Origin: Hormiphora californensis
Taxonomy: Eukaryota; Animalia; Ctenophora
DNA length: 64,000 bases
Assembly: GCA_020137815.1 (NCBI GenBank)
Contig: CM035361.1
Span: forward strand, 124,001-188,000
Direction of reading: 5' to 3'
Shown here: in pieces, positions 1-64,000 of the stretch
Numbering within the stretch: the stretch's first letter is position 1
How the letters are laid out: each line of letters starts with the position of its first letter
Position numbers and translations under genes: made by a program
The notes under the pieces: generated by a model
Database searches by the model: none
What the model saw: the letters and a program-made list of their open reading frames with translations, nothing else
Told to the model about the DNA's origin: nothing

Positions 1-209
1 ATTCCAAATGAAACTGCGAAATTTTGAATCTGCCGGACACCCGGCCCAGCTCATATCAGGTCCACTGCGCGCACCTGTAACGCACGGCAGAGCATAAAGA
101 GGGTTCTTCCGCGCGCCACAGTGTATTTTTACGTGACCAGGGTGTCCGGTTCACCCAGAAAATTGTGTGTGCGCGCGGATGATTTTTTTCTCATGATCAG
201 GAAATTTTC

Positions 210-1044
210 GGCCAGCGTTAAAATCTGGGTGTTTTGGGAGTGCTGACAAACTGTTTTTTAGGGTTAGGGCTAAAGTAGGGTTAGGGTTAGGGTTGGGGTT
301 TGGGTTGGGGTTAGGCCTTGACATTCCCTACTTTGAATCAGCCAAAACGGTTGAGTGGTTTGCAGGGACGGCGCTCGTGGGTGTCCGGGTGTCCGCGGAC
401 ACCCAGACCAAAAAGACGGAGAGAGAAAAGAAGAAAAAATGGAAAAAAACAAAAATAATTTGAAAAAAATCGGTGAAAACTGCGAAATTTTGGATTTGCG
501 CGCAGCCGGGTGTCCGGAGCTCTGCCGGACACCCAGGTTCACTGCGCGCACCTGTAACGCACGGCAGAGCATAAAGAGGGTTCTTCCGCGCGCCACAGTG
601 CATTTTGACATGACCAGGGTGTCCGGTTCACCCAGAAAGTTGTGTGCGCGCGGATGAGTTTTTTTTGTTGTGATCAGAAAACTTTCATCTTTTTTTCCAT
701 TTTTCACAAAAGGAGTTCAGAAATGCTTAAAATCGTTTAAAAACGCCTCAAAATGTCCGAAATTTTCACCGGGGCTTGCAGCCCCTGGACCCTGCCTGCG
801 GGGGCTCTGCCCCCTACACCCCCGCCGGGGCTGCGCCCCTGGACCCTGCTTGTGGGGGGTTTCACCCCCCACACCCCCTGACCGAGGCTACCGCCCCTGG
901 CCCCGGACACCCAGGAACTTGCTGGGCCCAAGGCCCAGCGCCGTCCCTGGTGGTTTGGCGGTTAGAGCCATTTTAGTGAATCAACTTTTTTGGCAGCGCG
1001 CACCTGTAAACAGGCCTCCAAACACCCAGATCGTAACGGCGCCC
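210..1044. mobile_element. Mutator-like MITE carrying TTAGGG-type repeats, interrupted by a hAT-like insertion
   Basis: Imperfect TIRs (ggccagcgttaaaatctgggtgttt / aaacacccagatcgtaacggcgccc). 9-bp TSD gaaattttc at 201-209 and 1045-1053. An uninterrupted copy lies at 62330-62578. Confidence 0.85.
363..949. mobile_element. hAT-like non-autonomous element
   Basis: 13-bp TIRs cagggacggcgct / agcgccgtccctg. 8-bp TSD gtggtttg at 355-362 and 950-957. Internal part ~476-688 is homologous to 1-209. Confidence 0.88.
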
Positions 1045-1479
1045 GAAATTTTCCTGTTGGTGCGTGCTCCATTATTTTACACTATAAAGTGGTATATATA
1101 AATGATTATATTACATTTACAAATTGGTATGGTTGCCGTTAGGTTGCTTAGGAGTTAGGTGTGGAGGTTGGTGTTGTGCGGTTTTGTTTCGGTTCATTGG
1201 GGTTGGTCTGGCAGCATGATTCATCATTCATGTTCTCAACTTATTGAGGGGTGCAAGTATCTTGGTTGTATCGGTTTTCCATGTCTTTTATGCGGTTGTG
1301 GTACTTCAGGACTCCTTTTCCGAGTGCCTGCAGTGCCAGGGATGATATAATGATCCTGGGTAAGGTGATGACGGAGATGTTTGGCCGAAGCAAGTAGCAA
1401 CACGTGCATTGCATTACATAATCAGGATCAGTATATAATGGGCTCTCTCCGCGTGGGTTGGAAGTTTGACTTCACTTCT

Positions 1480-1907
1480 AGCATGCTGAGATCACTTTCT
1501 TTCTTGCTTTTCTTACGCGCACACACACACACAGGTTTACTGAAATCACATAAAAACCCTCTCTACCACCCGGTTCTTCAGGACAAACGTGTAAGCCAAA
1601 TTATTTACCGAGAGTCTCCGAGACCGAGTCTGATGCATACTGGTGACCTCTTGCACGTGCTAGATCTTTCTCCCCTCGGCACAAACAGAAAAGGAAAGGT
1701 CGGACCGTATACAAGAATACAAGATATGGAGTAAGAATATTAGGATTCACTTTAGCGAGTATGTTATGCATATGGACCCAACCAAATGGCATTTGATTTG
1801 AAAAATCCGCCCATGATCAACCAGAATATGGCTGTCATGAGACTTATCAAAGAGGTTAAAGTGGATGTGAGGCCGCTTGCTTCAGTATAGTTGATTGATT
1901 CAACGAT
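1480..1907 (+). pseudogene. Inverted partial duplicate of the CYP last intron and last exon, heme-binding segment deleted
   Basis: 1655-1907 matches the reverse complement of ~3787-4200, but jumps from MHMDPT directly to AFDLKNPP. Confidence 0.85.
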
Positions 1908-2492
1908 GACAGGCTGTCAGAGCATTGGCCTGACCCATTCTCTTTTCTCTCAAATTTTTTTTTCTGCACGCGGAGCGTGCGAGAACTGTGGTCAGAGCAT
2001 TGGCCTGACAGATGAAAGGAGCCCAGGATATTACTATTAGGGTGTACTGGTTGTTTTGTACAAACAAAAACAGTCTGACTTGGCAATGTACTGGTACAAA
2101 AGATTATAGAGCAAATTAGGAAAAACAGGAGCTTTGTTACCATATATCCAATCATTATCCTCATCCCTCATTAGCGGTTGTGCTAAGTGAATTCTCCTCT
2201 GATTAATTAGGGTATTCTTGGTGGGATTTGAAAGAAAGTAAATAGCCAAATATGTACTATAATTTCTGTGTTGATTTGATACGCTGGTTGAGAGATAAGA
2301 CAGAATTCATTCCAGCCATTTAAAAGGCCTAAAAACCCAAATTTTATTTATTTATTTTGAACACTACATCGTAACAAGCATGCTATTGGAGTCCCAAAAA
2401 ACATAGGTACACGCCCCACGGACCCAAGGTGAGCCCAGGGGGAGCCCCTCAAGTTTGGGCCCAGTTGGGGTCCCCTTGTAAACGCGCTTGTA

Positions 2493-2664
2493 CAGTCGGA
2501 CCCCGATTTAGGGCCCCCCGATTTAGTGGCACCCCGATTTAGGGACAGGATTTTTTTTCCCCGATATAGGAAATTAACCTTATTTGACCCCGATTTAGTG
2601 GACACCCCGATTTAGTGGACAAGAGCCTTTCCCCCGAGGGTGTCCCTAAATCGGGGTCCGACTG
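2493..2664. mobile_element. TA-flanked Tc1/mariner-like MITE
   Basis: TA|cagtcggaccccgatttagg ... cctaaatcggggtccgactg|TA. Related fragments near 8700-8752, 22251 and 59232-59300. Confidence 0.8.
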
Positions 2665-3204
2665 TACTCCTTGAAATGCTAACAATATGATCCTCTCTCA
2701 AATTTGAAGTTTTGGGTAAATTTATCCTTGTGTTACAGGTGAGTACATAATCTTTCTTGTCTCTGTATTCTGGTAATTTTTGTCCTAGTTTTGTCCTAGC
2801 CCTTTAAGTCATACAACGAACTCGATCGAATGTCTCATATTAACATGTACTACAACTGTTTACTGTGAACATGGGACTTGTCATCCAAAATATGTGTATT
2901 TACAGCACTCGACTCATACAGTTCACTGCCATCCTCAATAAATAGTTTTACGTTGTAGTTGATGAAAGTTGATGTGTAGAAAGCACACAATTCTTAATAC
3001 ACAAACGCGTATTCCAGGGCACACGTTGGTTATTTTTCTGAACGAACCCCCACCGATTCGTGGACTATTCTGAATTGCTGATCAGGCTTAGTGGGGAAAA
3101 ATCACGTATCACAACCACTAATGAGACACATGACGATGATGATTCGTCATGAGATTCCAAGCTCATTAAGTGGCCTCTTTACCCCAGTGCTCTCGAATAA
3201 CATG

Positions 3205-3347
3205 TAGTGGAAGCTCTTACGGTATTCCTACGACCGTGGGAAAAGAAAGATAGATAGAAATACTAAGAGAGATAAATTCTCTCTCTTAGTATTTCTATCT
3301 ATCTCTCTTTTCCCACGGCCGTGGGAATACCGTAAGAGCTTCCACTA
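3205..3347. mobile_element. Palindromic MITE with TAG..CTA ends and 3-bp TSD (Academ-like)
   Basis: tagtggaagctcttacggtattcc ... ggaataccgtaagagcttccacta, flanked by atg on both sides. Confidence 0.7.
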
Positions 3348-3805
3348 ATGTGGCTTTTTCGATACACATCACTCATTGCTAGTCTAGGGGACTTTTTTTG
3401 CCCCAGAAGTTATATGACACGATTCTGGGATATAATTTACGTTCTTTAATATAATAATCATATCAATATATAAATATCAACACAAGGGCAAAAGAAAACT
3501 TGTTTTCTTTTGCCTTTGTGTACATATGCTCTCCTTCAAAGAGCACTTTCACACCATCAAACCATATCAACTTTTGATTTTGTTGATAAATATCAACGAT
3601 CATATAATATAGTTCAATATAGTATAGTTCAATACAGGTTAAATATTAATAATATCAAAACAAGAGTCATTGATGTCTTTTCTACTCCCCAAAAAGTATG
3701 TCCGTAATCAAACATGAGGTATTTAACATTCTCTCTCCTTCTTCACGAGTGTTCATAAAAATCATAAAATCATACATTTTTTTCAATCATCGTTGAATCA
3801 ATCCA

Positions 3806-6800
3806 CTACGAAACAAGCGGCCTCACATCCACTTTAACCTTATTGATAAGTCTCATGACAGCCATATTCTGGTTGATCATGGGTGGATTTTTCAAATCAA
3901 ACGCCTGTGTCATTTCGAAATTTTTACACAGAACAGAAAGAGAGAGCTTCATCAGCATCATAGCGAGATGTTTTCCTAGGCATCCCCGGGATCCAGTCCA
4001 GAAGGGGAGGTATGAAAAGGAGGCCGGGTTAAACCCATCGTTCCATCGATCCGGGTTGAACTTTTTCGGCTCAGCCCAGTTGGTTGGGTCCATGTGCATA
4101 ACATACTCGCTAAAGTGAATCCTGATGTTCTTACTCCATATCTTATACGGTCCGACCTTTCCTTTTCTGTTTGTGCTGAGGGGAGAAAGATTTAGCACGT
4201 GTAAGAGGATTCAACAAGAATTATTTGCATTATGTATCCATAATGCTACGTTTCCCTGCCCTCTTCGATTTGCCATTCAACTCGCCATTAAGTTTTTTTT
4301 CTTTTTTTTTAAGCTGTCCGCAAAATGGGGATTTGTGTTTTTCGAACTTTTGAAGAAAAAAAAACGCAATTTCTCCATTTGCATTTTCCCCAAAAACGCG
4401 CGGCCGATATAAAACAAATTTTGCCGCTACAGTTTATAGCCGCGCACGCCTCATAAATTTGCAATAGTTTGTGGCGCGCATGTTACTCCGCAAACTTCAA
4501 ATCGCGCGCGCCGCACGGTTGCCCCTCGCAACGAAAGTGTGACCAAAAAATGTCCCTCTACCGATTAGTTAGTATACCAAAATGTCGTTTTCGAATTCTA
4601 ACCCTGCTATGCCTTTTTACAAAGTAAAAAGGCATCCGGGTGGATGCCTTCGGCATCCACCCGGGCAGGGAAAAAATGCAGATCAGACTCGGTCTCGATA
4701 GCATTTGGCTTACACACTTGACACACGTGTAACGTGTTGGAGAAACGTGTTGATAATATTGGTAAAGTGGGCTTGGTAAATATGTGTGTGTGAAGGAAAG
4801 CAAGGAAAGGCGGACAACAACCATGATCTCAGCATTTTAAAACTGAAGTAATACTTTCAATGTCATCTACGTCGTGAGATAAGGACAAAGTGTGTAGTTA
4901 ATCCATAAGAATAAACAATTTACAATGCATCGTAAATATCACTTACAGGTAATTTCGAGTTCCTCTTAGTAGGGCAGGGCCCATTCGAAGTCCTTCCAGC
5001 AAGCATTTCTCAGTATATTCCAACCTGAAATGATATTTGAAATTATTGGAGTACAATTGATTTAGTAGTAGTACTTAATAGTATATATTATGTATTCACA
5101 AGGCCATTCACAAAAAAAACAGCAAAGTTGACTATTTCTTAAACATTCGGTTTCACGAAAGATTTTAACGAATGTGATTTATGGACCGATTTCTTACTTG
5201 GAAAGATCTCTGAAATCATTAATCTCGGTTGAACGGAGTTCAGTCATAAGCTTGCTCTGCACTTCAGGTTCTTTATCCAAAAACATGAAAAGGCTACACA
5301 ACTGTTTCACCATATTATCCATCACCAAACAAACCTGAAAAAGAGAATAACTTTGATACCCCCTGCATTCTGTTGCAGACACATGTCATGTATGCCGTCT
5401 GTACAGCAGACTAGGGGGACTCTGACAGCTGGATTAATCTCGCTTACCGTCATAAGATCATCAACAACGCTCTCAATAACAGAAACCATATTCCTCAAAA
5501 CTTTCCCATCATCTGACATATTCGCTTCAATCAAGAGGCCAATGAGATCATCTGATTTTTGCTCACCCATTCCCTTAAACTCCTCCGTTTTCCGGGCAAC
5601 AATTGGCATCAGATCTTTTCGCATTTTTTGGATCAGCTTGGTCATGTCAATCTAGCGAGGGGGTGATTACTGGTTAGAGATCACCAGGGCTTGGCCTGGT
5701 TATCTATTACCTAGAGGGCTCGCTTGGTTGTACAAAAACCGATAACTACATCGAACCCTCCCAATTTTCCCAGTTCTGTTACATTTTTAGACCCTCAAAA
5801 CGACACTGAAGTTTAAACAGTGTTATCTGTATTAGTGTAAGCTGAGGCTACGTACCTTATCTTGAGACATAAAGTATCGATATCGGTCGAAGAGAGGTTT
5901 CGGAATCGCCTCCAAAATCTTGAAAACATGGTCAGCAACAACCTCCGGCGAATAAAAGTCTTGGAGGCCAAAGACTTGGAGATAGGCTGCAAATGTAGTA
6001 AAAACAGTAGCAATCGACAAACTTATACTTCGTCATTGTAAACGGACCAAATCCTCCCTGTATATGGCCTTCATTGACTACCAGAAGGCGTACGATTCGA
6101 TCCCACACTCCTGGATTCTGAAATCAATGGAAATGCTGAAAATAAACCCACAGATCATACGACTGTTCGAGGCATCGTTCCAGCAGTGTATAGTTAATTT
6201 AGTCCAATCCAGCTCCACCTTAGGCAAAGTCCACATTAAAAGAGGCCTCTTCCAAGGAGACTCTGTCTCCCCGATACATTTTATTATAGGACTGATCCCC
6301 CTATCCTTGCTCCTAGCTGCCCAAGGAAGAGGCTACACACATTTCTGATCCAGAAGCACCCACCACAGATATTGATATTAACCCACGCCTCTATATGGAC
6401 GATCTTAAACTATACGCTAGCTCGAAAGAGGGCCTACAGCAGCTGTTGGCAGTCACCGAGAAGTTTAGCACAGACATTAACATGTCCTTTGTATATCCAA
6501 ATGTGGAGCACGACATCGTGGACGGAGTCAGAAGTCGAATGCAGGGAATAGATCTACCGAGTGGAAAGACAACCCGGAAGTGGAAGATGGTGGATATAAA
6601 TACCTTGGTATCCTGGAGGCTGACTCGATTCTACATCAAGAAATGAAAGCCAAGGTTAAGACCGAATACACCAGAAGACTTAAGAAACTACTGTCTTCCA
6701 ACCTGTCTGGTAAAAACCTCGTCGTTGCAATCAACACGTGGGCAATACCGGTGATTCGATACGGTGCCGGAATACTGATTGGACCACCACAGAGGCCAAG

Positions 6801-8298
6801 GGACTGGACCTAATTACTCGGAAAATCCTAAGAAGAGGGTTCTTGAAATACAACAGCGACGTTGATCGTCTATATGTGAGCAGAAAGAAGGGAGGAAGAG
6901 GCCTCCAGAGGATTGAAGACGTTATAGTAAGGGAAGGAACAGGACTAGCGACGTTCTTCAGCAACTCAACTGATCCCAAGATAATTGCACTCAAACAAGC
7001 AATGGGAAGAGAAGGAATGCTGACGGAACTCCCAGAGGAGGCCGAAACCCTGACAGAAAGACTGGAGGCGCCCTGATAGAGAACTGGAAGAAATAATCAC
7101 TGCATGGACGTTTCCTGAAGCAACTTGAAGAAGGGGATGCGACCCTGATGCGACCTGGGCCTGGCTCAACAAAGAGAGCCTCAGCAGATACACCGAAGCT
7201 GATGTATTTGCTGCCCAGGAGCAAGCCCTCGCACAAACTGGCTGACAGCTGCTATCGAGAAACAACCTGGAGAGTCCGAGAAGTGTCGCATATGCAACCA
7301 GCATAACGAGTCAGTCGAACACATCCTAAACGGATGTCAGAAGCTGGCCAACGGTGACTATAAGCACAGACACGCCGAGTAGCTGCTGCCCTACACTGGG
7401 GAATGTGCAAGGACTATGGATTTCCTGCTGAATCAAAGTGGTGGAGCCACTATGCAGAGAAAGTTCTCGAGAATGAGAATTACAAGATCCTCTGGGATTT
7501 CCACATCCAGACGGACAACCCCATTGAGGCGTGCAAACCCGACCTGTCCTCCTGACAAGCAAAAGAGGGAGGCACTACTCATCGATGTCGCCGTTCCAAA
7601 GGACCGATTAGTCTCTGACAGAGAGCTGGAAAAATCGAGAAGTACCAAGAACTGAGGAGAGAGTCACACGAATCTGGGAACTTAAAAGGCACGGTCATTC
7701 CCATCGTGATTGGAGCCCTTGGCGGAGTTGCCCCCGACTAGAAGTACTTGATGGCTATAACCCGCCAATTTACCCCTCACAGCTCCAAAAGTCAGCCCTC
7801 TTCACTCGATGAACCACGCTCCGAAGTCCTCGATATGTAATCAGCCTCCTGTATCCCCACTAGATGTATTTTTGTATTGTTTTTTACCGTTTCACCCGTT
7901 CCTGCTTGCTCTTAGACTGCCTTAGATCCCGTTCCAGTCGTTTTGTTCCAGACGTTTTGTTCCCGATAGGTTGACTCTTCTTAGATTCCGTTCCAGCAGG
8001 CTGAGCTTCTTTCCAGATAGTTTAGGAGGTCTTTTGCTCCGCCACCATGAGCTTTACTTCCCCTATTTATTTTTCCTTACCTTAACCAATAGTCATTGTT
8101 CAACCTACCCCTTTGTACATTGTTCTACCTACCTTTACTCCGCAGGCCCTCCGGGCCCTCAGATCCAACAGGATCGGGCTCGGGGATTCAACCCTGTTCC
8201 CACATGGGACCTTACGGTCCCATGTGGGAGTGGTGCGTGTAGTGGACCGAGAGAGAGAGAGAGAGGAGAGAGAGTGAGAAGAGAGAGAGAGAGAGAGA

Positions 8299-8340
<42 letters not shown>

Positions 8341-9762
8341 GAGAAACAATGATAGATAGTAAATTATAATGAATCTTTAGATAGGGGTAGTAAAATAGAT
8401 TAAAGGTGTGGGTCATTTCCTGCTCCAGTATCCTACCACCTTACCCAACTCAATGATAATGGGGGGCATTATGGGGGGAGGGGGTCTGATTGGGGGGCAT
8501 CCTGAAGATGTGATTTAATGAAAGAGGTCCAGCTCAATCACTGCACACCTTGTTGTAGAAAATGGGAAACACCTTCCTAATTTTTGTCACCCCTTACTCA
8601 ACAACTTTCTTATTTACCTGGATGCTCGGGGGAAAGGTTTTGCGAGGTAATCGGGGCGAAACTCTTTTAATTTTCTACATTACTGGAAATTTATCCTCCC
8701 GGTAAATCGAGGGTCTGTTAAATTGGGGCCCGGTAAATAGGGGTCCGACTGTTCATATAATGNNNNNNNNNNNNNNNNNNNNNNNNNNNNNNNNNNNNNN
8801 NNNNNNNNNNNNNNNNNNNNNNNNNNNNNNNNNNNNNNNNNNNNNNNNNNNNNNNNNNNNNNATCTTGAGACATAAAGTATCGATATCGGTCGAAGAGAG
8901 GTTTCGGAATCGCCTCCAAAATCTTGAAAACATGGTCAGCAACAACCTCCGGCGAATAAAAGTCTTGGAGGCCAAAGACTTGGAGATAGGCTGCAAATGT
9001 AACGGCAAGCTCATCATGTAGATCAATTTCGGTGCCAGTTTTTACGGTTTTTCGCCATTTCTCCAGTATGGGGCCCTCCATGTGTATCTTACAGGATGTG
9101 AACAGTTCCTTCATATTGGTTTTAGCGAAAAACTGACTCATTATCTTTCGCTTCACGGCCCATTTGATGCCACCTCCACTGAAAATATTTTTTATTAGGG
9201 ATCGTGTCCCACTCTTTCGTGCATGTCATTTGTAGCACTATACTCTACATAGTATAATATAATGTAGCATTATAACCAAAATTCATTACCTCAAGATGCT
9301 TTTCGTTCCAATGATCTTTTGTCCGTAGAGAAACCGATTCGGTAGGTTAGATACCTTAGTAAAGCTACTGAGTTCAGTTGCTACTGCTTTTAGCATTTCA
9401 GGGTCTGACACAAAAATAAAGGGTCTGTTGCCGACCCAAAATAAGATATTCTTGCCATGTTCATCAGTCCACTTTAAAAATAGATCCAGGAATGCATTCT
9501 TGGCTTTGTACTCATTAAGAGTTGGTTCGTTACCCTGTAATTAATTGAGAGGGATTATTGCAGCGAATAGAAAACTCCTTATATTGAGGTGCAGGTCCAC
9601 ACATTTTTTTTTAATTGCGAGTGTGCTTATTCTTACCCTATAGAAGGAATCGACGGGCGGCTGGGGTAATGCACTCAGTGCTAAACGGGCAAGGTAGATA
9701 TTTGCGGAAGCGTAGATCCTCCACAGCACCAAAAATAGTAGTAATGATATGGTCAGATACAT
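3806..9762 (-). CDS. Cytochrome P450, multi-exon
   Basis: Exons ~9762-9637, ~9534-9290, ~9200-8863 (3' part duplicated at 5997-5856), 5651-5448, 5334-5198, 5024-4947, 4166-3806. N-terminal hydrophobic anchor, K-helix EGLR, FNPDRW and heme motif FWTGSRGCLG. The middle is disturbed by a LINE and an N gap. Confidence 0.92.
6000..8249 (+). mobile_element. 5'-truncated, frameshifted R4/Dong-type non-LTR retrotransposon (RT plus restriction-like endonuclease)
   Basis: AFIDYQKAYDSIPHSWI, RGLFQGDSVSP, YMDDLKLYA, YKYLGI, CCHC-like CRICNQHNESVEHILNGC and LIDVAVP. The 3' UTR ends at tagtggaccg, followed by (GA)n. Confidence 0.92.
8763..8862. other. Assembly gap (100 N)
   Basis: Run of N. Confidence 1.
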
Positions 9763-10442
9763 GCTGCTGGTTATTACAAACAGTTGCAATTGTTATTTTT
9801 CAATAGATATGACAAGAATATGAATTTCTTAACTTCCGATTGAAGGTACAAACAACAGTAGGAGCAATTCACTAGCAAACTAAACTTCAATTTCTGGTGC
9901 ACGAATAACCTGTAATAACAATTCTGACCCGTCATGGCTCGAGCTCATTTGAGATGATATCAGTAGAAAAAATCAGATGACAGTGCGTAGGAAATCAAGT
10001 TCTTACCGGGCTATATATTATATCCGACCACCCACACAAAAAAGGAATGTTGAGTTTAAATTGAGTTTAATTGTAGACTGTAGACTCTGCATGCAGTCTA
10101 TTACATTTAAACTCAATTTAGATTTATACTACAGTGTTGAGTGTTCTATCATCGCCAAGTGATTGGAAAATGTAGCAGATCAGGTCAGATAGATGACTAT
10201 AATGCCGGACGTGTCAACTTTGCTATACTACACCGGGCAAAAAGATCATGCGAAAGTAAAACACGCTGTATGCATGTCATTTAAATGTGTAAACACGGAA
10301 CGCCCAAGGATGCTTTATGTGGGCGCAAACGACTAAATTAGATGGTATGCTTGTAGCGGGAGGAGGTTTAGAGTGTGCAAAAAGTGTGTGGGAGGCTAAC
10401 CTTACTTGCTTACATATGTTTTAATCCGGCAGCAGTGAGGAA

Positions 10443-10681
10443 GTGAGAGAGGGGGAGAGAGAGTGAGAGAGTGAGAGAGTGAGAGAGTGAGAGAGTGAGA
10501 GAGTGAGAGAGTGAGAGAGTGAGAGAGTGAGAGAGATAGAGATAGAGATAGAGATAGAGATAGAGATAGAGTAGAGATAGAGATAGAGAGATGATGAGAT
10601 AGAGATAGAGATAGAGATAGAGATAGAGATAGAGATAGAGATAGAGATAGAGATAGAGATAGAGATAGAGATAGAGATAGA
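10443..10681. repeat. Compound (GAGAGAGT)n / (GAGATA)n microsatellite
   Basis: Seen directly. Confidence 0.95.
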
Positions 10682-11234
10682 TGTCATGTTCTTGTCCTTT
10701 ATCACAGCATCTATTATAATAGCAGCTGCATTTCTGCACATAGGCATTTACTTTCTGACATTACCTAATCCTTATCGCAATGCAATTACCAAAGCAAGGC
10801 AAGCCTATCACATGAGGACAGCTACTAGGGAATCACGCGAGGGCTGATAAACCGAGGACTGATAAACCGAGGGAGATGGGGCAGTATAAAAGAAGTGGAG
10901 AACGAAGACCAAGGGACGCTCTCACCGACAGGACTGCCAAATTGTCAGTCTATCTTTTTACTTACTGAGACCGTTGTATACACTCTTGTGTTCTAACCCT
11001 CACAACCCTTTTTGCTACCGCAGAATTGCACTTGGCACTCTACCCCGACCTAACACCGATTGCACACCCTGATTGATCTCCAGCTGCACACTGATCATCA
11101 GATAACCAGGAAACCCTATTGTTGATCTCTAGCCATACGTAGCATAAGATCATAGAGCATAGCGAATACCTTAATTTAACATAGAGATGGGATGAGAGAG
11201 GGAAAATGGGAGAATAATCTTGAGTCGCTTGACA
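10682..11234 (+). mobile_element. Candidate solo LTR
   Basis: tgtcatg...cttgaca termini, internal tataaaag and a short tandem duplication (ctgataaaccgagg x2). No TSD found. Confidence 0.4.
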
Positions 11235-11349
11235 CTGAAAGTATGAACAATTCAAGAATATTCATGGCTCATGCTGCAAGCAAGCAGGTGCAGAAAATAC
11301 ACAGCGTATAATATATATTCTCGGCTAAAGAGAAGGGGTATCGTATGGG

Positions 11350-11758
11350 ACACGAAAATAGATCCCCACCGCTGCTCAGAAAATATTTTTTGTTTTTTGT
11401 AGCAAAGAGTAAAAACCTTTATTTTTCGGTTTTTATGTTCGTCAAGTGTTGTCTGGATAGATGCTTCATTGTTGATGACGTGGCATCGATAGCACACACG
11501 TGCGTTTATTTGGGGTGAAAGTGTTCGGGATATTATGATTTACCGGGAGAAAGGGTTTTGACAGGTATATCGGGGTCAAAAATCGTTAATTTTCTCTATC
11601 GGGAGAAGTTTATCCTCCCGGGAAATCGAGGTTCACGAAAATAGATCCCCACCGCTGCTCAGAAAATATTTTTGGTTTTTGTAGCAAAGAGTAAAAACCT
11701 TTATTTTTCGGTTTTTATGTTCGTCAAGTGTTGTCTGGATAGATGCTTCATTGTTGAT
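11350..11758. repeat. ~125-bp direct duplication (11350-11477 and 11634-11758) around a MITE fragment
   Basis: cacgaaaatagatccccaccgctgctcagaaaat... occurs twice. Confidence 0.85.
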
Positions 11759-11806
11759 TGACATACAACTGAAATGATGCTGCCTATCATCGAAAATCCC
11801 GAATAA

Positions 11807-12030
11807 CAGTGGTCATCAGACATAATTGCCATATCTCGACGTGAAATTCGACGAGAAATTCGACGTGGAATGCGCCGCGTATTCGTAGTGAGAGAGACGT
11901 AAAGACTAACGAGAGAGAAGAGTTAAAGCGTGACAGCATTTGCTTAGTGCGGCGTGTCTCTCTGATCTGGTAGAATTCCTCATCGAATCCCACGTCGAAT
12001 CCAACGAAGGATTATGTCGGATGACCACTG
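11807..12030. mobile_element. MITE with CAGT termini
   Basis: cagtggtcatcagacataat ... attatgtcggatgaccactg, with further internal inverted similarity. Confidence 0.65.
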
Positions 12031-12704
12031 TAAGGCATTAGGCAGATTGAGCCCCGCCGTGGTTTCCTTGAACATTCAGCCCGCCCTATACTTTGTAGTT
12101 CACGAACCAACAAAAACAGTCCTGAAACTACTGGTAACGTGCATAAAGGTCCGCCTTGTTCATTTTCCGTGGACTTTCAACTTGTCTCGCAAAAGACAGC
12201 ACTCTCTGAACCGGGCCGTGCGTGATGTTTTAGTTGTGCAGTAGGTATGACAATTTTTTCGTGTTTATCCGTTTATAATAAGATTGCTAAAGTCTAAGAT
12301 AATGATTTTCCCGCACTGTTGCGCCATTCTTTAGACCCTCAGCTACCACGTACAAGTGGTGGTTTTCCGCAGCATGCTAGGTTAAAGTTTCACCGGGCAC
12401 GCCCTGCTTTTTGTGATATTCTGGAGAATAGGAGATAATCCTACTGCTATAATTACAGTGGGACCTCGATTTACCATTGCACCTCGATATACCGTGCAGT
12501 ATACCGTCATTGTTGTTTTAGCATAATCTGATTGCACAGCATCTTACTCCTTCCATGTCCACCAGAATTATTATTTTTCCTTGCACCCATTGCATTTTGT
12601 TATTTTACACGCACGTTCATTAATTATTTTGCTTTTTTGTTATTCTATCGATCACACTTTTTTGATGTTTTAGCTTTCTAACCCCTATTCCTCTCCCTAG
12701 CACT

Positions 12705-15700
12705 ATGACAGATGAAGTCCCTGCTGATGGGGAAGAGAAGGATCTAGGATCCCTGGCCGTGTTTAACAATCAAATCGCCGGACATAGGGACGAAAAACCA
12801 ACCGAGACCCCTAGTATGTGAACTTTAGTTTTAGGGCCAGTCAAGATTGTCTTGATATGCTTATGACTGGCGTTAATAAATGTATCATTACTCTTATACT
12901 TCATTCGTAAAACTCAGAACTTATATGAGTAGTATATGCTGGTAATTCGCGGAAATAAAGCGAGAGTCAGGGCGATTAGAGTAATGTTAAGGAAGTGAGA
13001 GGTATGAGAGAGAGAGGCATGAGAGAGAAGTAGTGAGTTCAAGATCATTTCTCTAGAAATAGAACCATTGAACTGTGCATCGTTTGCCATCGTACTGAAG
13101 TCCCTCGCACACATCATCTGACACACGATGAAAGACGTAGCGCGCGACGACACAGGAGTTAGGGACTCCGCGCGAAATTCAGATCTTTTTTCCCACGACC
13201 CAGTGTGTGCCGCGCATAGTCTCCGATTGAGCTGACAAGGGCCAATGCAACTGATATCAAATATCTTGTTTGTGTATCTGCTAATGGAATTCCTTTTCAG
13301 GTTTCTTTACAAGTGGAGATGGTAAACTTTACAAAAACATATCATATGATGTCCGAGGAGAGAGGGAGTCCGCTTTTTACAAATCCGTTTTTAGTGAGGA
13401 AAATCTGGCCGGTTTCAGGAGATTTATGCCAACGTAAGATGGTTTGGCCGACACTAACATATGTTGATATCAACATTGTTGATAACAAAATGTGTTAGTA
13501 TCAACCATTGATTCAACAATCACAGCCTTCCGCAATCCGTATCTCGTAGTCGTATCGTCTATGAGTCCTCTACAATGGGAGGGCTCATTAGAGGTATTAG
13601 ATGACACGATAATATAACCGATCCCTTTCTCTATCTCCTCTCTATCTGATCAAATAAGGTCATCTGGGAATTAGTAAGCCGATTTTATGAGGGTGCGAGA
13701 TTAGAATCTATAAAATTAAAAGAGAGACAGCTGTCTGCTAGAAAAAGGAAAAATAGTACTACTATAAGAGAAGCATGCAACACAACAATCCTGTACAATT
13801 ATATCGCTACGAAGCGTTATAAAGGGACAGGATAGTTGTGTAGCATCTCTCTTTCTTTTAGCGAAGTTGCTCTCCCTCTCCTTTCTAACTCATCTCGGCT
13901 CTCCCTCTCAGCTCAAATTAATTTGTGTTTCAACTATATAGTTTCAAACTTTTCAACACTACTTTAAGCAAATTAATTTGAGCTGATGATGACGTTTCAC
14001 GTCGAAACCGTCCCGATTATCTTTTCCTGAAATAAAATCTCCGAGTCGTCTGCAGTCCTAAATAAACATTATTTCATTGTATCACTACTGAACATACTCT
14101 GCTCTGCTGGTTATGGGAAAGGGACCAAGCTTGATAATAATTTAATCTGTATCTCCCTCTCAGATTTTACAAGACAACTTTATATCGAGGTGTTAGCTAT
14201 CTCTGTCTAGCCGACGCTTGTCATGGAATGAAGGTAAGCTTTGTTGAGTAACTCAACAAGCTAGGATTATTTCAGATTTCTACCCTTGTTGTGGTATATA
14301 TCGAATTCATTCCTCCATTTATTATCCCCTCCGGAAAATTACAAACAATGAGAAGGTATGGCATACAGCATACTGTATTTAGCCGATGTAGTCACACAGA
14401 AATCACACATATGCTACTATTGTCCCGAAACTAACCCCTACCCCTCACAGTCACACAACATGTTACACGTCATGTAACACAACCTGTTGCTAGGTAGCGT
14501 GTGCTGCTGATATAAAAGTGGGCACAGTTGATATATACAGTCTGGATAGTGAAAAGAAGAAGGAGGTGCACCGGAAGAAAAATTTGGGCATCGCGCCGAC
14601 CCTTGGGTTCCGGTTTGCTGGTGCTAAAGTTTATAAACCTGCCTTGAAGACTACAACGACGTATGATAAGGTAGATGTTATGTTAGGTTTGTTTTGTTCA
14701 AACCGGGGCGCGGGGAGGGAGGGTCGAACAAGGCAATGTTAGGTATCATATTTATAGGAGCAGGGAGTTGGGGGGCAAGGGAGTTGGGGGGGCCAGGGAG
14801 TTACTGGGTAAGGAGTGGTTTGAGTAAAAAGGTTTTGGTGCTGTCTCGGTCTGGCAACTCTAGACCTCGTTTTGATTCTCAGATCGGGTCGCCAGACAGT
14901 TCTAGTGCCGAAATTCATATTTCATGGCTTACTTGACTTATTGAAATGAACATGTACCATGTCACCCTCCTCCCCATAACTAATAACTATTTTACTTCAG
15001 AAATGGGGCTTGTCGTTTACGCTAAAAGACGCTGCTAAAATGACGGAAAGTTACTTTGATAATGGTGAGACGATAAGGAAAGATGTCCTTCCCAATATTA
15101 TAAGGTACTTTGCTTGGGTACATCGTGTCCTGCAATTCTTCTCCAAATTTCCTAATTTACCGCCTTGGATAGCATGGTTCATTTGATGAGCCCCTGTTGT
15201 GCTAGGACTAAATCTGTCTAGTTTCGTCACCGTTTTGATTGACAGATCAGGACTACCTCACTAACAGTATTCACCTTGGTTTCAGTCAACTACAATCCCT
15301 TCGAGAGTACTACACCACCCAGACCTCCTTCTGGTTATGTAGAAGCAGTCTCCTGATGGTATATGACGGTGATACAATGGGTGTTTCCCTGATAAAGATG
15401 ATCGATTTCTCTCATTATGTACCCCAGGTTGGTAAAGTTTTGTTCAAACCCGGGGCGCGGGGAAGGAGGGTCGAACAAGGCATGGTTGGTTATAATTGGT
15501 ATGTTGCGGGAGGGCTGTTAGAGCATTGGCCAGACAGCTCCCCCACCGCAGTTGAAATTGCAACATTGTGCCCAGTTTGCTTCCAAATATTTAAAGCACT
15601 ATTAACCTTTTGGGTATTTGAAAGATTGGGGCACTGGCCCCCAGTTAGATAATGACCCTTTCTAATTCTCCAGGTTGACCCATCGGACAACACTCGTGTT

Positions 15701-15781
15701 GAGATAGGTCTGGACAACCTGGTAGACATCCTGACGCACATAAAAGATGGAACTACTGAACAATGGAAGATGAAGGAGTAG
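12705..15781 (+). CDS. IPMK: Inositol polyphosphate multikinase (IPK family), 7 exons
   Basis: Exons ~12705-12813, 13300-13433, 14164-14233, 14493-14670, 15001-15104, 15286-15427, 15674-15781. Motifs NQIAGH, RGERESAFY, DIKVG, SSLLMVYDG, MIDFSH and GLDNLVDIL. Confidence 0.88.
13940..13982 (+). other. Retroposed spliced-leader exon sequence, copy 1
   Basis: agtttcaaacttttcaacactactttaagcaaattaatttgag, one mismatch from 32540-32582. Matches the recalled ctenophore SL. Not followed by a GT donor. Confidence 0.8.
13983..14012 (+). ncRNA. Minimal hammerhead-ribozyme core (Penelope pLTR type), probably incomplete
   Basis: CUGAUGA-U-[GACG-UUUCA-CGUC]-GAAA-CCGUC. Stem I is not formed with the SL. 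aataaa motifs follow. Confidence 0.6.
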
Positions 15782-16771
15782 AAGATTTGGGAGATGATTT
15801 ACACTCTAATTCTGGATGTAAAGAATAAAGATATCTTTGGGACACTATTTTATAAAGGATTGGGTACTTTTTGGAACTTGGAAGGACTGTGAATTATCAT
15901 TGTTTAGCTTATCTACTTTTAGGTTCTCTGTATGGCGGCGCCATACCCCATTTGACAGTGCACTCAGATGGGTCGCGGCGCCAGACAGTAGGTTCTTAGA
16001 TACTTCAGAGAAGGTTTCACTTCCTATTTTAGATTTTTTACAGTTAAACTTGAAGAAACCTCATCAAACATATTTTATATCCCTCACCTTTCAGAGCATT
16101 CTCCAGACATACCCTCAGCAAGCCCCCTTTGCAATTAAAACTATTATATTGCTGACATTATGGTAATACGACTACAAGCGGCGCTGTTGAGTTGAGTGGA
16201 CAAACCACCCACTCGGAAGCTTGCATGGTGATTTTCCCTCGAATTTGGGAAAACAATTAGATGGTCCGCTTTGTATTCTCTCTGCAGTTAGAATAGTTTT
16301 AGAAACTTAACCAGATACAACCTTACGCCATATATCTCATTTTTGAATATTTTTTAGATTTTTGGGGAAAAATTATTATCTATTCAGCTGTCAGAAACAG
16401 ATGGTTATGTACTATACGTGCTACTAGAACATGTTTAAATGTGTGAAGGTCGGGGAGAGATATTTATCGAGAGTTGTATCGGATATTTCCTTCGACCTTC
16501 ACAGCTAGCAGGTTGATAATGTATATCTTGTAATTTTCATGTGTATTATATTTAGTTAATTTCCTCTGGATGGTATGCATACCATAAAGTAACTTGTCGT
16601 CTTGTAATAACGAAACGGGACCAACTTGTAAAAAGTACCCAAATTGTGAGGTGAAAAGTAAGAGGAGGGGTTGTGCCAAGAGACAAGAGTTCACTGTCTG
16701 GCGGTGCTAAGTTTTGATAATCAAACAGCGAGTGGCCGAGGGGTCTGGCACTGCCAAACAGTGTTCAAGGG

Positions 16772-16867
16772 TTGGTAACGAAGTTACCCTTCCTTGCCGG
16801 CGCGTGAACTTCACGCCGTGAAGCGACCTGATTCCAAGCAGAGTGTGAGGTAATGTCGTTACCTCAA
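16772..16867. mobile_element. 96-bp MITE with 9-bp TSD
   Basis: gttcaaggg|ttggtaacga ... tcgttacctcaa|gttcaaggg. A relative lies at 55187-55266. Confidence 0.8.
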
Positions 16868-17480
16868 GTTCAAGGGGGAATCTGATAAATTGAAAGGGAC
16901 AAATTAACGATTGTCCGGTTTAAGGTTTTTAAACTTTTTACAATTTATAAACAGAGAACATAACAGATCGCAATATATCTCTCTTTACATCGTCCTAGTC
17001 GAGGGGTGATAATTGCAATTACATGATCTATAATCATCGGACAAATGGGGTGAAAACTATCACCAAATCTTAGAACCTGGCCAAAATATCTCATCTATAA
17101 TAGCGAACATATATATCACAAATAACGTCATTAAAGAACAATGGTGGGAAATATTTCGAGAATGAAATTAGTTAACGTCGCTGTTCTCCTAATATATTTT
17201 GTATTAGTCAAAGGGAGTAATAACTAACTTTATCTAAAAAAGTAGACACCCTCTGGCTTACTTTTCTCTGGATTTTAAAACAAATTTTCTAAAACTCGAA
17301 AATGAGGTCTTGGTAGCTCTGTCCAGCACTAACAGCCACCTGTCACCAAAAATATAAAAAACGGCGGGAAAACGGGGGAAATAGTTAACTTGGGGTTCAA
17401 TACACCAGTTAGCAGGAAAAAACTCCACACTTTGATCTCTCAAAACATCACTCTTTCTTTAAACGAAAGTCCATACAATT

Positions 17481-20400
17481 TCATATCTTACTACACCTTG
17501 CACACCCCAAATACAGCGCTTTCGTTAACATGTTGACGTGACACGGCATCTGCTTCCTAAATCCCCCGTCCCCCGCCACAACCCTTCCCAGGGCAACTTC
17601 CTTGTTCACTCGGGTCATCATCGTATTGACATCCTCCGTGAGGGAGTACTCAGAGATGATGGAACAGAGATCGGAGATAAACCATGATCCTTGATTGATG
17701 TTCCGGAATGAGTAATAACCTGAGGAGGGGGTCATTTAGATGGAGAATTATATCTCATTCTAGAGGGCGGGGAAGCCGGAATAGAAGTGGGGGAGAATTG
17801 TATTTGGAGGGGAAGAGTACGATAGAACGGGACCGTTCTGAACAATAATAATAGAAGAAAAGATAAATCTACAGAGAAATTAATTTTCCTGTTTATAGAA
17901 GCAGGTCAAACTTTCACAGGGTTTTTGTCGTCACAGTGCAGATATAGTCGTGCTGTTGGTTGTGATTTTGGCCATATATGGTGCTGTATGCTATAATGCC
18001 CATATATGGTGCTAAATGCTATAATGCCCATATATGGTGCTGTGGCGATACTCACACTATTACAGGCTGGTGGATGACTTCAAACGGAGAGAGCCAGTCA
18101 GCATGTTAACATGGTAGGGCATCTGTTTCACGTACTCTCCACCGAAATTGTGATGATATCCTGTTAAAGAGAAATAATATTTAACTGGAGGGAGGGGGTC
18201 GTAATTTTAGTCTTAAAAGTCAAGGATGATTCAGAAATATGATAATCCGTAGATGATTCATAATAATGTTCCTCAAACCAACCTAGAGCGACCTTCCGGT
18301 TGACTCGCGTCATCATCGTATTAACATCCTCATACTTTTGAAAACTTGATAATCACCTCCAACAGGCACTGGATAAACCAACTACCGTCTTTTGTGTTAC
18401 GGAAAGCTAAAGTAACCTGCCGGAAAGTGGGTTAGGGGGAGCGATATGGGGACAGGGGTGGTTACTAACCACCGGTTAGGGGTTAGGTATTAGTTACCTT
18501 ACACTTCACTCCTAGTTAGCACTGGTAACCGGGGGGAATTAGGTGAGTGAAAAAGGAAGAGGTGGAAGTATGGCAGTGGGATACAATTCTTGAATGCTAA
18601 AATATGAGGTGCATCGTGGATATTAAAGGTGCTACATAAACATGAATCAATATTTTGTACGTTACGTTGTGTTTAGTTACCTAGGCAACGAACAGTCTGC
18701 ACTGTGACAACAAAACCAAATGAAATTAAGATAGAGAGGGAAAAAGAGAGAGAGAGAGAGATCCAAATCAATCTGAACAATTACAGCCCAACAATTATTT
18801 ATTTTTACACGCTATCCCAAGAGGGTCAGGGTGGCTGTTGACCAGCCCCTCAAATACCTGGTGCAGTGGCATATGAAATGTAAAAGTCGGCACAAGCAGG
18901 AATACTAATTGGTTTGCTGCTTTGCTGTTCAACATCATTATCATCACCCTTAGCATCGTGATCAATTAGCACCTTATTGGGAGAGGGATGGAGGAAATTA
19001 GCAGCTAATTGGGATGGAGGAAATAATATCTACATAAAACCGATATCTGGGTAAAGATAAAGTAAATCAGAACTTGTATTTGAGGGTCCGATATAACAAT
19101 ATACCTCCGTATTAAAGCTCTTTCCCCTGCACGCTTGAATAATAAACCATTTAGGGATTCCCCGTAGCGCCTTGCAACTATCTCCCTTGAACTGATTTAT
19201 AATATCGTCTATCTTTTTCTGAGGAATACAATAGGGGTTAGAAAGATTTGTTCTACAACATGTGTTGCAGGGCGAGGTGAGAGAGAGGAAGAGAAAGTGA
19301 ACTCTTGTTTTTCCGCTATATAATAAGGTCTCATGGTTATTGGTAAAGCATAATACGATAGTAAAATTGAAGACATTTTACTTTACCAGGCCCCGTGAAT
19401 AAATGTACACAATTGTATTCCGTAAGTGTGTGTGTGTACATAATTTATTATTTATGTACAAAACGATTCTGAAATATAAGGGGTCTGTGTGTGGGCGCGC
19501 GAGACACTCTCAAATCTCGTCTTCGCGCGTTCCAACAAATGCAGTAATAGTACACACTTCTAACTTCAGGAGATCTTGCTTCTGAGAGCAACTGACAACA
19601 TCTTGCATTTGATAGTTAAACTAGCAGATAGTTGGAGCAATTTGATGTTTCCGTATCGATTGGAAAACTTGGCAGAGGATCAAATTGTAAATTAAGAGAG
19701 CGGTGATCTAAACTTAACTCTGCCATTTTGGAATTTCAGTTTACATGTTTAGGTTTGTAATTTACTAGATAGAAGCACTATACTTTGGTCAACACGTGAC
19801 CTGTATGCCCTTATTTGGTCAGCACGTGACTATAACACTCACATCACGTCCATCAACACAGTTCAGTGCCTCATTCTCTCCGTGAGAGAGGAATACAGCC
19901 ACAAAGCAGTTATACTCGTCTAGCGCTGGGAAATCATTGACTATCATGTTCAGAACACTGCAGGGAGGAGGGGATGGGTTTAACACACACTGTATCCATG
20001 TTAAAGGTGGGTTTAGATTAATCTGTCGAACAGTTCGACTCGAACTCTCACATAAAATACGTTGTGAGCTACAACACAAGGTTTGGATAGTAATATTTTC
20101 AAGAGGATTACCTATCAAGATTTGTTTTGGTAAGGTTAGACTGAGGCTCGACATCAAACCCTAAACTCTTGAAAAGTTTCGCAGTTGCCTGAGCATCGAC
20201 TGTAGATCCTTTTCTGTCCTTCAAAGCTGATAAGAAGTGCTGATAAGAGAACACGTGACATGTATGCCCTTATTTGGTCAACACGTGACCTACATGCCCT
20301 TATTTGGTCAACACGTGACCTGTATGCCCTTATTTGGTCAACACGTGACCTGAACAGCCTTTGTATTCATACTCAATATTACTTACCGTGATTATTCCCT

Positions 20401-23316
20401 CTAGCAGAAGTATAATCCTCGTTATTGACAATCAAACAAAACCCTTTCTTTTTTCGAGCGTTCATAGAGTATGCAGGAAGTGCGTTAAAATCTGGCCTGA
20501 ATAGAGTTGATAGGAGTTATGGTAATAGTTTATTGATTTGGGGGCGACATGATCCCTGGATGACTGAGTCATCAAATCCTTCACAAAGGAGTTAATAGCA
20601 ATACTCGTGCTATTAAATACTAATTACCGTTTAATTGGCTCCTTCATTTCCTCTGCAGCAGAGGCCCCGTTACTGTCCCTGGATTTAGATTTAGTTGAGA
20701 ACATTCCATCGACATCCTGAGTCTCTTCATCTTCCGAGATCTCACCTGGGACGAAGCAATTAATTAATCTCTTATTAAGGTTTGAAATTTAATGGATTTT
20801 GAGAACACACGGGGCCGGGATTGCCATTTGCTCCCGGTCGGGCCCTGTGTAACTCACATTTTAGAAAATATCACCAACTAACCATCAACAGGAGAGATAG
20901 CAGAAGTAGCTCCATCAGCCTCCAGATATTTCACATTCAGAACAGGCAACCTATCAAATGCATCAATCTTGCTCTCGTTCCATACCTGCTCCCTGTAGGA
21001 AGAGATCTGTGTGTTACACTTGTTTTAAGGGTACACCTGGCGTTTTTCATCATCGAGTGCCCAACCAAATGACTTCACCAGGGTTTAGGCCATACAAAAT
21101 GGACCTCAAATATGCAATTTTAGCCCTAAAGTCGAATTCATATTTTTGCTACAGCCTATTTTCAAAGTGGCGTTTTTTCAATTTTTGTTGAAATTTTTAA
21201 CCTCAGGACCACTTTTTTTGAGATAGAAACATTAAATTCTTGGAATTTGAAGAGAATATAAAGGTGAATAAGCCCAAAGAAGGATTTTTGAAATGGAGCT
21301 TATTTCTGGCCATGAGAACGGTTTACTTTTTTGCTTCTTTGACACGCTGGCTGAGAATGTTCCCATGCTTCATTAGAGATGAAAATCTGGAAATAGTTGC
21401 TCAAAACGATTATCTATGTGGCCCAAAAATTTTGGAACTTTCCCGCCAAAGATGTGGTGTACAGAGCTTTTTTTGTGAAACCTGTCTTTTTGAAAAAGAG
21501 GGAAATTCCCTGTATCTCAAAAACGGATGATCGTAGAGACCTGGGACCGAGCTTAATCGATTCAGAAGGTTCGATTTTGGGGGGGGGGTCTTCTGAGAGA
21601 CATTTTGCTCCTACTCCAACCGATTTTGCTGTAATTGCGATCGATTAAGCTCGGTCCCAGGTCTCTACGATCATCCGTTTTTGAGATACAGGGAATTTCC
21701 CTCTTTTTCAAAAAGACAGGTTTCACAAAAAAAGCTCTGTACACCACATCTTTGGCGGGAAAGTTCCAAAATTTTTGGGCCACATAGATAATCGTTTTGA
21801 GCAACTATTTCCAGATTTTCATCTCTAATGAAGCATGGGAACATTCTCAGCCAGCGTGTCAAAGAAGCAAAAAAGTAAACCGTTCTCATGGCCAGAAATA
21901 AGCTCCATTTCAAAAATCCTTCTTTGGGCTTATTCACCTTTATATTCTCTTCAAATTCCAAGAATTTAATGTTTCTATCTCAAAAAAAGTGGTCCTGAGG
22001 TTAAAAATTTCAACAAAAATTGAAAAAACGCCACTTTGAAAATAGGCTGTAGCAAAAATATGAATTCGACTTTAGGGCTAAAATTGCATATTTGAGGTCC
22101 ATTTTGTATGGCCTAAACCCTGGTGAAGTCATTTGGTTGGGCACTCGATGATGAAAAAAGCCAGGTGTACCCTTAACCCTCCTTCACAGACGTGGAGAAA
22201 GAGGAGAGAGGGTCGAACAAAGCTGTGTGTTACACTTGGTATGTACATTGTACAGTCGAACCCCGAAATACGGGGATGCTCGGGGGAAAGGGATTTGTCC
22301 GGTAAATCAGAGTCAGGCTGTATGTAATCTAGTATGACGTAAGTTTAGAGATTTGTATACACACCAGGTGTGTATGTATGGAGATTGAGTAGTAGGTTTG
22401 CATTCAACCTAATTTTACACTATATGTACATTGTACCTATATTCTAATTGTAGGATTTCAACAGTTTGAAACAGTACAAGAAGAAAACTGCAGACAAGTT
22501 TAGTAGACTTACTAAGCTAGTACTGGACACGTGACCTGAATGCCCATATTTGGTCAACACTTGACTTGTATGCCCTTATTTGGTCAACACCTGACCTGAA
22601 TGCCCTTATTTGACTTACTCTGCTAGTACAGGAAACTGTTTATACAGTATTTCCCGAGCCTTTTTGAAGTTCACCCAACCCTTCTTTGGCAGACACTCGT
22701 GCAGTTTTTCCACCTGTAGAGGTTGGGTAAATTAACATACATAATACAGTGTAGCTCATGGTATCTAGATCAGTAGAGATTGGGGATTAGCAATATATCA
22801 GTGTAGCCCATTGTTTCTAGGAAACTGTTGGTGGATGGGGAACTGATTCAGGTATTTACCTTGTCCGAAACAACAGGAATTCCCTTGATGGCTTTCTGGT
22901 TAAAGGAAGATAACACCTTGGCTTCCTGAAATAAATAAATTGATTAATTAATTAATCAATCAAGGGAATTAGAGAGGGAATTAGAGAGGGAATTAGTTAA
23001 TCAATTACGAGAATTGGAGACATTTTAGTAGTTACTTAGTTACTGGTTATTCTAGTAGTTCTTTTTTATTTCAGAACCCGAATCTTTTCACTTAATCCAA
23101 CTACTGCACACAGGTTTGAGTCGGTGAAACAAGACAATTAATTATGATTAATTATAATTAACACTAAATTCTTACTGTGAGTGCATCGATTAGTTCAGTA
23201 AACTGCTCCTCTTCAAAGTTGAATTCCAACAACCGCTCTCGATTAACCTCTAGAATCTGTTTTGACCACCTCAATTGGTCTTCAACTCTTAGCTCGTCTA
23301 TCGGTTTATCTGTCAT
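17481..23316 (-). CDS. Caspase with N-terminal death-fold (CARD-like) prodomain and two alternative p10 3' cassettes
   Basis: About 10 shared exons from ATG 23316 to ~18858 encoding GFCLIVNN, RKGSTVDA, VFLSHG, PKWFIIQACRG and IPACADFYISYATAPG. Then cassette A (18416-18283 plus ~18160-18059) or cassette B (~17719-17481). Confidence 0.92.
21029..22172. mobile_element. Foldback DNA element with ~533-bp TIRs and TTAA TSD (Kolobok-like GG..CC ends)
   Basis: 21029-21561 is the near-perfect reverse complement of 21640-22172. TTAA on both sides. Lies in a caspase intron. Confidence 0.9.
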
Positions 23317-23651
23317 TGTGCTATAAGGTTATTGTTGATTGTAACTGTTGGAAATGTTGAGAATAAAACACGAGTACTTTAAAGCAAAACTAAAATCATC
23401 AACGAATAAAATGGTTTTTAATGAACAACAAAAAAGAAAACAGTTAACCAGATATGTATATTTTGAGCAAAAGCCTAGTGAAGCACCTTTTTCAACAACC
23501 TTTACCTTTTTCAACAACCTTACTCTTCTGAACTCAGATAATTTTGGGGAATTATCATATTTTGAAACCTTCCTTCAGACCAGATATATATATTTGGAAA
23601 ATTAAACCAACAAACAATAAGAAAATATACTACAACTCAACTGTCTTTATT

Positions 23652-26645
23652 TCATCCGAACACCTCTTGTGCTGCGTAGGTAACGTATAAAAATCCATCG
23701 TCTTCTCTGTACATTTCATATACCTTGGGAGAGACATTTCATTGGAATGTGTTGATCTAAATACCGAAGATCAAGGCACAAAACTCAAGTATTTCTGCTT
23801 ATTTATATTGTATATGATTATTTTGACAGATTTAACCCAATTTACCTCAGACATGCTCATAGAATGGGCAAGGATTGATTTTCCTCGAACTAGAAGGTAC
23901 ATTGTGTGGGATCGATCCAGAGACATACGAGTTCTAGAATAACAGTATATTATTAGTTAGTTACACTTGAAAATAAAATGAATTGGTCTGAACGGGAGAG
24001 TCTAACCAAGAATTGGAGAAATCGATTCGGGTGTAGACAATAATAATAACGGATTTTTTATAGGTATTGACATCGCCAAATATGTTTGTTTAACAAATAA
24101 TTCATTTACCTGAGAATCAGTTGAAATTGCCTCAAAGCCAGCTCACTCGGAACCAGGAACTTGGATTTGGACAGACTGAAACATAAAGTATAGTTCAATG
24201 AAGAGTTTTTACAAAACAAACAACTTCAAGCACTGAACCAGTTTAACACAGCGGTCCAGTCACCCCATCCAAAGAAGTGTGTTTCAATTTACTTGACTGA
24301 TAAAATATAATTCAATGAAGAAAGAAAGATGTATGTGAGAAAACACACATGCATGCTACAAGGGGAGCTATAAGAGGATGATGTAACATATATTAATATG
24401 ACGTCATATCATGGATGATCTAATAGGAGACATGTTTGTGCAAGCTGAAATATTGTTCTGAAGGATCCAAGCTTTAAAATCACATTACTTACCGTGGCAG
24501 CACTTTCTCTTTTGCATATCGTTCCACTATTACCTGCAACAAAGTTGTACAAGAGAGGGATCAGAGGGTGTATCATGTGACATCACGTGCCTGCCATATT
24601 TGGACACGTATCACGTGACTAATGACCATACATGGGCATGTGGGGTTTACAACTCCGATAGGAAGAGAGAAGTACTTGAATTTCGAGTGCCCAGATAATA
24701 TTGAGATTATGCAAAGTGTCATGAGAGACGGCATCAAGCTTCTAGCAAAGCGGACTATGTACATGTGATATTGTGTTACACGAAAATTAGCTGAGCCGAG
24801 AAAGCAAATGACTTGCTGAAGCTGATATATAACCTTATTTTGTGAAATTTTAGACCTAATTAGGTAACTTAAGTAACTGAATGTTTTACACACAGTGTGA
24901 AACCTGGAGAACACTTGGGGCAAACTTTGTGAGGGTCGATAAACAATGTTTTGACTTGGTTTGGTTCGGATTATTCATCAGTCAAAGTGTGTGTTCCGAC
25001 CTAGTATCTTGAACTATTCACTGTTTTTCGTGAGTAACTCCGTGTCCAGCGAATCAAGTACAATCTTGTTTTGTTTAAACCCTTTTTATTTTTTGAAAGG
25101 ATAGAGAGGGTCGAACAAGTATAGTCTACTGTGAAAGGTAAAGTTCGTTGAATTTTCTCAATACAAGTAGCCTTGTTGCTAGTATAGTAGAGTCGATAAC
25201 TACATCGACCTCTCCCAATTGTTCCAGTTTTTGTCACATCTGTTTGGAGCCTCGACACGACCTCTAAACAGGTGTTACTTTTTCACAAACTGTTTTCATC
25301 TTGGTGTAATCAGCAGTTGAAATGTTGCTGATCATAACAAAAACCTGACTAAATTTTTTCAACTTGGGGTAAAACCATGGGTGTCAAAAGTTAGCTCTAG
25401 GTCCCCTGAGTAACCATCCGGAGACTCTAAGAGATATTTCAAGCCGTTCTCCCGTAATCATTAATCCCGGTGGAGAAAAAAATACAATGCGGACGTACGT
25501 GAGCGCTGGCAGGCTGTTTACATGTTATTGTATGTCTCTCACTCTCTCTGGAAAAACCGCACGTGCGGTTGCGCCGCGCGAGATAACTCTTTCTCAAGGG
25601 GGAGAAAAGAGAGAGACGCACATTAACGTTATACATTAAAGTTGAGGTTGTAGGCAATTGCACGTACGTCCATACTCAAATATGTGCTCTACCGGGATTA
25701 ATGATTACAGGAGAACGGCTTGAAATATCTCTTGGAGTCTCCGGATGGTTACTCAGGGGACCTAGAGCTAACTTTTGACACCCATGGTTTTACCCCAAGT
25801 TGAAAAAATTTAGTCAGGTTTTTGTTATGATCAGCAACATTTCAACTGCTGATTACACCAAGATGAAAACAGTTTGTGAAAAAGCAACACCTGTTTAGAG
25901 GTCGTGTCGAGGCTCCAAACAGATGTGACAAAAACTGGAACAATTGGGAGAGGTCGATGTAGTTATCGACTCTACTAGTATAGGGAAGTAGAAACGTGTG
26001 AAAAGAAGACGTACCGGTACTTTATCGGGAAACTTGTTCTTTATGTTGTAGACCTCTGCCTTCCGGGAAGCTGGAATAATGAGTAGGGTGACTTAATGTT
26101 GACTGAGAGGGAGGGAGAGGGAGAGAGAGAAATGGAATGGACGAAGGGAGAGAGGGAGAGAGAGAGAGAGAGAAAGGGTATGGACGAAGGGAGAGAGGGG
26201 TTGAATTTCATTTCGAATGTTAAATACACACACACGAACGTCAAACACACTGCAAATATGCATAACAAGTATAACATATGACACGTTACAATTTACATGC
26301 TACTACAGAACGAATAGATTCCGCATGGCAAGAGACCAAATTATAGAAACTGCATAATTTTACTGTTTACGAATAATTCCAGATTAAATATCGAGGAAGT
26401 TATTCCCGGAGGGATCATTTTAAACACACAATTAAGATCATCCCAAGATGTCCCCTTCTCTTTTTCTATGGTCCCGATAGTTCGATTGGGTTTTCCTAAC
26501 CAGACACTTTTAGAATAAGAAAAAGAACATGTCCCCTGTACATTTTACCACACAATTAAGAAGGATCATTCCAAAATGTACACTTACCGAGGGAGCGCCT
26601 CTCTTTGAAGGGTTTATACGATATCTGGTAACTGCTGCTGTTCAT
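23652..26645 (-). CDS. MAP1LC3C: ATG8/LC3-family protein (LC3C-like), 6 exons
   Basis: Exons encode MNSSSYQISYKPFKERRSL / ASRKAEVYNIKNKFPDKVP / VIVERYAKEKVLPR / LSKSKFLVPSELALRQFQLILR / TRMSLDRSHTMYLLVRGKSILAHSMSMSE / VYEMYREDDGFLYVTYAAQEVFG*. Not in the ORF track. Family is secure; the subfamily call is by eye. Confidence 0.9.
25185..25977. mobile_element. Foldback element with ~290-bp TIRs, TAG..CTA ends and 3-bp TSD gta (Academ-like)
   Basis: gta|tagtagagtcgataac ... gttatcgactctacta|gta, in an LC3 intron. Confidence 0.85.
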
Positions 26646-27879
26646 TGTTGTTGTCAATACACTACATCTTATCACAAGCTAAAACAAATTGACTTCTCAG
26701 CACAGAATGTAATAAAGTCATTTATGTATACCACTTTATAGTGTAAAATAATGGAGCACACAACAACAGCCTACGCTTGACAGACTCGCTCACTTTCAAA
26801 CGTGGTAGTTGGTACAAAAGGGCACGGTTAGAAATGGCCGTCGCCAACTACTCTTTATTTTAGAGAGCTAGCTGGAGCTGTTCTGCACTGTGATTGGTCA
26901 AAACTGGTCACGCTGAACTCGACCTGAAAATTTCCTAGGTTGCTCATAATACAATGCTCAAACTAAAGTTTGTCACAAACTAAAGATTTGTCACAATTTT
27001 CATCTGCGATATCTCTGGTTTCTGGTAAAATAGAGAATTCAAATTTTGATGTTAGGAAGCATGCTAGATGTTCGTCATTATCTCTATCTTATAAGAGGCT
27101 GGCCAGTGGAGCAATGAGCTGTAACACAAAAAGAGGCAGACAGTTTTTTCTAAATTCGAGTTTAAAAAACGTTTGGCAAATAGTGGGGATCCTTGCTCCA
27201 TCGTTGTGCGCGCCCGACGTCGGCGACCGTCGCCGACATCGGAGATTGAGCTGACAGTGGCACTCTCTCCCGCGCGCTGAGCGCTTTTTTCGCGCGGTAC
27301 GTGTTAGTTCGTTCGGACTGTTTGTGAGTGTGACTGAAAATGGATTTTGTCACCAACAGTGGCCGGTCGCCTTGGAAACTTGCAGGACACCATTGAGATA
27401 GTAAGTTAAACGGAAATATGGGACTTGAGAGTCCCAACATGGTAATACAATATAGAGCTGGCCGTGGGGAAGGTATATCATACAATGGTGTCCTATGAAC
27501 AGCAGTTAGAAAGTAGACCAATTTATCAAAACTACCGCAGTGGGTAGTGGCACTGAGCCGCAATAAAACAGAAAACATCAATGAAAGGATGGCATTTTTA
27601 GGTCAGCTCGATAGTCAAAACACTCTATAATGAAAATTCCGCTCTGTATTCTCCTTCTAATAACAGGGGTAATAATAGACATGTTCGGTATTGTTTATGA
27701 GTCCATTCACTGTTATTCCTATTCCATGTAAACAGCCAAAATGGAGCTGGATCAATACTGCAGTCAGTAGATGATATACATATATATATATACAGTGTAG
27801 GGGAGTAAAGAATATTCTGTTTCAATGTCCTGACATCACAGCATACATCACAACAGCACCCACAGGCCACAGTCGCCGT

Positions 27880-29516
27880 CATAGTAACATGTGGTGCAGT
27901 TTGTTACAGTCAACTCCAAAGTCGAATTCCGGCTCTGAGTGATCCTGGAGAGGAGGAGATGGGGTGTTAGGGCCTGGTTAATCAGGGGGTGAGTTAGGGG
28001 TGTTGGTGTGAGATAGATAGAAACTGGGGTTTCGGTTCAGATAGCAGGTGTTAAGTGATTAGATATAACATGGGCTATACCAGTACACGAGAGTGTAAAT
28101 TAGCAGTTAGGCGATTGAGAAAAACAACCTAACTGGGATTTTAGAGGATAGAGCTGGACACAAACCTTATCACAGTAATCCTCCACATCATCAGCTTCAG
28201 GTCGAGATGTGATCTCCTTATCAGTCTGGGTCATAGCTTCCAGCTGAGATCTCTTGGCTGCTGGGCCGGGCTGTTCCTCTTCAAGATCTCTTTCCTGAGA
28301 GGGAAGGGGTGTTAGAGGGTAAAAAAGAGGGTTGGTAAAGATGGGACAGTGTTCCGTGTTCGACTAATCGTAACGTTATCTGTAGAGAGAATATATGTTA
28401 TATATTATATCTGCTATCTTGGGAATAGCAAGTGTCATGTTGTTCGGGCCCCAGGGGCCAGGGCCGGGCCTACAGGGTTACTAGGAAAGTTTTATAAATT
28501 TCGGGGGGTCACCAAAAATGAAAAAAGAAGGTTGTGGAATTAATACCACCCAGGGAAGATAAACGGTTGCCAGGGATTACTATGGGCGGTTGTTGAGTAA
28601 GGGCAGGGGCCAGGGTTTATGTCTGCTAAACAACTGATAAAACCTAACATCACATTCGAGTGATCCGGTCCTGCAACACAACCACCCACAACTAGAAGGA
28701 TAGGATCACATACGCGAGATCTTATCCCGTACTACAGCTACATACAACGAAAGAGAGAGAGAGAGGAGATTGAGAGAGGCGGAGAGAGGTAGATAGAGCC
28801 AGAGCGAGAGAGTGACAGCTAGTAGCTACTGAGGGTGGATTGAGGATTCATAGAATGGTAGCTAGCAGGTAGGGTGAGAGAAAATAATTAGAGAATTAAA
28901 ATATTTTGACTTGTCATTTGTCAACTAAAATATAGAGAACTATAAAGCATAATCTACCACTGGTTGCTCTCACCTTATAATGTCGATGCCATAACCACTC
29001 GGCTGCGAACAGAGGGGCGCGACATGCAACATAACCCCTTTTCCCATCGATCACTGACAGTGATTCACTGCTTCCTTTCCTGTTCCACCTGCAGCTGTAG
29101 CTGTTGATGTATGAGATAGTAGTTATCCTCTGATGGACTATTTTTGAGAAGGACAATCAACCGTTGAACACCTGGAATTGAGTGTGTGGGTTATAGATAT
29201 GATGTCAAGAGTACTGAGTAGGTTGGCATCCCTATATCTAAATTCTCAGCATGCTGCATGAGACCCATAACGACGTTATAACCTTCGTTTAAATTTGTAA
29301 AAGAGGGCGGGCGCACGCAAAGAGGGTAGAGCCAGGGAATAACGATGAGTCAGTGTAAAATTTTGGCTGACCTCTTGAATACCACCCACCCAAAAGAGTT
29401 TAATAAATATATTTTGGAAAGCTTAAATTTGGAGTGTTAGACGATATGAGACACGATTTGGAGAAGGTTTCTCTCACTACCCAGTATCCAGTACCCACCC
29501 CTCTCTCTTTCTCCCG

Positions 29517-29609
<93 letters not shown>

Positions 29610-30970
29610 CCACTACACGCACCACTCCCACATGGGGCCGTGAGGCCCCATGCGAGAGCAGGGTTAAATCCCCCGGACCCGGATCTGAGGGCCCGGAGGG
29701 CCTGCGGAGTAAAGGTAGGGTAGGTAGAACAATGTACATACGGGTAAATTTAACAATGTACATATGGGTTAAGTAAAGGGGATGATATTAAAAAGGGGGA
29801 AGTAAAGTGGGATTAAAGCTCATGGTGACGGAGCACAAGACCACCTAAACTTTCTGCAAAGAAGCCCAATCTGCTACAATGAATTCTAAGAAGAGACAAC
29901 TTATATGGAACTGAAGAAGCAAACCGTCTGAATCTAAGGCAGCCTAGAACAAGCAGGAACGGGTTCGAGCGAAAAAAAATAATAAATTAATACAAATGGA
30001 TGATGATTACATGTCGAGCCAGAGAGGACAGCCAGCCCGTTCCAGAGAAGCCAGCTGACCCCGTTCCAGAGAAGAAAGCCGACCCCGGTCCAGAGAAGCC
30101 AGCTGACCCCGCTCCAGAGAAGCCAGCTGACCCCGTTCCAGAAAAGCCAGCTGACCCCGTTCCAGAGAAGCCAGCTGACCCCGTTCCAGAGAAGACAGCC
30201 ACCCCGCTTCAGAGAAGACAGCTGACCCCGTTCCAGTAAGGACAGCTGACCCCGTTCCAGTAAAGACAGCTAACCCCGTTCCAGAGAGGACAGCCACCCC
30301 GCTCCAGAGAGGACAGCTGACCCCGTTCCAGTAAAGACAGCTGACCCCGTTCCAGTAAAGACAGCTGACCCCGTTCCAGAGAGGACAGCCACCCCGTTCC
30401 AGAGAGGACAGCTGACCCCGCTCCAGTAAGGACAGCTGACCCCGCTCCAGTAAGGACAGCTGACCCCGCTCCAGAGAGGACAGCCACCCCGCTCCAGAGA
30501 GGACAGCTGACCCCGCTCCAGTAAGGACAGCTGACCCCGCTCCAGAGAGGACAGCCACCCCGTTCCAAAGAATCATCTCCGATGTAGAACCCTATCAAAA
30601 ATGGAAGAAGTGGGTTAGGGGGGCCAGTAGAACAAAAACAGTATTGGTTAGCGGGTTAGTGGATAAAGGGGCGTTGGGGGTCCACAGTTGGCTGGAAGAT
30701 GCCTGTTCCACTGGTAACCCTGAGCCGGAGAAGGCGGGGTAGGAACGTAATAGTTGGCGATGATACACTGTGGGCCACCTAGCCAAGAAGATGTTTTTGT
30801 ATTTTGTATTTTCTGATTTTTTTCCGCATTTCTGATACACAGCCACGCTCAGCCGCGGCCACACGGACCTGGAAATCGAACAGGGGGAAAAGGGGATGGG
30901 GAAAAAGGTACTCCGTGTGACCCCGTTGCCCGGGGGAAACCGATTGGAGGTGGTGGCAGGTGGACCAACT

Positions 30971-31015
<45 letters not shown>

Positions 31016-32000
31016 GGGGCGTGGTTTTTCTCAACAGGACCACCCTGACATAACTGACAATAACACTAGCCACAGCCCCACACAGTCACCTATATCAACC
31101 AGATCTCATCTATCCCCAACGAACTTGGATCAACCAGCAGCCACATGGTTAGGGGTGTAGTAGTAACTCTCGATTATTACTGGTCCGTTCTGATAGCGCA
31201 GTGTGAAGTCCTGAGGGGGAGGGAAAACGTGTAAAACAAGATTTTGGTATAACAGAGCTTTGACGATTAAAAAGCCTTGACAGTCAATCCTGATAAGTTA
31301 CCCTGTATAAGAACTCCTCCAGTGGAACACTCGGTGTTGTTATGGTCAACAGTAAAGGTAACAACATCTCCTATATCATCTGTTTAGTGGGATCAATAAT
31401 GAGCTACCTAACTCGTGTGGGTAGTCTGAGTGCCCTACCCCCATTTCCAATCAACTGAACCTGCAGCAGGGAGAAGGATGGGGAGATACGTATAGGCAGA
31501 GTTTTGAAATGAAAGGAAAAGAGAAAGAGAAAGGGAAAGGGAAGGGAAGGGAAGGGAAGGGAAGGGAAGGGAAGGGAAGGGAAGGGAAGGGAAGGGAAGG
31601 GAAGGGAAGGGAAGGGAAGGGAAGGGAAGGGAAGGGAAGGGAAGGGAAGGAAGGGAAGGGAAGGGAAGGGAAGGGAAGGGAAGGGAAGGGAAGGGAAGGG
31701 AAGGGAAGGGAAGGGAAGGGAAGGGAAGGGAAGGGAAGGGAAGGGAAGGGAAGGGAAGGGAAGGGAAGGGAAGGGAAGGGAAGGGAAGGGAAGGCCAAGG
31801 GAAGGGAAGGCCAAGGGAAGGGAAGGCCAAGGGAAGGGAAGGCCAAGGGAAGGGAAGGCCAAGGGAAGGGAAGGCCAAGGGAAGGGAAAATATTACTATT
31901 ACTGTAGTATTACTGCGATAATTCACCTCTAGCTTAGTATTGGTTGTGTGAGTGTTCACTGTAGTCCATGTTCTATAGCAATCCTGCCTAGCCATGGACG
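27880..32000 (-). CDS. Candidate exons of an unidentified gene
   Basis: AG/GT-bounded open segments near 31995-31927, 31460-31410, 31379-31301, 29171-29063, 28294-28166 and 27944-27880. Frames could not be joined consistently and no family was recognised. Confidence 0.3.
30021..30570. repeat. 24/23-bp minisatellite (gacagctgaccccgttccagagag variants)
   Basis: Tandem units seen directly. Confidence 0.95.
30842..30975 (-). ncRNA. HDV-like self-cleaving ribozyme
   Basis: P1 GGGGGAG/UUCCCCC; P2 GCCACC/G(C)GUGGC; P3 ACC/GGU; L3 UCCAAUC; P1.1 CC/GG; GCAAC junction; P4 GGUCACACGGA/UCCGUGUGGCC; J4/2 GG-C-UGA with the catalytic C at 30852. Confidence 0.82.
31530..31888. repeat. (GGAAG)n microsatellite with a 16-bp derived tail
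   Basis: Seen directly. Confidence 0.97.
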
Positions 32001-32539
32001 TTGTAGAAGCTTGGTCTTTATTCCTGTGTTTATCATATATCAGTTGGCACCTGGGTAGCGCAAAGATAGTTATATATTGTAGAGGATAATGTTGCGACAT
32101 TGGTGTAGAAAGATGTAAAAACAGTTGTTACTAGAATATCCTGCGATCGAGAATCTCCAAGACAACTCACTTGGTTTATGAAAAATGGTTCTGATGGATC
32201 ATTGTCGTGTCTGGGTTTTGATTCTATATGTATCAGAGGTGGTGGTTTTCAGGCAACTGTATTTTTCAAACAATGGTGCAGTGGGTGTTGTTTACTTTAG
32301 AAGCTTCAATTAATTATATTGAAAAAAGAATACACTCAAATTATTTTATGACGAAAATCTCCACTCGCAAAAGATTTCGAGAGATATCGAAATGTATAGC
32401 ACACTAGCCCAATTCGTTAAATTGAACGACAGGTAAGTGATAAATGCGGAGGAGGTACAGGTTTGCCAGTGCTCGAACGTTTCAAAAATGAAATTGAAAC
32501 ACAAGTTTTGATTATACTAAAACAATCCAAATTTCAAAA

Positions 32540-32900
32540 AGTTTCAAACTTTTCAACACTACTTTAAACAAATTAATTTGAGCCAAAATGGTTGACGATT
32601 GTGATCAAGTGGAGAAGCAGAAACGTAGACTCAAGGAGCTGCGTGATGACGACACTGCTAAGGTAAAGAGACTGATCGATGCCTACAGCCCTACTGTTCT
32701 CCACAACACTAACGTTAAAAACTGAAACGTTTTTCTGACGACACGCTAGAGCAGGCCGCGACATCCCTGGGATCGGGGAACAAGAGGTACAAATCTAAAG
32801 CTTCCCTGATTGATTGGCTCAATAATGGCCATAGAAGGACTTTTTGAACAGTTCGGCGGTGCGTGTGGGAGCTATTACACTTTAAAGAAGGTGTACAACA
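32540..32900 (+). pseudogene. SL-headed retrocopy fragment with a degraded LINE-ORF1-like frame
   Basis: SL at 32540-32582, then ccaaa and ATG at 32588: MVDDCDQVEKQKRRLKELRDDDTAKVKRLIDAYSP...; after frameshifts ...LIDWL.MAIEGLFEQFGGACGSYYTL. Confidence 0.7.
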
Positions 32901-33539
32901 CAACTAGCAAACTGCAAAACGTAGTAAACAGTGACAAATTGTTTATCCAGGCATTTGGTCAAGGCTCAAGGCTGCTCAAGCTTTTTCAAAAATATCTCTC
33001 AACGAAAAACATAAAAAAGTAGCTAAATTTTGGGTAAAGATGAATTTATAACTTTGGAATCAAGAACGGCACAAAGAAAGAACATCGAAATCGCACAGAG
33101 CTTCCGGATCGAACCTCTCAGAATCCACCGAAGTGGAAATGAAAAATTTTTGGTTTGGCTCGAGTACGGACGAACAAGTGGCAGAGCGCGCGCAAACAAG
33201 AACAAAATGCGCGGCTTGGAATTGCGCGGTCTGGAGCTGCGCTCTCCACTAAAAAATATGGAGATTTCAGATGAATTTTAGCACGCGCGCGTGAATTTTG
33301 TAATTTTGTGTGCTGCTCGCAATTTTGCAGCACTAAATGTTTTTATCGGCGCGCTACGTTCAAACCGAAAAAATATCATGATCAAGAGAGAAGGATCCTT
33401 AAAAGAGAAGGAGAATGAGACAAGGAGACAAGAAGACAAAGAGACAACGATACGAGAAGACAAGAAGACAAAGAAACAATTGGGCACGTCGCGCTATCCC
33501 GGCCCCTGTATGTAACGCGCTGCCAGTGCCATTGCCAAA

Positions 33540-35266
33540 AGAAACAAGGAGACAAGGAGACAAGGAGACAAGGAGACAAGGAGACAAAAAACAAAAAGAC
33601 AAGGATACAAAGCTAAGAGACAAGGAGACAAGGAAACAAGGAGACAAGGAGATAAGGAGGCAAGGAGACAAGGAGACAAGAAGACAAGGAGACAAAGAAA
33701 CAAGGATACAAAGAAACAAGGAGATAAGGTCATAAGGATATAAGGAGACAAGGAGACAAGGAGATAAGAAGCAAAGGAGACAAGGAGACAAGAAGAGAAG
33801 GAGACAAGGAGACAAGGTGACACGGATACGAGAAGACAAGGAGATAAGAAGACAAGGAGACAAGGAGATAAGAAGCAAAGGAGACAAGGAGACAAGGAGA
33901 CACAGATACGAGAAGACAAGGAGGTAAGAAGCAAAGGAGATAAGGATACAAAGAGACAAGGAGACAAGGAGATAAGGAGATAAGAAGACAAGGAGACAAG
34001 GATACAAGGATGCAAGGATACAAGGAGACAAGGAGGCAAGGAGGCAAGGAGACAAGGAGACAAGGAGAAAAGAAGACAAGGAGACAAAGAAACAAGGATA
34101 CAAAGAGACAAGGAGACAAGGAGATAAGGAGATAAGGAGACAAGGAGACAAGAAGACAAGGAGACAAGGAGGCAAGGAGGCAAGGAGGCAAGGAGACAAG
34201 GAGGCAAGGAGACAAGGAGACAAGGAGAAAAGAAGACAAGGAGACAAAGAAACAAGGATACAAAGAGACAAGGAGACAAGGAGATAAGGAGATAAGGAGA
34301 CAAGGAGACAAGAAGACAAGGAGACAAGGAGGCAAGGAGGCAAGGAGGCAAGGAGACAAGGAGGCAAGGAGACAATAAGGGTCACCACACACCAAAGTTA
34401 AAATTAAAATTAAAATTTTGATTTTAAACCCGCACACACCAACGGCCGTTAAAATTTCTCTCCCCCATTCTAAAAGTAACAATCTCGCGCGCGATTTTAA
34501 CGGCGTGTTAAAATTTTATCATCCAACGCGACCGTCAAAATCGTGCGTGAGATTGTTACTTTTAGAATGGGGAGAGAAATTTTAACGGCCGCTGGTGTGT
34601 GCGGGTTTAAAATCAAAATTTTAATTTTAATTTTAACTTTGGTGTGTGGTGACCCTAAGACAAAGAGAAAATGAGATAGGCAGATAAGGAGACAAGGAGA
34701 CACGGATACGAGAAGACAAGGAGATAAGAAGACAAGGAGACAAGGAGATAAGAAGACAAGGAGACAAGGATACAAGGAGATATGAAGACAAGGAGACAAG
34801 GATACAAGGATACAAGGAGACAAGGAGGCAAGGAGGCAAGGAGGCAAGGATACAAAGAGACAAGGAGATAAGGAGACAAGGAGACAAGGAGGCAAGGAGA
34901 GAAGAAGAAAAGGAGATAAGGAGACAAGGTGGCAAGGCCAGGAGGCAAGGAGAAAAGGAGATAAGGAGACAAGGAGACGCGGATACGAGAAGACAAGGAG
35001 ATAAGAAGACAAGGAGACAAGGAGATAAGAAGATAAGGATACAAGGATACAATGAGACAAGAAGACAAGGAGACAAAGAAACAAGGATACAAAGAGACAA
35101 GGAGACAAGGAGACAAGGAGACAAGGAGACACGGAGACAAGAAGACAAGGATACAAGGAGATAAGGAGACAAGGAGACAATGAGAGAAAGAGACAAGGAG
35201 ATAGGCAGATAAGGAGACAAGGAGACAAGAAGACAAGGAGACAAGAAGACAAGGAGACAAGGAGAC
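33540..35266. repeat. Degenerate 8-bp satellite (GGAGACAA)n
   Basis: Two arms (33540-34375 and 34659-35266), with a higher-order duplication in the left arm. Confidence 0.95.
34379..34655. mobile_element. PIF/Harbinger-like MITE inside the satellite
   Basis: TAA|gggtcaccacacacc ... ggtgtgtggtgaccc|TAA, with TIRs of about 110 bp. Confidence 0.85.
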
Positions 35267-35663
35267 TAGTTTTTCAAGCTATAAGCATAATACTTTCCCA
35301 CACAGGCCCGGGCAATGGGCATGATAGTAACACACACACATTTCCAAATTGTTATGTTCTAACCCTTCTTTACATTTGTAACACAGTCTAGCTAGGCAAT
35401 TTCCAAATGACAAATCAGTTTTGATTTCAGTTCCAGTTTCACTTCAGTGTCACTCCCATATTGATTTTAATATCACTATCAGTTCACAATATCGCCATTG
35501 GTTCGATACTTTCAAAATCACCCTCTATTCATTTTCAACAATTTTAGGGCCAACATACAAAATTGGTAACTTTGAAGGTCATCACGATCTCAATCAAATG
35601 TTGATCCAGATGATCAAGTTCTCTTGACAATGACATAAAGCCGATGAAGGCGAGAAGCTGTTT

Positions 35664-38600
35664 TCACTTTTTCTCCGCAGTTGTGATACTCGTTTTGGTG
35701 ATCTGCGTGGTACGTTGTGGCTTTCTAGTCCTACTGATCGCGGTACTGACTTTCAAACCTCCCGACTTTGATCCAATCCCCTTCATTGAGCGGTATCTGC
35801 AGTAGGGGTTGGGTCTTAAATTATAGCTGTAATGCGTGCCTAGATTTCTGAGTCAAGTCTAGAAAGATTGGTCGAATGTTGTAGCTTAGGGCCTACCGAG
35901 CTAAGGTGAATGTGTAAATTATTCATGCCACGACTAAAATTATCTTTGCGTTTAACTTTACCGTGTTTTTAGTTCATATCCGTGTGGATTATCCACCAAG
36001 TTGAGGTAGTCTATCCACATCTTCGCCTCATCCAAATAGTTGTTGTTTAGGAGTTGTGTTGCCAGGGTTACCAGGAACTTTTCCATTCTTGGACGTTCAG
36101 GTCCCACTTTACAGAGAGTCCCAAGGCCAGATTTGAACGCCCTGGATTTGGGAGGAAATGTCAGTGCAGTTTTCGTATAATTTGCTGTATGTTCATGGAA
36201 GGAAGGGGAGTTTTCATTCTGATCTAGGGAACAAGGAGGGGATGGTAGCTTGACCGGAGTGGGGCCAGGGATCAAGCTCTGACAGCTCTCTCCCATCTCA
36301 CTGACAAGAGTTCATTTACCTGTCCATTAGTTCATGGGCCACAAGGTAGTTCTCCTCTATAATCCGTATAATACTGAGGTTCAGGAGAGCCCTGGCTCTC
36401 ACTGCTGCATCCTCAGAAGTCTCGGCAGCCTGCAGGAATGGAGGGAATTTTTAACGGTTTTTTCAACTTGTATTATGATAACGCTGGTTGTTAATTTTAT
36501 TTTACCAAATGCAGTCTCTAACTATGTTGACTGCATAACTGTTAATTATACCTTGAGGAGGTATGAGAGAGCTGTTTCACGAGATGACGCCAGGAGAGAT
36601 ACATTAGCTAACTCCAAGAAGCACCTGCCAAATTGTTAAAACAACTAGATCAGTGCAGTAAAGTATTCAACAAAATTTAATAAAATCCGACCCCACCGAT
36701 TACACGACAAACAGGAACCTGTCCCTAATCCCCCCTATTGCAATAACCTGTCTTGTCGGGGATTCAGGTAAAGTGCCATTTCCAGATACCGACTAATCTC
36801 CTCCAACTCTGATAAGATATCCTCTGTCATCTGCAACAGGAAACAGAATTAGGGAGACTGCAGTTTAGGGCCAGCTGGTTGGAGGTGAGCTAGTTTAGGG
36901 CCAGTAGCCCTAATTGATCCAATTTGTGCTGAATCAGGCCTGGTTAGGGTAGACTACTTACAAGTGTTACCTGTTATGGGAAATCTACTTACAACTGGAG
37001 GAGATGGCGGTGGTGGTGGCGGTGGAGGAGCCCCTTTGGACTTGTCTTTTCTGCTTTGCTGATGCTGAAAATGGAATTATATGAAAAATATGATTACAAA
37101 AGTATTTAGTACAATATATATTACAAACGTCAAACGACACACTGTTTTGTGAAATTTAGGGATTGCCGCCGTTTCTAACCGAAGATCGGGGTTTAGTTTC
37201 TTTCTCCTCCTTTTCTCCACACATCGTGTTCAGGTTTAGTTCTATCTGTGCACTCTCGTCAATATTTCCATCTGGAAGAGTGACAGTAGTGGGTTGAAGA
37301 TTGAAATCGCTCACTCTGAGCAATGCTCAGTGAGCATAGCGATCAAAAGTTTTTCACTCAAATGAAAGTGACAAGTGTGTTTAGGACATAAATACTTACC
37401 TAATGCTGCCTATAAGTGCAGTATAGGATCTTTTTTAGGTACCTTTTAGGTACTTTTTAGTGCGCTACCTTTCAGAATAAGCCCCTTCTTTGAGATTGCC
37501 AGTTCAAGATATGCCATAGAGGTGGGATGAGACTTTATTGAACGTTTGAGAAGATGTATTGAACCCTCCTTTCCCTCCCAGTCACCGTACCGGGACTTCT
37601 CTTTTGCTATCATGTAGTCGGTATATGGATCGGGTCGAGATAACGCCTGGAAGTGATTAACGGATACAATAACATTAATCAGTTAATTAATTAATTAAGT
37701 ATTATAGTAGCATAGGTTGAGCGTTATTTCCCTCGGTCTAACCTCTTTGAAAAGTTGGCTTGCTTGGGGATCCATTCCTGATCGCTGGGAACTGTCTCTC
37801 CTGTTCAGTAGTCGGCCAAGATAAACCTGTGTAATTCAAATTCAATGAACATGTTTATCGTTTGTTTAGGTTGCACTTGCACCGACAGATATAGCGCAGC
37901 GACTTCTATTCTAGATGAGGGACAGTGTACTGCAAGAAGCATGAATCATACCTTTGGGAGGTTGAATTCAGGGGAGGTCTGTATAATTGATCGGAGAGAT
38001 TCAGAGGAGGAGGAAAAGTAATAATACTCAGACATCCTGTAATTAGTTAATTGATTAATCAATTTCAGTATATGTTACGGCTCCTTAGTTTTTTTTCAAA
38101 ATATATTTACCTGTCAATATGTTTACTAAAATTATACTGCACCAGTGCTGCTCCGAAGCGTGCAAAATCACTATTTCCATCAAGTCGTAAACTATCCTCA
38201 AACAGTCTATCTGCTACACAGTTGAGCCCAAAGAAGCTGTGGGCCCATCCCAGATCAGCTAATGATCTACCTGCATTGAACAATCATCATGTGGATATCC
38301 CTCGACAATGTAGCATGTCAAGTGGATACTGGACTGGAGGAACTTTGCGACAAATATTACTATGGATCATAGATAGATAATTGAGGGAAAAGATGGCAGG
38401 TTTTTTATCATTAGTGTTCTACCTAATTTCTTGTTCTTGATGAATGTTGGTGCGGATGTAAGGGTGACAGCCAGCCTTTCAAGCCACAAATCAGCCTCCT
38501 CCGTCTCCCCTGACAACCGTAAAACATGGATCTTGTTCGCTGTTCCGACCAGGTTATCCTGCAATGCAATGCAATTATTTATTTAATTATTTGAGAGCTG

Positions 38601-40799
38601 CTGTCTTTGAGTAGCATGAGAGCTGCTGACTTTGTAATTTAGCTTATTCAGTGTGGGAGCATTTTTATGCCTATCTAAGTTGGTTCGTATTTTATGAGGC
38701 CCGTATTTTCATCAATAAAAGTCTATCTATGGTGTGTTTAAATCCAGATTTTAATAGTGTGTGTCATAAGTAATAGGCCAGTCACTTTTTGCTTAATTGG
38801 TGAACTGAGACATAACAAAGGTTTTCCACTTGCATTGTACTCCTATGGGGTCCCAGAAACACCAAAAAAATTGTTCACTCCGACCGAGGTGAAGAAAGTG
38901 CCCAAAATGGCCACGCCCTTTTTGCCTGTATTTTCAGCCTTGACCAAAAATAGCAACTTTGCTTTGGATTGGAGTAGAAACGTAAATGAGGGCACTAAAA
39001 TGTGTAGAATGAGCAGCAGAATCGATTGGTACCAAGTAGAAGTCGTTATCTCATCAGGTTCGAGAGATAATTGGATAATTAGGTATGCGCATAACCGTTT
39101 TTGAGCCATATGGCTATAGCCGCTCAGGAGCGGTTTCAGAAATTTTGCTTCACAGGAGCTTGTTCAGCATATAAAAATTAGTGGGGGTAATAAATATGAA
39201 GTTTTTATCGCATAAGGTCAATGAGTTATTCAACTTTAAAGATCGAAAAATGAGGGTAAAATGAAAGAAAATGAACCAAATTTCGACTTTTTACCCCCAT
39301 TTTTCGATCTTTAAAGTTGAATAACTCATTGACCTTATGCAATAAAAACTTCATATTTGTTACCCCCACTAATTTTTATATGCTGAACAAGCTCCTGTGA
39401 AGCAAAATTTCTGAAACCGCTCCTGAGCGGCTATAGCCATATGGCTCAAAAATGGTTATGCGCATACCTAATTATCCAATTATCTCTCGAACCTGATGAG
39501 ATAACGACTTCTGCTTGGTACCAATCGATTCTGCTGCTCATTCTACACATTTTAGTGCCCTCATTTACGTTTCTACTCCAATCCAAAGCAAAGTTGCTAT
39601 TTTTGGTCAAGGCTGAAAATACAGGCAAAAAGGGCGTGGCCATTTTGGGCACTTTCTTCACCTCGGTTGGAGTGAACAATTTTTTTGGTGTTTCTAGGAC
39701 CCCATAGGAGTACAATACAAGTGGAAAACCTTTGTTATGTCTCAGTTCACCAAACGGCCCCAAAATGACAAAAAATGACTGGCCTATAAGGAAGGTGTTA
39801 TAATTTAGGTATACCGCTCTGACGCTGAGCAGTGTCAGTCAAAATTCAGTTTGCTGGCCCTGTTTTGCCTGGGCGGTATACAAAAACGTATATTATTATT
39901 ATTATTATTATTAATTAATTAATAGTAGTAAGTTAATTATTGAGTAAAGTTAAAGTAACTCTTCTCCGCCCTTACTCAACAATAAATCAATGATTCTCAT
40001 CTTAGAATGAGTTGGCTGAATGATACAAAATTCTAACTTTCAAGACCTGAACTTGTATCAGCCACCTAGATCCATGCTAGCATTTGCATGATACCTCTGC
40101 AGCATATGATCTTAAAGAGTCGAGTACTCTGAATGAACCTCGATGAATTGAACATGAGCAATGAATGAATGAATTCAATCCTGTATGCACATGATTTTCT
40201 CTGTGGAAGAATCACTCCCATACTTGAGCAAAGAAAAAAAAACATCCTAAGATTTACAGATGCAGCAGTAAGCTACATGACTATGAGTATGACGTCATGA
40301 ATTTATAACAAAACATGTGAAAAATATTCAAGTTACCTTGTCGATACTCGTTGCAAGGTCGAAATATTTAAGGGCACATGTCACATTATCCTCCAAGTAG
40401 GCGAAGTATCCTAGCACATTGTATAGCGGGGCCCTGAGTGAGAAATATAATGCTCAATTTGATGACTGATGAGACAGAGGGAGTTATTAACAGCAATAAT
40501 CACTGCGCTGGCAAGCGCAAAGGTTGCCATCCCTTCCCCTCCTCCAAAGAAGTTTAGTAAATACACAACACAACTGAATTCTATGTTTTTTTCTATGTTT
40601 GATTACCTGTATGAAAGAGGTATTGAGTGAAGGAGGAGAGTTAGTCGCTCCAAGTTACTATCTAAATCGTTTACTTTCAAACTGAAAATGCATGGTAGTG
40701 TTATGTATTGTTAACTATTCAAATGACAGCAAAATGAACTCACCAAAATCCAAAATGAGATGGCACTGATTTTAAAATGTTTTCATTTGGTGGTCTCAT
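35664..40799 (-). CDS. TTC22/IFIT-like TPR protein, multi-exon
   Basis: MRPPNENILKSVPSHFGF..., RAPLYNVLGYFAYLEDNVTCALKYFDLA, DNLVGTANKIHVLRLSGETEEADLWLERLA and GRSLADLGWAHSFFG...LFEDSLRLDGNSDFARFGAALVQY. These parallel the N-terminal TPRs of TTC22 and IFIT as I recall them. Confidence 0.7.
38774..39786. mobile_element. Foldback element with ~490-bp TIRs, TAG..CTA ends and 3-bp TSD taa
   Basis: taa|taggccagtca ... tgactggccta|taa. Mirrored ORFs appear in the track. Confidence 0.88.
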
Positions 40800-41654
40800 T
40801 ATCAACCAATTCACATGTTTTATCAGCTGATCACACTGTACTTGCCCAGATGGCAGAGAAACTGACATGAAATGAGTTGTTAATTGCTTAATCAAAGGGG
40901 TTTAATTACATTTTTTGCAATTGGTTTTGCAATTTGGTTTTCCATATATTGTCTTTTTCAACCAGAATTGTTCGTGTGCGATATTTTTACTCTAGGATAT
41001 ACCGCTCTGATGACTCGTCGGAACATCGCCAATATTTTGACATGTTTCCGTCGGGTATGGGCGGTATATAAGCGCGGAATATTATTATTATTATTAATTA
41101 GAGAATAGAGACCAGGCCCTAGGATAGCTGAAGACGTGATACACAGTGATCTCGAAAGCTTCTGTCAATTTATTTGATTTAGTACCATTATATCGTTGTC
41201 TATCTTGTTAACAGGCCCTAGGAATCTAGGATATACAAATTACAAAATCACTGTTATTTCTGGCGGTACCGACACGATCTGAACGCAATATCAAAACGGG
41301 GTCTGACGGTGCCAGACAGCAAAATCAAAACTGATAAGTGAGCATCATCCGAAAGGCGAAAATCAAAATTATGTACTGAATTGTGCAATTGAATAGGATT
41401 TTCCAGTTACACACTACATGTATCCAGTCGCACGCTCGATCTATCTGAACACAACTAAGAGATTGTGGGCGGTCTTTCATCTGCCCTCCTCTTCGTTCCC
41501 CCGTGATTCTCTCTCCTCCTCCCCCCTCTCCTCTCTCTCGTCCTGATCTTCTCATTTCTCTCTTTCTCTCAGTCTCTGTCTGTCTCTCACTCTCTCCTTT
41601 AGTCATATTCTCTCCCTCGAGTAGTATTGCAACACAGACAAGCAGGTTTTAAAC

Positions 41655-41712
<58 letters not shown>

Positions 41713-43487
41713 GAGATAGAGAGAAGAGAGAGCTAGAGATATAGATAGATAGAGAGCGATAGAGCTCGCTCTATTCTATCGATCGCTCTATATCGAGCTC
41801 GATCTAGAGCGCTAACTCTCGCGCTCTATCGCGAGCGATCTCATAGCGAGATAGAGAGAGAAATGGACCATCACGTGCTTGTCAAAACGTAATAGCCCAT
41901 TGAGATCCATGGGAGAGCAAATGAAGGTCGAAGTAGCTCAGAGACATAAAGGCACTATTGCTGCAGTGCATACTTGAAGTAGAAAAAAAATACTGAGTGA
42001 AACATCTGTGAAAGTTTTAAAGACATTCCAGAAACTATAATGTGGAGTTGGCAAGAACTCAGTTGTCTGGCGGCGCAAACCCGATATGATTCTGACAGGG
42101 TCTGGCACCAGACAATTGCTCAGCTGTCTACTTTCAGGTTCTGTATTCTGTAACCATTGATGTCACTGGTTAGTAAATCTGTGATGTCATCATGTCGATG
42201 ACGTCATAATATTTTGGCGATAATCATGGATTCCATTTCCAAGAACTCGGTCCCCCAGTTCAAGTTGAAGTATCTATATCAACAGCATGGAATTAGCACT
42301 GTAAGTTACAGTGGGTAATTACTAATTATACACCAACAATAATTGACCGCTCCTAAGCTCTACTCACCTGGATACCGCGAGTTTGTTTGGAATGATATGA
42401 TCTAGTTCCTTCTGCTTTTATCACAAGATCGTCCTCCCTTGAACCTCCGGAGATCTCCCATGGACTTCTCCGGGTCCCGGGAGATCAGGAGATTTCTGGA
42501 TGTGCAAGGGAGGCCGTCTGGCCGTATACTTATAGTTGAATGTAAACCTCTGTTCTCAGTTTTTTTTCTTTGTCAAACTCTGTGAACTCAATTACCCCGT
42601 TTTTCAGAATGTAAATCATCACTGCACTGGCAAGTGCCCCGTGGCCTAATGGGGGTCTGGGGGCAAAGCCCCCAGCAATGAAAAAACCATCCCACCCCTT
42701 CTAAGGTCATCCTAGAACATTATAAGATCAAATCTGAAAGGATAAACTCAGGCGCGGAAAATTTAATTTCGCCCGATTCGGGGCCAGTGCAGTATACCAT
42801 ACGGATGTGACTTTCGCCCTTTTCGAGCGTCTATTTAACCATGTTCCCGACAAGCTAGCACGCTGAAATTTTGTATGTAAAGCTACCTCAATGATATCTA
42901 ATAGTGTTTAAAATTTCAAGTGGATCGATGGTTTCGTTCAAAAGTTACGAGGGGGGTCCCAAACGCTTGCTCTGTATACATGCATACGCACCACCTTTTT
43001 GCAAAACACTTAGAGCGAAAACGGCTGGATTTAGAGCTTTTTCTCCGGGGGAAGACCCCCCATAAATCGACTATTCTACGTGTAATAGGCTATATAAAAT
43101 CCTGATTTGAGTATCGGAAGTCATTAATTATGCATAATTTATGTAAAATTTTATGAATATATCGGTATAAACTAGTTTAAGAAAGTTTTCATGGACATAT
43201 TTCGACGCAGAAGAGTCGATTTATGGGGGGTCGTCCCCCGGACAAAAAGTCGTATCTCGCACCGTTTAGCCGTTATTTGCATATTTATGTGCCGATTCAC
43301 GATTTAATGCATATTCTGAATATTTCCACTTCAGCTGGTCCTAGAATGTTTTCATGGACATATTTTGACGTAGAATAGTCGATTATCATAATCATTATGG
43401 GGGGTCGTCCCCCGGACAAAAAGTCGTATCTCGCACCGTTTAGCCGTTATTTGCATATTTATGTTACCTGTTTACAAAAATCCTGAG

Positions 43488-43759
43488 AAACTAGACCAAA
43501 AAACAAAGGAAATTTGCTTGGAACACCCGTGGCCTTTTTTCGATACTTGACGCTGCGGGAAATGCACCCTTCGTCAGAGCAAGACGCGAGGAAGAGTGAG
43601 AGAAAGTGTGTGCGTATTTTAAAACTTAGAGAGCGATGTGGAGATGACACAACCGCGATACCTAGTAGCTCAGATTATGGGTGCATTTCCCGCAGCGTCA
43701 AGTATCGAAAAAAGGCCACGGGTGTTCCAAGCAAATTTCCTTTGTTTTTTGGTCTAGTT
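43488..43759. mobile_element. Palindromic MITE with ~80-bp TIRs
   Basis: aactagaccaaaaaacaaagg ... cctttgttttttggtctagtt. Confidence 0.8.
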
Positions 43760-44074
43760 GAAATCATCACAATATGAGGATATACCGAATGTGGAAGAGG
43801 CGACCCAGTTCACGGACCTACCAGAGGAAAACAGGGTGTCACCGGAGAATTCTGAACATAGCGGACCTGGCACGTAGGGCTGAGCTCCAAAATAACAGTG
43901 AGGGATAGATTCGATTCTAAATTCAGTGACGAGTTTAAAATATCCCCGGCCCCAGATTGTTGATGACCAAAATCAACTTTTCGAAAACATAATTCCAAAA
44001 AATTTGCTCAAAATTTTCTACAGGTGTTTTCCGGAAGAAATGTGGAAAACCGACCCCCATAACCCTCTCTGTAG

Positions 44075-46125
44075 AAGAGGTTGAGGAATATGAGTGTGCG
44101 TACAGGAAGTTCGATACCAATAAGGATGGAGTGATCTCAACTGCAGAGCTGGGAGCGATGTTACGGAGTATCGGGTTGAAACCCTCTAAAAGGGAGGAAA
44201 AGGTAAATTGTCAGCTTGACAAGTCCCTCGCAGCAAATACAGTGATATTGATAAGTGATAACTCACATGGTTATTGGTCTAATAAACTATCCTCCCTTGC
44301 AACCAGGAAATGATAGCGGAGATTGACTGCAATGGGGATGGGATAATTGACTTTTGTGAGTTTCTTAAAATGATGTCAAGGTAAAGTGAAACTGGGAACA
44401 TGTCGGACAAACTGGGAACATGTCTGACAAACTGAGAACATGTCGGACAAACTGGGAACATGTCGGACAAACTGGGAACATGTGGGACAAACTGGGAACA
44501 TGTCGGACAAACTGGGAACATGTCGGACAAACTGGGAACATGTGGGACAAACTGGGAACATGTCTGACAAACTGGGAACATGTCGGACAAACTGGGAACA
44601 TGTCGGACAAACTGGGAACATGTCGGACAAACTGGGAACATGTCGGACAAACTGGGAACATGTCGGACAAACTGGGAACATGTCGGACAAACTGGGAACA
44701 TGTCGGACAAACTGGGAACATGTCGGACAAACTGGGAACATGTCGGACAAACTGGGAACATGTCTGACAAACTGGGAACATGTCGGACAAACTGGCAACA
44801 TGTCGGACAAACTGGGAACATGTCGGACAAACTGGGAACATGTCGGACAAACTGGGAACATGTCGGACAAATTCTGGAAACATGTCGGACAAACTGGGAA
44901 CATGTCGGACAAACTGGGAACATGTCTGACAAACTGTGAGCATGTCGGACAAACTGGGAACATGTTGGACAAACTGGGAACATGTCGGACAAACTGGGAA
45001 CATGTCGGACAAACTGGGAACATGTCGGAAAAACTGGGAACATGTCGGACAAACTGGGAACATGTCGGACAAACTGGGAACATGTCGGACAAACTGGGAA
45101 CATGTCGGACAAATTCTGGAAACATGTCGGACAAACTGGGAACATGTCGGACAAACTGGGAACATGTCGGACAAACTGGGAACATGACGGACAAACTGGG
45201 AACATGTCGGACAAACTGTGAGCATGTCGGACAAACTGGGAACATGTTGGACAAACTGGGAACATGTCGGACAAACTGGGAACATGTCGGACAAACTGGG
45301 AACATGTCGGACAAACTGGGAACATGTCGGACAAACTGGGAACATGTCGGACAAACTGGAAACATTTCGGATAAACTGGGAACATGTCGGACAAACTGGG
45401 AACATGTCGGACAAACTGGGAACATGTCGGACAAACTGGGAACATGTCGGACAAACTGGCAACTGCTCGTCGTTCGATCTGTAGGCACAGTAACCCCTCC
45501 TATCCCTCCCCTAACGTTTCACATCTGACATTCCAGGCATAGTAACCCGGGTGTGGATCCCCAGCAACAACTCACAGAGGTGTTCCGCCTCTTTGACACA
45601 GACAGGAGCGGGTACATAACTCACGATGAGTTACGTTGTGTCATGTTGTCCCTGGGTCACCCTCTATCTGACAAGCAACTTCGCTCTATGATACATCAGG
45701 TAAACAGGTGATGCCTCGACCTCTCTCCTTGCTCCAATTCTGAGTGAAGCACGTGAGAAAGGGTCAGCTGGAGACAGATAATTACACATGTTTCTAGTTT
45801 GTCCGACATGTTCCCAGTTTACGGTAAATATGTATAATTATCTGTCTCCAGCTGACCCTTTCTCGCGTGCTTCACTCAGAAGTGGAGCAAGGATAGAGGT
45901 CAGGCATCACGCTGACAGATACTAGATAGCACAATTTTGGTTATAGTTCTACAGTCCGGTCGACAACCACACTTCACTTGTTACGAATTGATAGCTGACG
46001 AATTCCCATTATATCTCTCTACTTTTCAGGCAGACCAGGATGGGGATGGAAAAATAAATTTGAAGGAGTTTGTGAAGATTATGACAACTGTTGAACCTAG
46101 TGGAACATCGTCTAGAAAGTGCTAG
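44075..46125 (+). CDS. Calmodulin-like protein with 4 EF hands (5' exon uncertain, possibly ~42226-42300)
   Basis: Exons 44075-44202, ~44307-44380, ~45537-45699, 46030-46125. Loops DTNKDGVISTAE, DCNGDGIIDFCE, DTDRSGYITHDE and DQDGDGKINLKE. Confidence 0.9.
44389..45462. repeat. 20-bp minisatellite (aaactgggaacatgtcggac)n filling an intron
   Basis: About 53 highly homogeneous units. Confidence 0.98.
45708..45910. mobile_element. Palindromic MITE with a minisatellite unit in its loop
   Basis: gtgatgcct ... aggcatcac with ~80-bp arms. Loop 45796-45820 is the reverse complement of the 20-bp unit. Confidence 0.8.
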
Positions 46126-46820
46126 CAAGCTTAGCTATAAGCAGTAGCCGGAAATCAGGCATGACCATGGGGGAGGGAGAGAAATGGGCTATATGACCCC
46201 CGACCCTGCCTGCATGGACCTCTCTAGAGCTTACAATATGGCCATTTTCGACTCTTCTGGAGCTGTGCCTTATTACTAATAATATTAGCGTGTACACTCA
46301 GCTCACGAGACATTGCAACATCCTGTCTGGCGGTGCCGACCCGATCTGAGCGCTTAGGATAGGGTAACATCTAAAAATAGCTCATGAGAGCAACAGACAC
46401 GTTCTTCTTACATGGTGCATACCACAGCTGATGTGCCAGAGACAAGTTTACCAATAAATTATAGCAGGTTTACTCAAGTTTGATGCGTTTAATTAACATC
46501 AATAAATCTCAAATGTTTTATGTAACACATCACACAAATCCAACAACACACAAACCATGACTGCTGTCGATTCGAGATCTCACTGTACAGTGTACATGTG
46601 GCATAGTACGATCACATGATATATGAAAAAATATAGAAACTAAATCTAAAACGATTTGATCTTGGGCCCGTGGTAATCTCACTTTTCTATAACTATGTAA
46701 TTTAAAAGTGCAACAATATTGTTATCTATTATAACCCCAACAATCACCAATAAATATATATCTTCCACTCTCACTCTCACTGATCTCTTTCTTAATTAAC
46801 TAATCAAATAAACACATTCA

Positions 46821-49800
46821 TTATTCAAGCAATATAGTCCATTCTGCTGATAGTAACACTCCAGGCTTCTTAATCGTTAGAACTCGCTTTGATTTATCAT
46901 ATGATACAGTCAGAGGTTTGCCATTTAGGGTAGCGGTATGTTTCCCAACACCCAGTAGTACTATTCTCTCCACCTCTGGGGAAGCGTAGGAGCCGGAAAT
47001 AATCCTGGAAAACAATGGGATTTATATACAGAGTGAGGGGAATATATCCACTAATGGGTGAAATGTGACACAATTAGGGTACACTTTGGTTAAATTTAAA
47101 AAACGGAGACGAGGTCTACTGCACTTCGAACTAACCTGTTCGTTAGTTGGTTATTACTGAGTTTTAGTTCTCTGAACATCATATCACCCTTTTGATAGTT
47201 GAAAGTCTTAGTATCATCGTTATATACACGGCCAACTGCCTCACCCTGGCGGAAAGTAGTTAATTAATTAATTAATATTTCTATAAACATCAGCCAGTAT
47301 ATTGGAAACTGTTATATTTTCATTTAAATATTGTCAAAATCAATGAAAATAACAGCTTGATTATTATCAGCCATCACATGTAGGCACAATTTAAACTGTG
47401 TTACCTTAGAATTAGTTGCCACTATGAGGGTATAGGGGTCCCCAGCCATCAGTTCTGATGACCTACGAAGTCTCTTCTTTATAGGCACGATACTACCTGA
47501 AGAATAGTGTTTACAATTTGTCTTACTAAAAAACAATCCCCTCTCCCGGCAAACTTTCCTCCCCTACTCCACTATACCTTTAACACCTTCAACACCCTCC
47601 CCCTTGCCTCTTTGAAGAAACCCCTCTCTCAAGAAACACCCCTCTCCCAAGAAACACCCCTCCCAAGAGACACCCCTCCCAAGAAACACCCCTCTCCCAA
47701 GAAACACCCCTCTCCCAAGAAACACCCCTCCCAAGAAACACCCCTCTCCCAAGAAACACCCCTCTCCCAAAAAACACCTCTCCCAAGAAACACCCCTCCC
47801 AAGAAACACCCCTCCCATATTTTACCTCCACGAATGAAAAGGGGCATGGTTGACATTTTAACAATCGTAGCTAGAGATGAGGTTGCTTCATGCTGGGTCA
47901 AAGTGTGGTAGTTATACCAAACCTGAGACAAGAAATGAAGTTGAAAAATCAACAAACATACACATATTGAACAACCGGTGTCCGGTAATCACCGGTGGGA
48001 TATATGGGACTGAAGTACTGGCAAGAAACTGTGAGATCTCTACTGCCCACAAGTTCATTCGGATATACACGAGATTGAAAGGGAACTTGTAAAACAGACC
48101 TCTTTTCCGGGAAGTGTGGTGTAGTGAGTAGACTCCCCGCTCTCTAGAACAGGGGATGAGAGGAGAGAAGGACCAACTAGGAACTCTTTCTGGTTAGAAT
48201 GCTGGGCTGAATCCTCTGGGAACTCGTACCATATAGGCCTGGGACAATTAATTAATTAAATTATGGAGCAATTACTTAACTAACTAATTATTGAAGAGTT
48301 AATTAACAATTAATTATGGAACAGTTAATTAACTAATTATGGGGTAAAACAATAACTAACGTGGCAGTAAATTAAAATACTCAGTGGTTGTTAAATAACT
48401 AAGTTTTTAATTAACTAATTATATCGCTACTAATTACCTCATTACAGGGCTATTATCAATAGACGCTTCGTAGAACATTGTGTAAAGATAAGGTAAGAGC
48501 TGGTATCGTAAAACCTGTAAAAGTGGGTGTTGGTCTGTCTCTGTTCTCTGTCTCTGTCTCTGTCTCTGTCTCTGTCTCTGTCTCTGTCTCTGTCTCTGTC
48601 TCTGTCTCTGTCTCTGTCTCTGTCTCTGTCTCTGTCTCTCTGTCTCTCTGTCTCTCTCTCTCTCTCTCCCTCTCACCAGTGCGTCTCGAATGTTGGCTGT
48701 GGCTTCCTCCCCAAACAGCCAGGGTTCCCTTCTCTTGGTATCAATGTGAGCGTGGCCCCTCAGGAACGGTTGGAATATTGCTGCCTGTTCGGGAGGAAAA
48801 CAACACTGGGTTAATGAAGGAGTTTATTTTAATGCGGGTCGAGCAGGGCAACAGCTCTCAGCTGTTTGCTTAGGAAAACAGCACTTTATGGGTTTATTGA
48901 GCTCCAAACCAAACGGCAAACAGTATTTTAAGATACGCTTCATTTGGAAACTGCCGCACTTTACCTGATACCATCTAGTCAGCAGTTCGACACTGGGGTT
49001 CCCAAAGAAACCCCCAACATCAGCTCCAACAAAGGGGTACCCAGCCACGTTGAGGGATAGTAGCATGGGGATGGACATGCGGAGGTGCTCCCAGGTTGCG
49101 AGGTTATCTCCCGTCCAGATAGGACCTGGAATGGAGATGGTGGTTAGATGGGGGGGGGGGAGTGGGTGAGAGGGAGATATAGGTGTTTTAGATGGGGAGT
49201 GGTGAGAGGGGATTGGGGGTGTTTACCCTACTAGCCATCCGACGAGCGAGCCATCTCGTTTGAACACCGTTTTACATGGGTCAAGGTAAACGTAAGAACA
49301 GGTGTGAGAACAGGTTAAAATCAGGTTGACTCAGGTAACTTACCTATAGATGGGGGGTTGGGTGAGAGGGGATGGGTGTTTTTATATGGGGGGGGGGGAC
49401 CTGGAATGGAGAGGGAGATGAGTGTTTAGATGGCGGGGGGGGGGTGGTGAGAGGGGGATGGGTGTTTAGATGGGGGTTGGGTGAGAAGGGGTTGGGGGTG
49501 TTCAGATGTGACCATCCCTATTTACTCTTTATTAGATAGTTGTCGTTACGCAATCCCGCCCCTTTTACACATTCGGCAACCATTCGGTACCAGGTGTGAC
49601 TGTGAGAGGTAGGCCGGTGGTGGCGGGGGTGCAGAATTCACCGCAATTTTCTGGCAAGTCATTTTACTGTGTTGTGTAGCATATTCAAGTCTACACATCC
49701 ACCACTCTCCCTCTCTTGATGCCTCTGTTTCTCTCGCTCACAACTCCAAAGCTCCTTAGTAATGGTACTGTACAAAAAGGCTCTTTCACAATTATAGTCC

Positions 49801-50359
49801 TCAGATGATGTGAGATCTATTGTTACTTGCTGTTACTCCCAGAACACTCTGTTCTCTGAACTCTTTTCTCTGGTCCTCTCTTGCTCTCGTCCCCCTCTCT
49901 CTCTCAGAGAATGGTGGGAGACACAACACCAGATGTTAAATCGGAAAAAGCTACAAAAAATAAACGCTCCGGCACTAGTGCCCTTTCCTTTGTTTATTTG
50001 AACTCTCAAACACCAGCTGTGGTCGCAAGGCCATTATATGTACTAGTTTCTCAAGGAACTGTCAGCTTTAATTGTTGAAGGCAGGGAAAATACAATGCTA
50101 TCACTGCGCTGGCAAGCGCAAAGGTGACCATCCCCTCCCCCCAGCCGCGTGTGCCAGAGTGCAGTAATAACTTTTTTCAGTTTTTAGCCAAAAATGGCAT
50201 TTTGCGACGCCCATAGGGAGGCCCCCACTGCACCGATCGGTCTGAAATTTGGTATACAGTGTCACATAGTCTAGATCTACTGTAGTTTAAAAGGGCAAGT
50301 CTCTATATCTTTTAGTTTTAGAGATACAGCATCGTGCCAAAAGCAATAAATGTCCCGGG

Positions 50360-50404
<45 letters not shown>

Positions 50405-51186
50405 GTATCTATGGATAGACGCTGTTTTTACCAAATTTATAATCATTTTTGAGAGAAAACGACATAAGATAGACACTTCTCGTTTGTTGCATTCGAAAGA
50501 TAATCGTTCAAATTGTGTAGACGAATAGTTTTCATGTTCTAGGTCCAACCAGAACGTCTTAACAAACTGTCATAAAGATAAGAGTTTTTTTCAAATCAAC
50601 CAAATTTCTTTGAGCTCAATTTACACCCTGAAGACGGCTTCTGATTGAAAAACGGAGACCGCACTTACGAAAGATAATCGTCTATACTTTCAGAAACTAT
50701 ATCGCGAATTTGTGAAACTCTATTTCTAAGGGTCTCAAATCGCGTCTGAAGTGTTAAGACTGTATGAAAATAGATATGACGATATTGCGTTTTTCGCCAG
50801 AGCGACCTCAAATCTTGTCCAATCGATCTCAAACTTGGTCAGCATCTTTATCTAGATGACCCTGATAATAATATATCCCTATCTTGATGTTATAACGTCG
50901 TGACGTTACGCTATGACGTCATAATGACGTCAAAATTGAAATTTTCGTATTTTAGCGATTTCTGACGGTCTTTACACGTCCAGACATGTCTTACATTGTA
51001 TTTCACATCAGAAAATACCAAAAATATACCCCAATTATGCCAAAAACTAACAGAAATTAGTTGGCTGGAAAGGTGACCATTTTGTTGTCAAACTGACACC
51101 TTTGCCCGGCCCGGGTTACGGATATGATCGATGGACGATGGGGTAAATCAGGGGGTAAATCAGGGAGAAAGAGAGAGAGAGAGAGC

Positions 51187-51218
<32 letters not shown>

Positions 51219-54200
51219 AAGTGAAAGAGAGAGATAGAAATCAGAGAGGGAAAGATAATGATGAAACCCGGAGAGGGCAAAGGTGTCAGTTTGACAACAA
51301 AATGGTCACCTTTCCAGCCAACTAATTTCTGTTAGTTTTTGGCATAATAAACTAATAGAGTAAATATGAGTTTTCTTAAAAATAGTGTTTGGCTACCCCT
51401 ATCATTTTAAACCCAATATCTCCTAACTAGCAATGTCGGCAATCTGGTTGTCGTTCCAGATAACTGTGATCGCTATAGGAACGGCTGGTATCATTGGCAA
51501 CACCAGTTCCCTGTGCTACAACTCCAGAAGAAAAGGGTTCCCAAGGCAACTGTACATCATTCTAAACACAATAGACTTCACTATTTGTGTTATAGGAATC
51601 ATCTCTCAATGCGATTGGTTTCTCACGGAATGGAGTGAAATTCTGTTCCTCAACTATTTCACCCTCGCTAACCAAACCTCAGGACTTTGGACTTGTATAA
51701 TGGGTGGGGCGAGACTTTTAGCCATGTCCCGGCCATTTTACCAAATCAATAAACGGTTATTCTGGACAGTCTCCAGCGTGATGATGAGTGTTTGTATTAT
51801 CCCAATAGCTGCTTTCTGCCTCGTTCGTGACAAACAAACCGATAGGCAAGAAAATATCACTGCAGTATTTATAATCTGCTTAATCGGATTCACTGTGGGA
51901 AACTTTGTGATAACAGTCTCAACTAGCATACTACTGAACCGCAAATCACCCGCGACCATCTCAGCAGATCAAAACCGCCAGAACGCTGCTGTCACAATAG
52001 TTCTACTTGGTGTGGTGTTTCTTATAACCAATATCAGTGGAGCTGTAGCGGGTGTTATATTTCTAGGAGGTAGAACAAGCCCTAAAGCTATTATGGAGGC
52101 AAGTGATAGTTGGTTAAAAGTTTGGATTCTTCTTGCGATAACAAATGCTGCGTTGAACCCTGTTGTCATTCTACGCAGGAAGCTGGTGGGACTGTGTCAC
52201 AGGAATCAACCAAATCGTGAAATTATTGGTCTTAATAGGATTACCATAGAGACGGTAATTGCCACGAACTGAGTCGATAGTGACCCCTACTGGCTGAATA
52301 CTATTCACTAACTACTCAATTTGTGGCAATTCAGTGAATAGTCGAGAAAGTGGGTGGTACAAGGGCCTTGTAACAAGGCATTAACAATTAGTCATTATCA
52401 TATTGGAGTCAATATACCATTAAAAAAAGCTGATTTTCAATGCTAATTTATTTGATAACTGTTATGTAGAAACTAAACGTTATGTAGATATTATGCTGAT
52501 TTTCAATGCTACTTTATTTGATAACTGTTATGTAGAAACTAAACGTGTATAACGACTCTTCCAAACTTAGTATATTTTACAAAATCATGGGACCTCAGAC
52601 TTGCATGGGGTAATTTCAAGTGTGGGTGTGTGGTTGCAGGGAGAGACTGGAGAGAAACATAATTTCAACCATCTCCTATCACCTACCCATACCAACACTT
52701 TGTCGCTACCAACAATCTCCCATTACCTACCAACACGATGCGATCCGACAAAGAAGGCCCTTGACAGAACAAAAGGTCGGGCAGTTCCCCCGGATCTTTG
52801 GACTTGTCCCTCAGCAGTTGCACGGTGCATATAGTGTCCAAAGATATTGTGGACATCCCTGTGCTCCCAGTCACTTCCGTGGAGGTTGTCTTTCGGCATT
52901 GACACCTGGACATTAATTAGTCGATTAATTAATTAGTTAATCAACTAAATAATGAATTAATTAACTGTCAACAGCTAACTAAACTAATTAACAATTAGGA
53001 TAATTAGTTACCTCAGGTCCGTCGAAAACACTTGGTTCATTCATGTCATTCCAAGTAAACAGTCTTTCAGTGGTCCCTTGGTATTTGTCGTAACTAAACT
53101 GACTAGCCCACCACTCCCTTGCACAGGGGGACGTGTAATCAACCCAGGAACTGGAACCTGAGTTAATTGGGAGTTAATTTGGTACTTAGTTAGAAATTAG
53201 TTCTTTAGTGAATCAGGACTAAGAACAGTTTCTAAATGTTTAATCCACTTTTAGTCTGGTGAATCACCAGTGTCCCAAGCATGATACACGAAAACGTTGA
53301 TAAAACTTAATTGATTAACTAATTAATTGATTAACTAATTAATTGATTAACTAATTACTTTTAGTGAATGAGATCTGTCCAGGATTAAAATAATCATCAA
53401 GTTTATTACCTGGCCAACAGTGTCCCTTGAAGTCCGCTCCGTCCTTGTTTTTTACAAACACTGCACAAGTGGGATGATTCGTGCCCTCTTTGTACAGCGA
53501 CCATTGGTTATCAGTCTGAAATTGGGTCACGTGGTATTGGGATTGGGTCACGTGATATTGTGAATTGGGTCACGTGGTATTGTGAATTGGGTCACGTGGT
53601 ATTGGGATTGGGTCACGTGGTATTGTGAATTGAATCAAGGTGACTACTATTCAATTCAACCCAATTCTATTCGCACTTAACTGTTAAGTGTTAACACACA
53701 CATGACACACACACATACAGCAGGTGGACCCACACTAAGAAAAACAAGGAAAAATATCACGTGATCCCTACATGTGCTAAATACCTTGATATGAGGATCC
53801 ACAATAGTAACCATGTTCCTTCCCTTCTTTCCGAGCCCATCAATCATGGCCTTACTGTCAGGAAACTTCTTACTATCCCATGTGAAGTACCTAAAACACA
53901 AGGAACATTTCTATCATGAATTTTCAATCACCCCAACTAAAACACAAGGATTTGTTCTATCCCGAAATTTAAGAACCACCCAATGTCACTCCAAGTTTAT
54001 CAGTAGGTGTAATTCTGATCTGTGGCCCACCGTGGCCATAGAAACGAATAACACAAACAAATGATGAGGTATGGGGTACATGATCAATACTGATTAAGCA
54101 CCCCGGAGTGAGAGGCGTGACACCCTCTTTGCCCACCTCTGATGACTGTTCAACCCTTTATGACAAAAACAAGATGATATAAGCCGGAAATATCCGGAAA

Positions 54201-57200
54201 ACTGGTAGGTAAACTTCACTCATCATACTTGGATATTTTTTATCTAACTGACAAAACTCACCTCTTGCCGTTTGTATGTTCAATGTCCAGCCACATCACA
54301 TCCATGGGTATATCGTACTTATCAAAATTCTCATCGACACTGAAAGGAACTAGTTAATACATGATATGGAGAGTTGTAATAGTTTGGACACAAGGAACAA
54401 TGTATTACTCAGAGTGAGGCGGTGATTGGACAGTATCCCTTGCAAACTAAGGGGAACGAGGTAGAGCATTTGGGATTGGACATTATTGGATATTATTCAC
54501 CCGGTATATACAGAATTGTATTGTCTAAAATTCCACATTAATTCTACATATCTCCCACATTCCCAAATTTCTGAGATTACCGACATTATCTGATGTGTGG
54601 GCCCGCGGTGAGAAGATCTTCGTTGCGCGCCACACTGCTGCGCGGTGTACTTTTAATAGTTGGGAGGGGGAGAAACTAGCGATAGGACAACCAGATGACG
54701 TACAAGAATTGAAGCACTTCTGCAGCAGTGCGTTTTAGGAGGAACATAGCATGTGCTAAGAAAATATATGTTCGCAAAAGGCAAGCTTCCCCTCGTCCGA
54801 CCCGAAGTTGGAATCATATGGGTTTAGTTTGTCGAACCGGCAAGTTGCTAACATTTTCAAATCTTCACTACTTCTCAAATGATCCCATACTTTCAGTCTA
54901 ATCCCAAAATCCTATTAAAAATAGAGACAAAAATAACTTCCCCCTTACTCAACAAAAAATAACGGTACCAAACTGTGAAATGCCCTTGCATTAGTGCGAG
55001 TAGAATAAAATCAATTTTCTATCTAAAGGCCGAGTTTATAGCAAGAAAGGACTATTTTACAACGAATTCTCTGGTTAGTATGGTAACCAACTCCGTTGTC
55101 ATGGTAAATCAATCGAACTCTATCGAGTTCTATCGCCAGCAACTGGATGAAAATTTATCCATTTCATTATGCACAATGCACAGGCTTTGGTTACGAAGTT
55201 ACCCCTTGCCAGCGTGTGCACGCGAAGGTCGCCCGGCGACAGAGTGTGAGGTGTCTTCGATACCAAGCACAGGCTTGTGTAACAAAAAGGGGCGTTTTTA
55301 TAGCTTATTGTTCATCATAACCTGAAATAAATAATTTTCATTACTTTCACAAAGGCTCAAAGTTTGAATATCAAATTTGCCAAAATTGTGCAGGGGCCAC
55401 CCCAAAATTAATCTCTAAGTAATTAATTAATTAATTTTGACTATTCCCACTTTCTGTAGATTATATTATATGTTTTATGCATGAAGAACATTCCTAGAAA
55501 GTTTCAAGTCGATATTTTAAGCAGAACGGAAAATATAATTTAGTGCATGGGCAAACAAAATGGTGCAAGGGCACATGTTCAGGGGAAATTTGCACAAATT
55601 GTGCAGGGGCAAATTTTAATTAATTTGCCTATAATTAATTACCTAATTGATATATTAATCATACGGCTCTTCTAGTACTCGTAGTTATGCTACTAGAACA
55701 TGCATAGAAAGTTTCGTGTCAAAATATTAAACGGTGTGGACACAGTTCGATCATAAAATTGGTGCAAGGGCTGCCCTTGCACCATTTGCCCTTGCACATT
55801 GCCTGCCCTTGCACCAAATTCCATTTTTTGCACGGCTCTAACTAACTAATTAATTAATTTTGACTATTCCCACTTTTCGAACATCATCTTTTATGATTGA
55901 AGAACATTCCTACAAAGTTTCAAGTCGATATTTTAAGCAGAACGGAAAATAGAATTTGGTGCAAGGGCGCGGTGCAAGGGACATAACACGCAATGTGCAG
56001 GGGCACGGTGCCCTTGCACCGTTTTTAATTACCTATAATTAATTAATTAATTAAAAATTCAAAAATCCGCCAACGTCATGACACAAAGGAATACTACAAG
56101 AACATGCCTACAAAATTTCAAGTCGATATCTCAAACGGTGTGGCCACAATCGTTGACATGTTTTTTGCCCCCCCCCCCCCCCCCCCCCCCCAAAAAAAAA
56201 GACCTTTCTTTGTTCTTAATAGGGCCGGCATTTTTGGGTTTTTGTGCAGGGGCAAAAATTTTTTTTTCTTTTTTTCGTTTTTTGCTATTTTCTTCGGGTC
56301 GGAGGTGCCTGCCGGCACCTAAATACGGTATATATAATATACCGGATCATAGTTATCTACAGGCATTGATCGTTCAAAAATACCAAATAGTCCCTATGTC
56401 CAATGCTTAACCAGATGAGTTGTAGTGCAGGTTTAAACAAGTTACTATTGGTCAATGTAATGCCTTATGCCATAATGTAATTATTTAGGTTATGATTTAG
56501 GGGTTGTTTGGGGGGTAGTTGTTGTGACTTACTTAATTACATCCTGTTGATCATTGTAATTCCAGCGACACTGTTGATATGCAATAGAGAACAACTGAAA
56601 ATAGAAAAACGAAGTAAAGTATTTTCTTCTGCTTCGGAGAGTGGCTAGGAAATAGGAATGTACCCACAATGGACTACGACTCGGTCAAACGTAAATAGTA
56701 AAACGTTTGCGGTTTGTCATTTTTCTTTTGTCGTCAACTTACAGAGGGTAGGTAGCTAGCACCGAACACCTCACTGTACTGTCGTGATACGTCCTTCGGG
56801 GTTGGACCTGAGCAGAGAAATAGTACAAGAAGTTGGGCCTAAACAGAGAAATAGTACAAGAAATGAAAACCTTCGGGCTTCAAACCATTTGTACATTCGG
56901 AGGTCGAGTAATAAACAAGTTATTATTATACTTGGAAAAAATCTTTATATCAAATCAAAAATCATGCATCAAACATAATGCAGTTATTCTTGTCATATCA
57001 AATGAGTCTCACCTAAGAATATGAAGACATCAAGAAGACCACTCTCCGACATGAAATGCGTGTCAACACGGCTTACATCATCTGATGTAACGAAGGAGGA
57101 CAGGACTCGACCAACCAGTGACTAATGGGGGAGGAGAGAGGGTTAGGGGGAGAGTGGGTTAGGGGAGAGGGGTTAGGGTATTTGACCAACCAGTGACTAA

Positions 57201-59683
57201 TGTGGGAGGGGAGAGGGTTAGGGAGAGTGGGTTAGGGGAGAGTATTTGACCAACCAGTGACTAGGGAGAGAGGGTTAGGGAGAGGAGAGGGGGTTAGGGG
57301 AGATGGTTAGGAAAGGAGGGAGAAAGGGGTTAGGGATGTGAGAGAGAGAGGGTTAGGGGACAGCAAAGCAAAGAAGAAAGTATTGAGATTGTAAAACTCC
57401 AAAGTCCTTCCCTAGTGCTGCGTGGTCGTGTTCACGCTGCTGAATAAGCACATCCACACTGTACCTTATCCGAAGTATCTGCAATGTCGACCCACGTCTC
57501 AGCAGCATTCAACCACATAACCCCAACATTACGTCCTGTCTTACTAAGGGCTGTGATATAGGGAATCGATCCATATAGCGCCTGTGGGAAATGTTTGTTT
57601 GTTTACGATGTGTCATAGGAACCTGAGTCTGCTAAGTTTTTCAAAGTATTAAATTTCCGATCATCCTAAATAGATGTTACTTTGAGATATCCCAGAGAGA
57701 AAGCGACTTTTATTATTTAACATACCGTTAGTTACGAATCAATCAATCAAGCAATCAATAAAACAAAACATACCATGGGGTTATCTAGCTCATATTCAAA
57801 TACATCCAGGTTATAAAGTCGGTATGGATCTGTGTCAGCAGTCGATTTCAGCGCAAAGTTATCGGCGTGTTCTGGCAAACCATACACCTTATCGTACCTA
57901 AGGGTAAGGTTAGGGTTGTGCTTTGAACATACCCTGACAATGACACCTTTGCTAGACCGTCTTTCGCAAATCATGTAAAGGTAGGGTTAGAACATACTGC
58001 ATGACGCATGTAACCAGTATGAGTTACTTAATCATTCCATATAAGGCAATGTAACCATAGTAACCATGGTAACCATGGTAACCACATACCCAATGAAGCT
58101 CATATCAAGTGCAATAGCCCGGGGACCTCGGGGATTAGAATCATGATGAGACTTGAAACTCTCCTCCCACTCCATAGCTGCGAGATCCTCTGCGGATATT
58201 CCTAAATCATCTTCCTCCTCCTTCTTTCCTTCCTCTCCCTCAGCAGCCGGTTCTTCTGGTTTACTGGGAATGGGGGAGAGATTTATATTGCAGGTATTAG
58301 ATCTTATCATATTAGCTGAGCATGCAGATTTTACGAAAAATATGAAATTAAAATAGCAACAAAAAAGCAGCTTAGCGAGATGAAAATTCAGCAACACATA
58401 TCACACCTTGTTCTAAGCCTGTCTAAAACACTCTTTCCAATATTCATCGCTTTCGACTTGAGACTAGAGAGGGACTGACCCACGCGGCTAATTAGCGATC
58501 TAGGGGATTAGTAGATTAATTAACTAATTAATCAAAGATACTCTTTAAAGCCAGAAAAGGCACGCAAAGTGATCGGGCAGTTGCCATAGCAATTATATAC
58601 ACACGAATTTCAGAACTTGTGCTAATTTTCGGGTTTGAATCTCATTTTTAGCTAAATTATCGTGTTATTTTAGACAGGATTTAGTTTGGCGATACAAATT
58701 ATACATGCAACCCCAATCCCAAAATCACATGTAAAATTAAAGTATATTTTCAAACCAACATCACTCACGGTTTCAGTTGCTGCGTTTCAACAGTTAGAAG
58801 TCCCCGGGCATTCAGAGAGATTTGCAGTTCTCCGGAGGAAAACACGTCAATTCGGAGGGGGTTGTAGGAAATAAGGACCTGAAAAGAGGTCAGAGGAGGG
58901 GTTGTAGGAAATTCGAGAGGGTAGGGGGAGTCGCATGAACAGAAAACCACAATATTTATTTCGACTGTGGTTGGGGAACTATACATCTGTACCTAACTCT
59001 CTTATAACTACCTTGTCATCTCCAAATACAACAGTAGCACTTTCAGATCCTGTCTCCAGGGTTACCGCCCCATCCTGAAGAGGGTTAGGACCCAAACTAT
59101 CAACTGGACTATATCGGGGCCTCACCGGCTCCTCTTCCTCCATGGTAAACCGTACTGATCTGTCTTCTGAAACAATGTGTCAGTCAGACAACTTGAGAGA
59201 AGAAGTTAAAGTGAGAGAAGAAGTTGAAGTCTAGTCGGACCCCGATTTACCATGATGCTCGGGGAAAAGGGTTTTGCCCGGTAAATCGGGGTCTGACTGT
59301 GATTAAATGTGGCACAAAATAACTTACTAAGTACTCGTAGAAAGGCTCTGTATCTGTTTGGTCCACTTTCATGTTTCACCGCTATCTCAATGCTACTACC
59401 ATTAACTTTCTTTACTGTATCGACTATGTAGGGAGATCGATCTTTCTCTGTTGCTCTCAGCCTCCTGATAAATGACGAGATTTGTTATTAACAATTCATT
59501 TTGCATATTATGGAACTTAGTTTTTGATAATCAATTTTACAAACTGTGGAGTTTAGTTTTTTGAACTTACTTGCAGAAACCACTCTGATCGCAAGTTTTG
59601 AAGTTGCCTCTGTTAACTGCGAGGGATAGGTAACAGAGCGAGAGGAGGATGGCCAAAGTGAGCTGCCTGCAACCACCCGCCAT
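46821..59683 (-). CDS. GANAB: Glucosidase II alpha subunit (GH31), multi-exon
   Basis: Signal peptide plus [81 protein letters not shown] and FRAHIDT. Confidence 0.96.
47620..47816. repeat. 16-18-bp tandem repeat (aagaaacacccctctccc)
   Basis: Seen directly, intronic. Confidence 0.9.
48534..48672. repeat. (TCTCTG)n microsatellite in a GANAB intron
   Basis: Seen directly. Confidence 0.95.
51433..52272 (+). CDS. Intronless rhodopsin-class GPCR-like protein nested antisense in a GANAB intron
   Basis: 279-aa ORF with multiple hydrophobic segments, GIIGN (TM1), LNTID (TM2), ARLLAMSRP (DRY-equivalent) and NAALNPVV (TM7). Confidence 0.85.
   Translation: MSAIWLSFQITVIAIGTAGIIGNTSSLCYNSRRKGFPRQLYIILNTIDFTICVIGIISQCDWFLTEWSEILFLNYFTLANQTSGLWTCIMGGARLLAMSRPFYQINKRLFWTVSSVMMSVCIIPIAAFCLVRDKQTDRQENITAVFIICLIGFTVGNFVITVSTSILLNRKSPATISADQNRQNAAVTIVLLGVVFLITNISGAVAGVIFLGGRTSPKAIMEASDSWLKVWILLAITNAALNPVVILRRKLVGLCHRNQPNREIIGLNRITIETVIATN
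53520..53633. repeat. ~21-bp tandem repeat containing GTCACGTG
   Basis: attgggtcacgtggtattg(g/t)ga repeated 5 times. Confidence 0.85.
55187..55266. mobile_element. 80-bp MITE with 9-bp TSD
   Basis: gcacaggct|ttggttacgaag ... cttcgataccaa|gcacaggct. Confidence 0.8.
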
Positions 59684-59687
59684 GTTG

Positions 59688-59790
<103 letters not shown>

Positions 59791-60029
59791 GTTAACCAGC
59801 TAAACCAATTAACAGGGAAACGCATTTATGGTTTGCTTTCAAGAACCTGCGTGATTCCAAGAATCCAAAACAGGGGGGGGGGGGTAATCGAAGGTAAAAT
59901 AGTGAAAAGGGATAAACGACTACAAGATGTAACAGCGTAGTTTCTGTAAGGAATAAAAATGATAATAAGTTAGAATTTAAAAGTCATCCAGGTCTAAAAA
60001 CTTTAAAAATGTTTCTCTCCGTTATATCC

Positions 60030-62056
60030 TCATTTAAAAGTAGACAGATGAATCTTGCTATCAGCACCACCGCTTACAATCTGTCCTTCCTTCCAAACAA
60101 CTGACAAAACCTTGTCTTCATGACAACCTAATGGATGTTAGAATAATATATAATTGATAAATATTAGAATATTTATAATTGTATCGATTCTCTTTGTTAT
60201 TTTCTAACTCATTATTCCCGCCCTACTTACTAATTCTCTGGACGAAAGACCGGGGGTTTCTCGTGTCCCACAGCAGCACGGAGTTATCATATGATCCTGT
60301 CACCAGCTCGAACTCTGACTCGGGAGACCAGCACACATCTGCCAATAGGAGTGTGTTATTGGGGTCACGTGATATATTGGGGTCACGTGATATAGGCGAT
60401 AGCCAATCAGAAGTTTGTGTCATGTTTGCAGCGGATTATATCTTGATCATGATGGCTGTTTAGTGTTTGCTGCATAATGTCAGAAAATAAAACGCAGGAA
60501 AAAGAGAAGGGGCCATCTGGTGGAGTGGCTATTCATACAGCGATGTGGTGGTTTTACACACGTGTCAGGACCAGGGACAATGCCCTCATATCCGTCCATT
60601 AAACAGAGGGAGAGAGTTGGGTACAATAATCTCCATTAGTACCACACACAATGCTTTTAGTACACACGGTCATGCTTACCATCCAGAATAAACCTTTCTA
60701 ACCACTTTTCATAATACCGATTTAAAATTTCACCCCCGGGAGATTGGGGTAATAACTTACCAGATACCCAAAGATCATGCCCAAAGAGGGTCGAATGAAC
60801 GAGAGCTCCACTTGTACCCCTGGGATCAAACAATCTGACGAACTTGTCACTGGCTCCAGTGGCCACTAAACGAGATTTATCTGACCAGGAGACAGCTTGG
60901 AGTGCAGTGTTGATTGTAATTGTCTTGGTGCTGAAATAAAGGGGGTGTTTTAATAGTGGGAATTTATTCATAGGTTTAAAATGATTGTGATCTGAAGCGA
61001 AACAGAGTTTTTTGGTGATAGAATCCCAAAAGGAAGTAGTTATCTGACCGGCAAATATCACAGAACATAACAACCTGCGTCCTGCAAAGATCAATCTCTA
61101 CAAAAAAGATTCACGTGTATAACATTACCAGGTCATTAGTTGTGTATCCCAAAACTTCACACTGGAATCCTGAGAGACAGTGACAATCTGAGAGTTATCC
61201 TGCCAGGTACACCCGGTAATTGCCTGAGCGTGCCCTCCAAGGGTGAGAAGGGGAGTTCGGAGGACCCCGTCTTTCCTCTTTTTCTTCCGTTTCTTGTCTT
61301 CGTCAGGCTCGTCAAGGGAGGTACTCCAAATCTAAGAGGTGTAAAAATGGTTTCAAAATTGGAATCGAGAAGTCACAGAGTGGAATCATGAAACTATGTG
61401 TGGTAACTCACTTTAAGCATTGTGTCAAAGGAACCGGAAACAATTTGCTCAGTAGAGGGACTAACACTGACACACGTAACGCTCTCAGTGTGCCCACGAA
61501 GGTTGAACAAACTCCTACTCTCCTCTTCCTCTCCAACAAGGCTGTAAACCAAAGTCTGATCAATCGACCCCGTCACAATTAAATCTCCGCTATTCTCAGA
61601 CCGGATGGCTTTTATACACTTTATTGGCTTTTCGTGCACCTGGAAGCTCTTTGTCTCGAGGGTCGATGCTGATGTTCTTGTGATTTGACCGTTGTAGAGG
61701 CCCCCATAAAGGAATTTGGAGCTAAAAGACAATCCCCCGACCCAGTCATTCACGGATATTTCGTCAGTCTTTTCTGGGGCTTCACGTTTCAAAAAGTATT
61801 CAACTTTAAGCACTGATTCGCCAGAAAAGTTAGCTTGTTCACAAAACTTTCCTATCGTTGTTGACAGGAGTTCATCGTTGATTCTGAAGCTAAATTCGAT
61901 CGAATCGTCGTCAATATTTAGTAAACTCTTGATAAGATCCTCCAATTCAGAGATCGAGGCGGTGTGGGGGAGTGAGAAAACATTCTGGTCGATTGAATAA
62001 TCCCTTTCTGAGGTGTCCAGTCGAACTTGTATTTGTGTATCACCGACAGCCAACAT
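60030..62056 (-). CDS. WDR12: Ribosome biogenesis protein WDR12/Ytm1, multi-exon
   Basis: N-terminal NLE domain (FSFRINDELL, ESVLKVEY, NDWV), LRGHTESV...SGSFDTMLK, LEGHAQAI, DKFVRLFDPR and GCHEDKVL...SGGADSKI. Confidence 0.95.
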
Positions 62057-62329
62057 TTTGCCTACATAAATACGTGGATTAAGACTTTAATTAGAATTGG
62101 ACAACGGGCGGAGCTTATAAAAAAGAGAAGAAAACATCGAAAACAAAACAAAAGTTCAAAAAAAGTTCAAAATTTAAGTTTAAAAACTTTTAACTTGTGT
62201 GGCGCGCGACAAAAAAGTCGCTAAAATATAATGATTCAGAGCTGCAAAATATAGCCACGCGCGAGATTTTAGAAGCTTGAGCGCTGCCTTTTTAGACGAT
62301 TCGCGCGTTCGGTCGCCTCACTCCAAAGT

Positions 62330-62578
62330 GGGCGCCGTTACGATCTGGGTGTTTGGTGGCCTGTTTACAGGTGCGCGCTGCCAAAAAAGTTGATTCACTA
62401 AAATGGCTCTAACCGCCAAACCACTCAACCGTTTTGGCTAATTCAAAGTTTATCTGGTAGGAAATGTCAAGGCCTAACCCCAACCCAAACCCCAGCCCTA
62501 ACCCTAACCCTACTTTAGCCCTAACCCTAAAAAACCGTTTGTCAGCACTCACCAAACACCCAGATTTTAACGCTGGCC
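62330..62578. mobile_element. Intact copy of the telomere-repeat-bearing Mutator-like MITE
   Basis: 9-bp TSD ctccaaagt at 62321-62329 and 62579-62587. Reverse complement of 210-362 plus 958-1044. Confidence 0.88.
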
Positions 62579-62936
62579 CTCCAAAGTCAAAATTTCAAGA
62601 TGGCCGTTTTCATCATTTTAAGAAACCCCGTTTATTTGCCTCTTTCCCGGCTCTCAAGTATGACTGACATGCTTATTATGGCGTAACTTGGGTTTGCCGG
62701 CTGCCCTGGCGACGCCGGACGGGCGGCAGACGCACCACGCCAAGCAGATTATTATTGGACAATGGAAATCCGAAATTGCCGCATTTAAATTTTGCATTTG
62801 TTTGTTAATTGATATTGCATGCCAGTGATAAACAAGGATGATTGGAGACTTGAAAGCTATTCTCTACTGACTACTACTAGCAATCTTGTCGAATTCTATT
62901 TCTGTCCACTCTCACTTTAACACTCAGTATGAGAAT

Positions 62937-63653
62937 ATGGTTCGAAGTAGCGGCGGTAAGCGATTGAATCAATCTAAAAAGATTCTATGCTGTAATGTGG
63001 GCTTCCTCGATGATGCTGTAGCGACCTATGAAATTCCAAAAGATTCAAAGGGAAGCGTCCTGCTTCAGGTTTGTATATTTTTTGGTCGTTTGTTATGAAA
63101 GACAATATCTGAACCTGGGATACTGAGTTCTCTTGTTTTTGCAGGTTTACATAGATCTGTATTACATTTTCTATCACAATACACATCACGAAGAAGGGAC
63201 ATGTGTTATTAGATAACAATTTCAGAGTGTGATAAGATCTCTGGAGTTGGGAAAGGAGGAGTTATACTTTGGGCTCCTTTTTAAAGATGCAGATAACTTT
63301 CCAATATGGCTTGATCCTAATAAGAAGGTGAGATCATAGGAGATGAATTATACAATTAGGACAGTATATTATCTATTCATGATCTTTGTTTACATTGCAT
63401 TATTATTTCCATGATGCAAATTCCGGGTTTAGTCCCCTTTGCTGAGCATTATTAAATACCTCAAACAACCCCTACTTCCCTTCATCAGATAAAATCTCAA
63501 CTGAAATGTCCGCCGCCCTATAAGTTCGAGTTTCGAGTTAAATTCTACGTGTCAGAGCCGGGGTTGATGCTCACAGACGAACTGACACGGTACCAGTTTG
63601 TTTTGCAGCTAAAAGCAGGACCTTTATAACCAGCGGCTCTCCTGTACATTCAG
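62937..63653 (+). CDS. Band 4.1-family FERM protein, first 3 exons (continues beyond the window)
   Basis: [35 protein letters not shown] and [11 protein letters not shown]. One extra A near 63611 breaks LKQDL. Confidence 0.92.
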
Positions 63654-64000
63654 GTGAATATTATTGGATTGTAACCTGATATTCGATATCGATTGAAAAT
63701 TAATAACGATTTAATCAGTTCGATTGATGCTTGTAGGTATATTACTATGTTATCGGGTCGAATCAACATGGTAAAAAGGTGTGGTGCTTCAAAGATCATA
63801 CTCGTGTCTTTGAGTGTGAATTTCACTTTAGAGGCCGGTTCACATGCTCTAATTGCTTTCTCGTGTTCTCCCTGATGTACTGGAAACACGCACACATTAC
63901 TTGAATTCCGGTGATGTAAGTGTGAGAAACTACTTAAAACACTAGAAAAGAGAAAAACATTTGAAATAAGTTCATGTTTAGTAAAACCACTCGTTGGTTT

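Follow-up and report, generated by a model that had tools for sequence, protein, structure and literature searches.

A 145-nt dispersed repeat in the ctenophore Hormiphora californensis, in which a spliced leader (SL) exon directly abuts the catalytic core of a minimal hammerhead ribozyme (HHR), is a real and recurrent mini-retroelement that acts like a non-autonomous Penelope-like element (PLE), its membership of that group being putative. Its source was probably a Penelope-type pLTR RNA that was trans-spliced and then retroposed. The copy considered in most detail is in a 64,000-nt stretch of genomic DNA, termed here the window (contig CM035361.1, positions 124,001 to 188,000), where it is in the sense orientation relative to an inositol polyphosphate kinase gene and within intron 2 of that gene (13434-14163, plus strand). 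The placement in IPMK intron 2 by the initial annotation is borne out by the exons: 12705-12817, 13302-13433 and 14164-14233 join into an open frame, and downstream exons match Pfam IPK (PF03770).

The leader, its junction and the hammerhead core

The leader exon occupies 13940-13982 (plus strand), and 42 of its 43 nt agree with the 3′-terminal 43 nt of the ctenophore leader as published (PMC8527503), the sole mismatch being G at 13968, the equivalent of which is A in 121/121 metagenome SL copies. Those copies derive from a metagenome scan with an SL pattern in which 121 of about 130 stretches were recovered (loci numbered L...). That the 43-mer is a genuine mRNA leader, found at transcript 5′ ends, is evident from its being at most 26 nt from the contig 5′ end in 113 of these matches, with a median distance from SL to first ATG of 12 nt. 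Neither the SL pattern nor patterns for the repeat family had any match in the viral and prokaryote collections. Genomic SL copies number 718 and 491 in the two ctenophore species for which they were reported (PMC8527503).

The proposal that the leader is fused to the core with no spacer is correct, CTGATGA beginning at 13983. Since CTGATGA, and not a GT donor, follows 13982, the locus is not an SL RNA gene, as had also been proposed. A GTAAG donor is present behind the SL in only two of the 121 metagenome loci, L087 and L088, which are tandem SL RNA genes 778 bp apart on the same contig. In none of the 121 is there a CTGANGA within 3 nt of the SL or a hammerhead core behind the leader, and the 145-nt repeat family is also absent from them.

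The minimal type I core (13983-14012, plus strand) is recognizable from its sequence, from a descriptor match and from its fit, except for the symmetry of stem III, to the consensus of PLE minimal HHRs. CUGAUGA (13983-13989) is followed by an unpaired U (13990), a helix II of 5 bp with a 3-nt loop (13991-13995 paired with 13999-14003), GAAA (14004-14007), C-C-G (14008-14010) and UC (14011-14012), and the cut is predicted after 14012. The stem II originally described as 4 bp (GACG/CGUC) is thus present, but is one pair longer and has the unpaired U before it. All of CUGANGAH, the G10.1-C11.1 pair closing helix II, GAAA and UH of the PLE-type consensus are there. Helix I is a further exception, as just the first base of its 3′ strand (14013-14017, plus strand) pairs with the SL end in the pairing table, giving 1 bp in the SL form where the PLE type has at least 2 bp next to the cut site.

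The descriptor, composed after the motif had been seen, matches only this site when the two strands of the window are taken together; its null rate is 1.4e-6 per position (17 matches in 12.0 Mb of third-order Markov sequence), and it has no match in 322 kb of ctenophore loci. With Rfam, 12000-16000 gave weak miRNA-hairpin matches only and no hammerhead. The predicted monomer fold buries the core, and the folding energy of the element is not beyond that of shuffles (z = -0.17, not significant). A frame starting from the ATGs at 13986/13989 ends after 14 codons.

The dispersed repeat, its alternative 5′ ends and its insertion site

Contigs of public runs were aligned to 13973-14125, yielding 140 from X1 and 113 from X5, both from the same species as the window (organism A), with X1 perhaps being the sample from which the window itself came, and 30 from X7, from organism B. 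With three studies and two organisms represented, the motif is a repeat, not single-copy, and it occurs in a second species as well as in both samples of this one. In X1 the core has a summed depth of about 57,000, against up to 244,000 for a 3′ module (14035-14084, plus strand), where depth is roughly 4-fold above that of the core, and depth drops to flank level after 14084, being 189 from 14087 on; summed depth is not copy number, though the contrast between repeat and flank is several hundred-fold. Among the listed pieces, 6/24 end at 14084 and 3/24 at 14079, and the loose ends past 14084 are mutually discordant (agreement 0.57-0.63), which matches expectation for separate insertion sites. 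From the fixed ends and the fall in depth, the unit is therefore 13940-14084, i.e. 145 nt comprising SL, core and 3′ module. SL 5′ ends cluster at 13940-13946. The window copy is in a minority within the family at 13997, 14052 and 14069; at 14034 between about half and most of the other copies differ from it. No RNA read crosses the SL/core junction, and X12, which is guessed to be RNA, is without cover of 14012-14084 and so provides no evidence on expression.

The 3′ module is common to more elements than the hammerhead core is, and is likely the region where reverse transcription starts; a hairpin is predicted inside it (14051-14081, plus strand), with the fold not being significant. Sequences upstream of the module are diverse in five X1 and six X7 contigs (agreement about 0.57), and so the module may serve several families as a common recognition motif. 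In their plurality sequences, the loose ends of X1 beyond 14084 and those of X7 beyond 14072 have an ATG-containing stretch of 10 nt in common, which hints weakly at a longer master copy. No master copy extending past 14084 was identified in the contigs, whose loose ends give 30 nt only.

The core is not the only one joined to the leader. A different core is present at +0 of the SL in two X1, two X5 and three X6 contigs, clear in X1 and X5 and blurred in X6, with SL plus CTGA being followed in X1 and X5 by another helix II and then GAAAC. A third, at +1 of the SL, is the plurality of nine X5 contigs, whose agreement is only 0.54.

Stem III is odd. It is non-palindromic, since in a dimer C-C-G would place two mismatched C residues opposite each other at the centre (duplex -0.3 kcal/mol), and a variant with palindromic zero-loop stem III is found in one X7 contig. 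The suggestion that this stem is 1 nt shorter than typical, and the copy perhaps dead as a result, is not supported. The stem is 1 nt longer than in the commonest published minimal form (GAAA-C-G-U-H) and 1 nt shorter only relative to forms with a 2-nt loop. No indel at 14008-14010 is listed in X1, X5 or X7, in a listing where differences close to contig ends go unreported, and the odd stem III appears to be family-wide and not a lesion of the window copy.

A further type of 5′ side is found in X7, where the match of two contigs (agreement 0.97) to the locus starts at the AG, 13981, and is preceded by non-SL sequence, with CTAAC about 20 nt before the junction, a following 17 nt of which 14 are pyrimidine, and then TAG. 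Since a further seven X7 contigs continue into the SL side, one genome has unspliced and SL forms with the same boundary. The evidence for the non-SL form is from these two contigs of a single run of organism B, with none among the loose ends listed for X1 and X5. Judged on sequence, the branch-point motif, pyrimidine tract and TAG at the SL junction are the footprint of trans-splicing. The YAG-ending flank that non-SL copies were expected to have is thus exactly at the junction, and a splice acceptor next to helix I, a trait of PLE pLTRs, is present in organism B.

The consequences for the ribozyme are smaller than had been envisaged. As acceptor and SL both end in AG, positions 2.1 and 2.2 next to the core are unchanged by the exchange. 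Helix I of the acceptor form, assessed by eye, has 1 + 3 bp across an A-C mismatch, with a variant 3′ strand in X1, X5 and X7; the expectation that non-SL copies can form stem I is partly contradicted in this way, and the difference from the 1 bp of the SL form is small. With a shared AG and a helix I that is poor in both forms, the original idea of SL capping and self-cleavage as mutually exclusive fates is weakened. By analogy with Drosophila, a cis-spliced form could supply a better helix I strand.

Upstream of the SL in the window is an inverted arm (13908-13925, minus strand), which is, as first reported, an exact reverse complement (18/18) of 13969-13986, that is of the SL 3′ end and the first 4 nt of the core. 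The left arm is discontinuous, with the middle of the SL skipped, and the 4 nt at its outer end (13908-13911) are possibly flank or flank microhomology. The spacer between arm and SL (13926-13939) has a degenerate copy of the first 10 nt of the SL, whose orientation is ambiguous, the SL being nearly palindromic at its 5′ end; one X1 and one X5 contig have a 4-nt deletion at 13935 in this spacer. One snap-back loose end is present in the contigs over 13973-14125. In three contigs the SL 5′ end runs into the body in opposite-strand orientation, and inverted 5′ ends therefore recur on other copies. A 5′-truncated inverted copy beside the 5′ end, known from PLEs, is thus seen both in the window arm and elsewhere in the family.

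A 12-bp acceptor-like sequence at 13900-13911 (plus strand) has just two copies within the window, the second being the 3′ splice site of the host intron (14152-14163, plus strand); such a 12-mer is present in 4/20,000 random 500-mers. From sequence, the pair is a possible target-site duplication, ill-fitting the family 3′ end because 67 nt at flank depth lie between 14084 and 14152, 14087-14151 being at flank-level depth. Joints that skip the element, indicative of an empty site, are lacking among those listed. Just 5′ of the element, 13742-13886 is a long imperfect hairpin, of raised depth and variable among contigs, that is possibly a small inverted-repeat element. Near the start of intron 2 there is also a 31-bp imperfect inverted repeat (13445-13507, 81%).

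A proposed Penelope-type parent RNA and the competing explanations

Minimal hammerheads mark the pLTRs of Penelope-like elements (PMC4209133). The ctenophore core resembles these, especially that of D. virilis Penelope (Cervera and de la Pena 2014), in its CUGANGAH, the unpaired base before helix II, the G10.1-C11.1 pair, a vestigial stem III and the existence of many solitary copies. The D. virilis element also has an intron reaching exactly to where helix I begins on its 5′ side, and hence both spliced and unspliced ribozymes, so that an acceptor adjoining helix I and the two forms are likewise shared (PMC4209133). There, however, the splice is in cis, the AG is 4 nt before the core and a 2-bp helix I is spared; the ctenophore repeat has its AG directly against the core and an asymmetric stem III, its splice partner is the SL, joined in trans, and the spliced product is the form that populates the genome. 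The searched supplement file of that paper has no ctenophore entry. PLEs also carry 5′-truncated inverted copies (PMC8557442).

The anole Poseidon element PAc (Frangieh et al. 2024; PMC11167929) is a second point of reference. Its RT starts internally at two sites 111-118 nt past an ATG at stem II, and in vitro inserts HHR-dead RNA equally well. The ctenophore repeat similarly has an ATG at the start of stem II with the cut about 25 nt later (26 vs 24), and two adjacent 3′ ends roughly 100 nt downstream, at 91 and 96 nt past the ATG equivalent to that of the anole element. PAc is autonomous, with an ORF through the region, whereas the repeat has a stop after 14 codons, 3′ ends that are 5 nt apart, and the SL as its 5′ end.

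A mechanism consistent with these features would have a PLE as parent and the spliceosome using the AG before the core in trans, thereby joining the SL to it. Reverse transcription would be primed about 100 nt downstream of the core, in the manner of the anole Poseidon RT, and as the SL replaces everything upstream, priming at the 5′-most site gives only a mini-cDNA. Fold-back or a template switch at the cDNA end would produce the inverted arm. With a helix I of only 1 bp the SL form is predicted to be likely without self-cleavage, and its cleavage would not be needed for insertion.

Coding evidence for the parent is not provided by the window: no Penelope RT or GIY-YIG domain is among the 87 window ORFs considered (86 of the 169 of at least 70 aa, plus one). 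The supplement of the Naiad paper, which is metadata, has no match to the motif. A broken RT remnant that matches Pfam RVT_1 is present at 5986-7076; its motifs are, we presume, those of a non-LTR RT rather than Penelope.

Origin from Penelope-type RNA has to be weighed against several other possibilities. The foremost, itself distinctly unlikely, is a self-propagating SL-headed SINE-like family in which one or a few trans-splicings were followed by re-amplification from host read-through transcripts. The sense orientation of the window copy within an intron would suit this, and so would the lack of any acceptor-type copy among the listed loose ends of organism A, and the family, being common to a second organism, may be old. 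However, the SL is fused to two different cores at the least and probably to three, for which repeated events are needed, both forms coexist in organism B, and SL 5′ ends at 13940-13946 fit run-off of cDNA from a capped RNA and not read-through.

Next in order, and at least as improbable, is trans-splicing and retroposition of an RNA unrelated to Penelope, a retrozyme-like or SINE-like hammerhead RNA having been copied by an APE-type LINE RT. LINEs with APE and RT that are SL-headed do occur in ctenophores, no PLE ORF is linked within the material scanned, and hammerheads are also known from tandem retrozymes and from SINE-like repeats of schistosomes. The absence of a poly(A) or simple-repeat tail at 14084 counts against it, as do three traits of PLEs, namely a minimal stem III, a base left unpaired ahead of helix II and inverted copies at the 5′ end. 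Animal retrozymes have themselves been proposed as PLE derivatives. The non-LTR retrozymes (bioRxiv 10.64898/2026.07.22.740005), for which this derivation is proposed, are like the ctenophore repeat in being non-coding and hammerhead-bearing, but they are tandem repeats with an HHR in each unit, whereas the window copy is solitary and SL-headed and the window has a single descriptor match in place of tandem HHR units.

A chimera formed at the level of DNA or RT, by a template switch from hammerhead RNA to SL RNA or by insertion of an element into an SL gene, is very improbable. Insertion into SL genes has a precedent in NeSL/CRE-like targeting, SL sequence is extremely abundant in DNA runs, the discontinuous inverted arm shows that template switching occurred at the locus, and the RT remnant might be thought pertinent. 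But more than one family has its junction at the final base of the SL exon, that same junction is a canonical acceptor in the non-SL form, and no SL-gene flank like that of L087/L088 is upstream of the SL. A chance resemblance, with an ordinary trans-spliced mRNA retrocopy having a 5′ UTR that is merely hammerhead-like, could draw on the ATG within 6 nt of 44/121 leaders and the two ATGs in the core, yet is effectively refuted by the repeat structure, a high-depth body with fixed ends, and also by the 0/121 leaders with adjacent CTGANGA, the low null rate of the descriptor and the organism B variant with palindromic zero-loop stem III.

Wider meaning and other SL-headed elements

The components are already known separately: minimal HHRs of PLEs, an acceptor at helix I, SL on Hydra transposon transcripts and dispersed ctenophore SL copies. 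Rotifer Athena elements may also be discussed in connection with trans-splicing. No description of an SL joined to a hammerhead, or of SL-headed Penelope derivatives, was found in titles and abstracts, a search whose scope took in little of the subscription literature. In Hydra, about 30% of transposable element Iso-Seq reads carry the SL, transposon RNAs using the host SL machinery, and Penelope has 0 occurrences in the available text of that paper (PMC12220107). SL relics in DNA also mark retroposed RNA in the SL-tagged retrogenes of dinoflagellates (PMC5585692, PMC12014239). The available portions of these Hydra and dinoflagellate papers contain no joint of SL to ribozyme core and no amplified SL-headed mini-element. 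The leader is the same as in the dispersed ctenophore copies of Schultz et al. 2021 (PMC8527503), which treats them as leader loci attracting mis-mapped reads and, in the text available, does not mention Penelope. Many of those copies appear instead to be 5′ ends of retroposed elements, and the repeat offers an explanation for many of them together with a warning that not all are SL genes.

The role of hammerheads in Penelope elements has been stated to be unclear (PMC8557442). The genome can be regarded as keeping a record of RNA intermediates, with the SL marking the true 5′ end of the RNA and fixed 3′ ends the likely priming sites, and copy counts in existing assemblies become a test of how templates are chosen, how priming occurs and what the pLTR acceptor is for. 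A bolder proposal, which we consider doubtful, is that the ctenophore Penelope cycle has SL trans-splicing built in as a programmed step, with ribozyme formation set by splice choice. If so, an acceptor against the core would let the spliceosome divide a tandem precursor into units with caps and remove helix I, the 5′ end would be made by the cell and not by the ribozyme, and the choice between unspliced, cis-spliced and SL forms would decide whether a ribozyme can form. Internal priming would then mass-produce SL-headed mini-elements, and these, together with SL-headed LINEs, would account for a large part of the 'SL loci' that ctenophore genomes contain in their hundreds.

Ctenophore retroelement RNAs do receive the SL. 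Four metagenome loci (L039, L042, L064 and L028) are two-ORF LINE-type elements with the SL directly at the 5′ end; ORF2 of the first three has Pfam matches to APE endonuclease and RT, and L028 is incomplete with no Pfam match. The window has a second, independent genomic SL copy, with the canonical A allele and outside the element, at 32540-32582 (plus strand). In 32540-32725 it is followed 5 nt later by a 45-codon ORF, which matches the ORF behind an internal SL in L081 (39% over 51 positions, pairwise E 2e-6), and the segment probably represents the 5′ end of a further retroposed family headed by the SL. The L081 ORF has no homolog among longer proteins. An inverted end on the SL copy at 32540 was considered and dropped, as the near-palindromic start of the SL explains it.

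Rfam gave no match on nine metagenome loci, including a motif shared by L015 and L071. In these two, about 14 nt past the SL and before coiled-coil ORFs, there is a near-CUGAUG, a 4-bp GC hairpin and AGAAA. The motif is hammerhead-like and non-canonical, the nearest atlas clusters to the L015 protein are unnamed ctenophore proteins, and the coiled-coil ORFs of the two loci look related.

What the first reader, a model, noticed from the sequence alone, without database searches (positions are those of the whole stretch)
29606..30980. HDV-ribozyme-headed, (GA)n-targeted non-autonomous retroelement paired with the Dong-type LINE in the same window
Seen: a 1.37-kb minus-strand unit inside a GA/TC microsatellite. 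Its first ~135 nt fold by eye into every element of the HDV double pseudoknot: P1 7 bp, P3 3 bp, 7-nt L3 starting UCC, P1.1, the genomic-HDV-like GCAAC junction, an 11-bp P4 and GG-C-UGA. P2 has one bulge. Its last ~380 bp match the LINE 3' UTR at ~7860-8249, and both end at the same tagtggaccg-(GA)n junction. The middle holds no RT, only a minisatellite. Established: R2 and related RLE-class elements use 5' HDV-like ribozymes, R2 SIDEs are ribozyme-plus-3'UTR parasites, and Dong elements target microsatellites. Inference: this is a SIDE-like family that cuts itself out of host read-through transcripts and borrows the LINE protein. I know of no description of one in ctenophores.
Basis: partly seen in the sequence, partly recalled or inferred. 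Interest (0 to 1): 0.92.

Follow-up and report, generated by a model that had tools for sequence, protein, structure and literature searches.

The report
Ribozyme-headed parasite of comb-jelly retrotransposon
This is a multi-copy, 1.0-1.4 kb element with no reverse transcriptase that sits in GA repeats of what is most likely a comb-jelly genome, shares its tail with an autonomous retrotransposon whose enzyme it likely borrows, and starts with a predicted self-cutting RNA whose active-site loop has U where such ribozymes nearly always have G, so it would cut slowly if at all.

Summary
Observation confirmed, with one important omission. The minus-strand unit 30976-29606 is one copy of a family. 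Two other full-length copies (L001, L003) have the same head, minisatellite, LINE-type 3' UTR and (GA)n on both sides. In two runs of this organism 689 and 1557 contigs lie on its 5' part. The head forms all 31 pairs of an HDV-like double pseudoknot in all three copies, with one compensatory change. The 3' end matches an intact single-ORF RT/RLE LINE (L002; last ~130 columns 96.5% identical). In HDV the U/U mutant is active but 290-fold slower (PMC3386971). Best reading: a SIDE-like non-autonomous parasite of an R4/Dong-type LINE with a slow natural ribozyme variant. A 2018 survey lists such bipartite elements only for RTE, Ingi, Vingi and R2. Not shown: cleavage, the LINE's own 5' end, the clade by a tree. 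The window's LINE is a broken relative, not the helper.

The parts
29606..30976 (-). Whole non-autonomous element, 1371 nt counted from a 6-G start (985 nt in L001, 1042 nt in L003)
30977..31015 (-). Upstream (GA)n tract (30981-31015) plus four extra G; target-side flank
   Evidence: the 5' loose ends shown are TC repeats on +
30842..30976 (-). HDV-like double pseudoknot; predicted cut 5' of 30976 or 30975; catalytic-position C 30852; L3 30948-30942 with U at position 25 (30943)
30573..30841 (-). Conserved unique segment after the ribozyme (about 90% identical to L001 up to ~30665, then diverging); likely LINE 5' UTR-derived, not shown
30019..30572 (-). Minisatellite of 23/24-bp units; about 20-23 units here, 7 in L003, 4 in L001
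30007..30018 (-). Remnant of the LINE ORF's last codons (Leu-Asp-Met) and stop
29606..30006 (-). LINE-type 3' UTR; body 78-82% identical to the two LINEs, terminal part 92.0% (window LINE) and 96.5% (L002)
29606..29745 (-). Structured 3' terminal domain (z -4.2; hairpin with one compensatory and several one-sided changes among 5 sequences); likely the RT recognition signal
29501..29605 (-). Downstream (GA)n tract
5998..8249 (+). 5'-truncated, frameshifted copy of the related RT/CCHC/RLE LINE, followed by (GA)n at 8250-8344; a relative of the helper, not the helper

Best explanation
The element is a multi-copy, RT-less unit flanked by (GA)n that shares its 3' end with an intact single-ORF LINE and is likely a SIDE-type parasite of that R4/Dong-like LINE, released from read-through transcripts by a predicted slow HDV-like ribozyme. 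Steps: (1) inferred: a copy inside a (GA)n tract is transcribed from an upstream host or neighbouring promoter; (2) predicted: the first 135 nt fold into the double pseudoknot and cut at the repeat/element junction, slowly, because U20-U25 replaces U20-G25 and the -1 base is G; (3) inferred: the LINE protein binds the structured 3' ~140 nt, nicks another (GA)n tract with its restriction-like endonuclease and reverse-transcribes the RNA there; (4) shown: the products are full-length copies with (GA)n on both sides and a G-run of 6-7 at the 5' join, which fits insertion between G and A of the repeat; (5) shown: the central minisatellite expands and contracts freely (4 to about 23 units), so only the two ends appear constrained.
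For: Independent full-length copies L001 (84% identical over the 5' 540 nt) and L003, both with (GA)n on each side. 689 and 1557 contigs laid on the 5' 408 nt in two runs of organism A; the five 5'-junction loose-end rows shown (20 contigs, 4 runs) are all TC repeats on +. All 31 pairs hold in 3 of 3 copies, with G-C to A-U at the base of P4; the other two core changes in L001 fall in unpaired positions (L3 position 23 and CUGA to CUAA). Variable sites listed: 1 of 90 core positions vs 23 of 315 others, one-sided Fisher p=0.016. An intact LINE L002 (933 open codons) ends in the same 3' terminus and (GA)n. Full-length 1212-1216 aa relatives exist at 86-89% identity to the window LINE; P0002 shows RT, CCHC and PD..D..K motifs. 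Dong and R4 ribozymes cut at the element's 5' end (PMC3774820, passages and part 4 of the text). R2 SIDEs have this anatomy (PMC3414825, abstract and section 5). U23/U28 is one of only 4 of 15 mutant combinations with over 15% cleavage in antigenomic HDV (PMC3386971, section 5).
Against: G25 is called a signature of HDV-like ribozymes, and the U/U mutant is 290-fold slower (PMC3386971). The sow bug R2 ribozyme with C>A and G>A at the conserved L3 sites was inactive, and a G>A change killed the Nasonia one (PMC3774820). G25A gave no observable cleavage in 60 s in the C. briggsae ribozyme (PMC13635239, passages). G at -1 is the slowest base, by more than 25-fold (PMC1874588, abstract). Covariation rests on one pair and is not significant alone (178 of 500 shuffles). 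L001 alone gives core vs rest p=0.07, and four random core changes would spare all pairs 11% of the time. No Rfam HDV-family hit. A metatranscriptome contig carries 24 nt of upstream repeat joined to the head, i.e. uncut RNA or DNA. The LINE's 5' end was not obtained, and no host gene spanning the element was established.
Confidence: 0.62

Rival explanations
1. The same non-autonomous family, but the head is a catalytically negligible pseudoknot. It is kept as a stable 5' module that protects the RNA or binds the LINE protein, and the 5' end is set by an internal promoter or by copying into the upstream repeat.
For: G25 is absent family-wide and -1 is G. The HDV-like fold itself raises R2 template use, and a stable fold is proposed to guard the 5' end (PMC11331408, abstract and passages). 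Upstream repeat carried on an uncut RNA could anneal to the target.
Against: The catalytic-position C, the following A, P1.1 and the GCAAC junction show no listed variant in 3 copies and 4 runs. The substitution is U, one of the few tolerated ones (PMC3386971). The predicted cut coincides with the element boundary.
Confidence: 0.22
2. A hybrid element: the ribozyme head and the 270-nt segment come from a different retroelement and were joined to this LINE's 3' UTR, as in the R2/R1 hybrid SIDE.
For: No significant trace of the LINE ORF start in the element (score matched or beaten by 29 of 150 control peptides and 56 of 150 shuffled ones). Hybrid SIDEs exist (PMC3414825). No LINE-type departure among the loose ends shown (100 rows were not shown).
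Against: R4-clade LINEs are known to carry such ribozymes (PMC3774820, PMC5786205), and the element keeps the LINE's stop codon region, which suits an internal deletion.
Confidence: 0.13
3. The fold is a chance arrangement of G- and C-rich runs at the end of a repeat, or the unit is an assembly chimera.
For: The descriptor was written after seeing the sequence; there is no Rfam hit; only three copies were aligned.
Against: 0 hits in 12 shuffled windows and in 5000 shuffled heads; the same architecture occurs in two independent metagenome contigs; the core is conserved against loop and flank.
Confidence: 0.03

Closest known systems
R2 SIDE of Drosophila willistoni (Eickbush and Eickbush 2012, PMC3414825)
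   Same: 5' HDV-like ribozyme, unrelated middle, LINE 3' UTR about 80% identical with its structure kept, same target as the LINE, no ORF
   Different: Target is dispersed (GA)n, not 28S rDNA; helper is R4/Dong-like, not R2; 1.0-1.4 kb with a variable minisatellite instead of 529 bp; L3 lacks G25; cleavage and shared origin of the head untested
Dong (Bombyx mori) and R4 (Ascaris), R4 clade (PMC3774820; targets in PMC3812793)
   Same: Single-ORF RT plus restriction-like endonuclease LINE, 5' ribozyme cutting at the element's end, microsatellite target in Dong
   Different: Dong is reported in TAA repeats, here GA; these are autonomous; their L3 sequences are in a supplementary figure that I could not see
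NARTc, RIME, SIDER (trypanosomatid L1Tc/ingi) and bipartite RTE/Vingi elements (PMC4035085, PMC5786205)
   Same: Internally deleted non-autonomous LINE derivatives headed by an HDV-like ribozyme
   Different: Their helpers are APE-type (recalled), with little target specificity; Pr77 is also a promoter, which is untested here
Kibi elements (TC-microsatellite targeting, PMC3812793)
   Same: Same microsatellite class as target
   Different: Listed there as APE-type and autonomous; no sequence relation tested

Membership tests
HDV-like ribozyme | Nested double pseudoknot P1, P1.1, P2, P3, P4 in the right order | tested here: met
   31 of 31 pairs in 3 of 3 copies; unique descriptor hit
HDV-like ribozyme | Catalytic C in J4/2 followed by N-R-A, and G at +1 | tested here: met
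   C30852 in CUGA, CUAA in L001; G1 paired with C
HDV-like ribozyme | U20-G25 trans pair in L3 | tested here: not met
   U at position 25 in all three copies; no variant listed at 30943 in four runs at the 5% threshold. So: works like an HDV ribozyme, but is not a canonical member
HDV-like ribozyme | Covariation in stems | tested here: inconclusive
   One compensatory pair in P4; 178 of 500 shuffles reach it
HDV-like ribozyme | Mg-dependent self-cleavage 5' of G1 | not testable with these tools
   Needs an assay; contigs cannot show RNA ends
SIDE / bipartite non-autonomous LINE | 3' end derived from an autonomous LINE, with conserved structure | tested here: met
SIDE / bipartite non-autonomous LINE | No RT/endonuclease ORF; multi-copy with the two ends together | tested here: met
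SIDE / bipartite non-autonomous LINE | Same insertion target as the LINE | tested here: met
   (GA)n after both LINEs and around all three elements; the LINE's 5' flank was not seen
SIDE / bipartite non-autonomous LINE | 5' end derived from the same LINE's 5' end | tested here: inconclusive
   L002 lacks its 5' end; scans of viral and genome contigs found nothing; ORF-start remnant not significant
RLE-type (R2 group) LINE, helper | Single ORF with RT, CCHC knuckle and C-terminal PD..D..K endonuclease, no APE domain | tested here: met
   P0002: Pfam RVT_1 and weak zf-RVT only; motifs; best solved relatives are R2 proteins at E 1.7e-28, against 4e-14 for L1
R4/Dong clade, helper | Phylogenetic placement with R4 and Dong | not tested
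   No named references were available. The label rests on recalled features: YMDD in 41 of 48 homologues (7 no match to the pattern), no N-terminal C2H2 finger in P0002, microsatellite target

The most novel reading that the evidence does not exclude
The first bipartite non-autonomous parasite of an R4/Dong-clade LINE, spread through GA microsatellites of a ctenophore, carrying a natural HDV-like ribozyme lineage that has swapped the 'invariant' U-G active-site pair for U-U. It is either tuned down so that copies scattered through host transcription units rarely sever host pre-mRNA, or compensated by other bases so that it stays fast. Complementarity between the ribozyme strand and the last 75 nt could add an end-to-end pairing switch.
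Probability: 0.3. Interest if true: 0.75.

Novelty: new variant of a known kind. Interest (0 to 1): 0.55.

Why it matters
Bipartite non-autonomous LINEs were reported only for RTE, Ingi, Vingi and R2 in a 2018 survey, which left open whether that is sampling bias (PMC5786205, passages); an R4/Dong case bears on that question. A family-wide U at position 25 is a natural test of how far the HDV active site can drift: the mutant was described as not found in nature (PMC3386971, 2012). Searches that demand G25 would miss this whole class. The shared 3' 140 nt and the head also mark the minimal cis signals of a GA-repeat-targeted RT/RLE system.

Tried and rejected
5'-3' panhandle: nt 10-48 of the head pair with the last ~75 nt in whole-element folds (pair probabilities about 0.7 in this copy and 0.9 in L003, without pseudoknots). 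With a 95-nt tail the pairing beat shuffles for 3 of 5 tails (0-2 of 300), but not for the window's own tail or the window LINE's (28-52 of 300). With the full 135-nt 3' domain, which holds a local competitor, it was not significant in 5 of 5 tests (51-81 of 250), and it never covaries; left as unresolved. Remnant of the LINE ORF start near 30665: not significant. A second ribozyme in the 3' domain or on the opposite strand: no descriptor hit. A coding role for the minisatellite ORF (30007-30591): rejected, because the units are 23/24 bp and shift frame. Target-site duplication: cannot be read inside a microsatellite. A host intron around the element: a candidate exon at 28166-28294 had no homologue and a splice-site scan gave nothing upstream; not established. 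No whole genome is held, so there is no copy count. The LINE-to-element abundance ratio and LINE expression were not measured. The ESM Atlas gave only unnamed RT clusters. The bacterial promoter scan was empty and does not apply. Earlier findings of the scan: none. PMC10879173 and PMC9901934 (passages) held nothing on position 25; PMC3308841 is not held.

Full report
Observation. The minus strand from 30976 to 29606 is bounded by (GA)n on both sides. Its first 135 nt form P1 (7 bp, two equally stable registers), an 11-nt J1/2, P2 (6 bp, one bulge), P3, a 7-nt L3, P1.1, a GCAAC junction, a 13-bp P4 with one mismatch and a 44-nt loop, and C30852 in CUGA. A descriptor that I wrote after seeing the element finds only this site in the window, nothing in 12 block-shuffled windows and nothing in 5000 shuffles of the head; with a canonical L3 (recalled consensus) it finds nothing at all. 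Rfam gives no HDV-type hit. The 3' ~400 nt match the LINE at 7865-8249 at 75.6%, starting from the LINE's last codons and stop, and both end identically before (GA)n.

It is a family. One exact scan of metagenome contigs for the 3' junction gave 3 loci. L003 (1042-nt element) is close to the window copy, L001 (985 nt) is a diverged subfamily (84% over the 5' 540 nt), and both run (GA)n - head - unique segment - minisatellite - 3' UTR - (GA)n. L002 is an intact LINE, 933 open codons to the stop, with the same 3' end; its 5' end is off the contig. Of 24 sequencing runs listed, 20 hold part of the element. I laid 4 of them on the repeat-free 5' 408 nt. Two runs of organism A gave 689 and 1557 contigs, which shows many variant copies but is no copy number. 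A run of organism B gave one contig spanning the stretch, with 16 other letters and 3 gaps; those listed lie outside the core. The five loose-end rows shown at the 5' junction (20 contigs) are all GA repeat; 100 other loose-end rows were not shown.

Host. A nearby exon (37479-37646) is identical over 56 of 56 residues to the EukProt model sb/3470585, and the best RT hit is sb/3461068 at 89%. From memory, that identifier style belongs to Pleurobrachia bachei. Named RT hits at 62-63% are from Bolinopsis microptera. A ctenophore host is therefore very likely.

The helper. Full-length relatives of 1212-1216 aa (P0002, P0003, P0006) are 86-89% identical to the window LINE. P0002 has RT, a CCHC knuckle and a PD..D..K endonuclease motif, no APE domain and no N-terminal C2H2 finger; its best solved relatives are R2 proteins; PMC5678591 (passages) gives this anatomy for RLE LINEs. 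The R4/Dong label rests on recalled features (YMDD, microsatellite target) and was not tested by a tree. The window LINE starts at about 5998 without a GA flank, next to a 139-bp duplicate of sequence beyond a gap, and has 22 frameshifting indels against L002: dead or poorly assembled. The element's terminal ~130 columns are closer to L002 (96.5%) than to the window LINE (92.0%), and the UTR body is 78-86% among families. That terminal domain is strongly folded (z -4.2), with one compensatory and five one-sided pair changes among five sequences. This is the pattern reported for R2 SIDE 3' ends (PMC3414825, section 5).

The ribozyme, for and against. All 31 pairs hold in three copies; L001 turns a G-C at the base of P4 into A-U and has its other two core changes in unpaired positions. 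The core varies less than the rest (1 of 90 vs 23 of 315 sites, p=0.016; this counts changes private to the window copy). But one pair is not significant covariation (178 of 500), L001 alone gives p=0.07, and chance would spare all pairs 11% of the time. The main caveat is L3: UCC(A/U)AUC in all copies, so A at 24 and U at 25. PMC3386971 (section 5) calls U-G here a signature, finds U-U among only four mutant combinations with over 15% cleavage, at 0.006 per minute against 1.74, and notes that such mutants had not been found in nature. PMC3774820 (passages, part 4) reports an inactive sow bug ribozyme with C>A and G>A at the conserved L3 sites, yet also an active wasp ribozyme with odd L3 spacing. 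An 8-nt L3 with a P3 mismatch is an alternative register here that I cannot exclude. The -1 base is G in the 7-G junctions, the slowest choice (PMC1874588, abstract). I put measurable but slow cleavage at about 0.65-0.7, and the non-autonomous family reading at above 0.9.

Mechanism. Shown: anatomy, multiplicity, repeat flanks, the shared 3' end with an intact LINE, and a variable middle. Inferred from R2 and Dong biology: read-through transcription, cutting at the repeat/element boundary, binding of the LINE protein to the 3' domain, and target-primed reverse transcription into another (GA)n. A 6-G start after ...GAG and a last G before AGAG... fit one insertion point in the repeat. Slow cutting may cost little, since any uncut leader begins with more target repeat, and it would spare host transcripts; this is speculation, and no host gene over this copy was established. 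The window copy has lost one 3' hairpin and has the longest minisatellite, so it may be a poor template.

Comparison and novelty. It works like an R2 SIDE. Strict membership waits on the LINE's 5' end, and canonical HDV-like membership fails on G25. Ribozymes on Dong and R4 are known and tested. PMC5786205 (passages) lists bipartite non-autonomous LINEs for RTE, Ingi, Vingi and R2 only; PMC6765202 (passages) adds none for R4. Searches for ctenophore + ribozyme + retrotransposon + non-autonomous (0 papers), R4 clade/Dong/Rex6/microsatellite (0), Pleurobrachia + non-LTR (6 listed, none relevant by title), and searches found no description of this family, nor of a natural U at position 25. The library lacks most subscription papers and Repbase, and the supplementary figure with the Dong and R4 folds (PMC3774820, Fig. 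S2) was not seen; it could show that R4-clade ribozymes already deviate in L3.

Verdict. Its interest lies in the helper clade, the target and the family-wide active-site change, and it is held back by untested cleavage. Interest 0.55.

Noticed in passing
window 30967-30928 (-) with 29680-29606 (-); also L001, L002, L003: The ribozyme strand from J1/2 to P1.1 is complementary to the last ~75 nt of the element and of LINE L002; the 7-mer in J1/2 also has a second complement inside the element at 30679-30685. Not significant against the full 3' domain, no covariation.
   Followed up: yes
window 5859-5997 and 8863-9001: 139 bp identical on both sides of the LINE and the 100-N gap, inside a cytochrome P450-like exon (label by eye); the LINE's 5' join has no GA repeat. 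Possibly a haplotype or assembly join.
   Followed up: partly
run X3, places 30594-30933 and 30700: Single contigs show further internal deletions of the element (a 338-nt skip; minisatellite joined directly at 30700).
   Followed up: no
protein P0001 (sb/3461068): Chimeric gene model: SH3 and tyrosine-kinase domains with a piece of this LINE in between, probably a LINE inside a kinase gene.
   Followed up: no
L001 480-790: The diverged subfamily has different GC-rich sequence around a short minisatellite and lacks the LINE stop-codon remnant; possibly an independent middle.
   Followed up: partly
window 21025-22176, 25185-25977, 38797-39753, 3200-3351, 34378-34656, 45708-45910: Long near-perfect palindromes (foldback or MITE-like elements), 84-97% arm identity.
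   Followed up: no
window 258-315 and 62473-62530: Degenerate TTAGGG arrays inside a dispersed repeat present in opposite orientation near both ends of the window.
   Followed up: no
window 31531-31888, 33544-35266, 44389-45463: Other long tandem arrays (5-, 8- and 20-bp units).
   Followed up: no
window 19033-20160 (-), 43993-44310 (+), 48827-59800 (-), 51427-52272 (+), 60226-62086 (-): Host genes recognised by eye from translations, labels recalled and unchecked: caspase-like, calmodulin-like, glucosidase II alpha-like with a single-exon GPCR-like ORF on the other strand inside it, WDR12-like.
   Followed up: no
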